From the NCBI GenBank assembly GCA_965198225.1, contig CBDAOY010000004.1, positions 1 through 64,000 of the forward strand: a stretch of 64,000 bases of DNA, given 5' to 3'. Numbering within the stretch: position 1 is the stretch's first letter; each line of letters opens with the position of its first letter. Below the pieces are notes generated by a model. That model was not told the origin of the DNA. It ran no database searches and saw only the letters and a program-made list of their open reading frames with translations. The DNA is from Terriglobia bacterium (lineage in GTDB: Bacteria; Acidobacteriota; Terriglobia; 20CM-2-55-15). A program made the position numbers and the translations under genes. This document shows positions 1-64,000 of the stretch, in pieces.

Positions 1-1251
1 GAGCCGGCCCCGGGCGAGGTCGCCAAACACGAACTTGCCCCTGAGTGCCTCGATGCGGCCGTAGTAGGCGAATCCGCCCGACACGGCCTGGCCGTCGTTG
101 TGGTCGTAGATCGCCACCGGGTAGGTGAACCCGTCCTCTACTTGTCCGTTCAGAACTTCCTCCGGCAGCGGGAACAACTGATTCAGTGCCCCGCCGGGTC
201 TGGTGACGCCGTTTTCGAAGTACCCCTCGCGCCGCATCCAGCCGTAGTTCCCGCCTTCGTGGACGATGTTGATTTCCTCGATGTGGTTCATCCCGATGTC
301 CGACGCGAACATCGTCCCATCGGTGAGATCCCACGAAAGCCGGTGGGCGTTCCGAAACCCATACGCGTAAATCTCACCGAGCGTATGCGGATCGCCGTCT
401 GCAGCGAACTTATTGATCGCCGGAATCGTGTAATCCCCAAGCCCCTTCGTTCCACCCGATATGGTAGGAGGGCGCGGATCAATCCGCAGAATGGCGCCGA
501 CGACCGTGTCCAGACGCTGTACCTGGCCGGGATTGTTCGCGTTCGGCCCCCTGCCGTTGCTGAACCCGAGGTCGCTGCCGCTTGTGTAGAGCAAACCGTA
601 GTCAGCGTCGCCGGGCATCGACGTCGGATTGAACCCCACATGGCCGAACGGGTGGGTGAGGCTGTCGACCACGTGCGCCACACGGAGCAGTTCACGCCGG
701 GTACCCTCGAACGTGTTCGCCGCCGGGCTCATCGCACGCCACTCCGTGATGACGTTGTGGTAGGTGACAGCGGCTGGCCTGAACCCCGGCGGGATGAAGT
801 GCGGGGTGGCGGGGTTGCCTGTTGCGCGCTCGCCGTGCACGGTGTAGAGCAATCCGTTCCGCGAGAATTCCGGGTGGAAGTCAAATCCGATGAAACCGCT
901 CTCCAGCCTGTCGTAGACCGTAAACGGAAAGGCGTCGGCGAAGTTCGCGTAGACGGTAGGCTGGTTGTCGCGATCGAGCAGGTACAAGAACCCGCGCGAG
1001 TCGTTGACGAACCGGCGGCCGTCCGGAAGGTCGCGGACGTAACTCACGCGCGCCCAGCCCGCGGGATTGACGTCCTGATCGGCAGGGCGCATCCCGCGCG
1101 ACTCCGGTAGACGCACGACATCCCTGATCTCGACCATCAGGCCACGTTTTTCAACCGGAGCCGGAACTGGATTCTTGATCTGGGCAGGAATCGCTCCAGA
1201 GGCCCCGAGCGCCAGTGAGACGACAATGACGAGCAGCATCCAATTGCGCAT
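1..1251 (-). CDS. PQQ-dependent sugar (glucose/sorbosone) dehydrogenase family protein, runs off the window start
   Basis: Manual translation from ATG at 1251 (GGAGG RBS): signal peptide MRNWMLLVIVVSLALG, then GFIGFDFHPEF, GAILRIDP, EIYAYGFRNAHRLSWD, DIGMNHIEEINIVHEGGNYGW (GSDH motifs). Absent from the ORF track because it is open at the edge. Confidence 0.85.
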   Translation of the reverse strand, partial: MRNWMLLVIVVSLALGASGAIPAQIKNPVPAPVEKRGLMVEIRDVVRLPESRGMRPADQDVNPAGWARVSYVRDLPDGRRFVNDSRGFLYLLDRDNQPTVYANFADAFPFTVYDRLESGFIGFDFHPEFSRNGLLYTVHGERATGNPATPHFIPPGFRPAAVTYHNVITEWRAMSPAANTFEGTRRELLRVAHVVDSLTHPFGHVGFNPTSMPGDADYGLLYTSGSDLGFSNGRGPNANNPGQVQRLDTVVGAILRIDPRPPTISGGTKGLGDYTIPAINKFAADGDPHTLGEIYAYGFRNAHRLSWDLTDGTMFASDIGMNHIEEINIVHEGGNYGWMRREGYFENGVTRPGGALNQLFPLPEEVLNGQVEDGFTYPVAIYDHNDGQAVSGGFAYYGRIEALRGKFVFGDLARGRL

Positions 1252-1470
1252 AAACCCTCCTGTGGCTAGCCGGCTGCGAAGTAAGGATGGTTCAAGGGAC
1301 GCGCGAGGTGTGCTGCCCGAACCCGCGCCTCGCACGTGCCTTTTATCGTGCTCCCGGGCCGCCTGCCAGACTGTGCGCGTCTCTCAGTGTTCTTCCGAAA
1401 TCCCCAATTTCATCGTTATTGGTTCACGCTCGTTCATCGGGTGCCGGTAGCAGCCGGCACCCGCACCGAA

Positions 1471-2559
1471 TTACGGACCTGCGGAGCTCGAATACTTCCT
1501 GGACTGGTATCCGACCACCAGGGCGGCATCGACGCCCTTCTTCGGGCGAAACTTCTGGACGCGGTTGCCCTGCGCGCTCGCCACGTAGAGGTCGCCGTCG
1601 CGGTCTACACTGATCTGGTGAGGCCCCCACAACGCGCCGGGCAGCGTCCCGAAGGTTCCCCAGGAAAAGAGCAGCTTTCCATTCAGGTCGTACTTCAGAA
1701 TCTTATGGGTGTACCCGTCAGACACCCAGAGATGCTGGTCATCCGACATATGAAGGAAGTAGGGATGGGTGATGTTCGGCCACTCATCCAGATACTTCCC
1801 GTTCTGGTCGAAGATCTGGATGCGGGAATTCCCACGGTCGGAAACATAGACGCGGCCCTGATCGTCGATCGCGATGCCGTGGACAGTGTCGAACTCTCCC
1901 GGACCCGTGCCGGGCTTCCCCCATTCCATCAGGTACTCACCGTCGGCTGAGAACTTGACGACGCGCGTGTTGACGTAGCCATCCGTGATATAGAAGTCCC
2001 CGTTGGGAAGCCACCACATATCGGACGGCCTGTTGAAGTGATTCCGATCATCGCCGGGCACACCTTTTTCTCCGAGCTTCATCACAAGCTTCTCGCCATG
2101 ATGCGTAAATTTCATCACTTGATGGCCCGAATGGTCGATCAGCCAGACGTGACGCTCGGGATCGTAGGGGCTGATCAGCACGCGATGCGCGCTGACGAAC
2201 TTGTCGTTGTGCTGGGACCAGTCCTCCAGGAGTTTGCCGTTTCCGTCGAAGACGAGCAGCATGTGCTCCCACTTGGGCTGTCGATTGCTCCTTACGACCG
2301 CGCGGAAGCCATTGCCGCCTGTTGCGCCCTCGATTTCAGGCAGGCAGCCCCGTTGAAAGACGTAAATCCGGTCGGGTGACTCGGCAAAAACGGCGGGGGA
2401 TGAGCCCCACGTCCAGCCCTCTCCGCAAGCCGGTTGCGGCCATCCTCTGACGAGCTCATAAGGGCCCGATATGTCTTCGCCGCCCTTCTCCTGAGCGACG
2501 CCCACCACTGCCAGGCCGGTGACCAGCAGCACCGAAATGGCCCACTTACCGATTCGCAT
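1471..2559 (-). CDS. Secreted NHL-repeat beta-propeller (peptidyl-alpha-hydroxyglycine lyase-like)
   Basis: Signal peptide; NHL repeats FNRPSD, DGYVNTRVVKF, GEFDTVHGIAIDDQGRVYVSDRGNSRIQIFD. Confidence 0.85.
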   Translation of the reverse strand: MRIGKWAISVLLVTGLAVVGVAQEKGGEDISGPYELVRGWPQPACGEGWTWGSSPAVFAESPDRIYVFQRGCLPEIEGATGGNGFRAVVRSNRQPKWEHMLLVFDGNGKLLEDWSQHNDKFVSAHRVLISPYDPERHVWLIDHSGHQVMKFTHHGEKLVMKLGEKGVPGDDRNHFNRPSDMWWLPNGDFYITDGYVNTRVVKFSADGEYLMEWGKPGTGPGEFDTVHGIAIDDQGRVYVSDRGNSRIQIFDQNGKYLDEWPNITHPYFLHMSDDQHLWVSDGYTHKILKYDLNGKLLFSWGTFGTLPGALWGPHQISVDRDGDLYVASAQGNRVQKFRPKKGVDAALVVGYQSRKYSSSAGP

Positions 2560-2666
2560 AGGCCCCCCCTTTCGACAAGCTACAGGTTACAGCTGTTTCG
2601 TTATCGGCCCACGGAAAGCACCGTCTTCCCGTGTACGCTTCTCCCTACTCTTTTAGCCGTTTCCTT

Positions 2667-4181
2667 CTACGGGGACTCGCCAATAGAGTCCATGAAATCG
2701 GACATCGGAACCACATTCCCATGGATGGGTGCAATGGTTGCGACGTCCAGCCCCAGGCGCTCGATGTTTTCGTAGAGCGTCACGCTGTTGGCGTTGGGGG
2801 TTGCCGGGGCCGGTTGGCCGCGGGGCGAGTACATGTCCGCCTGGATTAGAATCTTCTCCTTCGGCAGATAGGCAATCGACATGCCCGCGACGTGGCGGAG
2901 GCCCTCCATTCGGTAGATGTCCATCGTCCGCTCCCCATCGCTCAGCACGTACTTTTCCCGGTATGTTTCAAACGTGTAGCCTTCGGCGACCTCCTCGGGC
3001 GGGTACAACGACAGCCTGTCGGGCTGCAACACCCACTGCTTCTCTGTCACTATTTCCTCGAAGTACGCCCGGTTTCCCTCGTGCGTGATCACCGTGGCGC
3101 CCTCGTGAACATAGGCGCGGATTCCGCCCAGGTGGTCCCAGTGGTGGTGGGTGTTCACCACGAACCGAATCGGTTTGTCGGGGATGAGTCTGTGCACTTC
3201 TTCGATAACGGCAAGGGATCGTTCCTCATTCTGGGGGGCCTCGACGACTACCGCATAGTCGCGGAACTCGACGGCCACGCTGTGGTGTGAGGAACCCGTC
3301 AGATGCCATACCCCATCGGCAACCTCCTGTGACTCGACGCGGACCGGCGGGCCGGTCGCCTGACGCACAGTCGCAGGAACGGTCAGAGCGGCGTCGCTCA
3401 CGTTCACCTGGACGTTGCTCAGGTTGAGGCCAATGGAGTGGTCGCCGCCGCTCACGTTTGGCAGGCGCTCATTGTCGTCATAATCCTGATGCTGATGGAA
3501 GTTGGTGGGGAACTTCACGCCATCGAAATCCCGGTATCCGGCGTACATGGTCTCGTAGTACATGTCCCCGACGACAGGGTTGGGAACCCAGGTCTGTACT
3601 CTCACGACCAGGTTCTGATCATTGATCGTGCCGTTCACCCTGTACTTGCCGAGGGCTTTGAACGACACGACGTTCACCCTCTCTCCGTATTCATTCCGCG
3701 AGACTACGATCGGGTCGCTCTCCATGGCCGCTTTGAGAAAGCCGTGCGGCGTGAGCCAGATCTCGAGCTGTCGTACCTCTGCCGCGGCCGGTAGCGGTCT
3801 GACAGCGTCTCCTTGCATGTTCCAGGCGTAGTCCGCGCTGACCATGAATGCGTCCCGCCGTTCCCCCTGAATTGGCGCTCCGCCTCCGCCGCGGGAGTCG
3901 TAGTTCCCCTGGACGCGAACCATTTCTTCCTTCGAGGCTTTGGCTTCGAAGTCGATGGTTCGCGTATAACTGGTGATTTCAGATCGCGGCCAGTCCAACT
4001 CCGGGCTGTAGTTCTGGCCCACCGCGCCTCTCCAGCCGGTCCCGGAGTATTGTATGGACTTCAAGTTGATGGCGCCCATCTCGTCTGCCGCGGCCTGTAG
4101 AACGGTCTGGGCATCCTGGGCCGCCGCCGTGGGGACCATCAGCGCCGACATTGCGCATAAGACCAATAGTCTGGTTCTCAT
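2667..4181 (-). CDS. Secreted MBL-fold metallo-hydrolase
   Basis: Start MRTRLLVL with GGAGGAG RBS; VNTHHHWDHLGG metal motif; ADMY and PIHG C-terminal ligands. Confidence 0.85.
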   Translation of the reverse strand: MRTRLLVLCAMSALMVPTAAAQDAQTVLQAAADEMGAINLKSIQYSGTGWRGAVGQNYSPELDWPRSEITSYTRTIDFEAKASKEEMVRVQGNYDSRGGGGAPIQGERRDAFMVSADYAWNMQGDAVRPLPAAAEVRQLEIWLTPHGFLKAAMESDPIVVSRNEYGERVNVVSFKALGKYRVNGTINDQNLVVRVQTWVPNPVVGDMYYETMYAGYRDFDGVKFPTNFHQHQDYDDNERLPNVSGGDHSIGLNLSNVQVNVSDAALTVPATVRQATGPPVRVESQEVADGVWHLTGSSHHSVAVEFRDYAVVVEAPQNEERSLAVIEEVHRLIPDKPIRFVVNTHHHWDHLGGIRAYVHEGATVITHEGNRAYFEEIVTEKQWVLQPDRLSLYPPEEVAEGYTFETYREKYVLSDGERTMDIYRMEGLRHVAGMSIAYLPKEKILIQADMYSPRGQPAPATPNANSVTLYENIERLGLDVATIAPIHGNVVPMSDFMDSIGESP

Positions 4182-4435
4182 AACTCCTCCCAATTTCCTC
4201 GAGATTGTCGCGTTGGTGTATCCGGGAATTCTCCTCTTTTGAGCTCTCGGCGGCCAGAATAATACGATCCCTTGTGCTTGGGTTGCATCCACATCCTTAA
4301 TCATCACTCTCCCGGGATGGGCTGATATGTTTCCAAGTGACTGATTGATTGCTTCCAACTCCTTCCTCCCGTACTATTTAGCCAAGTTCTGACACACATT
4401 GGCGACGGAACGCTTCGAGAGGCAGCTTGTAGCCC

Positions 4436-7078
4436 ATGGCTCTCACAGCAGGCACACGTCTCGCCAGCTACGAGATCATATCGACCCTCGGCAAGGGTGG
4501 TATGGGCGAAGTCTGGCGTGCACGGGACAGCAAACTCGGGCGCGAAGTCGCGATCAAGACCCTCCCCGAGGAGTTCGCCCAAGACGAAGAACGCCTCGCC
4601 CGGTTCGAGCGTGAAGCCAAACTGCTGGCATCGCTGAATCATCCGAACATCGCAACCATCCACGGGCTGGAAGAAGACAAAGGCATACGGTTCCTGGTCC
4701 TGGAACTGGTGGAAGGCGACACCTTAGCGGATGAGGTAAAACGGGGCGCTATCGCGGTGGAGAGGTCTCTCAAACTCGCCCTACAGATCGCCGAAGCCCT
4801 CGAAGCTGCACACGAGAAAGGTGTCATCCACCGCGACCTGAAACCCCTGAACATCAAGGTGACGCCGGACGGCAAGGTGAAGGTGCTGGACTTCGGGCTG
4901 GCCAAGGCGTTGGCGGGCGACGGGAGCGGGGCGAATCTTTCTCAGTCGCCCACGATCAGCATGAGCGCCACGCAGCAGGGGATGATTCTCGGCACGGCCG
5001 CGTATATGGCGCCGGAACAAGCCCGTGGACAGGACGTCGATAAGAGGGCCGACGTGTGGGCGTTCGGTTGCGTGCTGTACGAGATGCTGGCGGGTCGGCA
5101 GACCTGAGCTGGTCCGACGGTAACGGACATGATCGCGGCGGCGGTAGCGAGGGACCCCGACTTCACGACGCTTCCGGCGAATATTAATCCGCAGGTTCAG
5201 GAGCTACTGCGTCGGTGTCTGGAGAAAGAGCCGAAAAACCGCTGGCAAGCCGTCGGTGACGTGCGGGTCGAGGTAGAGCAGTTGCTCGCCGATCCAGACG
5301 GCCTGTTGGTGCAGCCGGTTGCCGATGTCATCCAGGCACCACCGAGGCCGATACTCCGGTGGGTCGGCGCTACCTTCGCCGTGACGGCCATCATCACGGC
5401 CATTGCAACTTTGAGCCTGCAGCCAGACCCACCGACTCCCGTGGTGGCGCGTTTCGTACACAGCTTGCCCGATGAACAGGCCATCACTGGAATCGGCGGC
5501 CTTCTCGCAGTTTCTCCGGATGACCGGAGCATCGCCTACCCGGCAAACAACCAATTGTGGATCCGCGCAGTGGGGGCGTTGGAAGCAAGACCCGTGCCGG
5601 GGACGGAGGAAAACCCCCAAAGGCCGATCTTCTCACCGGACGGTCAGTGGATTGCTTACTCGGCCGACGCCCAGCTGAAGAAGGTGCAGATCAGTGGCGG
5701 GACTCCATTTTCGTTGGGTGCCGCGACGGCTCCGTCAGGCTGGGATTGGTACGGCGACACGATTTATTACGGGCAAGGCTTCGGGCCGATCATGAGCGTT
5801 TCTTACAACGGTGGAAACCCAGAGGTGGTCGTGGATGTTGGATTTCTTCCACATGTCTTGCCCGGCGGTAAGGCTTTGTTGTTCACCGCACAGTCAGCGG
5901 AGTCGTCCAGCGGGTTCCAGATATGGTCGCAATCGTTGGAAACCGGCGAACGCAAACTCGTCATCCCAGATGGCACCCACCCACAGTATGTTTCGACAGG
6001 GCACCTCACCTATTTTCTCGACGGTGCTGTCTTCGCGGTACCGTTCGACGTCGAAAACCTGGAGCCACAGGGCGGGCCGGTGGCGGTCATCGAAAACGTC
6101 CGGCGCATGGGCATTCCGATTCCCCACTTTGTCCTGTCCGACAACGGCACGGCGGTCTATTTGCCGTCCGGGGACACCGACGTGCTACTGAGTCACCTGG
6201 TCTGGGTGGATCGCGAGGGCAACGAAGAAAACCTCACGACGGAACCCGGCAACTACGATTTCCCCGTCCTGGCCCCGGACGGTTCCATGGTGGCGTATTT
6301 CGATAACCGACCCGGACTTTATGACATTTGGACCTATGGCATGGAGACGGGCGTTCGGAGGCAGGAGACCTTTTTCCCGGGGTTTGACCGGCTGACTGTC
6401 TGGAGCCCGAACGGCGATCGTCTCGCGTTCAGTTCAGACCGAGATGCGAACGATAACGATCTCTTCGTCAAGCAGATGGATCCACGCCAGGAGCCGGAGC
6501 GACTGCTCCCTCGTCAGCGAAATCAGTTTCCGACTTCCTGGTCCCCGGATGGCAGGACGTTGGTTTTCCATGAACCTCTCCAGGGGGGCAGTGGTCTGCA
6601 GGACATCTACACGCTGTCATTGGACGACCAGGAGGTGACGCCTTTCGTCGCGACTCAGGCGGACGAGAGGGGGGGCATGTTTTCACCCGATGGGGAGTGG
6701 ATTGCCTATGTGTCCGACGAAATGGGCGCCACCGAAGTGTTCGTGATGCCATTTCCGGCAGAACCTGGCCGCCGGGTCCGCATATCCTATGGAGGGGGGT
6801 CAGATCCCAAGTGGAGTGTCGATGGCAGTGAGCTGTTCTACCGGGACGGCACAAACATGGTGAGCGTCGAAATCCGTCCTGGTACGGAGTTTGAAGTGGG
6901 CCGGTCCCGCCCGCTTTTCCCAGACAGCTATCGGCGACTCGCCAACGGAAACGTCACCGACTACGACGTCGACGGCAGCAGGTTCCTGATGGTCAAGAAT
7001 CTACAAACGGCCAACGAGCAGATCCACGTCATCCTGAACTGGCACCAGGAGCTGCTCGAGCGCGTACCGGTCAATTGA
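4436..7078 (+). pseudogene. Hanks-type Ser/Thr kinase + TM + TolB-like propeller, interrupted by one in-frame TGA at 5105-5107
   Basis: ORFs 4436-5107 and 5129-7078 are in the same frame; GKGGMGEV, VAIK, HRDLKP, DFG, YMAPE, DVWAFG motifs, then PD40/TolB repeats (FSPDG) and C-terminal NWHQELLERVPVN. Confidence 0.85.
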
Positions 7079-7245
7079 GCGCTGCCATGCGGCTCGCGAA
7101 ATCCAGTGAAAGTCAATATCTTAGCGGTGCGGGGTCCACGTGAGCCGGAATGTCTTTCGACCCTGTTTGAAGCACCGAAAGAGGACGAAGGCCCGCTAGG
7201 CTCTGTTTCGCCTCCGGTTCTCGTCCACGTTTTTACTTTCTTGCC

Positions 7246-8391
7246 TCACGCGCCGATGAGGCGATCCCCCCACAGGCGCTCGAAGAACAATTGGACGGGC
7301 AGCACGAGGATGCCTTCATCAGTTACGCGTTCGCGCGGTTCCGTGGATACGATGACTCTCTCCTTGAGCTTTACCTCCTCCGAAAGTGCGAGCAGACCTT
7401 TCAGATCTCCGCGCGAGATGCGTCGCGATGCTTTCACTTCGATGCCCGTTTGGCCGCCCACTACAAAATCAACCTCCTGTCCGGAGTGAGTCCGCCAGAA
7501 TGTCAGTTCAGTGTCGAGCCGCCGGTAGTCCAGGTAGGCCCTCAATTCCAGGAAGATCTGGTGTTCGAGTGCGGACCCGTAAAGCTCGGAACGGGGTCGT
7601 ATCTCTCCCCTTTTCATGAGGGCGTTGGCGACGCCGACGTCGAAGAAGTAAAACTTCGCCGTCGCCACAGGTTTGCGCTTGAGCGTTCGCCGAAACGGAG
7701 GAAGCCGAAAGCCCACGAGTGTGTCCTCCAGCATCTGGTAGTGTTCGCGAACAGTGCGTGCCGGAATGCCCGTGTCGTTCGACACGGACGTGTAGTTCAG
7801 GATGTGCGTGTTGGTAAGGGCGGCGACTTCGAGAAAACGGGAGAAGCTTTCGATGGACCGGACCAGCCCTTCTGCCCGAATCTCCTCTTGCAGGTATCCG
7901 CCGACGTAAGCTCTCAGGTCTTCCTGTGGAACGGCGGAATCGAACACCGCGGGCAGGCCGCCAACATTCAGTCTCTTGCCGAGTGACCGATAGGCAAGCT
8001 CATGGGATATGAGCGGATGCAGCCGGCAAAACCACGCCCGGCCAGCCAGCAGGTTGGCCCGCCCTCGCCTGAGCTTTCTGGCGCTGCTTCCCGTGAAGAT
8101 GAAACGCAGGGTTCTGTTGCGATCGATCAACGCCTGGGCTTCATCCAGAATAGCCGGCAGCTTCTGCACCTCATCAATAATGATCAGTTTTTCATCGGGC
8201 CGGAGCGATTGCCGGATTGTTTCGGGATAGGCGCTCAGCTCGCGGAAGGTGTTGGCTTCGAGCAGGTCGACATATCGGGCCTCCGGGAAGGTGTGTCGAA
8301 GCAGCGTGCTCTTGCCCGTCTGCCGTGGACCCAGCAGGAATAGCGAGCGGTGTTTGATCAACTCGGTCAAGGCAACCATGCGTTGGTACAT
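7246..8391 (-). CDS. AAA_14 ATPase with DUF4143 (PD-(D/E)xK-like) C-terminus
   Basis: GPRQTGKST Walker A, IIIDEVQK Walker B, TGSSA, KFYFFDVG, EVDFV..IEVK. Confidence 0.9.
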   Translation of the reverse strand: MYQRMVALTELIKHRSLFLLGPRQTGKSTLLRHTFPEARYVDLLEANTFRELSAYPETIRQSLRPDEKLIIIDEVQKLPAILDEAQALIDRNRTLRFIFTGSSARKLRRGRANLLAGRAWFCRLHPLISHELAYRSLGKRLNVGGLPAVFDSAVPQEDLRAYVGGYLQEEIRAEGLVRSIESFSRFLEVAALTNTHILNYTSVSNDTGIPARTVREHYQMLEDTLVGFRLPPFRRTLKRKPVATAKFYFFDVGVANALMKRGEIRPRSELYGSALEHQIFLELRAYLDYRRLDTELTFWRTHSGQEVDFVVGGQTGIEVKASRRISRGDLKGLLALSEEVKLKERVIVSTEPRERVTDEGILVLPVQLFFERLWGDRLIGA

Positions 8392-8518
8392 TCCGCACTA
8401 TAAATGCCATATTTCTATAAATTCAGCAATATTATTGCGGATAATTCAGATCCCGGGACGCCTATGTGGCATGTCACGCTCGCGAACGAGACCCGTTCAA
8501 GAGCATCTGAAGCTTTGA

Positions 8519-8545
8519 TTGACCGACCGGGTGCCGGTGCCGTGA
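8519..8545 (+). repeat. Remnant of a kinase-TolB gene 3' end (LTDRVPVP*)
   Basis: ttg acc gac cgg gtg ccg gtg ccg tga matches the family C-terminus (ERVPVN*, QLVPVP*). Confidence 0.55.
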
Positions 8546-8674
8546 AGGCCATCGTCCCTCGCTGATTCATTCACCTAAGTTTCACTGGACATGGCGAAGG
8601 AACCCATGAGCGAGTACTATCGACTCTGCTGCCCGGCGGCAAGCTCTGTTGCCCAGTGGTGAAGGAGGTAAGTC

Positions 8675-10732
8675 ATGAAGAAAGCACGCTTCGGCAAGGC
8701 GCTCACGCCGGCCGTGATTGTCTTGGTCGCCGCCCTGAGTGTGTCCGGGCAAGGCCTGCGTCCGATGACGGTCGTGGACTTGATCAACGTTCCCTCGCTG
8801 CGCGATCCACAACTCTCCCCGGATGGATCGCAGCTGCTCTACGTTCGAGCCGATGCGGACTGGAAGGCGAACAAACGAATCAGCCACATCTGGCGAGTCA
8901 ATGCCGACGGGACAGGATCGATTCAGCTGACGAGCCACATCGAGGGCGAGAGCAGTCCCCGCTGGTCGCCGGACGGAAGGACGATCGCGTTTCTGGCCAA
9001 GCGCGGCGAGGAAGAACACCAGCAAATCTACCTGATACCGAACATTGGCGGTGAAGCCCGAGCTCTGACAAGCCACCCCTCGGCGGCCTCGAACATCTCC
9101 TGGTCGCCCGACGGCGAGTCGATCTATTTCCTGGCAGCCGATCCGAAGACCCCGGAGGAGAAAGCGCGCGAGGAAGCTCAGGATGACGTCATCGCTTTTG
9201 ATGAAGACTACAAGCAGCGCCATCTGTGGAAGGTGTCCCTGGATGACGGGCCGGAACAGCGGATCACGGAAGGGGATTTCTCGATCCGCGGTTACCGCCT
9301 GTCCCGCGATGGTTCGAAGATATCGTTTCACCGGGCCCCGACCCCACTGTTCGACGACTCCGACGAGGGTGAAGTCTGGGTGATGAATTCCGACGGCTGC
9401 AACGCCGAGCAATTGACCCGCAACACGGTATCGGAGCGGGGAGCCACTCTGTCTCCCGACAACACCCAGGTACTGTTTACGACCGACTCCAACGAACGAT
9501 TCGAGACCTACTACAACGACAACATCTTCATCGTACCGGCCGGCGGCGGCCGGCATCGGATGCTGCTTGCCGATATGCCCCATGAAGTTCAGAGCGCTTC
9601 CTGGTCGGCCGACGGCAGGTCGGTGTTCTTCACGGCCAACACGGGCGTTCGCAGCGAGCTGTTTCTTGTCGACGTGGAAAACGAGCGTCTCGAACAGGTG
9701 ACCAGGGGGGACCAATCGATCGGAGGATGGTCCTACGTTCCCTCGGCCGAGAAACACGTCTTCAGCATCAATACCGCGACCAATGCCGGTGACGTCTGGA
9801 GCCTGGCAGTGGGTTCAACGAGCCCGGTCCGTATCACCCGCGTCTACGATTATCTTTCCGATGAGTTCCGCCTGCCCCGGCAGGAAGCCATCGAATGGGA
9901 AGGGGAAGATGGAGTGGGGGTCGGCGGACTCGTCTACTATCCGCTCGATTATCAGCCCGGCACCCGGTATCCGCTGATCGTGCAGACTCACGGGGGACCG
10001 GCAGCGTCCGACAAGTTCGGTTTCGGACGTTGGAGTAACTATACGCAGGTGTTGACCGCGATGGGTTACATGGTGCTGAAACCGAACTATCGAGGAAGCA
10101 CCGGTTACGGCGACGACTACCTCCGCGACATGGTCGGACATTACTACCGGCAGGCGCACCTGGACGTCATGACCGGTGTGGATCATCTCATTGAGCAGGG
10201 CCTCGTCGACGGTGACCGGATGGGCAAGATGGGATGGAGTGGTGGCGGACACATGACCAACAAGATCATCACCCATACCGATCGCTTCAAAGCCGCGTCT
10301 TCCGGAGCCGGCGCGGTGAATTGGATTTCCATGTACGCCCAGAGCGACGTCCGGATCTACCGCACGCCCTGGTTCGGTGGCACGCCCTGGCAGGAGAATG
10401 CGCCGATCGATGTCTATTGGGATAACTCCCCGCTGAAGGACATCCACCGCGTCACGACACCGACGATCGTTCTTGTGGGCGAGAAGGACGTCCGCGTTCC
10501 GTCACCGCAGTCGGTGGAACTGTATAGGGCGCTCAAGAGCAACGGGGTGGAGACACACCTCTACATTGCACCGCGAGAGCCTCATGGCTGGCAGGAACTG
10601 CGCCACGAACTGTTCAAAGTGAACGTTGAACTGGACTGGTTCGAGAAACACGTGATGGGCAAAGCGTATTCGTGGGAAGAGGCGCCTTCGGCTCCAGAGG
10701 AAGAGCCCGCGACGTCGTCGCGGCAGAATTGA
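8675..10732 (+). CDS. S9 family (acylaminoacyl/dipeptidyl) peptidase
   Basis: Signal peptide, PD40 propeller, HGGP, NYRGSTGYG, GWSGGG nucleophile, D-x-R-V, PREPHG. Confidence 0.92.
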   Translation: MKKARFGKALTPAVIVLVAALSVSGQGLRPMTVVDLINVPSLRDPQLSPDGSQLLYVRADADWKANKRISHIWRVNADGTGSIQLTSHIEGESSPRWSPDGRTIAFLAKRGEEEHQQIYLIPNIGGEARALTSHPSAASNISWSPDGESIYFLAADPKTPEEKAREEAQDDVIAFDEDYKQRHLWKVSLDDGPEQRITEGDFSIRGYRLSRDGSKISFHRAPTPLFDDSDEGEVWVMNSDGCNAEQLTRNTVSERGATLSPDNTQVLFTTDSNERFETYYNDNIFIVPAGGGRHRMLLADMPHEVQSASWSADGRSVFFTANTGVRSELFLVDVENERLEQVTRGDQSIGGWSYVPSAEKHVFSINTATNAGDVWSLAVGSTSPVRITRVYDYLSDEFRLPRQEAIEWEGEDGVGVGGLVYYPLDYQPGTRYPLIVQTHGGPAASDKFGFGRWSNYTQVLTAMGYMVLKPNYRGSTGYGDDYLRDMVGHYYRQAHLDVMTGVDHLIEQGLVDGDRMGKMGWSGGGHMTNKIITHTDRFKAASSGAGAVNWISMYAQSDVRIYRTPWFGGTPWQENAPIDVYWDNSPLKDIHRVTTPTIVLVGEKDVRVPSPQSVELYRALKSNGVETHLYIAPREPHGWQELRHELFKVNVELDWFEKHVMGKAYSWEEAPSAPEEEPATSSRQN

Positions 10733-10735
10733 CCA

Positions 10736-10787
10736 AAAGGGGACAGGACTAATAAATAGGGGACAGAGCCCTCTGTCCCCTTATTTA
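10736..10787. repeat. GGGGACAG/CTGTCCCC palindrome (REP-like hairpin, possible terminator)
   Basis: aaataggggacagagccctctgtccccttattt hairpin plus an extra ggggacag half copy right after the peptidase stop. Confidence 0.6.
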
Positions 10788-10922
10788 CCTCCGATCAGCC
10801 GCAAGAACGCGAGGTCGAGCCGAGGCCAGGAGAACGGATTGCGGCCAACCTGCGAACCCGGACGGCGCCGAACGTGCGCCTGTACCTACCGTGACAGTAG
10901 AGGTCGGCAGGTTCAGCAAGCG

Positions 10923-11234
10923 TTATGCCGTTTTTCGGGATTTGCGTTCGCGAACCACGTCAAGGACGGCTTCCGGGTGTTTCGCCGCTACTCGCAGTAG
11001 GACTTTGGCGGGACCCTCCGGACTTCGACGTCCTTGTTCCCAGTTGCGGAGGGTGGCAACGCTGATGCCGATCAGACGTGCGAACTTCTCTTGCGAAAGC
11101 CCGTACAACTGGCGGATCTTTCGAGCATCCGGCTCCTCGACTGAGAACACCCTCGAAGGCTTTCGCTCTCCACGCATGATCTGTCCGCCCTGGCGAACAC
11201 TTTCCAGTAGTTCTTCGAACACGTCCTTTTTCAT
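10923..11234 (-). CDS. HTH XRE antitoxin (HigA/NadS-like)
   Basis: LSQEKFARLIGISVATLRNWEQGRRSPEGPA; overlaps the toxin stop. Confidence 0.9.
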   Translation of the reverse strand: MKKDVFEELLESVRQGGQIMRGERKPSRVFSVEEPDARKIRQLYGLSQEKFARLIGISVATLRNWEQGRRSPEGPAKVLLRVAAKHPEAVLDVVRERKSRKTA

Positions 11235-11548
11235 CTCAATTCACTCTCCACGACAATCCGGAGTTTCTTCAACTGTTCCGCACTAAGATCCGCTCGTTCG
11301 TTCTTGAGGAAGATGAACAGCATCAGAATCCTGTCGAACTCCGGAAACCACTGATAGATAATTCTGGTTCCGCCGCGCTTACCGCGACCGCTGGCTGCCC
11401 AGCGGAGCTTCCGTATACCCCCACTCCTGGGAATAACTGTGCCGATTCCAGGCGAAGCTACCAACGCGGTTTGAAGCAGTCGGTACTGTTCCTCATCGAG
11501 AGCCTGACGTACACGTTTAGTGAAGATCGGAGTCTCGACGATGAGCAC
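11231..11548 (-). CDS. RelE/HigB family toxin
   Basis: IVETPIF, GGIRKLRW..GRGKRGGTRIIY, KNERADL; toxin upstream of antitoxin. Confidence 0.9.
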   Translation of the reverse strand: MLIVETPIFTKRVRQALDEEQYRLLQTALVASPGIGTVIPRSGGIRKLRWAASGRGKRGGTRIIYQWFPEFDRILMLFIFLKNERADLSAEQLKKLRIVVESELR

Positions 11549-11747
11549 AACTAATAGTACGCCAATGGCGCACCCAGCGCAACTTTGTGCTCAGCAAGGT
11601 CGGTACAACCAGTTCTCTCTGCGCAGGACTCAGCGGGCGCGTTCTCGAGTTGTCCAGCCGGTTCTGCTTGAGCACGCACTCGATCACATCGTTCTCCCTC
11701 CCTTGTGGCTTCTCGCCCGCGATCTGAGCGCATGGGTCGGGCTATGT

Positions 11748-12923
11748 TCAGCGCCGGATCCGTTGAACATCCAGGAGCCTCCGGCGGACTTCATCGGCAC
11801 GGCCGGCCTCCTCGAGCCTTTCCCAGAGACGCCCGATCTCGCGGGAATCCACGAATCCAGGGACCGAAGTCTGCCAGCCCTGGGCGGAGCGGAAGCGATC
11901 GACCGCCTCGACTGCCTCCTGCGTATAAATGTTGGCTTGCTCCGCTGCGACGTCGAACTCCGCTTCGTCCGGGCGGAAGTAGCCGAGCGCGTGCAGCATC
12001 ATCTTGAGCTGGAGAATGTCGCGGCCCATGAATTGCTCGATCTTCCTGAAGCCGAGAGTTTCGCTGGCTGTGTTGTAGATCCGACGCAGCTCTCCCACGG
12101 GTTCGGTATGTTCGCAGACGTTGATGTCGACGGTCTGCCCGTCCGGGCGCCGGGCCATTCCCGGCCTGGGGTCGGCCACGAGCACGGCGGCCGATTGCGT
12201 CTCTCCGTGGCGACCGTCGCCCCCGAGCATGTGGCCGGCGTTCAACGCCTCGATCAGGCGGTCGGCAAGGTGCCGGGCGGACGGCTCGCTCGCCTGGAAA
12301 GCAGCCGCTACCGCCTCGACGACCTCGGGGCTCACCAGGGAGTTGCCCTGCACGGCAAAGGTGTCCCCCTTCCGCTCCGCCACCCAATCGCCCTGTTCCT
12401 CAGCACCATACTGTCCCGACCCGGTCCACTGGGCTGAGCGTCCGTCCATTCCGATGACGCCGACCTGCCGCCTTTCCCTTCCCGAATCCGCCTCGACTAC
12501 ACGGTCGAGAGCGTCCTGGGGAGCGACGCCCTGGGCCAGCAGGTCGAGCAGGTCGGGGCCGTACTCGACCCTGGTGCCCCCCTGCGTCGCGACCGCGCCT
12601 ACGCCGGCCCTCACCCATGGAACGGCGTTGCCCACACAGGGATTCCTGGTCGTGACGGCGACGCCGGTTTCCCCCGTTCTGGGATCGACCGCCACGATCG
12701 AAAAGGTGTGGAACTCGAGGTCCGGCCCCCACGCAACCGGCTCCTGGGCGAGGAGCGGCGTGACGAGCAGGAACGTGACCGCAAAGCCTCCGAACCACGA
12801 CCCTCTGGAGGTAATGGAACCTCCCCGCGGTTGCTCCCGCATGCGGACACGCGTTTCGATCCAACGGTTCGAAGCGACTCGAAAGATAGACTTGAACGTT
12901 TTCATTTTCGCCTCCGGTGTCAA
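11748..12923 (-). CDS. DUF1028 Ntn-hydrolase-like protein with C-terminal peptidoglycan-binding-like domain (start uncertain)
   Basis: HTFSIVAVDP, GVGAVATQ, RQVGVI, AVQGN, GGDGR..QSAA. Confidence 0.85.
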   Translation of the reverse strand: MTPEAKMKTFKSIFRVASNRWIETRVRMREQPRGGSITSRGSWFGGFAVTFLLVTPLLAQEPVAWGPDLEFHTFSIVAVDPRTGETGVAVTTRNPCVGNAVPWVRAGVGAVATQGGTRVEYGPDLLDLLAQGVAPQDALDRVVEADSGRERRQVGVIGMDGRSAQWTGSGQYGAEEQGDWVAERKGDTFAVQGNSLVSPEVVEAVAAAFQASEPSARHLADRLIEALNAGHMLGGDGRHGETQSAAVLVADPRPGMARRPDGQTVDINVCEHTEPVGELRRIYNTASETLGFRKIEQFMGRDILQLKMMLHALGYFRPDEAEFDVAAEQANIYTQEAVEAVDRFRSAQGWQTSVPGFVDSREIGRLWERLEEAGRADEVRRRLLDVQRIRR

Positions 12924-13216
12924 CTAAGCGAATGGTCGTTCTACACGAAGACCAACGACCCGCCAATGCCGGCAAAGTGAGGACGCTGCACAGGCCGCCA
13001 CGCTCTTCCGCAACATCTACCACAATAGGCGGCGCGTCAACCAAAAGGGAATGGTCTCCGGTTGCGCGACGAGTGTTAACCCGTCCTACCCGGGTTTCGA
13101 CCGCAACCTCTCGAGTGGTCGTTCGTCGAGCTGACCTGCCACTTGGTTCAGATTGCGGGTCCACCGATAAGTCCGTTACCGCGCCAAACTGAGACAGCTC
13201 TATACTAGTGGCCTGT

Positions 13217-14092
13217 ATGTCGAAGCTCTCGGAACCATCCATTACGGAAACGACTGACAGAATAAAGGCGCTGGGGCTGAAGGCGGGCGCCAAGGTCATT
13301 GGCATCGCCGACGTAAAGGCCTTCAATGAATATGTGCCCAGCGGCCACCGGCCGGCCGACATTTTGCCGGGCGCCCGGTCTGTGGTGGTAGCGGGCTGCC
13401 AGGGCCCCACTGCCGGCGCGTGGCGTTGTGAAAACCACCGTGTCATGGAGATCACCGGTTACGACTTTCGTGAGAACATCGCCGTCCACGCCATCTCGGA
13501 CTTCATTACCGATCAATTGGGATACCAGGCTGTCCAAGGACCGGCGATGCCCACCGAGGGTCACCGGCCGCCGATGAGCATGATGCTGGCGGCGGTTTTG
13601 TCGGGGCTTGGCACGCGATCGCTGGCTGCCAACATTATTCTGAATCCAACATATGGGCTGCTCTACTACGCGGCCCTGATTACCACGCTGCCCCTCATTG
13701 CCGATCAACAGCTGGATGAGAATGTCTGCCCCGCCCCCATGTGCGTGAAAGTCTACGAAGCGTCGGGCAAAACACCGTGTATGGCTTCCTGTCCGGCTGA
13801 TGAGGGTGGCTGCCTTGACGGGAAACTCGATGAAAACGGCCGGATTGAAAGTTCCTACTATGACCGTGAGCGGTGTCACGCCCGCTCGATGACGTATGGA
13901 ATGGGCAGCTTTCAAAAATCGCTGCTGGACGTCATCGATCAGGACGATTCGGACAAGCGCAAGTCGATGATCTATTCCGATTTCTTCACTGACAACCTGA
14001 CAGCCATTAGCTTCTTCAAAGACTCCGTCGCCCAGTGTTTCGAATGCATGCGGGTCTGCCCGGTCGGGAAGACTACGAGGACCTTGAAATGA
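13217..14092 (+). CDS. QueG/reductive-dehalogenase-like cobalamin and Fe-S protein, paralog 1
   Basis: IGIAD..HRPADILPGARSVVV, AAVLSGLG..ILNPTYG..LITTLPL; Cx4Cx11Cx3CP...C...Cx2Cx3CP. Confidence 0.75.
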   Translation: MSKLSEPSITETTDRIKALGLKAGAKVIGIADVKAFNEYVPSGHRPADILPGARSVVVAGCQGPTAGAWRCENHRVMEITGYDFRENIAVHAISDFITDQLGYQAVQGPAMPTEGHRPPMSMMLAAVLSGLGTRSLAANIILNPTYGLLYYAALITTLPLIADQQLDENVCPAPMCVKVYEASGKTPCMASCPADEGGCLDGKLDENGRIESSYYDRERCHARSMTYGMGSFQKSLLDVIDQDDSDKRKSMIYSDFFTDNLTAISFFKDSVAQCFECMRVCPVGKTTRTLK

Positions 14093-14949
14093 CAGACTCT
14101 GCCCTCGATTCCGACGCGGCGAAACAGGAAATCATCGCCTACGCAAAAAAGGGCGGCGCGCTGGTAGCTGGGGTCGCCGATGTGGCCGACTTTTCACGCA
14201 GCGCGACTATCGCCCACCCGGATGAACTCTTGCCCAATGCCAAAAGCGTAGTGGTGCTGGGCGGGGCCAGGCCTCGCGCGGGCGACTGGGAAAGCCCGTC
14301 TCCTGAGCTGATGAGCACGATGGGGACCTCGGACCGCATCAATTCACTTGCGCTGAAAGTCGCCAAATTTATCGAGAGTCGTTTTGCCTACTACGCTCTC
14401 TTCGTTCCCACGGGCAAGGACCGAGGCAACCGGCCATTTATGAATGTTACAGAAGCGGCTGTATTGGCCGGCTGCGGTAATACAAGCCTGGCGGGGCCGG
14501 TGCTGAGTAATGAATTCGGCTTTATGTATTACAGCGCACTGGTGACGACCCTGCCTCTGCCCAAGGATCAAATACAAGAGCCCGCCTGCCCGGCGCCGGA
14601 ATGTGTCACGATGTATGAGGAAAGCCAGACAACCCCGTGCATGGCAATTTGTCCCATCGACGATGGCGGATGCATCGGCGGGCGCATTGAAGAAGAGGCC
14701 TTTAAAGATCGACGTTTTAACGCGGCGCGCTGTGAAACCCGCGTGCATACGAACTGGGTGCCTGGTTTTCAAAAAGTGCTTGAAGAAGCCCTGAATGAAG
14801 AAGACCGTGAAAAGCGAAAAATGATTTTATATGGCAGCCACTTCACCCGAACACTATGGTCGATCACGTATTCGAACCAGAATCAGAATCAATGTTTTGA
14901 ATGCATGCGAGTATGTCCGGCCAGCCGCGAAATGGGCTCACACAAATAA
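14089..14949 (+). CDS. QueG/reductive-dehalogenase-like cobalamin and Fe-S protein, paralog 2
   Basis: ATGA overlap with paralog 1; AGVAD..HPDELLPNAKSVVV, AAVLAGCG, same Cys pattern ending QCFECMRVCP. Confidence 0.75.
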   Translation: MTDSALDSDAAKQEIIAYAKKGGALVAGVADVADFSRSATIAHPDELLPNAKSVVVLGGARPRAGDWESPSPELMSTMGTSDRINSLALKVAKFIESRFAYYALFVPTGKDRGNRPFMNVTEAAVLAGCGNTSLAGPVLSNEFGFMYYSALVTTLPLPKDQIQEPACPAPECVTMYEESQTTPCMAICPIDDGGCIGGRIEEEAFKDRRFNAARCETRVHTNWVPGFQKVLEEALNEEDREKRKMILYGSHFTRTLWSITYSNQNQNQCFECMRVCPASREMGSHK

Positions 14950-14958
14950 AGAGGACTG

Positions 14959-15306
14959 ATGACCTTTTTCTTCGTGGATCCGGAAGTCTACAAAAAACAT
15001 CGTGACAAAGTCCTGGAGCTCTCGGACTCCTATCAAATTGATATTCATGAGTTCCTGCCCGCCGAGAAGCGCACGACGCCTCTATCGGACGCGCAGATAG
15101 CGGAGAAACTCGGACTTGATGAGCGGACTGTCCGGGAAATCCGAGTTGTAGCTGAACGCGACGCGTACGGACTGGATGAATGGGAAAAAGCTATCGAGTT
15201 CAAGAAAAAGGCTTGTGAAGAGTACGCGAAGAAAGGCGTGTCTTATGCCACGCGCAAGTATGTGGAAAAACGAAAAGAGTCCGGCAAGAAGGAAAATGAA
15301 AGCTAG
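14959..15306 (+). CDS. Small charged protein with HTH-like segment
   Basis: AGAGG RBS 9 bp after the previous stop; PLSDAQIAEKLGLDERTVREIR. Confidence 0.7.
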   Translation: MTFFFVDPEVYKKHRDKVLELSDSYQIDIHEFLPAEKRTTPLSDAQIAEKLGLDERTVREIRVVAERDAYGLDEWEKAIEFKKKACEEYAKKGVSYATRKYVEKRKESGKKENES

Positions 15307-16843
15307 GAGTCTGCGCGGCAGAGCGCAAAGAACTCGGACTGATTGGGATTTGAGAGGGTCTTCGGAGGAGAATCGACCGATTCTTCCGATACGACGAGTT
15401 CAGAGTTGTACGGACACCCGTAATTGGCCGTGTATCGGGTCTGCCGGGTTGCGGTTTTCCGGATTATGCCCATTCGATCTTCCCGTTCATCCGTCGTAAG
15501 TTCACCGCCAGAGTGACCAGATTCCACTCCCCGGTCACTTTGTCCAAACCGCGTAGACTGAACTGTCGGAATCCGAGCACCGACTTGATCCACCCGAAGG
15601 GCGGCTCACCAATGTGCTTTCGGGCCCGGTAGCGGTCACGCCCACGCTTGGTTTTCATCTTTCTCATCATCCGACCAACAGCGGTGTCTTTGGGTGGGAG
15701 TGGGGCACGGGCGAGATCCTTCTCGCGACCCATCGCAACATACCCGTCAATCTGACGTTGTTCCAACATCCCCAGATTTGACTCGGATCGATATCCCGCA
15801 TCGGCCAGCACGCGGTCGGGACGCTCCCCCAGATTGTCGCTCAACGCATCCAGCGTGGGTTCCAACTGCCCCACATCCGATGCATTGTCAGTCACCGTTG
15901 TTGCCACGATGATCCGGGCCTGGGAATCCACCACCGCTTGCGCGTTGTAGCATTGCTGGAACCCCTCGGTGGAGGTCTTCATCATCCGGCTTTCCGGGTC
16001 GGTGAAGTTGTCCTGGGCCGTGGGTTTAGGTTCCCCCATGGGACGTTTGAATGGCTTCTTTCCGCATCCGGGTTTGTGATCTTTGGTGTTCCGTCCCGCT
16101 TCCTTGTCCGCGGCCATCTGACGTTCTTCGAGCCGCTTCATGGCCGCCTGTATCGTGGCCAGGCGCTTCTTGCGCGTGGCCAACCCGTCGGGCAGTTCGT
16201 CTCCGCGCCGGTCCTTGCCGTATCGCTCGTCTTCGTCCTCATCGGTCGCCTCGGCCCGGTTCAACAGATCCCGAATCTGTTCACCCAATTCGGTCTCCTG
16301 CTTTTTCATGCGTTCGTAGCTCATCGCTTTGCGTTTGCTTGCATTCGCCCGCATCTTGGTCCCGTCCACCGCCACGGTTCCCATCTTCACCAGTCCCGCT
16401 TCCCGCGCCATCATCACCACTTGCACAAACAGGTTTCCGAACTCCTCAAGATGCAGTTTGCGAAAATCCGAGATCGTTCGGTGCGCCGGAAAGTTCTCCG
16501 CTCCCAACATCCGGAACGCTACGTCGTCGGTCAACTTCGCCGCGATCTTCCTGGACGAGAACACTCCGGTCGCGTACCCATAAATCAGCACCTTCACCAT
16601 CATCCGCGGATCAAACGCCTGATTGCCCGGACCCTCGGTTCCATACCGCTGTTCGAACGCGCTCAAATCCATCGCGTCCACCGCGTCCGATATGAAGTAC
16701 GACAGGTGATCTTCGGCCAACCAATCTCTCAACGACGGTGGCATCAGCAGTGTTTGTTCTGGGCTATAAGTCCGATAGGTTCGTGCCATGACATATCTTC
16801 GATCTTTATCCGCCCAATTCCGGTCCTTCTGCCGCGCAGACTC
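15307..16843 (-). mobile_element. IS1182-family insertion sequence, apparently intact
   Basis: Perfect 16-bp terminal IRs gagtctgcgcggcaga (15307-15322 / 16828-16843); CTAG direct repeats at 15303-15306 and 16844-16847. Confidence 0.92.
15464..16789 (-). CDS. IS1182-family DDE transposase
   Basis: DPRMMVKVLIYGY..SSRKI, VAVDGTKMRANAS, TDPESRMM, YNAQ, LADAGY, EPPFGWIK. Confidence 0.93.
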   Translation of the reverse strand: MARTYRTYSPEQTLLMPPSLRDWLAEDHLSYFISDAVDAMDLSAFEQRYGTEGPGNQAFDPRMMVKVLIYGYATGVFSSRKIAAKLTDDVAFRMLGAENFPAHRTISDFRKLHLEEFGNLFVQVVMMAREAGLVKMGTVAVDGTKMRANASKRKAMSYERMKKQETELGEQIRDLLNRAEATDEDEDERYGKDRRGDELPDGLATRKKRLATIQAAMKRLEERQMAADKEAGRNTKDHKPGCGKKPFKRPMGEPKPTAQDNFTDPESRMMKTSTEGFQQCYNAQAVVDSQARIIVATTVTDNASDVGQLEPTLDALSDNLGERPDRVLADAGYRSESNLGMLEQRQIDGYVAMGREKDLARAPLPPKDTAVGRMMRKMKTKRGRDRYRARKHIGEPPFGWIKSVLGFRQFSLRGLDKVTGEWNLVTLAVNLRRMNGKIEWA

Positions 16844-17113
16844 CTAGTGGCCTGTAACAGAGAGAGTGATAGTGGCGTTGCGAGCGCAACGGTACCGGAT
16901 ACTAGGAGCGCCGCGCGAGTTAATGCTGCTTCATTGCGAGAAGGCGCGACGACGAAGACGGTGCTGTTCCGCCGCAACCCGAAGGGACGATGGGCCTTGC
17001 CAGCCATGCAGAGGAGTTCGGAAACAGCGATGTTTTCCCATCTGCGACGAGTTGGGAGAGGGCCCGCAAGGCCCATCGGCGACGCTGTCACTATCTCTGT
17101 TACAGGCTAGTAG
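16844..17113. mobile_element. MITE-like non-coding element with CTAG ends and nested inverted repeats
   Basis: Ends ctagtggcctgtaacagaga..gtgatagtggcgt / acgctgtcactatctctgttacaggctagtag; internal IR cgatgggccttgc / gcaaggcccatcg; solo ends elsewhere in the window. Confidence 0.75.
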
Positions 17114-17234
17114 GCCGCGGCATCTTCAGTTCATGTCGTAGTCCGTCTTCCCCACTGCGACCCGGTAGAAATCGCATTTCTTTATGATTGGTCACTAGAC
17201 ATTTCGTATCCCTGCGTCGAAGTGAGGGTTTCGC

Positions 17235-18884
17235 GTGCCAGGAACAACATCGAAGCAAGTCACAGTTAGCGGCGAGGGCCTGTCGCTGGATGACATCGTC
17301 GCCGTATCGCGGCGGGATTTCCGCACAAAGATCAGCGACGCCGCGCACGTCGGCGAGCGGGTCCTCGCCTCGCAGGAATTCATCGCAAAGGCCGTTGCTT
17401 CTGGCGCCGCTATCTATGGTGTGACAACAGGGGTCGGCGCGAATGCCACACAGGCCATTCCCCAGGACGAAGTCGAGGCGATGCAGAACAATCTGCCCTG
17501 GCTGCTGAAAGCCGGGGCCGGCGAACGCATCGGTCGCGATGCCGTGCGTGCGGGCATGCTCTTGCGCTTGAATTCGCTCCTGCTTGGGGCCTCGGGCATA
17601 CGCATGGAACTTCTGCGACGACTGGAGACTTTCTTGAACGAAGATGTGGTTCCTCATGTCCTGGAACACGGATCCATCGGCGCCAGCGGTGATCTGGTCC
17701 CGCTGGCCTACGTCGCCGGTGCGCTCATCGGCGTGGACGATGACTTCCGGGTAGATCTCAGGGGAGAGGAAATGGGTGCGGTCCAAGCCCTCACTGAGCT
17801 CGGTCTGGATCGTGAGCGTCTACGTGCAAAGGAGGCGCTGGCGCTGATAAACGGGACCTCCATGATGACCGGACTCGCAGCGCTTTGTGTGGCGGACACA
17901 AAGGATCTGCTTTCACTCGCTCACGGCGTGCACGCCCTTGCGATACAGGCGCTGAGCGGTTCGGGCGCCTCTTTTTCCCCCTTCATTCACGAGCAGAAAC
18001 CCCATCCAGGGCAACTGCGCAGTGCGGCCTGGATGCGCTCCCTGCTGGAGGCATCCCGGATGACAACCGAGGGCATGAAGGGGCACTACAAGCAGCCCGC
18101 CAATGCCCTCATACAGGATCGATACTCCCTGCGCTGCCTCCCGCAATTCATGGCGCCGCTCCTGGAAGGCATCGCGCATATCGAGGGACAAATAGAAATC
18201 GAAGTCAACTCGGCAAACGACAACCCTCTCTTCGACGCTGAGACAGAAAGCACCTACAACGGCGGCAACTTTCTCGGACAAGTCGTGGGCGTGGGCATGG
18301 ACCAACTGCGCTTCTACATCGGTCTGATGGCCAAACACCTGGACACACAACTCTCGCTGTTGATGTCACCTGAATTCAGCAATGGACTTCCGATGGCCCT
18401 GAGTGGAGATCCGAACCGCAAATGGAATATGGGACTCAAGGGTCTGCAGCTCCTGGGGAATTCCATGATGCCCATCCTGACCTTTATGGGCAACACGATG
18501 ACAGACCGCTTCCCCACGCACGCCGAACAGTTCAATCAGAACGTCAACAGCCTGGGGTATGGTGCAGCCAATCTCGCAAGACGGTCCGTCGAGACAGCCC
18601 AACAGTACATGGCCCTCGCCCTGCTGATAAGCCTACAGGCAGTAGACCTGAGGACGCGCATGCTGACCCGACACTGCGACGCACGCGTCTGTCTGTCGGC
18701 GAGATGTGCGCCACTCTATGAAGTCGCAAAGGAAATCCTTGCCTGTCCACCCAACAAGGAGGCACCGCTATTGCCCACCGACGACGCGCAGCATGTGGAT
18801 GCTTACGTCGGTGCGCTTGCGCAAGATATCAAACAGGGCGGACGTCTGGTAGAGACGCTCGCGTCATTGCAGGACGTTTCGTGA
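17235..18884 (+). CDS. MIO-dependent aromatic amino acid ammonia-lyase (PAL-like)
   Basis: YGVTTG, SIGASGDL (ASG MIO triad), ALINGT, QDRYSLRC, NDNP, HAEQFNQNVNS. Confidence 0.9.
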   Translation: MPGTTSKQVTVSGEGLSLDDIVAVSRRDFRTKISDAAHVGERVLASQEFIAKAVASGAAIYGVTTGVGANATQAIPQDEVEAMQNNLPWLLKAGAGERIGRDAVRAGMLLRLNSLLLGASGIRMELLRRLETFLNEDVVPHVLEHGSIGASGDLVPLAYVAGALIGVDDDFRVDLRGEEMGAVQALTELGLDRERLRAKEALALINGTSMMTGLAALCVADTKDLLSLAHGVHALAIQALSGSGASFSPFIHEQKPHPGQLRSAAWMRSLLEASRMTTEGMKGHYKQPANALIQDRYSLRCLPQFMAPLLEGIAHIEGQIEIEVNSANDNPLFDAETESTYNGGNFLGQVVGVGMDQLRFYIGLMAKHLDTQLSLLMSPEFSNGLPMALSGDPNRKWNMGLKGLQLLGNSMMPILTFMGNTMTDRFPTHAEQFNQNVNSLGYGAANLARRSVETAQQYMALALLISLQAVDLRTRMLTRHCDARVCLSARCAPLYEVAKEILACPPNKEAPLLPTDDAQHVDAYVGALAQDIKQGGRLVETLASLQDVS

Positions 18885-18964
18885 ATCGTGGATGAGATAG
18901 ACGCTAGAGCATTTCCGCCCAAGCCATCTATTGTGCAGACGGATTTTGCTTCCGAAGTTGATGA

Positions 18965-19360
18965 ATGCCTATCTTCTTTAAAGTATATGAAGAACATGGA
19001 TTGTTTATCAGTTCGTGGGATGGCGCCGTTTCGGATTGCGACCTTCTGCCATCGTATAAACAGTTGTTCGAGAATGAGAAATACAGGCCGGGGTTTCACG
19101 AGATCGCGGATCTGAGACAGGCACAAATGACGACTGTCACGGGCGAAGGGTTACGCCAATTGAATTCAATGGTGGCTCAGTATCTGGCCGGGAAGTGCGA
19201 GGGTTTCAAGACTGCAGTGATTGCTCCTCGAGATCTTCCGTTTGCGCTGGCTCGCCAATATGAAGCATACAGTTCCGAATCGCCTGAGAGTGTCATGGTA
19301 TTCAGGGAGGTAAGTGAAGCTCTCAAATGGATAGGTGTAGATGACTCTTCCATTGAGTGA
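18965..19360 (+). CDS. Hypothetical protein (STAS/SpoIIAA-like fold possible)
   Basis: 131-aa ORF, IADLR..KTAVIAP..FALARQY..VFREVSEALKWI pattern; lower GC. Confidence 0.6.
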   Translation: MPIFFKVYEEHGLFISSWDGAVSDCDLLPSYKQLFENEKYRPGFHEIADLRQAQMTTVTGEGLRQLNSMVAQYLAGKCEGFKTAVIAPRDLPFALARQYEAYSSESPESVMVFREVSEALKWIGVDDSSIE

Positions 19361-19483
19361 TTCGAATTAAGGACCTGTCGTACTCTGCCAGGATTCTCTC
19401 GCCGTAGCTTCCTTCTGCACTAACGCTTGCCGCCTCACTGCCGCCCGGAAACCTGGAAGCCGCACGGACGATCGGCGGGGATC

Positions 19484-20170
19484 CTACTTCTTCCTGGGCT
19501 GCGGCCCGGAGCTGACATGCGGTGCAAGCTCGTCCCACTCGCTCGACGCCACGCAATACAGGCAGAAGTCGCCGTGGTCGTAGATCGAGCAGCTCAACGG
19601 GCCGCGCTTATTCCTATACACGTAGGCTCCGACAAAGGGGGTCCTGGTCGGCCTCACCGGTCTGGTGAGCACCCACGTGATGCCATCCGCGCCGTTCTTG
19701 CCCGTGAGCAGACTGTCGCGCTCCCACTCGTTCTGATTCAGCATGTCAATGCCAAAGAGCTTTGCCACACTCAGCCCGGCGCGCACGGTGCGCTGAAACG
19801 CCCCGGGCTTCTCGCCCGGCATCATCATCGGTCCGGACCCCATGCCGATATACTTTGTCACGCCGGCAGCCTTCATGGCGTTCCAGACGTGCGGGAGGTT
19901 GTGCGTCTTCGGGCGCTTCTTCATGTCGTCGCCGAGCGCCGAGATGACGCCATCGCAGCCCGTAAACGCCTCCTTCAACTTGTCCTCTTCATCCAGTTGT
20001 GCCTCGACCACCGTAGTCGTCGGCTTCACGTGTTTGAACTTGTGCGGCGAACGGGTGACCACCACCGCCCGAACACCGATCTCCTCGGCCCGGGCCAGGA
20101 TCCCCTTTCCGTAGTTTCCGCTGGCGCCGATGATCGCCACCCTAACGGGTTTTCGAACGTTCGTGCTCAT
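19484..20170 (-). CDS. NAD(P)H-binding protein (BVR-B/SDR-like)
   Basis: VAIIGASGNYG, DGVISALG, WVLTRP. Confidence 0.85.
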   Translation of the reverse strand: MSTNVRKPVRVAIIGASGNYGKGILARAEEIGVRAVVVTRSPHKFKHVKPTTTVVEAQLDEEDKLKEAFTGCDGVISALGDDMKKRPKTHNLPHVWNAMKAAGVTKYIGMGSGPMMMPGEKPGAFQRTVRAGLSVAKLFGIDMLNQNEWERDSLLTGKNGADGITWVLTRPVRPTRTPFVGAYVYRNKRGPLSCSIYDHGDFCLYCVASSEWDELAPHVSSGPQPRKK

Positions 20171-20450
20171 GACGTTTGTGTTCTGAACGGTGCATCCCTC
20201 GCAGTCTATCGAAGCATACTGTTATCGGACCCGGAAGTAGCACTTACGTTTCTGACCCGCTGCAGCGTGTGGAGGTAACCGCGGCCGCGACCTCGGGGCA
20301 ACGGCCTGCGTGGCAACCATCGATACAAAGGCAAATACTACGCAGGCTCTAATCAGTGATTTCCTGCTGACGGGACAGCCGATGGGATCCTGACGCCACC
20401 ACTTATGCAAAGACTTGTAACTACGGGCCCGACGGCGCATTGTTGCAGCT

Positions 20451-21464
20451 ATGGAAGTGGGTTACCAGGTCGGCCAGGTGGTCGACAGAGGCAGTATAGA
20501 CCTCCAGCTGCAGTGGCAATACCATCTGGAGCAGTTCCGCGCGGCGCGGGAAGCTGGCTTCGACATCTACTGCTGGGGGCACCACTACCTGATCGATCCC
20601 TTTCAGCACTTCCAGCCACTGCCGGTACTGGCTCGGCTGGCTGCAGAGCCGGGCGATATGAAGCTGGCGACATCCGCTCTGCTGCTTCCGTTGCTGAATC
20701 CTGTCGACGTTGCCGAGCAGGTGGCGACTTTGGACCATATCTGCGAGGGGCGCTTCATCCTCGGGCTCGGCCTGGGATACAGGCCGGAGGAGTGTGAGGC
20801 CTTTGGCACCAAGATGTCGGAGAGGGGCGCGCGTAATTCCGAAGCCCTGGAGCTGATGATCCGTCTGTGGACGGAAGAAGAAGTGACTCACCATGGACGC
20901 TTCTTCCAGGTCACCAATGCCCGTCCCACGGCACGAACGTTTCAAGACCCACATCCCAAGATCTGGCTGACCGGCATGAGCGACCGTGCTGTCCGGAGGG
21001 TCGGCCGGGAGGGACACACACTGTTTGTCGGGCCAGCCCAGACGTTCGAGACGATCCGGCGCCAGATCGACGTGTACCACGACGAATTAGCTCGGAGTGG
21101 TCACCAGGTTCCCGACGACATGGTCCTGATGAGAGAGTTCTTCTGCGCTGGCAGCCGAGATGCGGCGTTGGAGAAAGCGCGGGCGGGCCTACAGCGGAAG
21201 TATGAGGTGTACGGGCAACATGGCCTGCAGGGATCGAACGCCGAGCTGACCCGCACAGTGACCGGCGGCCTGGACGTTTTGACCGACGGTACTTTCATTT
21301 TTGGCAGCCCGTATGATTGCGTGGAACAACTCGCACGGTACAGGAAGTTGGGATTCACCACGGTCTGTCTGCGTCTCTTTTACCCTGGGATGTCTGAGCA
21401 GGAGGTACTCGATCACATCGAGCTGGTGGGTAAAGAGGTCCTGCCCGAACTGCATAGTCTGTGA
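20451..21464 (+). CDS. LLM-class flavin-dependent oxidoreductase
   Basis: GFD..GHH, LLPLLNPVDVAEQVATLDHICEGRFILGLGLGYR. Confidence 0.9.
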   Translation: MEVGYQVGQVVDRGSIDLQLQWQYHLEQFRAAREAGFDIYCWGHHYLIDPFQHFQPLPVLARLAAEPGDMKLATSALLLPLLNPVDVAEQVATLDHICEGRFILGLGLGYRPEECEAFGTKMSERGARNSEALELMIRLWTEEEVTHHGRFFQVTNARPTARTFQDPHPKIWLTGMSDRAVRRVGREGHTLFVGPAQTFETIRRQIDVYHDELARSGHQVPDDMVLMREFFCAGSRDAALEKARAGLQRKYEVYGQHGLQGSNAELTRTVTGGLDVLTDGTFIFGSPYDCVEQLARYRKLGFTTVCLRLFYPGMSEQEVLDHIELVGKEVLPELHSL

Positions 21465-21540
21465 CGCGCCAATCCCAGACGCCTTCGAAGGTGAAGTTCG
21501 GGACACAGTCGCCAAATCGACCATCACGATGGAGGACCGT

Positions 21541-22356
21541 ATGCGACCTGCTTATCGGACTACATTCTTGGGCTTGATCTGCCTGATATCGCCGGCATCG
21601 GCGCAGGTCCCGTCAATACCCCAGCCTGACAGCGTATTTCTCGAAGAGCTCACCTGGATGGAGGTCCGCGACGCCATTGCCGGCGGCAAGACAACCGTCA
21701 TCATTCCGACTGGCGGTACCGAACAGAACGGTCCTCACATGGCGCTCGGGAAACACAACTACCTGGTGCGGTACAAGGCCGGAGAGATTGCGATGCAGCT
21801 CGGGAATGCGCTCGTCGCCCCGGTTGTCGCCTACGTTCCTGAAGGCGAAATCGACCCACCCACCAGCCACATGCGCTTCGCCGGGACGATCTCAATACCG
21901 CAGGACGTATTCGCCAAAGTGCTCGAGTACGCCGCGCGAAGCTTCAAGCAGCACGGATTCCTCGATATTGCCCTCATCGGCGACAGCGGAGGGAACCAGG
22001 CAGGACAACAACTCGTCGCTGAGACCTTGAACACGGAATGGGCTTCCACCAAGGTGCGCGTCCATCACATCACCGCCTACTATCCTGGACGAGGCGACGA
22101 TTGGGTTGTCAGCCAGGGTGTCAGTGCCGCCGACGTCGGCTCACATGCGGGCACACACGACACATCGAGCCTGATGTACCTCAACCCCTCAATGTTGCGA
22201 TTCGACAGGATGGGGCCGGGAAAGTCAGGAGACGGGCAGGGGCATGTCGGTAATCCTGCCAAAGCCACTGCGTTGTTCGGCCGACATATTCTGGAGCTGC
22301 AGGTTGATGATGCCGTGAATCAGATTCAGGGGCTACGTGTGAGCAGCCGCCGCTGA
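21541..22356 (+). CDS. Secreted creatininase family amidohydrolase
   Basis: LEELTW, PTGGTEQNGPH, GDSGGN, HAG..DTS. Confidence 0.88.
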   Translation: MRPAYRTTFLGLICLISPASAQVPSIPQPDSVFLEELTWMEVRDAIAGGKTTVIIPTGGTEQNGPHMALGKHNYLVRYKAGEIAMQLGNALVAPVVAYVPEGEIDPPTSHMRFAGTISIPQDVFAKVLEYAARSFKQHGFLDIALIGDSGGNQAGQQLVAETLNTEWASTKVRVHHITAYYPGRGDDWVVSQGVSAADVGSHAGTHDTSSLMYLNPSMLRFDRMGPGKSGDGQGHVGNPAKATALFGRHILELQVDDAVNQIQGLRVSSRR

Positions 22357-22555
22357 GCTCGGATCTTGACGAGAAAACTAACCCCATGATCAAAAGGTAG
22401 AGCGAGTATGTCCGCTCAGCCAATCGTCCGCGACATCGAATCCCGTGATGAGGGCCAGCGCCCCAATCTGGGCCGCGATCATCCCCCGGGGTCAGATATA
22501 CGGGAAACTTTGGAAAGTCGGTTGGCAGGACCCCCCGGCAAAGAAAAGCGCGGGC

Positions 22556-24256
22556 CTACCCGAACGCGTCGGCAAACGCCTGTCTCTGCTGAACGCTACC
22601 CAGCATGATCAACTCTGCGCCCGGCTCCAGTCGCATCGAAGACTGCAGGCGCGTCAACATCTGTCCATTCTGGCTGACCGCGACCACGCTAAGCCCAGTT
22701 CGCGAGCCGATGCCAGTTTCCGCGAGTGTCTTCCCCTGCAGAGAAGGGGGGAGGTCGACCGTAAACAAGTCGACACCTTCCCCCAGGATGACGAGCTCAT
22801 GGCCTTGGAGCACGGAAAAGACGGCTTCAGCCCCAAGCGTTGAGTAGCTCAACACGAAGTCTGCCCCCGCCCGATGGATCGCTTCGAGGTTTCTCTCGTG
22901 CGTGACCCGGCTGACGATACGCAGATCTGGCTTGAGTCGCCGGCAGTACACGGCCAGGTACACGTTCATGGCGTCGTCATTCGTGGTCAGCAGCACCGAC
23001 GGAGCGTTCCCCAAGCCCGCCCTCATCAGGGCCTCCCGATCAGCAGCGTCACCTACGAAATGCTGATCGCAGATCCCGGCGAGTCTGTCGTGCGCCCGTT
23101 CGTCGCGTTCGAGCACGTGCACCGGAATACCCTTCCGCTTGAGCGCACGCGTCGCAGCGTGTCCCACCTTGCCCCCGCCGATGACCAGGATCGGTTCATC
23201 GTGCACATGAGGGTGCTGCAGTAGACCATTCAGCTCGCTGATCTGCTCCGGCGCGCCGACCACCACGACGACACTCTGATCGGCGATCTGGGTATCGGGA
23301 AACGCCGGTCGCAGGCGGCCGCGCTGCCAGACGCCGACGATGTTCAAGCCCATCGTTTCTCGCAGGCGCGTCTCGCGCACGATCTGTCCGGAGAGCGGGG
23401 TACTGCGCGCTGGGAACTCGGCGATCTGCAGTCCCTTGTAATTGCCGATCACGGCCGCGTCGCCGTGTCCGGCGCTGACGCGATTGGCGAGGTACTCGCC
23501 CAGACGCTGCTTCAGGGCAAGCACTTGCGTTGCGCCGCTGAGCTCCAAAATGTCGATCGAGTCCTGGTCCTCGACGACCGCGACGATCGGGACATCTCTG
23601 GTGACCTCACGGACCGTGAGGGTGAGGTTCGTGTTGGTCGTGTCCTCCCGGTTGGCGAGCACCAGCCGGGCCTGCTGAACGTGGACTCCTTCGTAGGTCG
23701 ACCGGTTGTCGATGTCGCCCGTGACGACAGAGATACCCTGGCTGAACATCTGTGCCGCAACGGCCGGATCGGGCTCGATCACGCAGTACGGTATCGCCTC
23801 GGGGCGCAGCCGTTCAATCAACCCAGCGGCGATCTCGTCGTGACGACTGATGATCACGTGCTCTCTTACCGAAGGCCGAAGCCGTCTCGGTGCTCTGAGT
23901 CTCACCTGAGCCTCGAGCCATGGAGCATAGAAGAAGCGGATAAAGGTGAAGGGGAGCACAACGAGCAGCAAGACAAGGCCTGACACCAGGACTAAGACGC
24001 TGAAAAGCCGGCCAATGTCCGTGGCGAATGTAATGTCACCAAAGCCGAGGGTCGTCATGGTGACGAGCGTCCAGTAGACGCCGGTAATCCAGGAGTGTGA
24101 CTGGTCCTCGACGCCGACCATGATCAACTGAAAGATCAGGGAGTAGATGAGGATGACAGCGAAGAGAAAGGCGAGGTAGCGGAGCAAGGCGAAGATGTTC
24201 CGGCGCATCTCGCCTTCGCTGAAGATATAAGAGAACTGGCTGCTAAAGAGCTTCAT
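22556..24256 (-). CDS. Potassium channel with tandem RCK (TrkA-N/TrkA-C) domains
   Basis: TMTTLGFGD selectivity filter; two RCK pairs (IGGGKVG). Confidence 0.92.
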   Translation of the reverse strand: MKLFSSQFSYIFSEGEMRRNIFALLRYLAFLFAVILIYSLIFQLIMVGVEDQSHSWITGVYWTLVTMTTLGFGDITFATDIGRLFSVLVLVSGLVLLLVVLPFTFIRFFYAPWLEAQVRLRAPRRLRPSVREHVIISRHDEIAAGLIERLRPEAIPYCVIEPDPAVAAQMFSQGISVVTGDIDNRSTYEGVHVQQARLVLANREDTTNTNLTLTVREVTRDVPIVAVVEDQDSIDILELSGATQVLALKQRLGEYLANRVSAGHGDAAVIGNYKGLQIAEFPARSTPLSGQIVRETRLRETMGLNIVGVWQRGRLRPAFPDTQIADQSVVVVVGAPEQISELNGLLQHPHVHDEPILVIGGGKVGHAATRALKRKGIPVHVLERDERAHDRLAGICDQHFVGDAADREALMRAGLGNAPSVLLTTNDDAMNVYLAVYCRRLKPDLRIVSRVTHERNLEAIHRAGADFVLSYSTLGAEAVFSVLQGHELVILGEGVDLFTVDLPPSLQGKTLAETGIGSRTGLSVVAVSQNGQMLTRLQSSMRLEPGAELIMLGSVQQRQAFADAFG

Positions 24257-24316
24257 TGGTCGGCGTTGAGAGCGAGCATGCAATATACCTATTATATCGG
24301 TCCATCATGCTACGCG

Positions 24317-24697
24317 TTGCGCTTGACGACACAAACGGACTTTGCCCTGCGGACGCTGATGTACTTGGCCGCAAACGGCGAGCGGGTGACGGCAGGCCAG
24401 GTGGCCGAGTTGTTTGGCATTTCGGTGCACCATGTGGCCAAAGTTGGCGGCGGTATCGAACTGGCGCGGCCGCCGGCGGCCATCACGATCGGGGAGATCA
24501 TCGTCGCTTTTGAGGGTACCGTCCACCTGCTGGACTGCATCGGCATGGACAACGTTTGTGTCATCGAACGCTTCTGCAAACTGAAGGGGGTGTTGGCCGA
24601 AGCGGAACGAATTCAGCGCGAGTACTTGTCCACGGTGACGCTGGACGAGGTGGTCCCGGCACGGCAACAACTCGAGCTTCTGTCGGCCGCACCGTAG
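24317..24697 (+). pseudogene. Rrf2/NsrR-like regulator with in-frame deletion in the winged HTH
   Basis: LRLTTQTDFALRTLMYL...HHVAKV joined directly to GGGIELAR; three C-terminal Cys retained. Confidence 0.7.
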
Positions 24698-24765
24698 ATC
24701 ACGGGAAACGATCCCGTCGAGTTTTCGTCACCAAACGGATTATTCAACCTGGAAAGGACTGACCC

Positions 24766-25302
24766 ATGCGAAGTTGGACTTGGCTCACTGTCACGATCAT
24801 GGCTGCCGTCGTTGCGGGCAGCATCGTTCTCGAAACCGAATCGCTCGTTGCGGCCCAGCAGCAACCGCCCGGTGCAGCCGTCGATCGGGCCCGCAAGACC
24901 ATCCAGATGCTGGACGGAATCTACAAACAGGCTGTCGTTCTCATTACCGACAAGTACGTCAACGACACCAGCGACTTTGCCGCCGGTAGCGCCGCCGTGC
25001 TCTGGTTCGACGCCATCACCAAAGGGGGCACCCACCAGGTTCGATTGATCGACGCCACAGGCGACCCGAACAATCCGGCGAATGTGGCGCAGAACGCGTT
25101 CGAGCGGGAGGGTATCCGGCAACTTCGAGAGGGAGAAGCCTACTACGAGCAGGTCGTCAACGAGGACGGCCAGTTTCACCTTCGCGCCGTGACGGCTGTC
25201 CCGGTCGTGATGGAGAAGTGTGTGATGTGTCACGCGCATTACTCCAACGCCGCGGAGGGCCTGGCAATCGGCGCGATCTCATACAGGATGCCGATCGAAT
25301 AG
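24766..25302 (+). CDS. DUF3365 (Tll0287-like) c-type heme protein
   Basis: Signal peptide; FEREGI, AVPVVMEKCVMCH, GAISY. Confidence 0.85.
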   Translation: MRSWTWLTVTIMAAVVAGSIVLETESLVAAQQQPPGAAVDRARKTIQMLDGIYKQAVVLITDKYVNDTSDFAAGSAAVLWFDAITKGGTHQVRLIDATGDPNNPANVAQNAFEREGIRQLREGEAYYEQVVNEDGQFHLRAVTAVPVVMEKCVMCHAHYSNAAEGLAIGAISYRMPIE

Positions 25303-25344
25303 CTGGGGGTGAGGCTAAGACCTTCGCACTTCAGTCCGATTCGT

Positions 25345-25481
25345 GACAGAGGCCGGCCGTAGTGTAAGCGTAGACAGAGGTATCGGTGGGCCGGGCTATT
25401 GAGCTTCGAAAAGTCGCAGTCTCAGGATGCCGACGCTCTGATGTAAGTGGAAAGAGACACGGCGGTTTGCGTTAGACGCGA
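25345..25481 (+). mobile_element. Degenerate group II intron domain I fragment
   Basis: aagcgtagacagaggtatcggtgggccgggctattgagcttcgaaa..caggatgccgacgc..gtggaa resembles conserved bacterial group II intron 5' sequence; no RT ORF or domain V seen. Confidence 0.6.
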
Positions 25482-25518
25482 GTGGCTCGTCGGTCCTGCG
25501 TAGTCGTCATCAGATTCA

Positions 25519-26517
25519 TCAACGCTCCCCGTATTCAGTGAGGTGGTCGATTAAGAGGGATGTCATCGGGTCGGGGGCAAGATCCGGGATCCAGTGGCTC
25601 ACGCCCTCCAAGATCTCGAAGCGATACGGTGCTTCGACGTACTGTTCGGTGAGGAGTGCGCCGTCGATACACAAAAACGTGTCTTCGTCACTCCACGTAA
25701 ACATCGTTGGAACTCCCACGGAACCCAATGCCTGCGTCTGTGGGCTGCGGGCGCTGAAGGCCGCACGATACCAGTTGAGCGCAGCCCCAAGCGCCTCCTT
25801 CGAGCCCAGCACACGAACGTATTCGTCGATCGCCTCCGCGTCCAAACCCTCAAAAACGCTGCGAAGCTGCGCGTTGTCGTTGGCCAGAAAAGCGTCTTCG
25901 GAATCCGGCTGGACGAAAACGTCAAAATACGATGATGCCTCGACCTGGCACGAGCCCGGGTCGCTCAAGACCACCTGAAAGGCATCGGGATGCGGGACCG
26001 ACACCGGGTTTGCCGTGATCACACGATCTGCGGCGACGACGGCAACGGACCACGCAATCACCGCGCCCCAATCGTGACCCACGATGTGGAACCGGTCTGC
26101 ACCGATAGCATCTGCCAACCCAATGACATCCTGAACCAGGAGCGGCACTGCATAGTCTCCGATGTTTGCTGGGCGGGCACCGGCGGAGTAGCCGCGCTGG
26201 TTCGGGGCCACGGCCCGGAATCCAGCAGCACCCAGCGCGCTGAGCTGATGCCGCCACTCGTAGGAAGTCTGAGGAAATCCGTGGAGGAGAATCACGACCT
26301 CCCCGTCAGCAGGCCCCGCCGTGCGAACGTCGAATGTGAAACCACCGATCTCAACTTCAATGAGGTCGATCTCGCGGCTGGATTCAGCCGGGTTGCCCCT
26401 CGTACCGGTCTGTGACGCCATGTCGTCTGAGGGAGCGCACCCGCACGCAAGTGAAATGACGACGGCGATTGCCTGGAGAGCGGGTTTGGGCACCACCAGA
26501 TTGTCCCGAATGATCAC
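25519..26517 (-). CDS. Alpha/beta hydrolase (epoxide hydrolase-like), possible lipoprotein
   Basis: LLHGFP, NQRGYS, GHDWGA, NWYRA, SHW. Confidence 0.9.
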
Positions 26518-26741
26518 TTCGCCTCCTCGAATTGCGGATCTGTACGCGAGAACCCGACAAGTTTCGCTTCACGTTCAAATCGGGCGAGACCGTCGGCGTC
26601 CTCTGCAAACTCCGCAGATAGTGTCCGGAGGGCGACTTCACGCCCAAGCTTCATATCTCGGGCACGCAACACCTCTCCCATGCCGCCTCTTCCGAGCGGG
26701 GAGAGGATCTCGTGGCTGCCAAGTTGGGTGCCGGGGGGCAT
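26514..26741 (-). pseudogene. 5' stub of Ser/Thr kinase gene
   Basis: [45 protein letters not shown], then similarity is lost. Confidence 0.9.
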
Positions 26742-26979
26742 GTTCTAACGTGTGTCGAATCGATCCGCGAAAATCTCGGTAAAATACTACGGCAGGAAGG
26801 AGTGGGTAGCAATCAATCCGTCACATGCTTGAGTAACCGCCGATACGGGGCTTTCCGACAGAATCCACTTCGGAGCATAGGCGACTTGAACGAAGCCGCT
26901 GGCGCGGCGGACGCTACGCGTGTGCTGAGCGAAGAGTGATGAGCCCCCGATAGAGTGTGAGCCTCACAAGGAGGCTCAC

Positions 26980-27843
26980 ATGACGAAGCTGCGACAACGG
27001 AGCTGAACTATCTTCGATTCGGCGTATCTTCACGCGGTCGAAGACTTCGCCCGCTACTTCGGGAAGTCCCCCGACAAGCTCGAACAGGAACAGATGCGGC
27101 AGTACCAGCTGCATCTGCTTCAGGAGCGCAAGCTCGCTGTCGACACCATCATCGGACGGATCGCCGCACTCCGGTTCTTCTACGTGAAGGTGCTTCGCCG
27201 TCCCTATCACCAGGTCGATCTGGTCTATCCGAAACAGCCGTCCCGGTTGCCCACGATTCTGAGCGAAGAGGAAGTGGCGCAACTGCTGGCCTCCGCCAAC
27301 AGTGCCTATCACTTCGTCATCCTGATGACCTTGTATTCGACGGGACTGCGGCGGGCCGAGCTGTGTCGTCTGAAGGTCGAGGACGTCGATAGCGAACGCA
27401 TGGTGATCCATGTGAGGCAGGGTAAAGGCAATCGCGACCGCGACGTGCCGCTGTCACCGAAACTGCTGGAAGTCCTGCGCGACTACTGGCGTTGGCGGAA
27501 ACCCGGCGAGTACCTCTTCCCCAGTTTGCTCCGGACCCGGCCCGGACAGCCCATCGATGTGAAGACGGTTTGGTACGCCGTCCAACAAGCCGCCCAACGT
27601 GCCGGCATCAAAAAGAAAGTATCCCCACATACGCTGCGCCACAGCTGGGCCACCCACCTGCTGGAGAGGGGAACCGACCTGCGAACCATCCAGCTCCTGT
27701 TGGGTCATGTCGATCTGGAAGCGACGACCCTCTATCTCCATTTGTCTCAGGCGCACATGCAGCGCGTGGTGAACCCGATCGATTCTCTTCCGGTTCCCGA
27801 TCTGGGACCGTCTCCCCGTCTGAGAAAGAAGAAAGGCGAATGA
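26980..27843 (+). pseudogene. Tyrosine recombinase; 5' end disrupted, catalytic domain intact (open from ~27022, ATG at 27094)
   Basis: RBS + ATG at 26980 (MTKLRQR) hits TGA at 27004; downstream TGLRRAE, QGKG, HTLRHSWATHLLE, LLGH..TTLY. Confidence 0.85.
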
Positions 27844-29009
27844 GCCGGCCCGCCGTCGAGGTGGCCGACATCGTCCGCGCCCGGGTTCGAGGTTTCCTCC
27901 AGCGTCACCGCCTCGGCATCCAGAAGCTCAAGGTCCTGCGCGCCATCCTGAACTGTCGTACTGCGGCTCTGGGTGGCCACATCGACCGGTGTGCCGATTG
28001 TGGCCGGGAGTCCGGAATCTCGTTCAACTCCTGCCGCAACCGCCACTGCCCGAAGTGTCAGACCCAGGCCCGACGACGGTGGCTCGAAGCACGAGAAGCC
28101 GAACTGCTGCCCACCCCCTACTTCCACGTCGTGTTCACCGTCCCGCACCAGTTCCATCCGTTCTTCTTCCACAACCCTGCCCTACTCTACAGCCTGCTGT
28201 TTCGCAGCGTGGCCGACACGATGATCGAGGTGGCGGCCAATCCGAAACGACTCGGCGCCCGGATCGGCTTCTTCGGCATCCTGCATACCTGGAGTCAGAA
28301 CCTGGAGTTCCATCCCCACATCCACTGCGTGGTACCGGCCGGCGGACTGGCTCCGGATCAGTCCCGTTGGATTCCGGGTTCTGGGCGCTTCTTCCTCCCC
28401 AAGCAGGTGCTCGCCCGAGTCTTCCGTGGCAAGTTCATCGACGGGCTCGGGCGAGCGATCGCCGACGGTTCGCTCGAACTGTCCGGCTCGATTCGACCCT
28501 TCGGCGAACCGCAACACTTTCGGCGGTTCCGCCGCCAGATCCATTCCCGCAACTGGGTCGTCTATATCAAACGACCCTTTGGTGGCCCCGAACAGGTGCT
28601 CCGCTACCTGGGCCGCTACACCCATCGGGTCGCCATCTCCAACCATCGATTGATCTCGTTTGACGGTAACCGGGTCCGGTTCCGTTGGCGGGATTACCGC
28701 AATGGCAACAAGAGTCGCATCATGACACTCGCGGCCGACGAGTTCATCCGACGGTTCTTATTGCACGTTCTGCCGAAGGGCTTCGTCCGCATCCGACACT
28801 TCGGATTCATGGCCAACTACCGCCGGTCGGCCGCCTTCGCTCTCTGTCGCCAACTCCTCGATGCCATGCCGAGGGTCGAATCTGACGAAACCACCACCTC
28901 GAACTCTTCCTGGTCGTGTCCGCACTGTCAGGGACCGATGACTCTCATCCAACGCTTCACCGCTCTGCAACTCGTAGCGAGGCTCGCCTTCCAATGCGAT
29001 ACGTCCTAA
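27840..29009 (+). CDS. IS91-family transposase (Zn-binding + Y2)
   Basis: CRTAALGG, NSCRNRHCPKC, HVVFT, HTW..HPHIH (HUH), YLGRYTHRVAISN, RIRHFG. Confidence 0.93.
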   Translation: MSRPAVEVADIVRARVRGFLQRHRLGIQKLKVLRAILNCRTAALGGHIDRCADCGRESGISFNSCRNRHCPKCQTQARRRWLEAREAELLPTPYFHVVFTVPHQFHPFFFHNPALLYSLLFRSVADTMIEVAANPKRLGARIGFFGILHTWSQNLEFHPHIHCVVPAGGLAPDQSRWIPGSGRFFLPKQVLARVFRGKFIDGLGRAIADGSLELSGSIRPFGEPQHFRRFRRQIHSRNWVVYIKRPFGGPEQVLRYLGRYTHRVAISNHRLISFDGNRVRFRWRDYRNGNKSRIMTLAADEFIRRFLLHVLPKGFVRIRHFGFMANYRRSAAFALCRQLLDAMPRVESDETTTSNSSWSCPHCQGPMTLIQRFTALQLVARLAFQCDTS

Positions 29010-29349
29010 TCCTCCTTCACAAACCGACGACCGACGTGCGGTTCAGCCACGTCCTCGCCGGAGTGTGCCTCCGCTGCAAAATCCCCTCAGATCCCGTCCT
29101 TTCAACCCACCGATTCCCCGACCCAACTGCTTTCCGATTCACACCATCGACGCGGTCATCGACCGCCGGTCCCCCTCCTCGCCCCAACGCCACTCCAGAT
29201 CCGGCCCGCTTCCGGCTACTTTCTCCATAGCCCACCGCGTCCGCCGCATTCGGCCAGCGCCCTCCTTCAAGTCTTGTTATCGAAACTGCCGCGGTGGGAA
29301 CTTCTCGCTCATCCTGTGGCCGCGCTCGCCGCGGCACTTCCGATGAACG

Positions 29350-29467
29350 CTAACGACATTACAGAAAGGTGGATTGAAACAGCGTGGTGAATCGAGAGGT
29401 TCTGTGGGAGGCTCGAATCGCGAGGATTGGGGCAGGCACCCCTTCCTTCAGTTCTTCAAACCAGTTC
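29350..29467 (-). repeat. Right half of the kinase-junction repeat with 3' remnant NWFEELKEGVPA
   Basis: Aligns with 62312-62426. Confidence 0.8.
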
Positions 29468-29516
29468 TTGTCACTTCGCCAAGACGGTGGGTCCCATCCT
29501 TCCGCATGCTTGTGGT

Positions 29517-30995
29517 ATGGAACAGGAAAGACATCATGGTCTCGACCGACGACGGGCCGGCGTCCTGCTCCACCCCACTTCGCTCCCTGGCTCTTTCGAT
29601 CATGGTGTACTCGGACCCGACGCTCATCGATTCGTCGACTTTCTCTGTTCAGCTGGATTCACGGTCTGGCAGACGCTGCCGCTCGGCCCCGTCGACGCTA
29701 CTCTTTTGCCCTACCGGGTGAAATCCTCCCGTGCCGGGAACCCCCGGTTGATAGCACTGGATCTGCCCGACGATGTCCCTTGGCGTCCTTCCGCCAGGGC
29801 GCTGGACGGTGCCAGGAACTGGGAACCCCGTCGAAAACTCATCCGTTGGACCTTCGATCAGTTCTGCCGACTGGCCCCGGAGGTGGAACGACGTCGGTTT
29901 GCATCGTTCATCAGGTCAGAGAGGGTATGGTTGCTACCGTTCGCGCTGTTTGAGGCCCTCAAAGAGCGGTTCGATGGTCGTGCCTGGTGGGGATGGCCCG
30001 AGCGTCTGCGGAACCGTGATCCCGAGGCCCTCCGGCGGGCCAGGATCGAGGAACGTGAAGCGATCCGTCGCGTCGCATTCGAGCAGTTTGTGTTCACGGT
30101 GCAGTGGCAGGCACTGAAGCGCTACGCCAACGACAGGGGCGTCTATCTGTTCGGCGACCTGCCAATCTACATCGGCCTGGACAGCGTTGACGTCTGGTGG
30201 CAGCGTGAGTTGTTCCTCATGGAGCCAAGCGGCAGACCGGCCCGGGTTGCCGGGGTACCCCCCGATTACTTCAGCGAGGATGGGCAACTCTGGGAAAACC
30301 CGGTCTATGACTGGGAACGCATGCGGTCGGATGGCTTTCGCTGGTGGATCGACCGAGTCCGCTCTGAGCTCCAGCGGTTCGATCTGCTTCGAATCGACCA
30401 CTTCCGCGCGCTGGAAGCTTATTGGGAAGTACCGGGTGGGGCGACAACGGCGAGAGACGGCCGATGGGCGCCGGGGCCCGGTGCCGATCTCCTAGAAGCG
30501 CTCAGCAAAGAGGTCGCCATGGACCGTCTTGTCGCGGAAGATCTGGGCACCATAACACCCGCTGTGCTCGCACTGCGGGACCGATTCGGCCTCCCCGGCG
30601 TTCTGGTGCTGCAGTTTGCGTTCGACGGCTCTCCAGACAATCCATTTCTTCCACAGAACCATCGCGCGCACGCAATCGTCTATCCGGGGACTCACGACAA
30701 TGACACGATCCTCGGCTGGTATACCTCCCTCGACGACAGGACCCGGGAGTTGGTGAATCAGCAACTGCAGTGTCGGGCCGATGAGATGCCGGGTGCCCTG
30801 ATTCGCGCTGTTCTGGGGTCACCGGCGAAGCTGGCCATCGTGCCGATGCAGGACGTTCTGGAACTCGGGTTTGGACACCGCATGAATACGCCTGGGACGA
30901 CGACAGGTAATTGGGCGTGGCGCTTCGGGTGGGAGGCGCTGACCTCGTCCCACGCGCGTGGGTACCGCGATCTGCTCGAACGCTTTGGGCGTTAG
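29517..30995 (+). CDS. malQ: 4-alpha-glucanotransferase (GH77)
   Basis: RRAGVLLHPTSLP, GDLPIY, AGVPPDYFSEDGQLW, RIDHFR, AEDLG, GTHDNDT, RMNTPG. Confidence 0.95.
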   Translation: MEQERHHGLDRRRAGVLLHPTSLPGSFDHGVLGPDAHRFVDFLCSAGFTVWQTLPLGPVDATLLPYRVKSSRAGNPRLIALDLPDDVPWRPSARALDGARNWEPRRKLIRWTFDQFCRLAPEVERRRFASFIRSERVWLLPFALFEALKERFDGRAWWGWPERLRNRDPEALRRARIEEREAIRRVAFEQFVFTVQWQALKRYANDRGVYLFGDLPIYIGLDSVDVWWQRELFLMEPSGRPARVAGVPPDYFSEDGQLWENPVYDWERMRSDGFRWWIDRVRSELQRFDLLRIDHFRALEAYWEVPGGATTARDGRWAPGPGADLLEALSKEVAMDRLVAEDLGTITPAVLALRDRFGLPGVLVLQFAFDGSPDNPFLPQNHRAHAIVYPGTHDNDTILGWYTSLDDRTRELVNQQLQCRADEMPGALIRAVLGSPAKLAIVPMQDVLELGFGHRMNTPGTTTGNWAWRFGWEALTSSHARGYRDLLERFGR

Positions 30996-31204
30996 CTGCC
31001 CTAAACACCACGGCGTTTTGGGGGAGGAATTTCTCAGCGACAGCCCCCCAGGCACAAATCCGGTTAGATGCGTTGGGTTTCATGTCGCTGTTTGGTTGCT
31101 TCCAACCGCCCTCTTCCATAAGATTCACCCAGTTTTTCCTTAGCGGCGCAACATCCCCTGTTTGCGATCCATGGAGAAACGATTTCGTTCGCCCGAGGTT
31201 GCCG

Positions 31205-31490
31205 ATGGAGCCCTCTTCGAATCAGATCACGAGATTGCTTCAGGCTTGGACCGGCGGCGATGAGAATGCACTGGGGGAGCTGACGCCCATCGTCTACCGC
31301 GAACTTCGAGCGATGGCCCGGCGATACATAGCCGGGGAGCGTCCCGGCCACACCTTGCAGGCTACGGCCCTGATCAACGAGGCCTACGTCCCGTTGATCG
31401 ACTGGAAGAATGTCCGCTGGCAGAACCGGGCCCACTTCTTCGCCGTCTGTGCCGGGATGATGCGGCGCATACTTGTGGATTCCGCACGAG
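31205..31490 (+). pseudogene. ECF sigma factor (TIGR02999-type) N-terminal half only
   Basis: ITRLLQAWTGGD..YRELRAMA..HTLQATALINEAY..NRAHFF..MRRILVDSAR, then unrelated sequence. Confidence 0.85.
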
Positions 31491-31988
31491 CACTTCGAGA
31501 GGGTATCCTTCTCCAAGAAGGATGCTGCGAGCAGTTGCGCGCGTCCTGCGATCGCCTCACGGCCCTTCAATCCCGAGACAATCGGCTAAGAGAGCTGCAT
31601 TATTCAAAAGAAAGAATGCGGCTGGAAGTCTTCCCTGAATATGCGGGCACTATAGGTTGGACCGAAAGACGGTGCAAGTTTTTTGTCGCTCCGGGGAGGG
31701 AGAACGAACAAGCAGATCAGAGGCTGTGCGAATTGGACGAACGCGAGTGCCCGCTACACCCCTTCGTCAAACACCGCCTCCCGCTTTTCTCCCGCCGCAA
31801 AGCTCAACCTTTCGTCACGTTCCACGTTTTCTGGACGGCGAAGAACCCGAGAACCAGTTGAAAATATTAACGTTTCATCACGAATCACGTGTTAGCGATC
31901 ATGACTCAAAATCTGGCGGGGATCACTCCCGTGGGGGTTCAAGCTGATAAGTAAAACAAGAGGGGTTCGGAGGGCAGGGGGTGGCGGG

Positions 31989-32094
31989 GCGGATAAGCGG
32001 AATAAGCAGGTCTGACGACTATGGCAGGGCTGAATTGTCGTCGTATGGGTGTTATGTACACCCGCGCGCGGCCGCAGGCCGTCGCGCGGATTCA
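31989..32094 (-). repeat. IS91/ISCR-like end (putative oriIS), copy 1
   Basis: gcggataagcggaataagcagg(g)tctgacg.ctatggcagggctgaattgtcgtcgtatgggtgttatgtacacccgcgcgcggccgcaggccgtcgcgcgg, near-identical to 34573-34683. Confidence 0.85.
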
Positions 32095-32257
32095 GGAGCC
32101 GGGCCTTGTTCGGACTGCGTTCGATCCCCAATGGATCGGCTACACCTCGGCTCTCGCGGCGCTACCTCGGTGAGCCGGCTCGCCGTCACGTCGTCGTTTG
32201 AACCGGCCCGCTCCCGCCTTGTTGCGAACCGAGCACTCGAAGGTGCACAATGCTGGC

Positions 32258-33223
32258 ATGGAGTCTGTGTTGCGCGAAGTGCTGCGGGATTCGAGAGCGC
32301 CCAGGCGTCTACCATTGCTCTTGCTTCCAGTGGTCTTGTTTTACGGCGTTCCGCTAATCCCCTACCCCTACGGGAACGCCATGCTGACGTCCCTGGGCGT
32401 GCGGCTCGCTTACCTCATCTTCGTCGCGCTCGTAGCCAGCCTTACCGGGTCCGTTTTGGGTTCGGTGCGGCGGGTGTACACGCGAAGGTTTGGAAACCAG
32501 GGGCGAGCGGGGATCCAATGGGGCATGCCGGCCGCGCAGATGGGGACGTTCGCCTTCGCGGCCTTGCTGATCGTCTCTGGTCTCCTCGATCGCAATCCCT
32601 ATTTACTCCTCATGCCGGGCCTTACCATCGTTGGCATCCTAGCCGTAGTGGCCGTATTCCTGTTCCGCGAAGAGGTCCGCTCCCTGTTCATCGGCGAAGA
32701 GAGCCAGGGTGCAGTGCCATCGGGCGACGGGCGGCTCAGAGAGACTCCCGGCGGCCCGCAGCAGCCGCGCATCGTGGTGAGCTACCGCAGGGAAGACACA
32801 GGGCACGTCGCCGGGAGGCTCCACGACCGACTCTCGAGCGAGTTCGGCTCCGAATTCGTATTCATGGACATCGACAACATCGAGCCCGGATCGGATTTCA
32901 AGGAGGCGATCGAGTCCGCGGTCGAGGCTGCCGACGTGCTGGTTGCCGTGATCGGCACTCGGTGGCTCAGCCTCACCGATCGAGAAGGGATGCGGCGGCT
33001 CGACGATCCGTCGGACTACGTGCGACTGGAGATCGGCACGGCCTTCGGCCGTGACATCCGGGTCATCCCCGTGCTCACCAATGACGCGGAGATGCCTGCC
33101 GAATCCGAGCTGCCCGACGACCTCCGACCCCTTTCTCGTCGACAAGCCATCGAGGTCGGGCACAAGAGCTTCCATTCCAACGTCGATGACCTGGTGCGTT
33201 CGGTCAGGAACGTCCGCTCCTGA
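32258..33223 (+). CDS. Membrane protein (about 4 TM) with C-terminal TIR_2 domain
   Basis: IVVSYRRED..AGRLHDRL..VFMDIDNIEPG..DYVRLEI..VIPVL. Confidence 0.88.
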   Translation: MESVLREVLRDSRAPRRLPLLLLPVVLFYGVPLIPYPYGNAMLTSLGVRLAYLIFVALVASLTGSVLGSVRRVYTRRFGNQGRAGIQWGMPAAQMGTFAFAALLIVSGLLDRNPYLLLMPGLTIVGILAVVAVFLFREEVRSLFIGEESQGAVPSGDGRLRETPGGPQQPRIVVSYRREDTGHVAGRLHDRLSSEFGSEFVFMDIDNIEPGSDFKEAIESAVEAADVLVAVIGTRWLSLTDREGMRRLDDPSDYVRLEIGTAFGRDIRVIPVLTNDAEMPAESELPDDLRPLSRRQAIEVGHKSFHSNVDDLVRSVRNVRS

Positions 33224-33434
33224 GACGTTGCGGGTCGCGGGGCGGGCCGCGGCTCCGGCGCGAGCAGAACGGATCGACTGCCACACGATTGGCGACTCGA
33301 CCCCCGTCATCCTCGACGCGATACTCCGTCGAGAGACCCCTGTCCGAGTTTTCCTATCGACTCTTGCGCGCCGACGAGGCGGAAGACCCGGTAGAGTTCA
33401 TCCACTCGATCTACGGGTCCGACTATCCCTCCGA

Positions 33435-33504
33435 GCGGATAAGCGGAATAAGCAGGGTCTGACGACTATGGCAGGGCTGAATTGTCGTCGTATGGGTGTT
33501 ATGT
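33435..33504 (-). repeat. IS91/ISCR-like end, copy 2 (shorter)
   Basis: Same left boundary gcggataagc, about 70 bp near-identical to the other copies. Confidence 0.85.
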
Positions 33505-33618
33505 CAACCCGGCGATCTGGAGTAACCGCAATCCTGCGTGGCTCGGCGCGCGCACCTCGCGCCGTGGTTCCAGACGAAGAAAGCCTCGTGATGGTTCGAG
33601 GTTACTATTGTGGCCGCG

Positions 33619-34530
33619 TCAGGGGTTTGTTGTTGCCGGCGGAGACGGCTGACTGCTACTGGTGTTCATCACGAACCCGGTGGCATTGGCGAGTTGTTCG
33701 AGGGTGAGCACATCGGTGATCCACTGGCCGTCAATGATCCACGTCGGGTAGGTTCTTATGCCAACCGCTGTACATGCGGCAGCCGCGCGAGCGTTTCGGC
33801 CATTGGGACTGCATTCGATGTATGGAAGCCGGCTCGCTGAAGGTCCGAAAAACCTCTTCTGATCCTGGCAGTGTGGGCACCACGACGCTCCATAGAACTT
33901 TACGCCCTTCTCAGTGAGGTGTTCCGCGAGGGCCCGGGCCATCGGGTCCTCCGGTCCGAGAGGCTCCGGCAATGGGGCAGTGTAGTTGAGATGAAGCGCC
34001 ACGATGAAAAGAGCCGCGAGCACCCCCCGGCCACGAACGAGACGCCCCCATGGGCGGTTCACCACCTCCGTCGGCCGCTGGTAAATGACCAGGGCCAGCG
34101 TGGCCGCCATCAGCGTGAGCGACGTCAGGCAATACGGACAGGTCGCCTTGAGGATAAGTAGGGAAACGGCGGTCAAATAAACGCTGTAGCAGAAACCGAA
34201 GAATGCCGCTGAAAACGCGTAGGACCAGTGCTGGTCGACCCGGCGGACAAAGGCGATTCCTCCGATTCCGGTGTATGCCAGCAATCCCCAGAACGCTGTC
34301 GGCAGGCCGAACAGGATTGCCCACCGACTTGTCAATACGACGTCGCATCCGCCGCCTGCGGCACATCCTCTAACCGCCGCACCCGTGAACGAGGTCCATG
34401 CCAGGTAGCTGGTCAATACCATCCCAATTCCGCTCAGCACCAGCAATGGCCAGTTGGGCGTCGTACGCAAGGCAGGCCCGGTCACTGGGCGCGCGTTTGC
34501 CTGCCGCCATCTTTTCGATTTTTTCCCCAT
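33619..34530 (-). CDS. VKOR-thioredoxin-like fusion (disulfide bond formation)
   Basis: C..GGGCDVVLTSRWA, TCPYC, FYGASWCPHCQDQK, YIECS..C..YPTW. Confidence 0.92.
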   Translation of the reverse strand: MGKKSKRWRQANARPVTGPALRTTPNWPLLVLSGIGMVLTSYLAWTSFTGAAVRGCAAGGGCDVVLTSRWAILFGLPTAFWGLLAYTGIGGIAFVRRVDQHWSYAFSAAFFGFCYSVYLTAVSLLILKATCPYCLTSLTLMAATLALVIYQRPTEVVNRPWGRLVRGRGVLAALFIVALHLNYTAPLPEPLGPEDPMARALAEHLTEKGVKFYGASWCPHCQDQKRFFGPSASRLPYIECSPNGRNARAAAACTAVGIRTYPTWIIDGQWITDVLTLEQLANATGFVMNTSSSQPSPPATTNP

Positions 34531-34572
34531 AAACGGAATGATAACTGAAAAAGCAGTTTCAGTGACGTTGAT

Positions 34573-35250
34573 GCGGATAAGCGGAATAAGCAGGGTCTGA
34601 CGCCTATGGCAGGGCTGAATTGTCGTCGTATGGGTGTTATGTACACCCGCGCGCGGCCGCAGGCCGTCGCGCGGGGGATTCAAGGCAGGATGTTCCGGGC
34701 AGGCGGCTGATTCAGGGCAGTTTTTCGTCTTGCGGAGACACACCCATCCCGCGGCGTCGTGACGTCGACGTTCAGAAGTCGTCCATCTGGCAGTTGTAGT
34801 CGGAAGAGGCCGGCGCCACAGGCGGGGCGCGGGAAGGCAGGCCCAGGCACTCCAGGATTCTTACTGTGATCGTGGGCGGACGAATTGCTGCAAGGATTTT
34901 CATCCTTCCGCCGCAATGTTCACACTGAAGAACGTCCACCAGGAAGGCACGTTTCATCAACTCCGCCCAGGTGTAAGATTGCGCGCAGATGATTCCGTGC
35001 AGGGCTCAGCCGCAACAGTCAGCTCGGCTGATTGTTGGGCATTAGGCTGCGGTTTCACCTCGGTCTCCCTGCGATTGTCATGGCTGGCTGGAACGATCAG
35101 GGACCTCCACGCCGCAGCAGGGCCAGGTACTCCGTGATACCTCGTCAGGTGAGCGCGCGGCGCCGGGACCAGGGCCGCCAGTTTCGCGATGAAGTCCTGG
35201 CGCTCGAAAACCACAGCGGTGGTTCCGTCACGCCATGGACGTTTCAAACG
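34573..35250 (-). mobile_element. Truncated IS91/ISCR-type element: end copy 3 plus frameshifted 3' part of the transposase
   Basis: KRPWRDGTTAVVF..FIAKLAALVPAPRAHLTRYHGV and WAELMKRAF.VDVLQCEHCGGRMKILAAI..ILECLGLP; repeat lies downstream of the tnp stop at 34772. Confidence 0.85.
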
Positions 35251-35335
35251 GTAGTGGAGCCGGCGGGCGACCGGACGGTCGCGCTCCTGTTGTCTGGCGA
35301 AAAAGTGGTCCTCAGGGTTTGACGGAGGCGGATCG

Positions 35336-36142
35336 CTACGGTTCGCAGGTCGGGGCGAGGGATTCCATCAACGTCAGGCTGATGCGATCCTGATCGGAGT
35401 CGCGCAGCAGCACTCCCTTCGCCATCATCTTGTGACCCCTGTACTCGGAGGGCTCGAAGGCGCCGAGCATCAGGAGGTTCCGCAGCTGGAACGCGCGCGT
35501 TCCCAGCGGCTTCTTCGCGGCGGCCTGCAGTTCTTCGGGAATCGTTGTGTCCAGTGTGCGGGTCCTGGCAGCCTCGGGAGCCATCGTCAGCATCCAGTCG
35601 TCTTCGGACTCCTCGGTCAGGCAACCGATCACCTGCACTGTTGCGCGGTGCGGCAGAGGTTTGGGCCCGTCCTCCCCTTCGATCCGGATGCTTCCAAGAC
35701 TGCCGGCGCCCAATTCGGTTGAGGCGGTCGGGAACCCGTTCGACTGTAACAGGTAGGCAAGTATGTCGACGTACTGTTCGTCGGTGAGAATTCCGGGGTC
35801 GTTTCTCGGCATCAACGTACTCATCAGGGTATAGAGGCTCTGGAGACTGTCCTCCCGCCAGCGTTCCATGAACTGCTCGCCCCGAAGCGGTGGATCAGGC
35901 CGCCCCGCCCGGCCGCCCTCCAGAGAGACCCCGTGGCAGCCTGCGCACCGCGCTCCTTCGTAGAAGGCGCGGCCCCTTGCGGCCTGGCCATCCGTGTACA
36001 CTCCGTTCCAGACGGTCACCTGTTCCGTACCGGGGGGTGTGGTCGCTTGAGCCCCGGCTTTCTCGGTGAGGAGCCCGAGGCCTCCGAGGACGAGGACAGG
36101 AATCAAGCAGGTCGGCAGTCTCTGAAACATGGTGTCCCCCAT
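35336..36142 (-). CDS. Secreted cytochrome c domain protein
   Basis: VWNGVYTDGQAARG..CAGCHG..MP; signal peptide. Confidence 0.85.
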   Translation of the reverse strand: MGDTMFQRLPTCLIPVLVLGGLGLLTEKAGAQATTPPGTEQVTVWNGVYTDGQAARGRAFYEGARCAGCHGVSLEGGRAGRPDPPLRGEQFMERWREDSLQSLYTLMSTLMPRNDPGILTDEQYVDILAYLLQSNGFPTASTELGAGSLGSIRIEGEDGPKPLPHRATVQVIGCLTEESEDDWMLTMAPEAARTRTLDTTIPEELQAAAKKPLGTRAFQLRNLLMLGAFEPSEYRGHKMMAKGVLLRDSDQDRISLTLMESLAPTCEP

Positions 36143-36513
36143 CGGCTACGCACCGGCGCAGGATCTCGGCGACGTACCGGCCCGTTGAATATGACCGAAA
36201 TCCAGTGCTGGCGCGGCAATGACTGAAGAGAGATTAGGATGTCCCGACCCCCGTTGGCAAGCTCTGAAGAGGTTGGCCGAAACCACCTCACGACGGCCTC
36301 CGTCACGGAGCGGCCGCTGGTCCGAACCCGTTGTCGGGGACTCTGGCGTCACTGGGGGTGGCGAAAACAATTGACGCCCGGCCAACAGGCTTTTAATCTC
36401 GGCTAAGCAACTCGGCTAAACAATCTGAAACCAAAGGATCAGATGCAGACTTCCCCGTTTGCGTTAAAGCCAGCCCGGATGGCCATGTGTCGGTCAGATC
36501 AAAGGAGACCCGG

Positions 36514-38928
36514 ATGAAAGTGATCCTGCCGGTGATCGGTGGCTTGATGGGGCTGTCGGCGATGGTCCTGGGCCAGACCGGCCCGATGTCCGCCGAATCG
36601 CAGCGCGCACTCGTGGACCAGTACTGCGCCCACTGCCACAACGATCTGGAGCAATCGGGCGGGTTTTCCTGGACGGCAGTCGACCTGAACCACGTCGAGT
36701 TGAGCGCGGAACAGATGGAAAAGGTCATCCGCAAGGTGCGATCCGGCATGATGCCCCCGGCTGGCGCGGCTCGCCCGGGCGCGGACACCCTGAAGGCGTT
36801 CGCCTCGGCTCTGGAGGAGCGCCTCGACCAGGCTGACGCCGCGGAGCCTTATTTCGACAAGCCGGAATTACATCGGGTCAACCGGACGGAGTACCGCAAT
36901 GCGGTCCGCGATCTACTTGGTGTCGACGTGGATGTTTCCGCGCTTCTACCGCCCGATCCCAGGAGCGCCGGCTTCGACAACATGTCGGACGCACTGACGA
37001 TCACTCCGGCGCTCATGGACGGTTACCTGAACGCCGCCCACAAGATCAGCCGCCTGGCGGTTGGCGACCCGGCGATGTCGCCCTTCGTCGTGTACTACAA
37101 CGTCCCACGCGTCGTGAACCAGATGCGCCACGTCGAAGGGGCGCCCTTTGGAACGCGCGGCGGCATTTCGGTTATCCACAATTTCCCGGCAGACGGCCGG
37201 TACAAATTCACGGTGGAACCTCATTTCAACTACGGCGATCGCACTCGCGGCCTCTTCGGCACTTCGCTTCCGGAGAGGATCAGGGAGCAGCAGATGGAGA
37301 TCTCCGTGGACGGCGAGAGGGTCGCGATATTCGGGGTTGACGAGGACCTGTACGAGGGGCAAGACCCGTCATCGGGTTCTTATGGCAATGTGATCACGGA
37401 TCCGATCGAGGTCAAAGCAGGTCAGCGGAGAGTCTCTGCCGCGTTCATCTCCACTTATGACGGACCGGAGCAGGACCTCTACCGGCTTGCCGAGCAGACA
37501 CTGGCAGATCCCCTCGCGGGCGACAAGCCGGGAATGACCTTCCTGCCTCACCTGCAGACTTTCGCCGTCGCGGGTCCGTTCGATCCAACCGGGGTGTCGG
37601 AGATGGACAGCCGAAACAGGCTCTTCATCTGCCGGCCCGCGAATCCCGACGAGGAGGAAGCCTGCGCCACGGAGATCGTTTCGAGGCTGGCGAGACTGGC
37701 GTTCCGCCGACCCGTGAATGCGGAGGACCTCGAGTGGGCGATGACTTACTACCAGCGGGGGCGGGACTCCGGGGATTTCGACGCCGGGATCCTGACCGCG
37801 CTCCAGGCCATCATGTCGAACCCGGAGTTCGTGTTCCGCTTCGAGAGCGTTCCGACCGGCGCCCGCCCGGATGAGCCCTACCGGATCAGCGACCTGGAGC
37901 TGGCGGCGCGCATGTCGTTCTTCCTCTGGAGCAGCGGCCCAGACGACGAGTTGATCGAGGTTGCGAGCCAGGGGAAGCTCAAGGATCCGGCGGTGCTGGA
38001 ACAGCAGGTCAGGCGGATGCTGGCCGATCCTCGTTCGGAAACGCTCGCGACGAACTTCGCCGCGCAGTGGCTGGGTCTGGGAAACCTGAACGACTTTATT
38101 CCCGAGCCCAAACTGTTCCGCGATTTCACCCGCAACCTGGCGCACTCGATGCGTCGCGAAGTCGAGCTGCTGTTCCAGAGCATCTTAAGGGAAGACCGAA
38201 ACGTCATCGACCTTCTCACCGCGGACTACACGTTTGTCGATGAGATCCTCGCCCGGCACTACGGAATCCCGCGCGTGCTGGGCAGCCGCTTCCAGCGTGT
38301 GGCGCTGACGGACCCTGCAAGGTATGGCCTGCTGGGTAAGGCCGGTATCCTCACGATGACGTCACTGGCGAACAGAACATCTCCCGTCGCCCGCGGCAAG
38401 TACGTCCTGGAGGTTCTTATCGGCTCACCGCCGCCGCCGCCGCTCCCTGCTGTTCCTCCCCTGAAGGAAGCCGCGATCAACGAGAAGGTCCTATCGGTGC
38501 GCGAGCGTATGGAGCAGCACAGAGACAATCCCGCATGCCGTGCCTGTCACCAGATCATGGACCCCATTGGTCTGGCGCTCGAGAATTTTAATGCCGTCGG
38601 GCTGTGGCGCACGAGGGACTTCGGCGCCGAAATCGATCCGTCCGGTACGATGTACGACGGCGCGAAGCTCGACGGTCCCATCAGCGTGCGGCAGGCGGTC
38701 CTCGGCCGATCCGAGGCCTTCATCGGAAACTTCACGGAGAAGCTGCTGGCGTATGGTGTGGGCCGCGTGCTGGACTACCGCGATATGCCCGTGGTGCGAT
38801 CGGTCGTGCGGGAAGCATCGGAGAACAACGATCGATTCTCCTCGTTCGTTCTGGCTATCGTCGGGAGCCGGGCTTTCCAGATGAACAAGACGCCGGAGGG
38901 CACGGATGTGGCTGCCGGCAGGCGGTAA
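36514..38928 (+). CDS. DUF1592-type (PSD/PSCyt domain) heme protein
   Basis: CAHCH, RVNRTEYRNAVRDL, GFDN, ELAARMSFFLWSSGPD, RTSPVARGK, CRACH. Confidence 0.9.
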   Translation: MKVILPVIGGLMGLSAMVLGQTGPMSAESQRALVDQYCAHCHNDLEQSGGFSWTAVDLNHVELSAEQMEKVIRKVRSGMMPPAGAARPGADTLKAFASALEERLDQADAAEPYFDKPELHRVNRTEYRNAVRDLLGVDVDVSALLPPDPRSAGFDNMSDALTITPALMDGYLNAAHKISRLAVGDPAMSPFVVYYNVPRVVNQMRHVEGAPFGTRGGISVIHNFPADGRYKFTVEPHFNYGDRTRGLFGTSLPERIREQQMEISVDGERVAIFGVDEDLYEGQDPSSGSYGNVITDPIEVKAGQRRVSAAFISTYDGPEQDLYRLAEQTLADPLAGDKPGMTFLPHLQTFAVAGPFDPTGVSEMDSRNRLFICRPANPDEEEACATEIVSRLARLAFRRPVNAEDLEWAMTYYQRGRDSGDFDAGILTALQAIMSNPEFVFRFESVPTGARPDEPYRISDLELAARMSFFLWSSGPDDELIEVASQGKLKDPAVLEQQVRRMLADPRSETLATNFAAQWLGLGNLNDFIPEPKLFRDFTRNLAHSMRREVELLFQSILREDRNVIDLLTADYTFVDEILARHYGIPRVLGSRFQRVALTDPARYGLLGKAGILTMTSLANRTSPVARGKYVLEVLIGSPPPPPLPAVPPLKEAAINEKVLSVRERMEQHRDNPACRACHQIMDPIGLALENFNAVGLWRTRDFGAEIDPSGTMYDGAKLDGPISVRQAVLGRSEAFIGNFTEKLLAYGVGRVLDYRDMPVVRSVVREASENNDRFSSFVLAIVGSRAFQMNKTPEGTDVAAGRR

Positions 38929-39002
38929 ACGAGTTCTCAAACGGGCTATCAGGGGCGAGTGATTTCGATCCAGCGTTCCCATCATTTCAGGAGGCAATAG
39001 CG

Positions 39003-40373
39003 ATGTTCCTCACGAAAAAGCATATTTCACGGCGCACGGTTCTGCGTGGCATGGGTGCCGCGGTGTCGCTGCCGTTTCTGGAGTCCATGGTTCCGGCGCA
39101 GACACCCCTCCGCAAGACCGCGGCCGCGCCACGAAGCCGCCTGGCCTGCCTGGAAATGGTGCACGGTTCGGCCGGCTCCACCCCTCACGGAACAGACGCC
39201 AACCTCTGGATGCCGGCCGAGGTGGGTCCCGATTTCACATTCTCGCCGATCCTGAAACCGGTGGAGCGGTTTCGGGACTACATCACGGTCGTCACGATGT
39301 GCGACAGCGAACCGGCGGAAGCCAGCACGCCTGAAGAGGTGGGTGCGGACCATTTTCGGTCCAGTGCCGTGTTCCTGACGGCCGCCAAGCCGAAGCGGAC
39401 CGAAGGGTCTGACGTCTATTGCGGTACGTCGATCGACCAGCTCTATGCACAGAGGTTCGGCCAGGACACGCCGCTGCCGTCGACTCAGCTTGGCATCGAG
39501 AACCTGGATGCGTCGGGAACGTGCGCTTTCCGCTACAGTTGCGTCTATTCGGACACGATCGTCTGGTCGTCGCCCTCGACGCCGGTCCCGATGGTGATCG
39601 AGCCGCGCATGGTTTTCGAGCAGCTCTTCGGGCTTGGAGCGAACGAGGCGGAGCGCAAGGCCAACCGGGAGCTTAAAAAGAGCATCCTCGACGGGGTCAC
39701 GCACGTCGTGGCTCGGCTGAAGAAGGATCTGGATGCAGGCGATCGCGGCAGGCTCGACGCGTACTTGGACAACGTTCGCGAGATCGAGCGGCGGATCGAA
39801 GCTATCGAGGCATATAACGCCGGCGGCGGTCGCCGGAAGCTCCCCGAAGCGCCGGTAGGTGTGCCGGACTCCTGGGAAGATCATGTGAAGCTGATGTTCG
39901 ATCTCCAGGTGTTGGCGTTCGCCTCGGAGGTCACACGCGTTTCCGCTTTCAAGATGAGCAAGGACGCGAGCGGCCGTACCTTCCCGGAGAGCGGTAACAC
40001 CATGCCGTTCCACTCGGCGTCCCATCACGCCGAGGCTATACCTGCGATCGAGGCTTTCTCCAAGATCAACCGGTACCACGTGAGCGTGCTGGGGTACTTC
40101 CTGAACAGGTTGAAGAACACGCCCGATGGTGACGGCAATCTTCTGGACCACTCGCTCGTCCTCTATGGCAGCCCGATGGGCAACTCCAACACGCACAACC
40201 ACAAGAGGCAGCCGATGCTGCTGGCGGGCCATGCCGGCGGTCAGGTTAAGGGCAATCTGCATCTTCGCTGCGCGGAGGGAACGCCGGTGGCGAACGTGCT
40301 GCTGACCATGATGCAGAAGCTCGGGGTCGAGATCGAGCAGTTCGGAGACAGCACGGAATCCCTGGCGATCTGA
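39003..40373 (+). CDS. DUF1552 (HXXSHH) Tat-exported protein
   Basis: SRRTVLRG Tat motif, SIDQ, SILD, HSASHH, LLDHSL. Confidence 0.9.
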   Translation: MFLTKKHISRRTVLRGMGAAVSLPFLESMVPAQTPLRKTAAAPRSRLACLEMVHGSAGSTPHGTDANLWMPAEVGPDFTFSPILKPVERFRDYITVVTMCDSEPAEASTPEEVGADHFRSSAVFLTAAKPKRTEGSDVYCGTSIDQLYAQRFGQDTPLPSTQLGIENLDASGTCAFRYSCVYSDTIVWSSPSTPVPMVIEPRMVFEQLFGLGANEAERKANRELKKSILDGVTHVVARLKKDLDAGDRGRLDAYLDNVREIERRIEAIEAYNAGGGRRKLPEAPVGVPDSWEDHVKLMFDLQVLAFASEVTRVSAFKMSKDASGRTFPESGNTMPFHSASHHAEAIPAIEAFSKINRYHVSVLGYFLNRLKNTPDGDGNLLDHSLVLYGSPMGNSNTHNHKRQPMLLAGHAGGQVKGNLHLRCAEGTPVANVLLTMMQKLGVEIEQFGDSTESLAI

Positions 40374-40382
40374 CGCCGGGCG

Positions 40383-40415
40383 GACGCTGTCACTATCTCT
40401 GTTACAGGCTACTAG
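40383..40415. repeat. Solo MITE end
   Basis: gacgctgtcactatctctgttacaggctactag, one mismatch to 17081-17113. Confidence 0.8.
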
Positions 40416-40434
40416 TTTTGAAGGAGACGGGAAA

Positions 40435-41997
40435 ATGCTGGCGCTAAAACTGGCAACTCTCTTGTTCGTCGCGCCCCTGGCCCCTGCAGCGGGAGATCCG
40501 CCCCTGGCGGATGCGGCCATGCAGGGGGACCGGACCACGGTGCAATCGCTGCTGGCGGGCAACGCGGACGTGAATGCCGCCCAGGGGGACGGGACGACTG
40601 CGCTGCACTGGGCCGCGCACAGGGAAGACCTGGAGATGGCTCGGATGCTCGTTGAGGCCGGTGCAGATCTGAAGGCGAGGACACGGGTGGGCAAATTGAC
40701 GGCTCTTTTCCTGGCGGCCAGGAACGGACACGCCGCGATGCTCGACCTCCTGCTCGAAGCCGGCGACGATGCCAACGCTGCCGGTACGACGGGAACGACG
40801 CCACTCATGCTGGCCGCGGCCTCAGGCCAGGCGGACGCCGTCAAGGTGCTGCTGGACAGGGGGGCGGCGGTCAACGCTACCGACATCGCGAACGGACAGA
40901 CGGCATTGATGTTTGCCTCTGCGAGGAATCGGACCGAAGTGATCGACGTTCTCGCAGCGCACGGGGCGGACCTGAATGCGACCTCGCGGGTCAACCGAAT
41001 TCCCTCGTCGGAGAATCCGAATCGAAACCGTGAGGATGTGGGCACAAATCCCACGATCATGGGCGGCCTGACGGCGTTGCACTTTGCGGCCCGGGAAGGC
41101 CATAAGGAGGCCGTCGAAGCGCTGGTCGAGGCGGGGGCGGATGTCAACCAGGTCAGCGGTTCGGACCGGGTCAGCGCGATGACGCAGGCCATCATCAACG
41201 CCGGCTTCGACATCGGGAAGTTCCTGCTCGATCATGGCGCCGATCCCAACCTGGTCAGCACGCGCGGGCTGAACTCTCTGTACGCGACCATCGACGCGCA
41301 GTGGGCAACGGTTACGTCGTATCCGCCGCCGACTGTGGCGGGCCAGAAGACGAGCCATATGGATCTGCTACGGGCTCTCCTGGACAAAGGCGCCGAACCG
41401 GACGTCCAAATGGGACCCATGCTGTGGTTCAGGCGGTTCACTGCCGGCGACTGGGTGGATGCGGGTGGTGCAACGCCTTTCTGGCGGGCGGCTCAGGCGA
41501 ATGACCTTCCCGCAATGCGGATTCTGGTGGCCGCCGGGGCAGACCCGAACATTCCGACAGAGGGTGGCGTTTCGCCGCTGCAGGTGACCGCGGGCTACGG
41601 CTTCGAACACGACGCCAGCACGGTCGTACCCGACGCGCGGTTCGAATCCGTCCGATACCTCGTGGAAGAGCTTGGCGTCGCCGTGAGGTCGACAGATAGC
41701 GAAGGTTACACGCCGCTTCATGGCGCGGCGGTCGTCGGGGAAAACGAGATCATTCGGTTTCTGGTGGCCAGCGGCGCCGACCCGACGGTCCGAGCTCACT
41801 TGATTCGTGTCGGCGACGACGGACAACGCGAGATTGTCGACGGCGCGGGGGACAGCGTCGCCGATATGGCCAACGGCCCGTTCCAGCGCGCCATAATCTA
41901 TCCCGACACGATCGAGCTCCTCGAAGGCCTGGGTTCGGAGAACTCGCACAATTGCCGATCTGCCGCATGCCTCAACCCGAACCGGCCGGGAGGATAG
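40435..41997 (+). CDS. Secreted ankyrin-repeat protein
   Basis: Multiple GTTALHWAA/TPLMLAA/TALHFAA repeats. Confidence 0.92.
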   Translation: MLALKLATLLFVAPLAPAAGDPPLADAAMQGDRTTVQSLLAGNADVNAAQGDGTTALHWAAHREDLEMARMLVEAGADLKARTRVGKLTALFLAARNGHAAMLDLLLEAGDDANAAGTTGTTPLMLAAASGQADAVKVLLDRGAAVNATDIANGQTALMFASARNRTEVIDVLAAHGADLNATSRVNRIPSSENPNRNREDVGTNPTIMGGLTALHFAAREGHKEAVEALVEAGADVNQVSGSDRVSAMTQAIINAGFDIGKFLLDHGADPNLVSTRGLNSLYATIDAQWATVTSYPPPTVAGQKTSHMDLLRALLDKGAEPDVQMGPMLWFRRFTAGDWVDAGGATPFWRAAQANDLPAMRILVAAGADPNIPTEGGVSPLQVTAGYGFEHDASTVVPDARFESVRYLVEELGVAVRSTDSEGYTPLHGAAVVGENEIIRFLVASGADPTVRAHLIRVGDDGQREIVDGAGDSVADMANGPFQRAIIYPDTIELLEGLGSENSHNCRSAACLNPNRPGG

Positions 41998-42451
41998 AGT
42001 CTCAATCAACCAGTCGGCCGGCCCGACCGGGGTGGCGTAGTACCAGGCTTCGGAAGTACGTGGTTCATGCCGACAACGTTGGTTCCGCTACTTCTAGTTA
42101 CGCACTTCATGATGTTCGTGCGACTACTGAAAAGAGGTCGCTCCTAAAAGCACGGAGCATTTGCGCCGTTGCTCCAGCACGACGAATCTACGAACCCGGA
42201 TTGACAGATTTCTTGACTGTGCTCGGTGCCGAACGTGTTCTCAGCGGATTCGGCGATCGACCCATGGGGCCTCGATGAGTTTCAATGCGGCGACGGGCGT
42301 TTCCGGCCATGTGGCAAAACTCCCTACGTTTGCCACGCGAAGTGTTCGTTGTCTTCTCGGGCCTCTGTTGGTTGGGTTCGCTCATGAGCATGGCGAGAAC
42401 CACGGCGATCACGATCGAGGCCAAACGTAGAAGGCCGAACGGAGAACCACT

Positions 42452-43522
42452 ATGAGTAAGGAAAAGATTTTGATCACGGCAGCGAACGGCCATACGGGAT
42501 TCTCGGCGGCAAAAGAGTTGCTGGAGCTCGGTTTTCCGGTCCGGGCCTTTGCCCGCAACCCGAACAATGAGAAGGCGAAAGAGCTTAAAAGCCTGGGGGC
42601 AGAAGTCCTTACTGGAAACATGAACGACGTCCGTGACGTTCGGAAGTCGATGGAAGGGATCCAGAGAGCCTACTACTCCCAGCCCTTTGCCCCGTACAGT
42701 CTTTTTACAGGAATGACTTTCGCCGTGGCCGCTGAGGAGATGAAGCTGGAGCATGTGGTGTCCATGACCCAATGGTTTTCGTCCAATACCCACCCCTCTT
42801 TAGCGACGCGAGAACATTGGCTTACGGACCGGATCGTCATGAGGTCCCCTGGAGTGAAATACACCATCATCAACCCGAGCTACCCATTTCCGTTTATTTA
42901 CTTTCAGTCCCTGGAGCTGATTGCACAAATGGGAATCATGCCTGACATGGGAAAGAACGCCCTCCCGTCCGATGAGGACATGGGCGCGTTGGCGGCCCAT
43001 ATCCTCAAGGACCCGGCAGAACACGCAGGAAAAACCTATCGCCCGACCGGGCCCAAGATCCTCTCGACGCAGGAAATGGCCGACATCATCGGGAAGATCC
43101 TCGGAAGAAAGGTTGTGGCTCAGAAGATGTCAAACCGAATGTTTCTGAAAGCGCTCAAGGCGAACGGACTCCCGATCTACGCGTATTCTCAGATCCCGGA
43201 CTACAACGAGGAAGCTTTCAACGGAACCATGGAAGTAAGCGCGCCGACCAGCGTGGTGAAGGAAATCGTTGGGCGAGATCCCGAGGATTTTGAAACGATT
43301 GCCAAACGCTATATTGCGGACAGTTCCGTTGTACGGCCATCTGTGGTGAATAAACTGAGGGCCCTCAAGAATTTAATAAAGGTCATGCTGACCCGCGTCC
43401 CCGATTTAGAGACCTACCATGGTGCACAGGGGCATCCCGCACTGCAAAACCCCGAGTTTTGTTACCAAAACAAGGAATGGCGGACCGAGCATGAAACCGC
43501 AATGCCGGACGCGGTGCTCTGA
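42452..43522 (+). CDS. NmrA-family NAD(P)-binding protein
   Basis: ILITAANGHTG, GKTYRPTGP. Confidence 0.85.
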   Translation: MSKEKILITAANGHTGFSAAKELLELGFPVRAFARNPNNEKAKELKSLGAEVLTGNMNDVRDVRKSMEGIQRAYYSQPFAPYSLFTGMTFAVAAEEMKLEHVVSMTQWFSSNTHPSLATREHWLTDRIVMRSPGVKYTIINPSYPFPFIYFQSLELIAQMGIMPDMGKNALPSDEDMGALAAHILKDPAEHAGKTYRPTGPKILSTQEMADIIGKILGRKVVAQKMSNRMFLKALKANGLPIYAYSQIPDYNEEAFNGTMEVSAPTSVVKEIVGRDPEDFETIAKRYIADSSVVRPSVVNKLRALKNLIKVMLTRVPDLETYHGAQGHPALQNPEFCYQNKEWRTEHETAMPDAVL

Positions 43523-43831
43523 TCTGGAAGTTCGCGCTTGAGGGTTGCCGGGAACTTCTGGTTCATCTTTCCCGTGCCGGCAACACCGGCGACGAGCAAC
43601 GACGCTGGAAGCGCCACGTCGTCAGCTCATCGTAAGCACTGCTCGGAAGTGCACCCTGCTTTCCATCACCAACGCCAACTCGATCGCCCGAACGCCTCTC
43701 AGGATGAGGCGTACCATCGTTGCACTGCCGGCGCGACGTACTTCGGCACCTTCCATAACTACGCATGGCCAACGACACAGGTATGTTGGGAGTTGAGAAA
43801 CGGAGACTTGGATGGGAGACTCTTCACAGCA

Positions 43832-43848
43832 CTGTTACAGGCCACTAG
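43832..43848. repeat. Solo MITE end (short)
   Basis: ctgttacaggccactag = exact reverse complement of 16844-16860. Confidence 0.65.
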
Positions 43849-43875
43849 AAGAGCCAGGGCAGCCGATCATAGCCA

Positions 43876-46521
43876 ATGAAGACTTTATGTTCCGCCATCT
43901 TACTTTCATTTCTTGCTCAGGGACCTTCCTCAGTCGGTGGCGTGGTCCAGGATCCGGCGGGCGCGGCATTGGATGCCGCAAGCGTCTCGATCTTGAGCGC
44001 GCGTGGGTCCGTTATCGAGACGGTTCGAACCGGACCGGACGGGCAATTCCTGTTCTCGCCTATTCGCCCCGGCAACTACGAACTGAGCGTTGAAGCGCCT
44101 GGCTTTGCTACAAAAAGCCAGGCCATCCGGCTCCTGCCGGATCGGGCCCTCCAGTTGCAAGTCCGGTTGAATCTTCAAGCGTTATCGCAGGAAGTGACGG
44201 TGACCGCAGAGTTGGGAAGCGTCGCGGAACTCGCCCGTACGCCACAGCAGGTCACTGTGATCGACGAGTCGGAGATTGACCGACGGACCAAGTCGGTGTT
44301 GGCACAGGTCGCCAACGATTCGGTCGGCGTGGCCCTCCAGCGCACCTCTCCCAGCATTGGCGGGATTTACATCCGGGGGCTCACGGGTAAGAACGTCGTG
44401 GTCTATGTCGATGGAGTTCGCTACACGACCTCCGCCCAGCGCGGCGGGATCAACACGTTCCTGAACCTCAATGAGCCGACCGAATTGCAGCGGGTCGAGC
44501 TGTTGCGCGGGCCGTCCAGCGCTCAGTACGGCAGCGACGGCCTGGGCGGTACCGTGCAGCTCCTGTCGAAAACACCGTCGATGTCTTCACAGGGAATCGA
44601 ATGGCACGGCGAGACCGGCATTTTCGGCAACACAGCCACGGCAGGCTTCGGGGCGAACGCCAGCCAGAGCCTCTCCACACCGCGTTTCGGTATGGTCACG
44701 AGCCTGTCGAGCCGGCGGAACAACACGTTTCGCCCGGGTGGGGGCTTCGACACCAACTCCAGTCTCAACCGCTTCCTCGGACTGTCTTCGACTCTTTACG
44801 GCACGCGTCTGCCCGATACGGCGTTCACGCAATTTGGAGGCAGCCTGCGTCTGAACTTCATGATCGACGCGCGGACCCAACTCACGGCCAGCTACAAGCG
44901 GAACCAGCAGGATGGGGGCAAACGGTACGACCAGCTGATCGGCGGGGACGGGAACAACGTCGCGGAACTTCGGAACCTGATGCTGGACTTCTTCTATACC
45001 AAGCTCGATCGGGAGTTCGGTAACAGATTCATCGACACCACGTCCCTGTCTTTCTCCTACAACCGGCAGCGGGAAGAACGGGTCAATCAGGGAGGGAACG
45101 GCGACCCCACCCGGGGGATCGTGTCGAACTTCGAACGCCTGAACGCATTCGGCGTCCAATGGCGTTCGAACAAGCGAGTGAGTCCTCGATACGAGTTTTT
45201 CACGGGAATGGAGATCTACCACGAGTCGATGGCCGCGCCCACATCCACCTTCTTTCCGGTTTCGGGAACCTCATCGCCGTCACGGGGAAGGGTGCCCGAC
45301 GGGGCCCGCTACATTCGAGCTGGAATCTTCTCCAGGCACGCCCTGGAGATCGTCCCGGAACGGCTCCGCTTTGTCGGGACGATCCGATACGGAGCGGCGC
45401 ACTACCGGGTCGAACAGTCCGACCTGTGGCCGGCGGATTCTATGCGTACCGGAGATGTTTCCGGCAACGTGGGCCTGGTGGCGACCGCTCACCCTTCACT
45501 GACATTTCATTTCAACTACAGTCGTGGCTTCCGCGCTCCGAGCATGACCGATCTGGGCACTCTCGGGCTTACCGGCGACGGATTTGAGCTGGCGCACACC
45601 GACGTGGCCGAACGCGCCGGCATGATTGGGGACACCGCCGCCGAGGATGCGTTATCGATCGGCGAACCCGTCGCACCGCTTCGATCCGAGATCAGCAACA
45701 GCTTTGATCTGGGTTTCCGCTATGGCGGTCCCAGGCTGCGATTCGAAACCACCGGCTTCCTCCTCGATCTGGAAGACACGATCGTAAAACAGGCGTTGAT
45801 CCTTCCACCCGGAGCCACGGAGAGGGTTTCCTTCGCCGGTCAACCGGTCGTCCGACAGACACCGGGAGGGGCGGTCTTCGTCCCGATTTCATCCGACCCG
45901 GTTCTGGTACGCACGAACCTGGATGACACACGTCACTATGGGATGGAGTTCCAGGCAGAGATTCGGGCGACGACCGCCTGGAGCCTGAAGGGAAACTTCA
46001 CCTGGGTCCGCGCCTTCAATCGCGCCAACGGAGCGGCACCCAATGTCGAAGGTGGAACGCCGGCGCCTCGCGGAACATTGACGCTCGGATATCGTCCCGA
46101 CCGGCGGCCCTTTTCGCTCGAATTATCGGCCGTCGGGGTTGCCCCTCAGGCGCGCTTCTCGAGCCTCGACTTGAGGGATCGCCGGACGGGGGCAACTCGC
46201 TCGCGCCGAACGATCGCGAATTTCTTCAATGGTGGAGCGAGCGTCCGTGGCCTGGTCACCAACGGCATCCTGCTCCCAACGGGCGAGACTCTCCAACAGG
46301 TACAGGATCGCGTCCTGGGTGTGGGCATTAACAGCAAGGCGCTGCAGACAAGGCTTGCCGGGCACGTCCTGATCAACGTCCGGGGCGTCTACTATTTTTC
46401 GGATAATCAGGAAGTGGCGGTCGGGATCGAAAACCTTACGGATCGGAATTACAGGGGGGTCAACTGGGGGGTTCCGGGGCCGGGGCTTGATCTGAGCGTG
46501 AGATATAGTTTTCGGTTTTGA
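43876..46521 (+). CDS. TonB-dependent receptor with N-terminal carboxypeptidase-regulatory-like domain
   Basis: IRGL..VYVDGV, RVELLRGPSSAQYGSDGLGG plug, GFRAPS, ENLTDRNY, terminal Phe. Confidence 0.92.
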   Translation: MKTLCSAILLSFLAQGPSSVGGVVQDPAGAALDAASVSILSARGSVIETVRTGPDGQFLFSPIRPGNYELSVEAPGFATKSQAIRLLPDRALQLQVRLNLQALSQEVTVTAELGSVAELARTPQQVTVIDESEIDRRTKSVLAQVANDSVGVALQRTSPSIGGIYIRGLTGKNVVVYVDGVRYTTSAQRGGINTFLNLNEPTELQRVELLRGPSSAQYGSDGLGGTVQLLSKTPSMSSQGIEWHGETGIFGNTATAGFGANASQSLSTPRFGMVTSLSSRRNNTFRPGGGFDTNSSLNRFLGLSSTLYGTRLPDTAFTQFGGSLRLNFMIDARTQLTASYKRNQQDGGKRYDQLIGGDGNNVAELRNLMLDFFYTKLDREFGNRFIDTTSLSFSYNRQREERVNQGGNGDPTRGIVSNFERLNAFGVQWRSNKRVSPRYEFFTGMEIYHESMAAPTSTFFPVSGTSSPSRGRVPDGARYIRAGIFSRHALEIVPERLRFVGTIRYGAAHYRVEQSDLWPADSMRTGDVSGNVGLVATAHPSLTFHFNYSRGFRAPSMTDLGTLGLTGDGFELAHTDVAERAGMIGDTAAEDALSIGEPVAPLRSEISNSFDLGFRYGGPRLRFETTGFLLDLEDTIVKQALILPPGATERVSFAGQPVVRQTPGGAVFVPISSDPVLVRTNLDDTRHYGMEFQAEIRATTAWSLKGNFTWVRAFNRANGAAPNVEGGTPAPRGTLTLGYRPDRRPFSLELSAVGVAPQARFSSLDLRDRRTGATRSRRTIANFFNGGASVRGLVTNGILLPTGETLQQVQDRVLGVGINSKALQTRLAGHVLINVRGVYYFSDNQEVAVGIENLTDRNYRGVNWGVPGPGLDLSVRYSFRF

Positions 46522-46603
46522 GAAGCGGTAGACAAACAGGAGAGAAGAGCGAATATTAGGAACCTCGAATTCCATGCGTTGAAAACAATTGGAGGCAACT
46601 CTG

Positions 46604-49600
46604 ATGGAACGAACTGCCCGACACCACCGACGGCGACTGCTGTGCACCACTGTCGTTATTGGATTCAGTTTCCTTCTTTCGGCCCAGGCGGCTCTTGCCC
46701 AAACGGGCGCGGTGATCGACGCCGACATCCTGGACCAACTCGAGTACCGAACGATCGGCCCGGTCGGCAACCGAGTGAGTGCCGTGGCCGGCGTGCCCGG
46801 CGATCCGGGCACCTACTACGCCGGCGCTGCGTCCGGAGGGGTTTTCAAGACCACCGATGGAGGGGTGTCCTGGCAACCGATCTTCGATGATCAACCCGTG
46901 GCCTCGATCGGTTCTCTGGCAGTCGCACCCTCTGATCCCAACGTCGTGTGGGCGGGGACAGGCGAAACGTTTATTCGCAGTAACGTCTCGGTCGGAAACG
47001 GGATCTACAAGTCTACAGATGGCGGGAAGACGTGGGAACACATGGGACTCGTGGAAACCGGACGGATCGGACGCATTGTCATCCACCCGAACGACCCCGA
47101 CACGGTGCTGGTGGCCGCCATGGGGCACTGTTATGGACCCCAGCAGGAGAGAGGTGTGTTCAAGACAACCGACGGTGGCACGACCTGGGACCACGTTCTC
47201 TTTGTCGACGAGAACACCGGGGCGTCCGACATCGTCATGGATCCTAACAACCCGAGGATTCTGTTTGCCGGAACCTGGCAGATGGTGATCTGGACCTGGG
47301 GTCGTCAGAGTGGGGGGCCGGGAGGCGGCCTGTACATGTCGCGGGACGGGGGAGCCAACTGGGAGCGACTGGAAGGTAACGGCCTTCCCGAATCTCCCTG
47401 GGGCAAAGTCGGGCTGGCCATGACGCCGGCGGACTCGGATCGGATCTATGCGCTCATCGAAACGAACTCCAACAGGGACTTCGCGCCGTTGACCGAGCAT
47501 CAGGGGGTTATGTGGCTTTCCCGGAACGGAGGCGATAGCTGGGAGCTGGGCACGGCGGACCATCGCATCGTCCAGAGACCTCACTACTACAGCAGGGCGG
47601 CGGTGGCGCCCGACGATCCGGACGAAATCCGGTTCATGTCGGTTCGACACTCGCTATCGCTCGATGCAGGAAAGACGATCAGTTCGGTGCCTTCCGGTTT
47701 CGACCATCACGACATCTGGATCGATCCCGAAATGCCGGACCGGATAATCCTGGGTCACGACGGCGGGGTCACGATTTCGACCAATCGCGGAAAGACCTGG
47801 TTCCGCCCCCAGCTGCCGATCGCTCAGATGTATCACGTCTATACCGACAATCAGATTCCATATTTTGTGTACGGCAACCGGCAGGACGGGCCTTCAACCC
47901 GTGGACCCAGCAACTCACTGACCGGGGGACCGATCCCGATTGGCGAATGGAGGCCGGTGGGAGGTTGTGAATCGGGCTTCGCGGTACCCGATCTGGTGGA
48001 CATCAACATCGTGTGGTCGGGATGCTTCGATGGAATCCTGGAACGACACGATCGTCGAACGGGTCACTCGCGAAACGTGAGTGTCTGGCCACGGGCGATC
48101 GAGTCCTGGCCTGCCTCGGACGTGCAGTACCGGTTCCAGTGGACCTTCCCGGTCACCATCTCGCCCCATGACCACAACCGGGTTTACGTGGGGAGCCAGT
48201 TCGTCCATATGACCGAGAACGCGGGCCAGAGCTATCGAGTCATCAGCGGCGACCTGACCACGAATGACGTGAGCCGCCAGCAGAAAACCGGCGGCCTGAC
48301 TCCTGATGATGCCGGTCCAACGATTGCCCCCGTTGTGTTTGCGATTGCCGAATCGTTTGTCGAAGAGGGTCTGGTTTGGGCCGGCACGAACGACGGCCTG
48401 GTCCACGTGACCCGCGATGGAGGCCTCAACTGGTCCAACGTGACCGCGAATCTGCCTGGGATCCCCACCTGGGGCACGATCAGCAACATCGAGCCGTCCC
48501 GATACGAAGCCGGCACCACGTACCTCAGCGTTGATGCCCACCAGGTCAATGACACCCAGCCGTACATCTACCGCACAAAGGATTTCGGCTCGACCTGGGA
48601 TCGCATGACGACGGGTATTCCGTCCTCGACTCACAGCTACGTGCATGTGGTGCGGGAAGACCCCAGAATGCCGGGTCTCCTCTATGCCGGAACCGAGAAC
48701 GGGCTCTACTTTTCGCTGAACGACGGGATCGAATGGCAGCCCCTGCAGACCAATCTTCCGCACGCCCCGGTTCACTGGCTCGAGATTCAGGACCATTTCA
48801 GTGACCTGGTCGTGGCCACGTATGGAAGAGGATTCTGGATCCTGGACGACATCACCCCGCTGCGGCAGCTGACCAACGAGGTGCTCAACGCCGATGTTCA
48901 CTTGTTCAAGCCCAGGCCTGCTTATCGCTTTCGACCGGTTCAGGCGCCCCACAGTCAGCCGGGCGATCCTGCTGTCGGGCAGAATCCTACTTACGGAGCT
49001 TCTCTGCACTACTTCCTCAAGGAAGAACCGGAAGACTCGGTAAACGTGACGATTCTGGATTCACAGGGGGAGACGGTTCGCGAGCTGTCTGATGTCCCGG
49101 CGGGTCCAGGGATCAATCGCGTCTATTGGGACCTGAGATATGAAGCGGCCGCCCAACCCGAGCTGAGGACAAAACCGAACGAACACTCGCATATCGAGAT
49201 TCCCCCAGACGGCTGGAGGCCTCTCGAAGAGGCCCGGCGGGTGGCGCCGCTGGGTCCCCCGGGAACCTATACGGTAAAGCTGCAGGTTGGTGATCAGGAA
49301 TGGACCGAGGAAATCGAGGTTCTCAAGGATCCCAATTCGACCGGCACAGAAGCGGACATCGCCAGGCAATTGGAGCTTGTCATGGACTTGCGGGAAATGG
49401 TCGATTCGGCCGTCGAAATCATCAACGACATCGAGTGGGCTCGGAAGCAGATCCAGGACCTGTTGGCCCGGCTGGACGGGCGGGAGGACATCGACGACAT
49501 CGAGGAATCGGGTCGCGCACTCGATGAGAAGCTGCAGGAGCTGGAAGGCAATTTCTTTGACCTGAGGCTGACTGGATCGGGTCAGGACACGCTGCGTTGG

Positions 49601-49834
49601 CGCAGGCGACTCTACGCCGACCTGACATCTCTCATGCGTCAGATCAATCAATCCGATTTCCGACCGACAGACCAGCAGGGCGACGTCTATCTGTTGCTCA
49701 AGGAAGAGTTGGCCGAACATTCCGAGGCGATGGACGAACTCCGAGGAGGAGAGATCTCAGAGTTCAATGCGCTGCTGCGGACGATGGAGATCCCAAACGT
49801 GATCGTGACTCATCGAGAGACGCCAGAGCCATGA
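46604..49834 (+). CDS. VPS10/sortilin-like BNR-repeat protein (putative glycosyl hydrolase)
   Basis: YRTIGP..GNRV, repeated KTTDGGxxW Asp-boxes, DHHDIWIDP, AQMYHV, GGCESG. Confidence 0.9.
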   Translation: MERTARHHRRRLLCTTVVIGFSFLLSAQAALAQTGAVIDADILDQLEYRTIGPVGNRVSAVAGVPGDPGTYYAGAASGGVFKTTDGGVSWQPIFDDQPVASIGSLAVAPSDPNVVWAGTGETFIRSNVSVGNGIYKSTDGGKTWEHMGLVETGRIGRIVIHPNDPDTVLVAAMGHCYGPQQERGVFKTTDGGTTWDHVLFVDENTGASDIVMDPNNPRILFAGTWQMVIWTWGRQSGGPGGGLYMSRDGGANWERLEGNGLPESPWGKVGLAMTPADSDRIYALIETNSNRDFAPLTEHQGVMWLSRNGGDSWELGTADHRIVQRPHYYSRAAVAPDDPDEIRFMSVRHSLSLDAGKTISSVPSGFDHHDIWIDPEMPDRIILGHDGGVTISTNRGKTWFRPQLPIAQMYHVYTDNQIPYFVYGNRQDGPSTRGPSNSLTGGPIPIGEWRPVGGCESGFAVPDLVDINIVWSGCFDGILERHDRRTGHSRNVSVWPRAIESWPASDVQYRFQWTFPVTISPHDHNRVYVGSQFVHMTENAGQSYRVISGDLTTNDVSRQQKTGGLTPDDAGPTIAPVVFAIAESFVEEGLVWAGTNDGLVHVTRDGGLNWSNVTANLPGIPTWGTISNIEPSRYEAGTTYLSVDAHQVNDTQPYIYRTKDFGSTWDRMTTGIPSSTHSYVHVVREDPRMPGLLYAGTENGLYFSLNDGIEWQPLQTNLPHAPVHWLEIQDHFSDLVVATYGRGFWILDDITPLRQLTNEVLNADVHLFKPRPAYRFRPVQAPHSQPGDPAVGQNPTYGASLHYFLKEEPEDSVNVTILDSQGETVRELSDVPAGPGINRVYWDLRYEAAAQPELRTKPNEHSHIEIPPDGWRPLEEARRVAPLGPPGTYTVKLQVGDQEWTEEIEVLKDPNSTGTEADIARQLELVMDLREMVDSAVEIINDIEWARKQIQDLLARLDGREDIDDIEESGRALDEKLQELEGNFFDLRLTGSGQDTLRWRRRLYADLTSLMRQINQSDFRPTDQQGDVYLLLKEELAEHSEAMDELRGGEISEFNALLRTMEIPNVIVTHRETPEP

Positions 49835-49936
49835 ATGTCCCGCAAAGCCGGCATCGTTGCCGCCTCGGGCAACCCAGCCGGTTCTTCCGCCTCCTTGTGG
49901 GGGCTTGTGACCTGACGATGGCCGAGGTGACCGCCG

Positions 49937-50320
49937 TCAAAGTCTATACGGCACGACGACGAAACGATGCCGTTCGGGCGGAAAATCATCGACGTCCCGT
50001 GTGGCCAACTTCAGCCGGTGCTGTTTTGCAGCCGCGGCTTGCATCGCGTCAGGCATCCTCCACCCGTGCTTTTGGCGCAGCGTCGCCGCCAAGTCGGCAA
50101 CCTCTCGGTCGATCACAATCAAAGGAAACTGATCCAGGAATCGACGTGGAAGACGACGCCTACGGGGTTCAAAGCCAGTCAGGACTTCCGCGCGCGTAAT
50201 AACGGAGATCGCGATGTGACCGCGCATGCGCGACAAGTAATCGGTCGCCGCCGCGATTCCGTTGAAGTGATCGATCAGGATGACAGAATCGGCGAGAATC
50301 GCTACAGTCTGTTTCGCCAT
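49937..50320 (-). CDS. PIN-domain (VapC-like) toxin
   Basis: LADSVILID, ITRAEVL, PDAMQAA, LATRD. Confidence 0.9.
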   Translation of the reverse strand: MAKQTVAILADSVILIDHFNGIAAATDYLSRMRGHIAISVITRAEVLTGFEPRRRRLPRRFLDQFPLIVIDREVADLAATLRQKHGWRMPDAMQAAAAKQHRLKLATRDVDDFPPERHRFVVVPYRL

Positions 50321-50544
50321 TCTCGTCGAAGCTCGCGCTGGTGCTTCAAAGCGTCCTCGCCCTTCCAGATCCCACTTGTCTGTCTAAGCAGTTCGTCAAA
50401 CGAGGCATCTTCTGGCGGCGTCCGCTCACGATACTGCCGAACTGCAATCCGAATCAACTCCGCCATGGACAGATTCTCATGCTCAGCCCGCCGATCCAGC
50501 CACTCTTTGTTCTCACGATCGAGACTGATAACCGTGCGTATCAT
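50302..50544 (-). CDS. RHH/CopG-like antitoxin
   Basis: MIRTVISL..SMAELIRIAV..TSGIW..LRREW; overlaps the PIN gene. Confidence 0.85.
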   Translation of the reverse strand: MIRTVISLDRENKEWLDRRAEHENLSMAELIRIAVRQYRERTPPEDASFDELLRQTSGIWKGEDALKHQRELRREWRNRL

Positions 50545-50925
50545 GATCCCGCTCCATGGTGATATTACTTTTGGCCTATGTGATATCGTATCATTAAGCA
50601 CGAGCATAGGAAAACCAAGAGGCCTTTTTTGTAATCAGGCCCGACTTTGCGGGATGGGTGGATCAGAATTCTGACTGTTCGGGGAGAGCAGGCGACGACC
50701 GCTCAGTGTAAGGTCGTAGGCGAAGACGACGCCGAGATGGAGAGCATACCGCGATGCGGCTGAAATCAGAGCCCGGCGAGGAAGTAAGAAAGCGTAGTGG
50801 ACGAGGTTCAGGCACACGTCTCCTCGGAATATCAACGACTTGAAAACGGCACGGGACAGTCATTTCCCGCCATACGTTCTTCAATTTTCCAGGTCCGCGC
50901 GGGATATCTGCTTTCTACGCGACCT

Positions 50926-53900
50926 TCACTGCTGCAAGCTCATCCCAAGGAGCCGCTCCAGGCCCTGAATGTGGGCCTGCAGCGCGGTGTTGAGCTCCTC
51001 GTACCGCTCACGCGCGTCCCTGCCCGGCCGTTGGTCGGCCCTGTCCAGGTTGCCGTACAGGTACTGGAGTTGGTCGACCAGCATCGGCCGCGAGTAGCGA
51101 ATAGGCGCGGTCACCAGTTGATCGAGGAGCTCGGTAAGTCTCGCGTCCACGTTTTCAGCCTGCTCCTCGAGCGCATTCTCGAGGTGCGCCGCCGCCAGGC
51201 GCGCGGTGCTGAGGGCATCCCGGACCCGGAGGCTGAGGTCCACCTGTGCAGTGACGTCAGCCGGCGTGATCCCTTCTTCGATAACGCGCGGATCCATCCT
51301 CGCGTCGAACGAGCGCGTGTCGCTCCAGTCCCCTATTGTGAGTCGGGCCTGGTAGGTTCCCTGCGGGGCCATCGGTCCGCCACGCCCGGCGCGGTTCGCG
51401 TTCTCATCCCACGGCCCCGGGTACCGGAGATCCCACACGAACCGATGCATGCCCGCGCTCTTCGGGAGCCGGGCCGTGCCGGCCTGTTCCAGCCGAAAAG
51501 CCACCATCGTTGCCGCTTCGGGCAACCCCGCCGGTTCTTCCGCCTCCTCGCTGGAGAACTCGCGGATCAGATCGCCCCGGGCATCGAGAATCTCGAGCCG
51601 GATCTCAGCGCCGGCCTCGTTGGCCAGGTAGTAGTCGAAGTTCGCCCCGACCCGCGGGTACTGCGGCTCGTCCGGCCTTCGTCCACCGAATCTCCCGCCC
51701 CCAAGCAGGCGGTACGCTTCGCGCACGCCGAAGAGATGCGCGTCGGCCGATGCCACCTGGTCGGAAAGCTCCAGGATGGGCGTGATGTCGTACAAAATCC
51801 AGAAGCCCCGGCCCATGGTCGATAGTACGAGGTCCTTGTTCACGATTTTGATGTCGGTCACCGGAGTGGCCGGCAGATTGAGCTGGAAGGATTGCCAGTG
51901 CTCCCCGTCATCGAAGGAGATGAACATCCCGAACTCGGTTCCCGCATAGAGCAGACCTTCCCGATCCGGATCTTCCCGGACTACGTGCACGGGGTGGTCG
52001 TTCGGGATCCCGTTGTCGCCCGTGGTGATCCGGGTCCATGTCTCACCGTAATTTTCAGTCCTGTAGACGTGGGGCTCGAAATCGCCGAGGAGGTAACGCA
52101 GTACGGAGGCGTACGCCTTGGCCGGGTCGTGGGGCGACACATCGATCGTCTGAACACGGCCGTAGGGGCCGAGGTCCGGAGGGGTCACGTCCGTCCAGTT
52201 CTCTCCGCCATCCCGCGTGATGTGGATCGGGCCATCGTTGGCCCCCACCCAGATCACGCCGGGCTCATGCGGTGACTCCTGGATGTCGTAAATCACGCTG
52301 AAATGTTCCTCACCGGTGGCGTCGATCGTGATGGGCGTCCCCGACACAACCTGCGTTTCCGGAGTAAAGGCCGTCAAGTCGGGAGAGATCGTGTCCCAGG
52401 TCTGGCCTCCGTCCACCGTCACGTGCACGAACTGCGAGGTGTGATAGACCCGGTTCGGGTCGTGGGGCGAGACGTGGACCGGCGCGACCCGCTGGAAACG
52501 ATACGCGAGATCTTTTGGGTTGTGGCCGTAGATGTTCCAGAACCCGACGTAGTACTGCTGCTCCTGCCCGGTCCGTCGGTTGTAGAGCCCAAAGCGCCCC
52601 TTGCAGTTGGCATAGACGATGTCCGGGTCCCCGGGCTTGGGAACGACGGGGCCGGTCTCGCAGCCGCCGTGGCTTTCCCACAGCGCGGTGTGACCGCCCG
52701 GCACGCCGGCCGGGGGGAGGCTCGGAACGGAGATCGTGGAGTTGTCTTGTTGCCCGGCGTAGAGTCTGTAGGCGAACCCGTCGCTCACGTCCACCTGGTA
52801 CAGCTCGGCGGTCGGTTGGTTGTGCTGCGTGGACCAGGTCTCACCGCCGTTCAAGGTGACGTTGGCACCTCCGTCGTTCGACTGGATGAAGATCTCCGGG
52901 TTGTCCGGATTGATCCACATGTCGTGGTTGTCCCCGTGTGGCGTAGGTCGCGACGCCCAGGTCTTGCCGCCATCCTCAGACTTCCAGAAGCCTTCGGCCT
53001 GCCCCCACAGGATGTCCGGGTTCGTCGGATGGGCGTCCAGGTTCAGGTAATAGAACGGACGGTTGAGAATCGGCTGAAAGTCCGTGACCTGAGACCAGCT
53101 GGCGCCACGGTCGTAGGACCGGTACACGCCGCCGTCCGGCTTCGGTGCTTCGATGAGGACGTAGACACGATCGGGGTCGCCGCCCGACACCGCCAGGTCC
53201 GCCTTCCCTCGAAGCCCGTTTGGGAGACCATTCGTCAGATGGGTCCACGTGTCGCCGCCGTCTGCGGACTTATAGACGCCGCCCTCGTAGCCACCGCTGA
53301 TGATCGTCCAGGGCGTCCGCTGGGCAAGCCAGGTCGTCGCGTAAATCTCCCGCGGGTTGTCCGGGGCGAACTCCAGGTCCACCGCGCCCGACCTTTCCGA
53401 TACGAAGAAGACCTTCTCCCAGGACTCGCCCCCATCCTTCGTCCGGTAGACACCACGCTCGGGATTCGGCGCGAAGGTTTCGCCGGCATCGACGGACGTC
53501 GGCGCGAACGGGTTGTAGCCCACGTGCTCCCAGGTTTCGCCGGCATCGACGGACTTGTAGACCCCTTTTCCGATGATGACGTTGCTTCGAAGCCCGTCCG
53601 AACCCGTCGCAACGTAGACGACGTTCGGGTCCGACTCGGCTACACGGATGGCCCCGATGGAGCCCGTGGCGAAGTATCCATCGGACACGGGGTGCCACGA
53701 CTGGCCATAGTCCGTGGTCTTCCAGACACCACCCCCGGTAGCCCCCATGTAAAACGTCGACGGCTGAGCGCGATGGCCGGCGACCGCCGTGACGCGGCCA
53801 CCCCGAGAGGGCCCGATCATCCGGTAGGACAGACCCGAGAACAGGTTCGGGGAGTAGACCTCGTTGCCAGACGAGGATGTAGATTGAGCAACCAGCCCTT

Positions 53901-53958
53901 TTGACAGGCCGATCGTCAGTATCGCTACGGACACCACCACACCGATCTTCGTACGCAT
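50926..53958 (-). CDS. Second VPS10/sortilin-like BNR-repeat protein
   Basis: YRMIGPSRGGRVTAV, Asp-boxes, HGDNHDMWINP, GGCETG. Confidence 0.9.
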   Translation of the reverse strand: MRTKIGVVVSVAILTIGLSKGLVAQSTSSSGNEVYSPNLFSGLSYRMIGPSRGGRVTAVAGHRAQPSTFYMGATGGGVWKTTDYGQSWHPVSDGYFATGSIGAIRVAESDPNVVYVATGSDGLRSNVIIGKGVYKSVDAGETWEHVGYNPFAPTSVDAGETFAPNPERGVYRTKDGGESWEKVFFVSERSGAVDLEFAPDNPREIYATTWLAQRTPWTIISGGYEGGVYKSADGGDTWTHLTNGLPNGLRGKADLAVSGGDPDRVYVLIEAPKPDGGVYRSYDRGASWSQVTDFQPILNRPFYYLNLDAHPTNPDILWGQAEGFWKSEDGGKTWASRPTPHGDNHDMWINPDNPEIFIQSNDGGANVTLNGGETWSTQHNQPTAELYQVDVSDGFAYRLYAGQQDNSTISVPSLPPAGVPGGHTALWESHGGCETGPVVPKPGDPDIVYANCKGRFGLYNRRTGQEQQYYVGFWNIYGHNPKDLAYRFQRVAPVHVSPHDPNRVYHTSQFVHVTVDGGQTWDTISPDLTAFTPETQVVSGTPITIDATGEEHFSVIYDIQESPHEPGVIWVGANDGPIHITRDGGENWTDVTPPDLGPYGRVQTIDVSPHDPAKAYASVLRYLLGDFEPHVYRTENYGETWTRITTGDNGIPNDHPVHVVREDPDREGLLYAGTEFGMFISFDDGEHWQSFQLNLPATPVTDIKIVNKDLVLSTMGRGFWILYDITPILELSDQVASADAHLFGVREAYRLLGGGRFGGRRPDEPQYPRVGANFDYYLANEAGAEIRLEILDARGDLIREFSSEEAEEPAGLPEAATMVAFRLEQAGTARLPKSAGMHRFVWDLRYPGPWDENANRAGRGGPMAPQGTYQARLTIGDWSDTRSFDARMDPRVIEEGITPADVTAQVDLSLRVRDALSTARLAAAHLENALEEQAENVDARLTELLDQLVTAPIRYSRPMLVDQLQYLYGNLDRADQRPGRDARERYEELNTALQAHIQGLERLLGMSLQQ

Positions 53959-54103
53959 GGTTCCATGCCTCCTCGGGAAATCTGTCGCTGTCAAATGGTA
54001 GAGGGGTGGATTATACGCCAGTCGTTTGTCACCACGAAAGTTCCGGGTTGTCACTTGCCGCCTGCAGAATCTACAGACACCAGTATTTCCGGCGTTCATG
54101 GAT

Positions 54104-54472
54104 CTACCGAGTCATCAGCCACAGTATGCGGTCGTAGGAAAGTGCGTAATGTACAGCGGTAGCAATGCCCAAGGTCCATGCTAATGCACGGGAGTCAAGG
54201 TCATACAGAAACCAGCAAGCAAGAGAGAAGATCGCCAACTCTATTCCGAGCCGAAGAACTCCGGGCACAGGAACCGGTGCGGTACCCGATCGACTCGGAT
54301 CGTCGACGACCGCGAAAACGCCCCACATCGCCGCTGCGATTAGCGGAACTCCAGCAGCGAGGATGAGCCTCGTCCAGCCCTCGCCCTGTCGCCAGCCCCA
54401 CCAACCCATGGCAAGTAATGCGGCAAGTTCTAGAAAAAAACGAATGAGAAGGTTAAGCGGATGAGAACCCAT
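54104..54472 (-). CDS. YrdB/DUF2568 family membrane protein
   Basis: NLLIRFFLEL..WGVFAV.DDPSR..VPG.LRL. Confidence 0.8.
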   Translation of the reverse strand: MGSHPLNLLIRFFLELAALLAMGWWGWRQGEGWTRLILAAGVPLIAAAMWGVFAVVDDPSRSGTAPVPVPGVLRLGIELAIFSLACWFLYDLDSRALAWTLGIATAVHYALSYDRILWLMTR

Positions 54473-54581
54473 GTTGAACCGTGTCTTCCCTGATCCACTC
54501 TACCGAGAAGCCGAAGGGGCGCAGACTGGCCCTCTGCATCCTGGTCCCAGGCCATTCAGATGCGGGTCTGGGAGACGCCGC

Positions 54582-55262
54582 TCAGTTAAGGAACTCGACT
54601 GAGACTATGTCCGAGATCCGACGGGACACGATGTTGCCGGCTCGATCGAGTCCGACGAACTTCATGGTCAGTGGAAATGTTCCCGCCGACCCAGTCGCCA
54701 GCCTTTCGACTCTCCCAATAAGGCCAGCCCCGCGCTTCAGCAAGACCCTGCCGGCGTCGCCTTCAAAAAATAAACGGGAGATGTCTCGCAGGTCTAGAAC
54801 GTGCTGAACGCCGGAGGGATCCTGGACAAAGAGTCTTGTGTCATCGAAAGGAATTCCCAGCGTGGACATGGCCGGATCAGCCCCATAGTTCATCTTCAGG
54901 CAATAGATCTCCGTCGCGACATTGTTCACGTCCGTTACCAGCGCATGAATTCCCTTTTCTTGTATCGACGCGACGAGAGATCGCCGCTCTGCTGAGTCGC
55001 TCAGGGCCACACGGATGGTCTTCATATCGTATCGGGCGAACTGAATGACTGCTTGTCCAAGCAGGTCAGCATGAGAGTTCCAATAGTAGTATTCGATCCA
55101 CGTCGGCTCGCCTCCCCTTCCTTCAACCCTGTAAATGACGACGTCCCGTGCGAGTGTTTTCTCACCGCTATCAGTCACTTGGAAGAGGTCATCGGCACGC
55201 AAATAACTTGCCGTGCCAAGAACGATTGGCAGCACATACGCCAGCGTTCTAGCGGTCTTCAT
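54582..55262 (-). CDS. Hypothetical secreted protein
   Basis: GAGGAG RBS, signal peptide, 226 aa, no recognised motif. Confidence 0.6.
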   Translation of the reverse strand: MKTARTLAYVLPIVLGTASYLRADDLFQVTDSGEKTLARDVVIYRVEGRGGEPTWIEYYYWNSHADLLGQAVIQFARYDMKTIRVALSDSAERRSLVASIQEKGIHALVTDVNNVATEIYCLKMNYGADPAMSTLGIPFDDTRLFVQDPSGVQHVLDLRDISRLFFEGDAGRVLLKRGAGLIGRVERLATGSAGTFPLTMKFVGLDRAGNIVSRRISDIVSVEFLN

Positions 55263-55398
55263 TGTCGCTCCTCAATTTCTTGCCTGGCTCCCAATTCTCC
55301 GGTAAGGCACAACAATACGGCCAGGTGGATTGTCGCGGCCTGCTGATGTGCTGTAGTCGAAAATCAGTGCCGGGAACCAGGTCCGCCGGGACGTGCTT

Positions 55399-56745
55399 TC
55401 AGCTTAGGAGACGGATGTGAACCGTCGTGCCAACTCCGACCGTACTGTCGATCCAGATGCGGCCACCGATCTCGTCGATGGTTCTCTTGCAGGTGGGAAG
55501 ACCGATTCTCAGGCCGATCCGTTCCCCGGTCGCCTTCTTCGTAAAACCGAACTCGAATATCCCCGACAGCACTTCTTCGGGTATGCCGGGCCCGTGGTCG
55601 GCGATCTGGGCTTCTACCTCGCCCTCGCGCGTGGTGAGCTGTATCGACACCTCGCCGGTTTCCGACGCATCCAGGGCATTCTGAATCAGTGTCAGAAAGG
55701 CTCGATTCAGCTTCGATGGATAACACTCGACCATTGCGGCTGGTGCGATGTTCTTCCTGATCCGCTCACGCTCCTCCTCGGATCCAAGGATTCCCAGCGC
55801 GCTATCGATACTCTCACGCACGTCGATCACCTGGCGGTCCGCTTCGTCGAAGGCGACGAACTGCTTCAGGTTGTCGACGGTGGCGGCGATACGAGTGCTA
55901 CTTTCCTCGACGGTCTTCACGACGTCTGACCCAACGCCTATCGCCCTGCGCACGCTCTGGGCTCCCGCGTCCTCCTCCGATCGGGATTCAACGTACAGGC
56001 GACATCGCTCCATGATCGTTCGAAAGGTGTCTGCCGCCGACTGAAGCACGCCCAGCGGAGTGTTGGTCTCATGTAAAATGCCCGCGACGAGACGACCGAC
56101 GGCCGCCTGCTTTTCAGCCTCGACGAGTTGGCTGCGAGCCAGTGCGAAGGCCTCCGCCTGCTCTTTCTCCCGTATCAGCGCCGCTTCCTTGTCTGACCTT
56201 TCCTCCTGTAGGCGGTCCTCCGCCTGCTCGAGGCCTCGAATGAAGTAGTAGATTATCGCGCCAACAGAGAGAAGTGCGACAACGAAGTTGACAGCGCCGA
56301 TTCTGGCCACAATCTCGACGGTCTCGGGCGAAAGCGGACCACTCGTCGGTGCCACGCTCCAGGTCGTCAAAGCAGCGACGAGGCCGACGCCCAGCAACAG
56401 CCATGTATGTCTGCGGTAAGTCCGTTCAAACAGCAAGAACGGCGCGATCACGATTGCGGGCAGAAAGTTGAGGTAGCCGCCAAGAGCGCCGAAGTAGGTC
56501 CCGAAGGCGACCACGTGAACCGTGGCCTCCAGCATCATCAGCCATACGGACACTTTCGGTCGACCGAGCCAGAGAAGGACTACGCACCCGCACCAGAGTG
56601 CCACGGACGCCACGTTGATGACGGCAATCTCTCCGAGTCCAAACCACGCGTAGTACCCTGCCAGCCCCGCGTGCGTCAAACCGCCCGAGGTCGCGGCGTA
56701 CAATCGCGGCAGGCTGTGCGGAGCGTCATCGCGGCTAGGAAACAT
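55399..56745 (-). CDS. Membrane sensor histidine kinase (orphan)
   Basis: About 6 TM helices; GILHETNTPL H-box, QNALDA, DHGPGI, FEFGFTKK, IGL. Confidence 0.9.
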   Translation of the reverse strand: MFPSRDDAPHSLPRLYAATSGGLTHAGLAGYYAWFGLGEIAVINVASVALWCGCVVLLWLGRPKVSVWLMMLEATVHVVAFGTYFGALGGYLNFLPAIVIAPFLLFERTYRRHTWLLLGVGLVAALTTWSVAPTSGPLSPETVEIVARIGAVNFVVALLSVGAIIYYFIRGLEQAEDRLQEERSDKEAALIREKEQAEAFALARSQLVEAEKQAAVGRLVAGILHETNTPLGVLQSAADTFRTIMERCRLYVESRSEEDAGAQSVRRAIGVGSDVVKTVEESSTRIAATVDNLKQFVAFDEADRQVIDVRESIDSALGILGSEEERERIRKNIAPAAMVECYPSKLNRAFLTLIQNALDASETGEVSIQLTTREGEVEAQIADHGPGIPEEVLSGIFEFGFTKKATGERIGLRIGLPTCKRTIDEIGGRIWIDSTVGVGTTVHIRLLS

Positions 56746-57476
56746 GGCTCTTCACTCGGACCAGTTTGACTGGGTTAGCGATCCCGCTTCGAATCAGCCC
56801 AGAGTAGTGACCTGGGGATTTCTCGATGAGAACGGACGGTCTCAATCCGTCACGCCCTGGCACACGCGCTGATGACCGGATTCGATATCAGCACCCTACT
56901 GGCATCAGACTCCACTTGACGAAAGTCATCGAGCAAGGAGTTAAACTCCGCTGAGTCCATATGACCGGCACTCACGAGCGCCTGACCAATTGCCTCAAAC
57001 GTCCAGGTATGCATTCGCCTGACCGCTCTTCTCAAGGTCGAGACTTGCAAGATGGGAAGCCGTATAGGGATTCAGGAGGTTAGCCAGAAGCTGCTGCCGT
57101 GCGAGATTCTTTTCGCTGATCGTATATGCCATATCACTCTTATACTCCGACCCCCTGACAGCAGAGCAGATGTTTCATCAAACGTTCTTCCAGCGATCCC
57201 GCCCGTCACCTTGCAGCCATCCCGTGAGCCGCGGCGAAGCTCCGGGCGTCCGAAGAAGCGTAGCCATTTGTCGTTGATGGCCAGCGATTCGCCGCGCCCA
57301 CAACGGTCAAATGTAAAATGTTCAATGTCCAATCGGGACGCTCGACACAAGCACCACGTCGTTTACCCGTGCAATGGGCTGCGACGAGCGAGAGGCTCTC
57401 ATCGATCATCCACAACGCGATTCCCGACACTGAGGAGGCTAGACTTGCCTCTTCGCACTCCTGCATACTGCCTTCC

Positions 57477-58571
57477 ATGCTGGACCCACTCCGTTTGAAC
57501 CGCTTGTTCTCAGCACTGATGAGCAGTTTTCTGCTCTCCATAGCCATCGGTCTCGCCATGTCGGCGACTCCGGTCATCGCTCGCGCTCAGGAAGATCTGC
57601 CGCGGATCGTGGTCCTGGCGACGGGCGGTACGATCGCCAGCACGTACGACGACACGATCGGTGCGCTGCGCGTCGCCTTAACAGGCGACGAGATCGTCAA
57701 CGCGGTCCCGGGCCTGGACGAGATCGCTCGGATCACTGTCGAACAGGTTGCGAACGTGAACAGTCGGAACATGACCCCCGCCATCTGGCTCCGACTCTCC
57801 AGGAGGGCGAACGAGCTCCTCGCTATGCCTGATGTCGCCGGCGTCGTGGTAACGCACGGCACGGACACGCTCGAGGAGACGGCATATTTTTTGGATCTCA
57901 CGGTGACGAGCGACAAGCCGGTCGTCGTGGTCGGCGCGCAGCGAGCTCCCGCCAACTACGACTCCGACGGACCGCGAAACATGCTGAACGCGGTCCGCGT
58001 CGCTGCGTCTCCAGAAGCGGTCGGTATGGGCACGATGGTCGTGATGAACGGACAAATTAACGCAGCACGGGAGGTCACCAAGACCAACACACTCGACGTT
58101 GAGACCTTCCAAACGCTCGACTTTGGTCTTCTCGGCGTCGCGGATGTCGAGAAAGTCCGCTTCTACAGGGCGCCGTTCCGTCGCCAAACCATCGCGCTCG
58201 ATACAGAAGTCGAGCTGCCGAACGTCGTGATCTTCAGTGAATATGCAGGATCCGATGGCCGGTCCATTGAGCTGCTTCTCGAAGACGGGAACCTTGACGG
58301 AGTTGTCATCGCGGGCCTTGGCCTCGCGCACGTGAGCGATCGGACACTGGAAGCCCTGCGCGCGGTGCGCGAACGCGGAATTCCGGTCGTGGTCAGTTCG
58401 CGGGTACTGACCGGACGGATCGTCCCGCTATACGCCAACAACGTCGAACTGTTGAACATCGGCGCCGTACAAGCGGACAACCTGAGTCCCCAGAAAGCCC
58501 GGGTACTGCTCATGGTTGCGATGACGAAGTCCACCGATACAGAGGAGCTCCGACGTTACTTCAGCCGCTGA
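57477..58571 (+). CDS. Secreted L-asparaginase (type II-like)
   Basis: LATGGTIA, VTHGTDTLEETAYFL, GAQR..SDGPRN, VTKTNT, LSPQKARVLL. Confidence 0.93.
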   Translation: MLDPLRLNRLFSALMSSFLLSIAIGLAMSATPVIARAQEDLPRIVVLATGGTIASTYDDTIGALRVALTGDEIVNAVPGLDEIARITVEQVANVNSRNMTPAIWLRLSRRANELLAMPDVAGVVVTHGTDTLEETAYFLDLTVTSDKPVVVVGAQRAPANYDSDGPRNMLNAVRVAASPEAVGMGTMVVMNGQINAAREVTKTNTLDVETFQTLDFGLLGVADVEKVRFYRAPFRRQTIALDTEVELPNVVIFSEYAGSDGRSIELLLEDGNLDGVVIAGLGLAHVSDRTLEALRAVRERGIPVVVSSRVLTGRIVPLYANNVELLNIGAVQADNLSPQKARVLLMVAMTKSTDTEELRRYFSR

Positions 58572-58639
58572 AGTCAGCAGCCTGTGGCAAAACCCTGAAG
58601 GGTCGCTGACCGCTTTTCGTCTCTGGGAGTCTTCCGCGA

Positions 58640-59710
58640 TCACTCGCGGGGATTGCGGCGCGCGAAGTCGTCGGCAATCTCATCAAAGGTCACGAAGCGC
58701 ACCCCCACCTTGGCCTTCATGTACGCAATGAGCCGTTCGAGCATCAGCAGAACCTGAGGTCGTCCGGAGACATCTGGATGTATCGTCATGGTGAAGACCG
58801 CGTACTGGTTCTCGCGGTACACCCAGTCGAACTGGTCCTTCCACATCTGCTCGAGGTCGCGAGGGTTCACGAAGCCGTGGCTGTTGGGCGCAGCCTTGAT
58901 GAACATCATCGGGGGAAGATCGTCGAGGTACCAGTTGGCTGGAATCTCAATGAGATCGGTCTCGACACCGCGTACCAGGGGTTTCATCCACTCCGAAGCA
59001 GGCTTGCTGTAGTCGATCTTCGTCCATGTGTCTTCCCGACGGACGTAGTAGGGGTGGAAATCGTCGTGCATCAGACTGTGGTCGTATTTGATGCCTCGCT
59101 CAAGTAGCAACTCGGGTGTAAACGAGCTGAACTCCCACCATGGCGCGACGTACCCCGTTGGTTTCCTGCCCGTCAGCTCCGTGATCAGTTCGATGCTCTT
59201 GTCCAGAACCGCCGCTTCCTGTTCGCGCGTCATCGAGATCGGGTTCTCGTGGCTATAGCCATGGATGCCGACCTCGTGCCCCGCCTCGGCAACCGCCTTC
59301 ATCTGATTCGGAAATGTCTCAATCGAGTGCCCTGGAATAAACCAGGTCGTCTTGATGTCCGTGTCTTTGAACAATTTGAGCAGGCGGGGGGATCCGACTT
59401 CCCCCGCGAACATGCCTCGCGAAATGTCATCCGGTGAGTCCTGTCCCCCGTAGGAGCCAATCCATCCGGCTACGGCGTCGACATCCACGCCGAATGCGAC
59501 GAGGATTTCCTTGTCCGTGTCCTGTGCGCCGAGGTTCCTGGTGAATCCCGCGATCGCCAGAATCGTGATTGCCAGTGTCGTTGCAGCCAACTTTGCGACC
59601 CCGAACAGGCTCGGTAGCCGGCTCGGGGCAGTCCGAATCGCCAGGTCGTTGGCGCGTGTGGGGCCACTCGTCATGTCGTTCTCCATGTTTGTGGGTTTGT
59701 CCTGCGTCAC
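58640..59710 (-). CDS. Polysaccharide deacetylase (HP0310/PuuE-like) with N-terminal signal-like extension
   Basis: [45 protein letters not shown]. Confidence 0.92.
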
Positions 59711-59909
59711 ATGATCGCAGACGCAGCAGCGGGTTCGCTACAGAGACATAGTGGCGGCTCCCGTAGGGCGTCCATCTGGACTGCCGCGAACGACCGGGTG
59801 ACGATGCAAGAGCAGCGACTTGTGTCGACCGGTCTGAACCAGCCAGTCACGCTCATCGGATCCTGGATGCCGGCCTCAAGTTCAAGCCCCTGCCAAGCGT
59901 TCGGATCGT

Positions 59910-60164
59910 TCATGATCTCCTGGCCAAACGACCCGCTTGCCGAATGGTGGCTATATTCGGGTGGTTCAACGGGGCGAGTAGTTTGGCTTCACGTTCAAAC
60001 CGGGCGAGACGTTCTCGATCCTTGGCGAACTCTTCGGGCAAGGTCTTGATCGCCATTTCGCGTCCGAGCCTGGAGTCCCACGTGAGCCACACCTTGCCCA
60101 TCTCGCCCTTTCCGAGGGCTGAAACGACTTCGTGGTGCGCGAGTTTCGAACCGGGCTGGATCAC
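59910..60164 (-). pseudogene. 5' stub of Ser/Thr kinase gene
   Basis: [65 protein letters not shown]. Confidence 0.9.
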
Positions 60165-60436
60165 GCCTGAATAAGACTACAGGAAGGAGTTGGGGTCAAT
60201 CAGAAGGTCACATCCCTGATAAACCGCCTAGCCTGACATCTGAATTGAACCTGAATTCATAGGGTTTCGTGAAAATCCAACTTACCGCGATGGCGACCAT
60301 CCGGACAAGTGGAATTGCTGCACTACTGTTCAGACGATATTCAAGACGGTTACTGAGGATAGGAATGCGGAGTCAGCGATGAGAAGAGAACGAAGACGCT
60401 ACGGGACCGGCACCCCCGTTCCTTCAGTTCTTCAAA
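60148..60436 (-). repeat. Kinase-junction repeat copy B (spacer + FEELKER..VPVP* remnant)
   Basis: Core cgcctagcctgacatctgaattga..attcat.gggttt..gtgaaaatccaacttaccgcgatggcgac shared with 62244-62316. Confidence 0.88.
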
Positions 60437-60527
60437 TCATTTCCGGACGGTGTCGACTCCCGGGGCAGTGGGATTGCGGCAAATCATTTCCGGACGGTGT
60501 CGACTCCCGGGGCAGTGGGATTGCGGC
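60434..60527 (+). repeat. Perfect 47-bp tandem duplication
   Basis: aaatcatttccggacggtgtcgactcccggggcagtgggattgcggc x2. Confidence 0.95.
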
Positions 60528-60737
60528 ATCAATTCAACGTTGCTCTCAGTTCTTCGACCCAATTCTCGATAACGATCAACGATTGAGTTGATCGAAGCTG
60601 GCCCGCAAAAGCCGACGATACATGGACGGTCGGCAGCTCGAGCGTACGTGCTCGTCGAGCTCATCCTCGCGCACTGGACGGCGACCGAACATAGACGGCC
60701 CCCACATCCAGAGTGGAGGGGAGACCGAGGATCGTTT

Positions 60738-61877
60738 TCAGTTCTTCGGTGTCAGTTTGAGCATGCGCCCGCTTCTGTCGTCTGCGTCGTCCTCCAGAAC
60801 CCAGATGGCGCCTTCCGGCCCCTCGACAACGCTCCGAATTCGCGCACCCATGTCGTAGCGCTCGACCTCGCGGGCATGGTCGCCGTCGAGCTCGATGCGC
60901 ATGATCGCCTGGGACGAGAGGCCTGCGACGAACGCATCATCGCGCCAGTCGGAGAACAGATCGCCGCGATAAATCATCAAGTCACCGGGCGAGATGACGG
61001 GTGACCACCACACTCCCGGTTCTTCGAATTCCGGATGCGTGTCGTGGTCGGGTATCTCACGCCCGTCGTAATGGTTGCCGTTGGAGACGGTCGGATAGCC
61101 GTAATTCGCTGCACGCAGGATCCGGTTCAGCTCGTCACCGCCCCGCGGCCCCATTTCGATATCCCAGAGCTGACCGTCGAGACCGAATGCCAGCCCAAGC
61201 ACATTGCGGTGGCCCAGCGACCACACCTGCCCATAGACCCCTTCATCGTCGACCAGCGGATCCTCGTCGAAGTAGTTGACGAAAGGATTGTTGTCCGGAA
61301 CCGAACCGTCGTCGTGCAAGCGCAGGATCTTGCCCAAGTTCGCTTGCATGTCCTGGGCCGGCGTGAATTTCTGGCGGTCGCCAGACGAGATCCACAGATA
61401 ACCATCGTCGTCAAACAACAGCCTGTGCCCGTAGTGGCCGTAACCGACGACCTTGGGATACTGGCGCCAGATGACTTCGAAGTCGGATAGTCTTCCGCCG
61501 CGTCTGGTCTCGTTCAGCACCGCGCGGGCGACTGCTGCGCCCCGTGCATCGCCCACACCGGACTCGGCGTAGCTCAGGTAAATCATGTGGTTCTCGGCAA
61601 AATTCGGGTGCACAGCGACATCACCCAGACCGCCCTGACCGCCGTAAGCGACGTCCGGCATGCCGCGGATGCCCCGAGACTTCTCACCGTCCTGGGTGAC
61701 GATGAACAAGTTGCCCTTCTTTTCCGTCACCAACATGCGCCCGTCCGGCAGGAAGGCCAGGGCCCAGGGGTCGTCGAATGAGGTAATGGACTCGACCTCG
61801 AATGGCAGTTCCATTTGTGCTCGTGCCCCAGCCGCCATGAACATGCTCAACCCAATTACTAAGATTCGTCTAGCCAT
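60738..61877 (-). CDS. PQQ-dependent sugar dehydrogenase (YliI/Asd-like)
   Basis: PWALAFLPDG, GQGGLGDV, GKILRL.DDG.VP.NNPF, SLGHRN, EMGPRGGDELN..NYGYP. Confidence 0.93.
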   Translation of the reverse strand: MARRILVIGLSMFMAAGARAQMELPFEVESITSFDDPWALAFLPDGRMLVTEKKGNLFIVTQDGEKSRGIRGMPDVAYGGQGGLGDVAVHPNFAENHMIYLSYAESGVGDARGAAVARAVLNETRRGGRLSDFEVIWRQYPKVVGYGHYGHRLLFDDDGYLWISSGDRQKFTPAQDMQANLGKILRLHDDGSVPDNNPFVNYFDEDPLVDDEGVYGQVWSLGHRNVLGLAFGLDGQLWDIEMGPRGGDELNRILRAANYGYPTVSNGNHYDGREIPDHDTHPEFEEPGVWWSPVISPGDLMIYRGDLFSDWRDDAFVAGLSSQAIMRIELDGDHAREVERYDMGARIRSVVEGPEGAIWVLEDDADDRSGRMLKLTPKN

Positions 61878-62149
61878 TTATTAGCCTCGTTTGTTACGCG
61901 TTTTGTCGATCGATATGTCGTTTAGATAGAGTTCATCACAGCTACGCAACGCCGGTGCTGTATTCGTTCAGTGTGTGCAAGTGGTGATGATGGCCGTTTA
62001 CTGACCGCTCAGGCCCTCGTTCCACGCCTTCTCTATCACTGGCCGAACGACTTTCGCAGATTCGAGCGACCCGTTTATGCTCAGGCCGGATGGAAGTGCA
62101 GCAAGTCGTTTCGGTAAAGCTCGACCCGAGGATTGCCTGCGGAATCGAA

Positions 62150-62430
62150 CTGTAGTGTGCAAGCTTGGAACCGGGCTGAATCACCCGTAAATAAAACTAC
62201 AGACTGGAGTTGAACGCAATCAATCAGTCACATGGCTGTAGTACGCCTAGCCTGACATCTGAATTGACCCGCATTCATGGGGTTTTGGTGAAAATCCAAC
62301 TTACCGCGATGGCGACTTTACAGTCAAGTGGATCGAAACAGAGTGGCGTATCGACAGGCTGTTGGAACCTCGAACAGCCGGATTCATGGTACCGGCACCA
62401 ATTGCTTCAGTTCTTCAAACCAGTTCAGGA
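62150..62430 (-). repeat. Kinase-junction repeat copy A (gene end + spacer + about 12-codon kinase stub IQPGSKLAHY)
   Basis: Aligns with 60148-60436, with 26780-26888 + 29350-29467, and partly (inverted) with 4337-4381. Confidence 0.88.
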
Positions 62431-64000
62431 CGACGTTGACTTGGGGCGGTGCAGATTCCGTGGTTTCGGTTTGGTCCGCAGGTATGACGACCACGAATCG
62501 TTCCCCGTCGGGCATGATGTCATAGCCTCGGAAGGTGCCGAATACCCCCTCAGCAGGAAGCGCCTGTTCATTTGTGAATGTGAAGCCACGGTCGGTTGCG
62601 ATGTCCACGCTAAAGAGTGTCGCACCTGTGTTGCCCCCAAACGTAAAGGCGCGGCGGTAGAACATTTCCGTTCCGTCACGGGACCACATAGGGAACGCTG
62701 ATGCCACTCGCGTGACCTGAATCCTCGGAAGGCCCGCTTGTGACAACGACTTAACGTAAATCTGATTGGCACCTGATTCCTGAGAAGAGTAGGCCAGCCA
62801 TTCCCCGTCCGGTGAAAACACAGGATCAGATTGGATAGACCCCGGTACGTCATAGAATAGCTCCGGCGTAGACCCCGTCTCCGAGGACACCGTCCATATG
62901 CTCCTACCTCGAACTTGCCCACTACTCGTAAAGGCAAGAGTTTGCCCATTCGGTGACCAGGAACTGGGCCAGACTCCGCTTACGTCCTCCACCGTTAGAA
63001 GTTTCTCGGCGGCTCCGCTCAAGTCTGCGGGTTGTGAGTAAATACCCAGCGTTCCTCCGATGTCTGAAGAGAAAGTGACACGTTCACTATCGGGCGTCCA
63101 GACAGGTCGCTGGTTGCTACCGTCCTGCGTCAACCGCTGGATCTGCGTGTCGCCCGCCAGGTCGTAGACCCATATTTGGTTTGTTCCGTCGTCTTCCTGC
63201 GTCTGGACCGCAAGCCGCGAGCCATCCGGCGAGATACGCGGACTGAAATACTGGGCGGGCGGTACGCTGAGGGGTTCCACGTCGCCGTTACGGTGTGCCA
63301 ATCCGAGAATGCGGCTGACGGCAGGGGTGTCATCAGCCGTGAACACCAGGATGCCGTCTTCTGAAATATCAAAGTTCGCGGCTCCCGTCCTCTTCGCCGC
63401 CACGCTCTGCTGAGCGGGCATTGGATCTGAAGTGACCTCGAGACTCTCTGCATCGAAACCGACTGCCCACAGATCATTGCCGATCACGTAGACGACGTGC
63501 CCGCTGTTGGCATAGCGTGGATTACTGCCGACGGGTGCGACCTCAGACTCAACTCCCGACGCGAAGTCGAGCACGCGTATCTCGGAGGTCTCACCGGAGC
63601 CTTGCCTCGCAGTGAAAAGAACTCCCCGACCATTCGGCAGAAACTCGGGCCACCAGTGGGTCATGCTCCCCTCTGGTTCCGTGAGTGGTCTTGGTTCACC
63701 CCCGGCCTCAGACACTTGCATTAGCCCACCGCCGCCCGTGGCGTATACGATCGTTCCATCCGGACCCCAGCTCGCACCGCGCAGAACTCCACCAAGATCA
63801 ACGATCGTTGACGAAGGCCCGCCCTGGATGGACACCCAGCGAAGCGTATTGTCGCTGTTGACGCCGAACCCCACGCGTGATCCGTCGGGTGAAAAGAACG
63901 GATTCGTTGTCTCTCTCAGATCGAGAAGTTGAGAACTATTGAGCAGGTCCAGACGCCGCATGTACAAGAGGCGACTCCCGTCGTCGTCGTTCAACGTGTA
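62384..64000 (-). CDS. C-terminal TolB-like propeller of a kinase-TolB protein (5' part outside the window)
   Basis: PFFSPDG, WGPDG, WSPNG repeats; ends VNVVLNWFEELKQLVPVP*. Confidence 0.88.
   Translation of the reverse strand, partial: YTLNDDDGSRLLYMRRLDLLNSSQLLDLRETTNPFFSPDGSRVGFGVNSDNTLRWVSIQGGPSSTIVDLGGVLRGASWGPDGTIVYATGGGGLMQVSEAGGEPRPLTEPEGSMTHWWPEFLPNGRGVLFTARQGSGETSEIRVLDFASGVESEVAPVGSNPRYANSGHVVYVIGNDLWAVGFDAESLEVTSDPMPAQQSVAAKRTGAANFDISEDGILVFTADDTPAVSRILGLAHRNGDVEPLSVPPAQYFSPRISPDGSRLAVQTQEDDGTNQIWVYDLAGDTQIQRLTQDGSNQRPVWTPDSERVTFSSDIGGTLGIYSQPADLSGAAEKLLTVEDVSGVWPSSWSPNGQTLAFTSSGQVRGRSIWTVSSETGSTPELFYDVPGSIQSDPVFSPDGEWLAYSSQESGANQIYVKSLSQAGLPRIQVTRVASAFPMWSRDGTEMFYRRAFTFGGNTGATLFSVDIATDRGFTFTNEQALPAEGVFGTFRGYDIMPDGERFVVVIPADQTETTESAPPQVNVVLNWFEELKQLVPVP

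Follow-up and report, generated by a model that had tools for sequence, protein, structure and literature searches.

An insertion sequence of the IS91 family that encodes a tyrosine recombinase beside its transposase appears, from comparison of its copies, to insert in one orientation and at a single position, exactly after GGCGAC at the center of a ~45-bp imperfect palindrome (ATCCAC..CGTATaGGCGAC|TATACGG..GTGGAT). One copy lies in the 64,000-nucleotide stretch analyzed here (positions 1 to 64,000 of contig CBDAOY010000004.1, assembly GCA_965198225.1 of a Terriglobia bacterium; hereafter the window), and six of the seven full copies in this genome occupy the same position of the same motif. 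The whole is best read as a recently active, site-specific element whose movement is probably of the rolling-circle type, with the recombinase as an accessory, a reading that we favor with moderate confidence.

The element and its surroundings

An earlier note on this DNA had described a repeat interrupted by a tyrosine recombinase and IS91 transposase element, and the description is borne out. The left half of the repeat ends ...ggagcataGGCGAC at 26885, the right half restarts at 29358 (attacagaaaggtggattgaaacag), and an uninterrupted copy reads continuously, ggcgactttacagtcaagtggatcgaaacag, at 62311-62341; the insert gives matches to PF00589, PF04986, PF14319, and NF033538. The left boundary as first drawn ("ggcgactt") takes in the first two bases of the element, 26886-26887, and the last CGAC of the element is located at 29354-29357. 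Because CGAC stands on both sides, the limits of the element are equally readable as 26882-29353.

Table 1. Positions, in the window, of the element copy, its parts, the neighboring repeats, and two empty target sites.
Feature	Position	Strand	Remarks
75-codon N-terminal Ser/Thr protein kinase paralogue fragment (pseudogene remnant)	26514..26741	-	part of repeated "junction" module
Conserved box upstream of kinase paralogues	26780..26827	.	taaaatactac..ggaaggagt..gcaatcaatccgtcacatg
Target left arm	26843..26885	+	ends in core GGCGAC (26880-26885); matched by site-family profiles
Insertion sequence copy	26886..29357	+	2,472 bp, TTGAACGAAGCC...GCTAACGAC; 99-100% identical copies elsewhere in genome
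Left-end subterminal hairpin GCCGC-TGGC-GCGGC	26895..26908	+	9 nt inside end; predicted fold
Perfect 9-bp hairpin GTGAGCCTC-acaag-GAGGCTCAC	26957..26979	+	read from sequence
Tyrosine recombinase gene, IntI/Xer-like, disrupted here	26980..27843	+	PF00589 3.9e-44 (Pfam)
IS91-family HUH-Y2 transposase gene, 389 aa	27840..29009	+	PF14319 7.2e-31, PF04986 9.3e-63
Non-coding right end, GC-rich subterminal palindromes	29010..29357	+	ends ...GCACTTCCGATGAACGCTAA-CGAC
Target right arm (attacagaaaggtggattgaaacag...)	29358..29385	+	directly follows the last CGAC of the element
C-terminal coding remnant (..NWFEELKE..) of kinase/beta-propeller paralogue	29428..29467	-	repeat family D3
Empty target site, core GGCGAC 60292-60297	60265..60318	+	
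Empty target site, core GGCGAC 62311-62316	62283..62339	+	"copy A" of the earlier note

The full-length element is 2,499 bp long, and the window copy differs from the full copies by a net loss of 27 nt and four substitutions, all at element positions ~117-165. Its recombinase gene reads as broken: MTKLRQRS is followed by a stop at 27004-27006, and by alignment to intact copies the frame re-opens as an ORF at 27094-27843. The 296-aa recombinase of the intact copies scores 222.9 bits against NF040815 (cut-off 220) and 203 bits against the integron integrase model TIGR02249, under its cut-off of 265; its best subfamily matches are integron and Xer integrases. The TIGR02249 match is split, covering profile positions 4-176 and 238-315 and skipping 177-237, which suggests that this recombinase is without the middle segment, the additional domain specific to IntI. 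Its catalytic R..K..HxxR..H..Y columns are invariant in 11 of 11 aligned relatives. The transposase scores 432.6 bits against the NF033538 equivalog (cut-off 125), and its translation shows HPHIH and YLGRYTHR motifs, both invariant in 11 relatives. Its start overlaps the recombinase stop in the same orientation (ATGA, 27840-27843), an arrangement by which the two genes would be translationally coupled; the same gene pair is also present in 11 related loci. Directly 5' of the recombinase ATG (26980), the perfect 9-bp hairpin contains the ribosome site AAGGAGG and may have a regulatory role.

The two ends of the element, TTGAACGAAGCC... and ...GAACGCTAACGAC, are not inverted copies of each other. 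Besides the hairpin near the left end, others are predicted at the right end, within its final ~70 nt. The left-end hairpin is part of a motif, GAACGAAGCCGC-N4-GCGGC, conserved in five element families, one of them on Rhizobium plasmids; at the right end the stretch GCACTTCCGATGAACGCTA is conserved in four acidobacterial families, while the last 3-5 nt are family-dependent.

The neighboring repeats belong to kinase paralogues. The N-terminal fragment aligns by tblastn with a full-length kinase/beta-propeller paralogue over query residues 4-62 of the kinase domain, at 61% identity, and has nothing in Pfam at E<=1e-3. Related copies of the conserved box are found at 60167-60211 and 62188-62235, with an inverted one at 4333-4381. 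A promoter in this box was considered but is not proposed, since simple scans of the intact repeat copy (62000-62500) gave no consensus sigma-70 promoter and no terminator; Rfam was without a match to the intact repeat. NWFEELK-like tails terminate 21 ORFs in the genome.

Copies of the element and their target

Besides the window variant, the genome contains six identical full 2,499-bp copies and four partial ones; the right end is retained in three copies that are 5'-truncated or partial. The six identical copies, together with raised contig depth (about 159 for the element contig against 18-21 for the flanks, in the best of four public runs), point to recent activity. The data of these four runs were assembled contigs. 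Those listed carry only the intact recombinase form, the short form of the window being absent, and among them there is no 26885/29358 joint, no element end-to-end joint, and no circle junction. One joint, 26816 to 29435, was seen in them and probably belongs to a paralogous repeat.

CGAC precedes all eight left ends (GGCGAC in six), and AACGAC closes 10/10 right ends. As every target has CGAC, a tetranucleotide borne by the element and a 4-bp duplication are inseparable by sequence. A site profile built only from 16 empty sites was tested on seven insertion sites reconstructed in silico, of which it recovers six (E 1.4e-7 to 2.2e-5). These six are among the 23 matches that the profile has at E<1e-3 in the 6.4-Mb genome, which contains 108,787 CGAC tetranucleotides. 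Insertion at the target motif is far beyond chance. Past about 45 nt per side the flanks of the seven full copies are unrelated, except in two pairs that have left flanks in common, 42 nt identical in one and 524 bp at 97.7% identity in the other.

Furthermore, a sister genome harbors an element family, 87% identical in amino acids, at the same motif and the same base: CGAC stands before six of seven left junctions and GGCGAC before four of seven. In another genus one of two element copies is found at this motif, and more distant relatives have other end nucleotides and other targets. The proposal of the earlier note that the repeat is a preferred target is thus upheld, both by the copies in this genome and by the sister family; rather than falling at unrelated sites, which would speak against such a preference, other copies show the same motif in their flanks. 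The CTTG/GTTC junctions on which the note also relied find no support. Its gaCTTGaac, at 26883-26891, arises because the final C of the target abuts TTGAAC of the element; the junctions of the sister family read GGCGAC|AAGAAC or |TAGAAC, without CTTG. What stays constant is CGAC, present in the left flank and again as the element's last four bases.

Between element families, the terminal bases of the element and those of the target appear to change together. The right-end bases vary with the left-flank bases (CGAC with CGAC; GCGT with mostly CGT), and in family C the right end (..ATGTT) and left flank (..GGCG) agree only loosely. In family A the variable first base tracks the sub-lineage (AA with GCCGCAG, TA with GCCCCAG), so that it is inherited and not made anew at each insertion. 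Family B occurs as head-to-tail tandems at 3 of 12 loci, and in one of its copies, L070, left flank and right end carry a matching unusual base (CGC/GCGC). Families B and C have the same recombinase, yet short or non-palindromic targets. In two other families a right-end-like sequence lies directly before the left end, at three of three loci in G035 and at one locus in G017.

The target is a pre-existing repeat of the host, because it is present in relatives without an intact element. The site model matches 18 of 40 relatives, including G003 and G038 with 18 matches each; G003 has just two partial transposase matches, and G038 has none. The target is often located between Ser/Thr-kinase paralogues, 9 of 26 sites having a kinase or propeller match no more than about 250 nt away. 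The sister genomes yielded no orthologous empty site: on the malQ side conservation begins only at window position 29514, and the left flank of the window copy matches nothing but kinase paralogues.

A 15-pair helix tested on 16 empty sites had 50.4% of its cells paired (shuffles, 54.9%) and showed no surplus of compensatory changes, and DNA folding of 23 sites gave a mean z of -0.67, with z <= -2 in just five. As there is no covariation and the folds are weak, we call the site a consensus-level imperfect palindrome and not a proven hairpin. Mimicry of the element ends by the site arms was also tried and rejected: in a comparison with 3,000 random CGAC contexts, the left arm did not resemble the right end of the element (Mann-Whitney p = 0.76), nor did the right arm resemble its left end (p = 1.0).

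Possible modes of movement

The element would most likely move by rolling-circle transposition of the IS91 type, its transposase cutting at CGAC both in the target and at the end of the element, as that of IS91 does at its own tetranucleotides. Such a mechanism would account for the CGAC found on either side, for truncated copies in which the right end is kept, for the tandems in relatives, and for one flank that may be co-mobilized. The recombinase, whose gene holds the position of Orf121 in IS91, is proposed as an accessory factor for recognition of target or ends, termination, or resolution. The ~45-bp context needs an extra explanation, because canonical IS91 recognizes only a tetranucleotide.

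Some observations do not sit easily with this scheme. The matched odd base of L070 is not predicted by a simple HUH model; the loose agreement of end and flank in family C, the 97.7% identity of the 524-bp flank (the element copies differ by <0.2%), the dissimilarity of the left arm of the site to the right end of the element, and the lack of hairpin covariation also count against it.

Alternatively, the tyrosine recombinase itself may integrate a circle junction (..GCTAACGAC|TTGAACG..) at the palindrome, the transposase merely making the circular copy; the two arms of the site would then be binding sites and CGAC the crossover core. We regard this as possible but unlikely. The target is indeed laid out like a recombinase site, with inverted ATCCAC and CGTATA boxes and a short asymmetric center, and palindromy of the consensus without compensatory changes is more in keeping with recognition of duplex DNA by a protein than with a selected hairpin. 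The recombinase, its catalytic columns invariant, has stayed intact and is closest to integron and Xer integrases, and the odd base of L070 is what a requirement for overlap identity would produce. Overlap regions of tyrosine recombinases are usually 6-8 bp, however, and the circle junction and the target have just 4 bp in common. Nor does the junction contain inverted arms or the arm motifs of the target: TATACGG, CCGTATA, GTGGAT, and GGCGAC are absent from the element, and one ATCCAC occurs mid-element. The short or non-palindromic targets of families B and C, with their same recombinase, also argue against it, and the truncated copies and tandems resemble rolling-circle products. In IS91, double-stranded circles form and are not inserted by TnpA, according to a published account (PMC13181058), which leaves room for a second enzyme.

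A broader proposal, which we consider doubtful and somewhat less probable still, is that the recombinase lends the rolling-circle HUH transposon a site specificity resembling that of integrons, making the kinase DNA between sites cassette-like and driving expansion and shuffling of the array. The recombinase would bind the two-box palindromes, either steering the nick of the transposase to CGAC or joining a single-stranded circle to the site, and any DNA flanked by two sites, up to entire kinase genes together with the regions upstream of them, could be copied and re-inserted. The earlier note had likewise named the recombinase or HUH enzyme as a candidate engine for shuffling the array, and this part of it stands weakly. 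On its side is the 524-bp left flank common to two copies, which is bounded by CGAC and starts exactly after the CGAC of another site. Against it, the two versions of this flank are less alike (97.7% identity) than the element copies (>99.8%), which makes independent insertion into paralogous sites possible; the flank may be an older duplication struck twice.

The target repeats could also be relics of IS91-type elements, namely detached ends or end-to-end junctions, so that the element nests beside its own kind. The right-end-like sequences before the left ends of G035 and G017 would suit this origin. It is nevertheless improbable: the site arms are no closer to the element's ends than random CGAC contexts are, sites are present in genomes without an intact element of the same kind, and distant element relatives in the genome are without such an end, as judged from profile match positions and not from alignments.

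That common flanks reflect segmental duplication or homologous recombination among kinase-gene arrays, with no choice of target, is largely refuted and very improbable, for although many sites lie in paralogous kinase intergenic regions and two copy pairs have left flanks in common, the flanks of the seven full copies are otherwise unrelated, copies that agree in their left flanks differ in their right ones, 16 empty sites are present, and a different element family occupies the same motif position in another genome.

Comparison with known elements and significance

In a published account of IS91 (PMC13181058), terIS lies upstream of the genes, the cleavage tetranucleotide is inside the element, and the target tetranucleotide adjoins oriIS. 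The tetranucleotides given there are CTCG and CTTG/GTTC, and among the 277 IS91 insertions that its Table 2 gives in the first column, one is at GTCG. This terIS/oriIS layout maps onto the CGAC...CGAC of the present element. Like IS91, IS801, and IS1294, the element has an NF033538 transposase with a Zn-binding N-terminus and a Y2 domain, two unlike ends, subterminal palindromes, and a tetranucleotide in one end that recurs, unchanged or in related form, in the target beside the other end. In IS91, too, the stop of an upstream ORF, Orf121, overlaps the start of tnpA, and the one flank here that may be co-mobilized recalls one-ended transposition (PMC13181058). The differences from IS91 are the tetranucleotide, CGAC (GTCG on the other strand) instead of CTTG/GTTC/CTCG, the extension of the target to a ~45-bp imperfect palindrome, and an upstream gene for a 296-aa tyrosine recombinase instead of Orf121.

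The same gene order is annotated on the Rhizobium johnstonii 3841 plasmids pRL7, pRL10, and pRL11 and on a Bradyrhizobium barranii plasmid. Those elements, of about 2.5 kb, have about 51% transposase identity and the GAACGAAGCCGC-N4-GCGGC motif in common with ours, but a different right end and terminal bases (..CCAGATTCC), and their flanks have no GGCGAC palindrome; a transposase gene, of the IS5 family by name in three of the four cases, follows closely downstream of each of the three Rhizobium copies and of the Bradyrhizobium copy. In our literature searches, neither target choice in the recombinase-linked IS91 subgroup nor the role of its extra recombinase gene was described, and there was no description of an IS91 element with a recombinase homing to such a repeat.

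IS608 and its relatives among the IS200/IS605 elements insert on the 3' side of a fixed flank tetranucleotide, carry their own cleavage tetranucleotide at the other end, make no duplication, and have subterminal hairpins. The flank tetranucleotide, the element-borne tetranucleotide, and the subterminal hairpins are likenesses to the present element (PMC10288648); the unrelated Y1 transposase without a Zn domain, excision instead of copy-out, and the lack of a recombinase are differences.

The integron system IntI/attC is similar in that the recombinase is near TIGR02249 and the target is a two-box imperfect palindrome in many co-oriented copies. The recombinase differs from IntI by the absence of the IntI-specific insert and by its score below the cut-off. 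In attC, boxes are ordered R''/L''-L'/R' and crossover occurs in R'; the present site, by contrast, has two inverted box pairs with a central insertion point rather than one in the outer R' box, and no covariation that supports a hairpin. A link to an integron was rejected, as the one true IntI of the genome is encoded elsewhere (contig C6:488798-489706), far from all sites and with no site matches near it. A Xer/dif hitchhiker (IMEX) was rejected as well, since there are at least 23 target sites per genome rather than the single chromosomal dif used by host XerCD, and the element encodes its own recombinase. Rocco and Churchward reportedly described in 2006 that the Tn916 integrase directs the relaxase Orf20 at oriT. 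This pair, from a different type of element, would be a precedent for a tyrosine recombinase that gives a nicking enzyme sequence and strand specificity, and hence for the accessory role proposed for the present recombinase.

IS91-family elements are known as weakly specific mobilizers of genes that target four bases, and single-base precision of this kind is absent from the textbook members. Here the natural record is unusually clean: the copies are identical, empty sites exist alongside them, and a sister family occupies the same base. This record shows that homing of an IS91-type element to a single position within a ~45-bp repeat is possible. It offers a testable system for the cooperation of an HUH transposase with a tyrosine recombinase and for how target choice is encoded, and it suggests a route by which gene arrays bounded by such sites may be rearranged. 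If the cassette-like copying of kinase genes were true, this element family would be a driver of the expansion and shuffling of kinase arrays in these Acidobacteria.

The interrupted repeat and the copies of its element

An earlier note claimed that a repeat is interrupted at 26780–29467, and its two halves are indeed found on either side of an IS91-family insertion sequence that also carries a tyrosine recombinase gene (see table). Because CGAC stands on both sides, the limits of the element may equally be shifted four bases to the left.

Features of the interrupted repeat and its surroundings in the window
Feature	Position	Remark
Left half of interrupted repeat	last base 26885	reads ...ggagcataGGCGAC
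Element	26886–29357	interrupts the repeat
Element left end	26886	begins TTGAACGAAGCC
Tyrosine recombinase gene		first gene; PF00589, 3.9e-44
Overlap of recombinase stop and transposase ATG	27840–27843	ATGA
IS91-family transposase gene		second gene; PF14319 + PF04986; NF033538, 432.6 bits
Element right end	last base 29357	reads ...GATGAACGCTAACGAC
Repeat after element	from 29358	reads attacagaaaggtggattgaaacag
Uninterrupted repeat copy	60265–60318	
Uninterrupted repeat copy	62283–62339	core GGCGAC, 62311–62316
Junction-only module	26514–26741 with 29428–29467	
Junction-only module	59943–60152 with 60404–60443	
Perfect 47-nt tandem duplication	60433–60526	CAAATCATTTCC...GGGATTGCGG

In the 6.4-Mb assembly of nine contigs, 15 matches to a 2,481-nt query taken from the element were obtained. 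Seven of them are complete copies, and four are more distant relatives with 66–75% nucleotide identity. The remaining four are partial: two pieces derive from a single copy split at element position 71/72, one, at contig C4:64330–66555 just past the window end, is 5′-truncated, and one is a right-end fragment of 788 nt. Six full copies are 2,499 bp long and identical to each other. The window copy (2,472 bp) departs from them only at element positions ~117–165, where it has four substitutions and is 27 nt shorter on balance; as a result, its recombinase reading frame is stopped after eight codons. Since the intact recombinase form alone is found on the listed contigs of four public runs containing the stretch, the short form may have arisen in one copy only or during assembly. 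The element contigs of the run that covers the stretch best reach a depth of about 159, against 18–21 for the flanks, as would fit a high copy number; neither circles nor empty alleles were seen among the assembled contigs of the four runs.

The split copy lies outside the window (C6:342076–346377; locus L126:77–4378), and is interrupted just upstream of the hairpin preceding the recombinase start by a 4.3-kb insert. On the strand opposite to that of the element, this insert encodes two reverse-transcriptase/maturase ORFs of group II intron type (RVT_1 + GIIM). In a Bradyrhizobium relative, too, an ltrA gene of a group II intron is found immediately upstream of the left end.

Target preference and nature of the repeat

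CGAC directly precedes the element in all of the eight left ends of the genome (GGCGAC in six, GTCGAC in two), and the right ends finish with AACGAC in 10/10 cases, followed by a tatacg-like sequence. The flanks outside the element are diverged, yet they have one motif in common, with the consensus GATCCACATGG.AGTATAGGCGAC / TTTACGG.CA.GTGGATT, which is imperfectly palindromic around an asymmetric centre. To avoid circularity, a profile was built from 16 empty sites only, and the genome was searched after in-silico removal of the seven full copies. In this genome, which holds 108,787 CGAC, the profile has 23 matches with E<1e-3. Six of the seven rebuilt insertion sites were recovered (E 1.4e-7 to 2.2e-5), which supports the proposal of the repeat as a preferred target; the seventh, on contig C7, fits the profile poorly (E 0.34). 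Relative to the asymmetric core, all insertions point the same way.

The sequence model of the site has matches in 18 of 40 related genomes. A genome of the same genus (G003) has 18 site matches with only two partial transposase matches, and one of another family (G038) has 18 with no transposase match; therefore, the site is a host repeat, not made by the element. Its palindrome is real only at the consensus level: for a 15-pair helix over 16 empty sites, paired cells amount to 50.4% as against 54.9% after shuffling, compensatory changes are not in excess, and DNA folding of the sites gives a mean z of −0.67. No Rfam family and no consensus promoter or terminator were found for the site.

The sites are grouped in a few genome regions and co-oriented inside each. 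In nine of 26 cases, a Ser/Thr-kinase/beta-propeller paralogue is no more than about 250 nt away, and the site falls between a C-terminal ...NWFEELKERVPVP end on its upstream side and the start of the following kinase; the remaining sites are elsewhere. Two junction-only modules in the window stand between unrelated genes without gene bodies. Each consists of the final codons of one kinase/propeller paralogue, then the site and box of the intergenic region and some 70 initial codons of the next kinase. The tandem duplication directly follows the C-terminal remnant of the module near 60 kb. In the clusters at C9:763–820 kb, C6:295–342 kb and C4:26–68 kb, within each of which sites and element copies face the same way, the 5′-GTCG strand is the locally G-rich strand, a pattern with small skew values (0.009–0.017 over ±100 kb, contigs not closed) that is confounded with kinase gene orientation.

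Related element families

Transposase relatives are found in 14 of the 40 related genomes; the recombinase is kept in all families examined (281–298 aa), and its stop overlaps the transposase start as ATGA in 10/11 loci. Family A, in the sister genome G002 (transposase identity 87%, 2,499 bp), ends in ...GCTAGCGAC in 8/8 loci, and its left flanks carry CGAC in six and GGCGAC in four of seven cases, with arms of the same kind as the window element's target. Family B of G002 (63%, about 2,509 bp, right end ...AAGCGT) targets mostly ..CGT with little more context, and forms head-to-tail tandems at 3/12 loci. Family C (G015, 63%, ...AAATGTT) prefers cttcggcg / tatcgggag, with several copies in one repeated flank, and the correspondence between end and target bases is only loose there. 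Family D (51%) is represented by three identical 2,511-bp copies on Rhizobium johnstonii plasmids pRL7, pRL10 and pRL11, with the right end ..CCAGATTCC and no GGCGAC palindrome in the flanks. In G020, of another genus, one of two copies is in a canonical site. All five families share a conserved left-end motif, GAACGAAGCCGC-N4-GCGGC, and the four acidobacterial ones a conserved right-end stretch, GCACTTCCGATGAACGCTA.

All three R. johnstonii copies and one on a Bradyrhizobium barranii plasmid are located upstream of a transposase gene at a distance of a few hundred bases; this gene is named IS5-family in 3/4 cases (2/3 in Rhizobium). The three Rhizobium right flanks have a common ATCA.GATTCA motif 10–20 nt from the junction; family D may home to ends of another insertion sequence. 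In G002, one family B copy (L070) has C for T at the matching position of left flank (CGC/) and element end (..GCGC/), unlike the other copies with GT on both sides, a matched odd base not accounted for by the simple HUH model. In two further G002 loci (L057, L058), the last bases of the element are repeated over 13–15 nt after the right end (..GCTAGCGAC/TAGAACGCTAGCGAC), as if a tandem junction had collapsed between the GAACG motifs of the left and right ends.

Mode of insertion and role of the recombinase

IS91 elements with a recombinase gene are a known kind and are annotated routinely; in the literature searched, neither the choice of target nor what the recombinase does in this subgroup was found described, and a recent IS91 study makes no mention of recombinases (0 occurrences; PMC13181058, 2026). 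According to that study, terIS of IS91 lies upstream of orf121-tnpA and carries its own cleavage tetranucleotide, the target tetranucleotide adjoins oriIS, target duplication is absent, adjacent DNA is mobilised when termination fails, and the inserted form is a bottom-strand single-stranded circle; Orf121, ATGA-coupled to tnpA, raises termination precision (PMC13181058). The present element has the same layout if read as CGAC-TTGAAC...GCTAA followed by target CGAC, with CGAC where IS91 has CTCG/CTTG/GTTC.

The terminal bases of the element change with the target between families, truncated copies retain the right end, and a 524-bp left flank common to two copies starts exactly after CGAC of another site. 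These observations, together with the tandems, are consistent with rolling-circle copying and, with the IS91-like layout, favour a reading in which the transposase probably inserts the element at CGAC by rolling circle. With an identity of 97.7%, the 524-bp flanks are more diverged than the element copies (<0.2% difference), so that this flank may be an older duplication hit twice.

The 45-bp context is not recognised through a resemblance to the ends of the element, as a comparison of sites with ends showed. The recombinase is the obvious candidate for reading it, either by adding specificity or acting in termination, or by integrating the element itself, the last of which seems rather unlikely. 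The recombinase's intact 296-aa form, taken from another copy, scores 222.9 bits with NF040815 (‘site-specific tyrosine recombinase/integron integrase’), barely over the cut-off of 220, and 203 bits with the integron-integrase model TIGR02249, under the cut-off of 265, in a match that is split in two and leaves out the central part of the profile. The only match above the latter cut-off in the genome is at C6:488798–489706 (446.5 bits), with one in-frame TGA. Alongside rolling-circle insertion by the transposase, the recombinase would serve as a specificity or termination factor, a role for which Tn916 provides a precedent, as its Int reportedly directs the Orf20 nuclease.

Follow-up and report, generated by a model that had tools for sequence, protein, structure and literature searches.

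The locus at 58640-62430 raises the question of whether the ends of a kinase gene family can capture unrelated genes. The window analysed here, a stretch of 64,000 nucleotides on contig C4, belongs to a Terriglobia-labelled acidobacterium (G000), and two sister genomes, G002 and G003, were available for comparison. The initial annotation had described, along the minus strand, a kinase-TolB 3' end, a spacer, a kinase 5' stub, a PQQ dehydrogenase, kinase 3' remnants, the same spacer, a second stub and a polysaccharide deacetylase, and all of these were found in that order; it had overlooked a 147-nt SGNH-hydrolase 3' remnant between the 11-codon stub and the dehydrogenase (GSDH). The features are as follows.

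62384..64000, minus: Ser/Thr-kinase–TolB gene, 3' two thirds (family HMM positions 248-890, E 1e-159; PD40 repeats)
62185-62383: spacer A, 199 nt, between the kinase-TolB 3' end and the 11-codon stub
62295..62332, no strand: palindrome of spacer A, intact, 38-bp imperfect, TCCAACTT..GCGAC..AAGTGGA (distal-element model E 2e-23; matches the IS insertion site)
62186..62246, minus: proximal conserved upstream block of spacer A (alignment of 33 copies; ends 1 nt before the GTG start)
62152..62184, minus: 11-codon kinase 5' stub, MIQPGSKLAHY (start identical in intact paralogues)
62004..62150, minus: SGNH/GDSL-type hydrolase 3' remnant, fused to the 11-codon stub (84-85% identity to the G002/G003 gene)
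60738..61877, minus: cargo 1, soluble glucose/sorbosone (PQQ-type) dehydrogenase, GSDH (PF07995, E 3.7e-122; own Shine-Dalgarno)
60529..60579, minus: 3' remnant A of a kinase family gene, LIVIENWVEELRATLN-stop (33-nt match, 85%, to an intact 3' end)
60433..60526, no strand: perfect 47-nt tandem duplication between 3' remnants A and B
60399..60436, minus: 3' remnant B, FEELKER(V)PVP-stop, 1-nt insertion (50 nt at 86% to an intact 3' end)
60165-60398: spacer B (89-nt stretch 82% identical to spacer A)
60276..60313, no strand: palindromic IS-target site of spacer B, intact (distal-element model E 2.5e-20)
60166..60227, minus: proximal conserved upstream block of spacer B
59940..60164, minus: 74-codon kinase 5' stub (family HMM positions 2-74, E 3.8e-38; Pkinase E 7.7e-9)
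58640..59710, minus: cargo 2, polysaccharide deacetylase (PF01522)
58576..58636, minus: residual trace of a further kinase 5' stub, downstream of cargo 2 (alignment with G002, G003)

Stubs and remnants were assigned to the kinase–TolB family by homology to its N-terminal kinase domain or its C-terminal end. The HMM match of the 74-codon stub covers 59940-60158, and the ORF continues without homology to 59910; remnant B, after which spacer B comes next, reads open only with a 1-nt frameshift. Spacers A and B were recovered by nhmmer at E 2e-49 and 2e-48, and a search of 58000-64000 against Rfam (E up to 1) gave no match, thus the spacer represents no known RNA family. The kinase-TolB gene ending at 62384 extends to about 64363, outside the window, where it is cut by a truncated IS copy (C4:64330-66555); its 5' part is lost there, and a deletion has joined IS nt 312 to kinase codon ~248.

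In so repetitive a family, such an arrangement might stem from chimeric joins of paralogous kinase copies in a metagenome-derived genome, and a 47-nt tandem duplication, collapsed to one copy in the short-read contigs of X1, X3 and X5, is indeed a difference from the window, the only one in those contigs. However, independent contigs from the runs of three studies, which span the junctions of stub, spacer and cargo, agree with the window without a single difference across 58887-60199 and 60268-60873, and G002, whose genome is one contig, has this architecture too, so that an artefact is most improbable. The assembly is sound, the 11-codon stub junction lying outside the cleanly covered stretches. 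Differing junctions, for which the initial annotation had suggested a check of mapped reads, did not appear in sequencing data: the contigs from the three studies carry the same junctions, and those of four runs hold no reliable alternative joint, 60873-62408 being without clean cover. Two candidate joints, 60443/62406 and 62200/60190, were rejected, their sides being shorter than 30 nt and probably derived from paralogues.

The arrangement is not confined to a few places. Forty-five Ser/Thr-kinase–TolB HMM chains cover the family model end to end in G000, and a genome-wide nhmmer search with the spacer returned 33 matches, 29 of which include the proximal block. These 29 blocks are followed by full-length genes (11), partial genes (2), a stub with a same-strand ORF (10) or no family sequence (6); in the ten block-plus-stub cases, stubs of 9-88 codons precede a same-strand enzyme gene. 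The stub and cargo pattern is seen again on contigs C6, C7 and C9, and together with the 33 spacer matches this is more than chance would give. G000 holds at least 18 short 5' stubs (14 of 24-108 codons by HMM and four shorter ones read by eye), at least eight short 3' remnants and many mid-gene truncations of the family, and at least seven cargos stand in a frame, preceded by a 5' stub and followed by a 3' remnant. Of the recurrences proposed within the window, that at 26514-29467 does contain a block, a stub and a 3' remnant, but is interrupted by a 2.5-kb IS (26881-29357); that at 4337-4381 (nhmmer E 0.003) corresponds to the block upstream of a kinase gene, 4445-7075; and that at 8519-8545 is weak, a 15-nt match reading DRVPVP-stop with E 0.03 in a tiny search.

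On balance, the locus is probably a decaying, rearranging part of a hugely amplified Ser/Thr-kinase–TolB family. A family unit consists of the upstream block reaching to the GTG start, a gene or tight head-to-tail run of genes, the DNA-conserved last 45-50 nt and the palindrome. Many units would have lost their bodies through illegitimate deletions and rearrangements, and neighbouring or horizontally acquired enzyme genes with their own ribosome-binding sites would end up between the leftover ends, on the strand of the block; an IS at the palindrome would add breakage and some local duplication of flanking DNA. Two parts can still be made out in them, at one end the upstream block together with the first 9-88 codons, and at the other the last 11-26 codons.

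Comparison with the sister genomes points to such erosion. The SGNH remnant at 62004..62150 corresponds to the final 147 nt of a gene, 245 aa in length, which is intact in both G002 and G003 and of which G000 holds no other trace; the stub–SGNH fusion is a deletion scar. The kinase fragment downstream of the deacetylase measures ~190 nt in G002, ~60 nt in G000 and ~0 in G003, and since no kinase gene matches the G002 piece at more than 85% identity, this piece is old. Between the conserved block and a small ORF, which reads as dodecin-like, G002 carries an 84-nt insert and G000 none; by eye, unscored, the insert reads as a kinase catalytic-loop fragment. Two orthologous places with kinase remnants of different length indicate erosion by progressive deletion. 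Truncated, frameshifted and IS-interrupted copies, differing remnant sizes at orthologous places and a deletion scar are all as expected of pseudogene erosion in a paralogue cluster, whereas the strong bias of the G000 remnants to the extreme 5' and 3' ends and the ten upstream blocks that now precede same-strand enzyme genes are unlike it.

That bias can be quantified. Among the 5'-anchored truncated copies, 18 of 22 are shorter than 110 codons, against about 13% expected under a uniform model, a count that leaves out 11 kinase-domain hits which stand alone and end between HMM positions 283 and 334. Short stubs are thus far commoner than single random deletions would give, which runs against decay; their predominance may reflect selection against longer truncated kinases, or repeated erosion. 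Pure decay would also need two well-placed deletions for each of the framed cargos, and a further point against it is that the cargo lies on the strand of the stub in 10 of 10 cases.

The initial annotation had proposed to check whether orthologous junctions carry different cargo in relatives. Kinase remnants of different size were found at such places, and three units bear on the point as well. G000 and G003 have orthologous FGE-sulfatase genes, 92% identical, yet the upstream block and stub before them are not orthologous, and homology begins at the same breakpoint in both; of an M19 dipeptidase, the same two genomes share only the gene, the 24 nt preceding it and the 5 nt following it, the context being unrelated; and an amidohydrolase unit is 97.5% identical between genomes with core genes at 88-93%. 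At the amidohydrolase locus, a 745-nt segment of G000 is replaced by other DNA in G002 and G003. The FGE, dipeptidase and amidohydrolase cases, together with the stub-length bias, the framing and the strand bias, suggest that units are exchanged and not only eroded. The arrays of G002 and G003 are almost wholly different, although their common regions are 96-98% identical; for kinase array L015 of G003, no syntenic counterpart exists in G002.

One way to exchange units, once such an arrangement exists, would be homologous recombination, in the same or a related strain, through the ~270 nt conserved at the 5' end and the 45-50 nt conserved at the 3' end, copying a stub, its cargo and a 3' remnant into other family genes in place of their bodies. 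DNA conservation among paralogues is limited to just these two ends (72-87% over up to ~290 nt at the 5' end, 85-97% over the last 32-50 nt), and stub lengths are confined to the conserved 5' region (up to 108 codons). The 3' remnants share with intact 3' ends the same 85-97% over 32-50 nt, which encode the C-terminal NWFEELK..VPVP end; paralogues being similar over the last 45-70 nt only, the start of a remnant cannot be fixed at the DNA level. The close likeness of the amidohydrolase unit between species and the near-complete difference between the G002 and G003 arrays would fit such copying. On the other hand, genome and piece searches found no cargo twice in different kinase frames of G000, the FGE orthologues differ upstream well past the stub, at an illegitimate junction, and the first unit would still require an illegitimate event. 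A stretch of 45-50 nt at ~90% identity is also marginal for RecA-type exchange. We think this route improbable.

The claim that the kinase ends serve as anchors or landing pads fares no better at the junctions themselves. Stubs pass into cargo at codons 9, 10, 11, 24, 26, ~30, 41, 62, 74 and 88, 21 stub-to-cargo and cargo-to-remnant pieces, compared all against all, have no motif in common, and one stub is fused to a fragment of a different gene. A repeated site does exist, but outside the gene ends: the distal part of the spacer is a 38-bp imperfect palindrome lying ~50-90 nt downstream of the kinase stop codon, and it is into this palindrome that a 2.5-kb IS specifically inserts. The IS encodes a tyrosine integrase (PF00589) and an IS91-type transposase (PF04986, E 1.7e-62; PF14319, E 1.6e-30) with both the Y2 HUH and the N-terminal zinc-binding parts. 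Its 10 copies in G000 are 97-99% identical; all 10 right and all 8 left junctions fall inside the palindrome element, at its centre (core GCGAC), with CGAC at both junctions, and about 12 clear elements are unoccupied. IS91 itself inserts at a GAAC/CAAG tetranucleotide without target duplication; here CTTGAAC belongs to the left end of the IS, so that the junctions cannot decide on this rule. One copy occupies the site of the third junction unit in the window:

29428..29467, minus: 3' remnant of a kinase family gene, upstream of the IS-occupied site
26881..29357, plus: IS copy, tyrosine integrase (5' end damaged) and IS91-type Y2 transposase (PF00589, PF14319, PF04986)
26556..26842, minus: third unit, upstream block 26783-26842 and 62-codon stub 26741-26556
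25519-26517: alpha/beta hydrolase gene, its GTG start overlapping the stop codon of the 62-codon stub

Such an element invites the reading of a genuine cassette platform, akin to ISCRs or integrons, in which the palindrome would be a recombination site and the IS would move whole site-to-site segments, either by its tyrosine integrase or by read-through of its rolling-circle transposase. The segments would be kinase units, or units with an enzyme-replaced body; arrays would be built in this way, and the kinase family itself may have been amplified. The invariable insertion at the palindrome centre and the combination of PF00589 with PF14319 and PF04986 accord with this, as does the IS left end, which occurs in three copies (97% identity) together with ~435-486 nt of its left flank; the flank contains a 3' remnant, and the copied segment ends near the next site. 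The 745-nt segment at the amidohydrolase locus is bordered by sites, starting 6 nt before the core of one and ending exactly at the core of the next; with the flank copies, it represents some movement linked to the site. The small ORF unit is present elsewhere in G002. Copies related to the IS number at least 44 in G002, with only two remnants in G003, yet stubs occur in both. A tyrosine integrase that moves an ISCR-related unit is reported in PMC9376610.

Against this, a search with 20 IS flanks, at an identity threshold of 92%, yielded only one flank family; the remaining flanks are by eye only ~70-80% alike, thus they are not carried along with the IS. The G002 copy of the small ORF unit lacks a distal site upstream, most other unit borders between genomes are not at the palindrome, and the contigs of four runs show no variant junctions. 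Moreover, cargo lies inside the units and not between the sites, so that insertion at the site leaves the stub-to-cargo junctions unexplained. A search for an empty-site pair in G003 gave no clean case: the IS flanks of G002 locus L034 map to distant places of G003, and for L030 no syntenic G003 counterpart was found. We hold the cassette platform to be rather unlikely, and are equally doubtful that a hybrid element spread the kinase genes to ~45 copies and now shuffles units with a foreign enzyme behind a retained promoter, without attC.

What survives of the proposed integron-like capture is a recurring architecture, diverse cargo, a foreign-looking GSDH and a repeated site with a tyrosine recombinase; capture at the kinase ends does not. 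As in integrons, there is a tyrosine recombinase, successive units are separated by an imperfect palindrome, and the small enzyme genes of the array are diverse and all point the same way. Unlike in integrons, the recombinase is located inside a multi-copy IS and not beside the array (the only one found is that of the 10-copy IS, and no integrase gene flanks 58-64 kb), each unit has its own upstream block in place of a single common Pc promoter, unit borders are mostly off the palindrome, and cargo lies within the remnants of resident genes. With ISCR/IS91 elements and complex class 1 integrons it shares the Y2 HUH transposase, one flank duplicated with the IS end, and partial duplicates of a conserved segment flanking unrelated genes, but the G000 IS additionally encodes a tyrosine integrase, its insertion point is the centre of a single 38-bp palindrome, and the cargo of the kinase units consists of ordinary metabolic enzymes, no resistance genes being seen. 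IS1111/IS110-type elements target REP or attC sites by means of a DEDD transposase. The G000 IS resembles such palindrome-targeting elements in its strictly site-specific insertion into a repeated intergenic palindrome (10 occupied sites against ~12 clear empty ones), but differs in pairing a tyrosine recombinase with a Y2 HUH enzyme and in a target private to the spacers of one gene family. Titles and abstracts in the literature mentioned neither the kinase-TolB family or its stubs nor any IS91 element that has an integrase and targets a palindrome.

If decay is the right account, as we hold most likely, the locus has descriptive value for the turnover of a very large signalling-gene family in an acidobacterium, and conserved upstream blocks may come to drive enzyme genes that are unrelated to the family and in part foreign. 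The cassette reading, if true, would mean that Acidobacteriota have a new chromosomal system of gene capture that is not an integron, and also a mechanism for paralogue amplification. The IS with its strict palindromic target is well suited to the question of which of its two enzymes determines the target.

As for expression, the proximal part of the spacer is the normal upstream region of intact kinase family genes elsewhere in G000. From its conservation and position, the block is probably a promoter/operator, and the cargo may be transcribed from it; a scan of 59600-62500 found no sigma-70 consensus site, which lends a promoter role no support, and no intrinsic terminator.

The cargo genes are diverse accessory enzymes of differing origin. 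GSDH looks foreign, being at most 43% identical to proteins in 30 relatives versus 75-95% to proteins of other lineages, and was probably acquired horizontally. The polysaccharide deacetylase is 88% identical at the nucleotide level to its counterparts in G002 and G003 and has an asparaginase adjacent; both genes are core and syntenic in the sister genomes. A 262-aa 'cargo' at C6:642106, met in the search for border motifs, is itself a repeated mobile element. Translational coupling of stub and cargo was considered and rejected as a general feature: among six cases computed, a clear overlap (GTGA) occurs in the alpha/beta hydrolase only, the DUF1028 cargo being separated from its stub by 2 nt and two C6 cases being unreliable, with start coordinates that are off. 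Five of the six cargos have a Shine-Dalgarno-like sequence of their own.

Re-reading of the 58-64 kb region in the genome under study (G000, 6.4 Mb in 9 contigs, the window being the first 64 kb of contig C4) upheld the order of stub, spacer, cargo and remnant that the initial annotation had described at 58640-62430. Stubs are short 5' pieces and 3' remnants the last codons of amplified Ser/Thr-kinase–TolB genes (the family), while cargo is a non-kinase enzyme gene after a stub.

Features of the 58-64 kb region, in minus-strand order
end at 62384, minus: kinase-TolB gene, family HMM positions 248-890, with PD40 repeats
between 62384 and the 11-codon stub: first spacer, 199 nt
62184-62152, minus: 11-codon stub, MIQPGSKLAHY
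62150-62004, minus: 147-nt fragment, tail of an SGNH-hydrolase gene
61877-60738, minus: glucose/sorbosone dehydrogenase (GSDH, PF07995)
60579-60529 and 60436-60399, minus: two family-gene 3' remnants
60433-60526: perfect 47-nt tandem duplication, between the two 3' remnants
after the 3' remnants, before the 74-codon stub: second spacer
60164-59940, minus: 74-codon kinase stub
59710-58640, minus: polysaccharide deacetylase

The two window spacers have an 89-nt stretch in common at 82% identity, and with both as query nhmmer found 33 spacer copies in G000. Their proximal part of ~60 nt (the block) is strongly conserved, ends 0-2 nt before a GTG start in one subfamily, and by eye contains a TTGAC-like hexamer followed after 17 nt by T(A/C)(G/T)TAT. 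Since a consensus scan called no promoter in the spacer region and the spacer matched no Rfam family, the block is regarded as a putative promoter only. Among the 29 spacer copies that include the block, 11 are followed by a full-length family gene (in two pieces in 5 of these), 2 by a partial family gene, 10 by a stub and cargo, defined as a same-strand non-family ORF of >=120 aa within 700 nt after the stub, and 6 by no family sequence. One window block (4333-4381) lies upstream of a full-length plus-strand family gene at 4445-7075, whose two pieces (HMM positions 2-220 and 224-890) suggest a frameshift or stop near 5101-5111.

Cargos after stubs comprise GSDH, polysaccharide deacetylase, alpha/beta hydrolase, FGE-sulfatase-like, DUF1028, amidohydrolase, M19 dipeptidase and methyltransferase genes and two unnamed ORFs, most of them with their own Shine-Dalgarno sequence. 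At least 7 cargos or cargo groups have a 5' stub before and a 3' remnant after them, namely GSDH, M19, ThuA, a 262-aa mobile-element ORF, the methyltransferase group, FGE with a 176-aa ORF and, in the sister genomes G002 and G003, the amidohydrolase. This framing, together with the 10 of 29 blocks leading to stub and cargo, indicates that the stub–cargo–remnant pattern noted initially is real and common.

A family profile built from 24 uninterrupted full-length ORFs and searched against the six-frame translation of G000 gave 45 end-to-end model chains, 42 of them covering >=860 of 890 positions, and 14 5' stubs of 24-108 codons; four further stubs (9, 10, 11 and ~30 codons) were read by eye, and short 3' remnants number at least 8. 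These counts exclude many matches to PD40 alone and 11 matches ending at HMM positions 283-334, which were judged to be stand-alone kinases outside the family. In tight arrays, e.g. C6:278-295 kb, family genes abut without spacer, so that spacers are confined to the start and end of a run. Truncation also occurs mid-gene, with 5' fragments ending at HMM positions 267, 448, 558 and 607, and some copies have no 5' end. Very short stubs are in excess, as 18 of 22 5'-anchored truncated copies are shorter than 110 codons (9-88 codons before cargo), and cargo is strictly co-oriented with its stub. Simple decay predicts less order than is seen in the short stubs, the framing by both kinase ends and the co-orientation.

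The unit said to recur at 26514-29467 does recur, but it is broken by a 2.5-kb element at 26881-29357 (the IS) encoding a tyrosine integrase (PF00589) and an IS91-type transposase (PF14319, PF04986), of which G000 holds 10 copies at 97-99% identity. The IS targets the palindromic element TCCAC(A/T)T – 12 nt – GCGAC – 12 nt – A(A/T)GTGGA, CGAC being present at each end of the IS; in G000 all 10 right and all 8 left junctions fall within it, the right-flank arm being clear in 8 of 10 and degenerate in 2. The palindrome is intact in both window spacers (62295-62332 and 60276-60313), and 12 clear unoccupied copies were found genome-wide. An 85%-identical IS variant lies beside the same palindrome in G002 and another Terriglobia-labelled MAG (right flanks clear in 5 of 11, partial in 2 of 11). 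The kinase ends show no sign of the recombination-anchor role initially suggested for them, the repeated site being located in the spacer and serving the IS; no motif common to 21 junction pieces was found. Anchor-mediated replacement of kinase bodies could explain the short-stub excess, the two-end framing and the co-orientation, and is judged quite improbable.

G002 yielded at least 44 matches to this integrase-plus-IS91 type of IS (10 at 84-89% to the G000 element and ~34 at 67-73%). G002 and G003 are 96-98% identical in common regions, and the many IS in the former versus only 2 remnants in the latter point to a very recent burst in one lineage. In an Acidobacteriaceae-labelled MAG (locus L049 1177-2085), a gene for a protein distantly related to the IS transposase (54% aa identity) likewise adjoins a Ser/Thr kinase gene, a possible hint that IS of this type were tied to kinase genes before the genus arose. 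ECF sigma factors of PF07638 type are linked with Ser/Thr kinases, and a plus-strand window ORF (30911-31861) adjoining IS-B repeats matches only the first half (positions 2-93 of 185) of that model and is possibly a truncated ECF sigma gene.

Several comparisons give signs that units move. GSDH was probably acquired: among 30 relatives, 17 in the same family, identity is <=43%, whereas many proteins elsewhere, including some labelled Vicinamibacteria or Woeseiaceae, match it at 75-95%, some of these homologues at 92-95%. G000 and G003 share the M19 gene by itself (89% nucleotide identity), in an unrelated setting, and G002 lacks it. FGE orthologues reach 92% identity, yet the block and stub upstream are non-orthologous, with one common breakpoint. 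Between G000 and G003, identity reaches 97.5% over the amidohydrolase unit, which comprises block, 9-codon stub, gene and 76 nt. Downstream of it, G000 has a 745-nt segment running from site to site and stopping precisely at the next palindrome's core, where G002 and G003 have a 3' remnant instead. The IS left end with ~435-486 nt of flank occurs in three copies at 97% identity, and the kinase arrays of G002 and G003 differ almost wholly despite their 96-98% identity in common regions. Cassette movement linked to the site could likewise account for short stubs, framing and co-orientation, although we consider it doubtful.

What follows the 11-codon stub is the 3'-terminal 147 nt of an SGNH-hydrolase gene. 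G002 and G003 have this gene complete (84-85% identical) and G000 shows no other trace of it, therefore a deletion joined kinase codon 11 to this tail. Just outside the window, another deletion joined IS nt 312 to kinase codon ~248. The deacetylase and an asparaginase gene are syntenic with G002 and G003 at 88-93% identity, and the kinase 5' fragment between them measures ~190 nt in G002, where it is old (<=85% identical to any kinase gene), ~60 nt in G000 and almost none in G003. Decay is also favoured by the 9-88-codon spread of stub lengths, by the lack of a motif common to the junction pieces, by the cargos' own Shine-Dalgarno sequences and by an insert in G002 described below. Since the kinase ends bear no recombination-site signs, the repeated site serves the IS and the best-documented events are deletions, we lean towards a hypervariable family island undergoing decay and rearrangement, in which short stubs, framing and co-orientation could reflect selection that keeps a promoter and disfavours long truncated kinases. 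In G002, the unit of block and small ORF carries an 84-nt insert (L063 ~1600-1684; G002:C1 ~1897705-1897790), absent in G000, which read by eye and unscored appears to be a kinase catalytic-loop fragment (IYRDLKSANVK...), the ORF after it seeming dodecin-like by eye; this remnant is internal, not terminal, and mid-gene remnants thus exist but are hard to detect.

Contigs from runs of three studies have the 58887-60199 and 60268-60873 junctions unchanged, which speaks against an assembly artefact and, for those samples, against ongoing shuffling. Three runs (X1, X3, X5) show the 47-nt unit duplicated at 60433-60526 only once in their short-read contigs, through either assembler collapse or real length polymorphism.

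A second repeated mobile element of ~1.1-1.4 kb, whose 262-aa ORF has no Pfam match, has repeats in the window at 32009-32089, 33456-33536 and 34594-34674 (span 32009-34674) and copies at C6:641985-642927, C7:217896-217995 and C6:545673-547108. Kinase stubs directly border its ends at C6:641973 (codon 26) and C7:217896 (codon 69), and a further stub, at C6:547440, is ~330 nt or less away. The element may use kinase genes as insertion sites and bring about deletions. A G003 kinase-TolB gene contains a 336-nt insertion (L015 8393-8728; G003:C1:3244392-3244727), apparently a small non-autonomous mobile element, which matches G002 465614-465949 at 99% identity.
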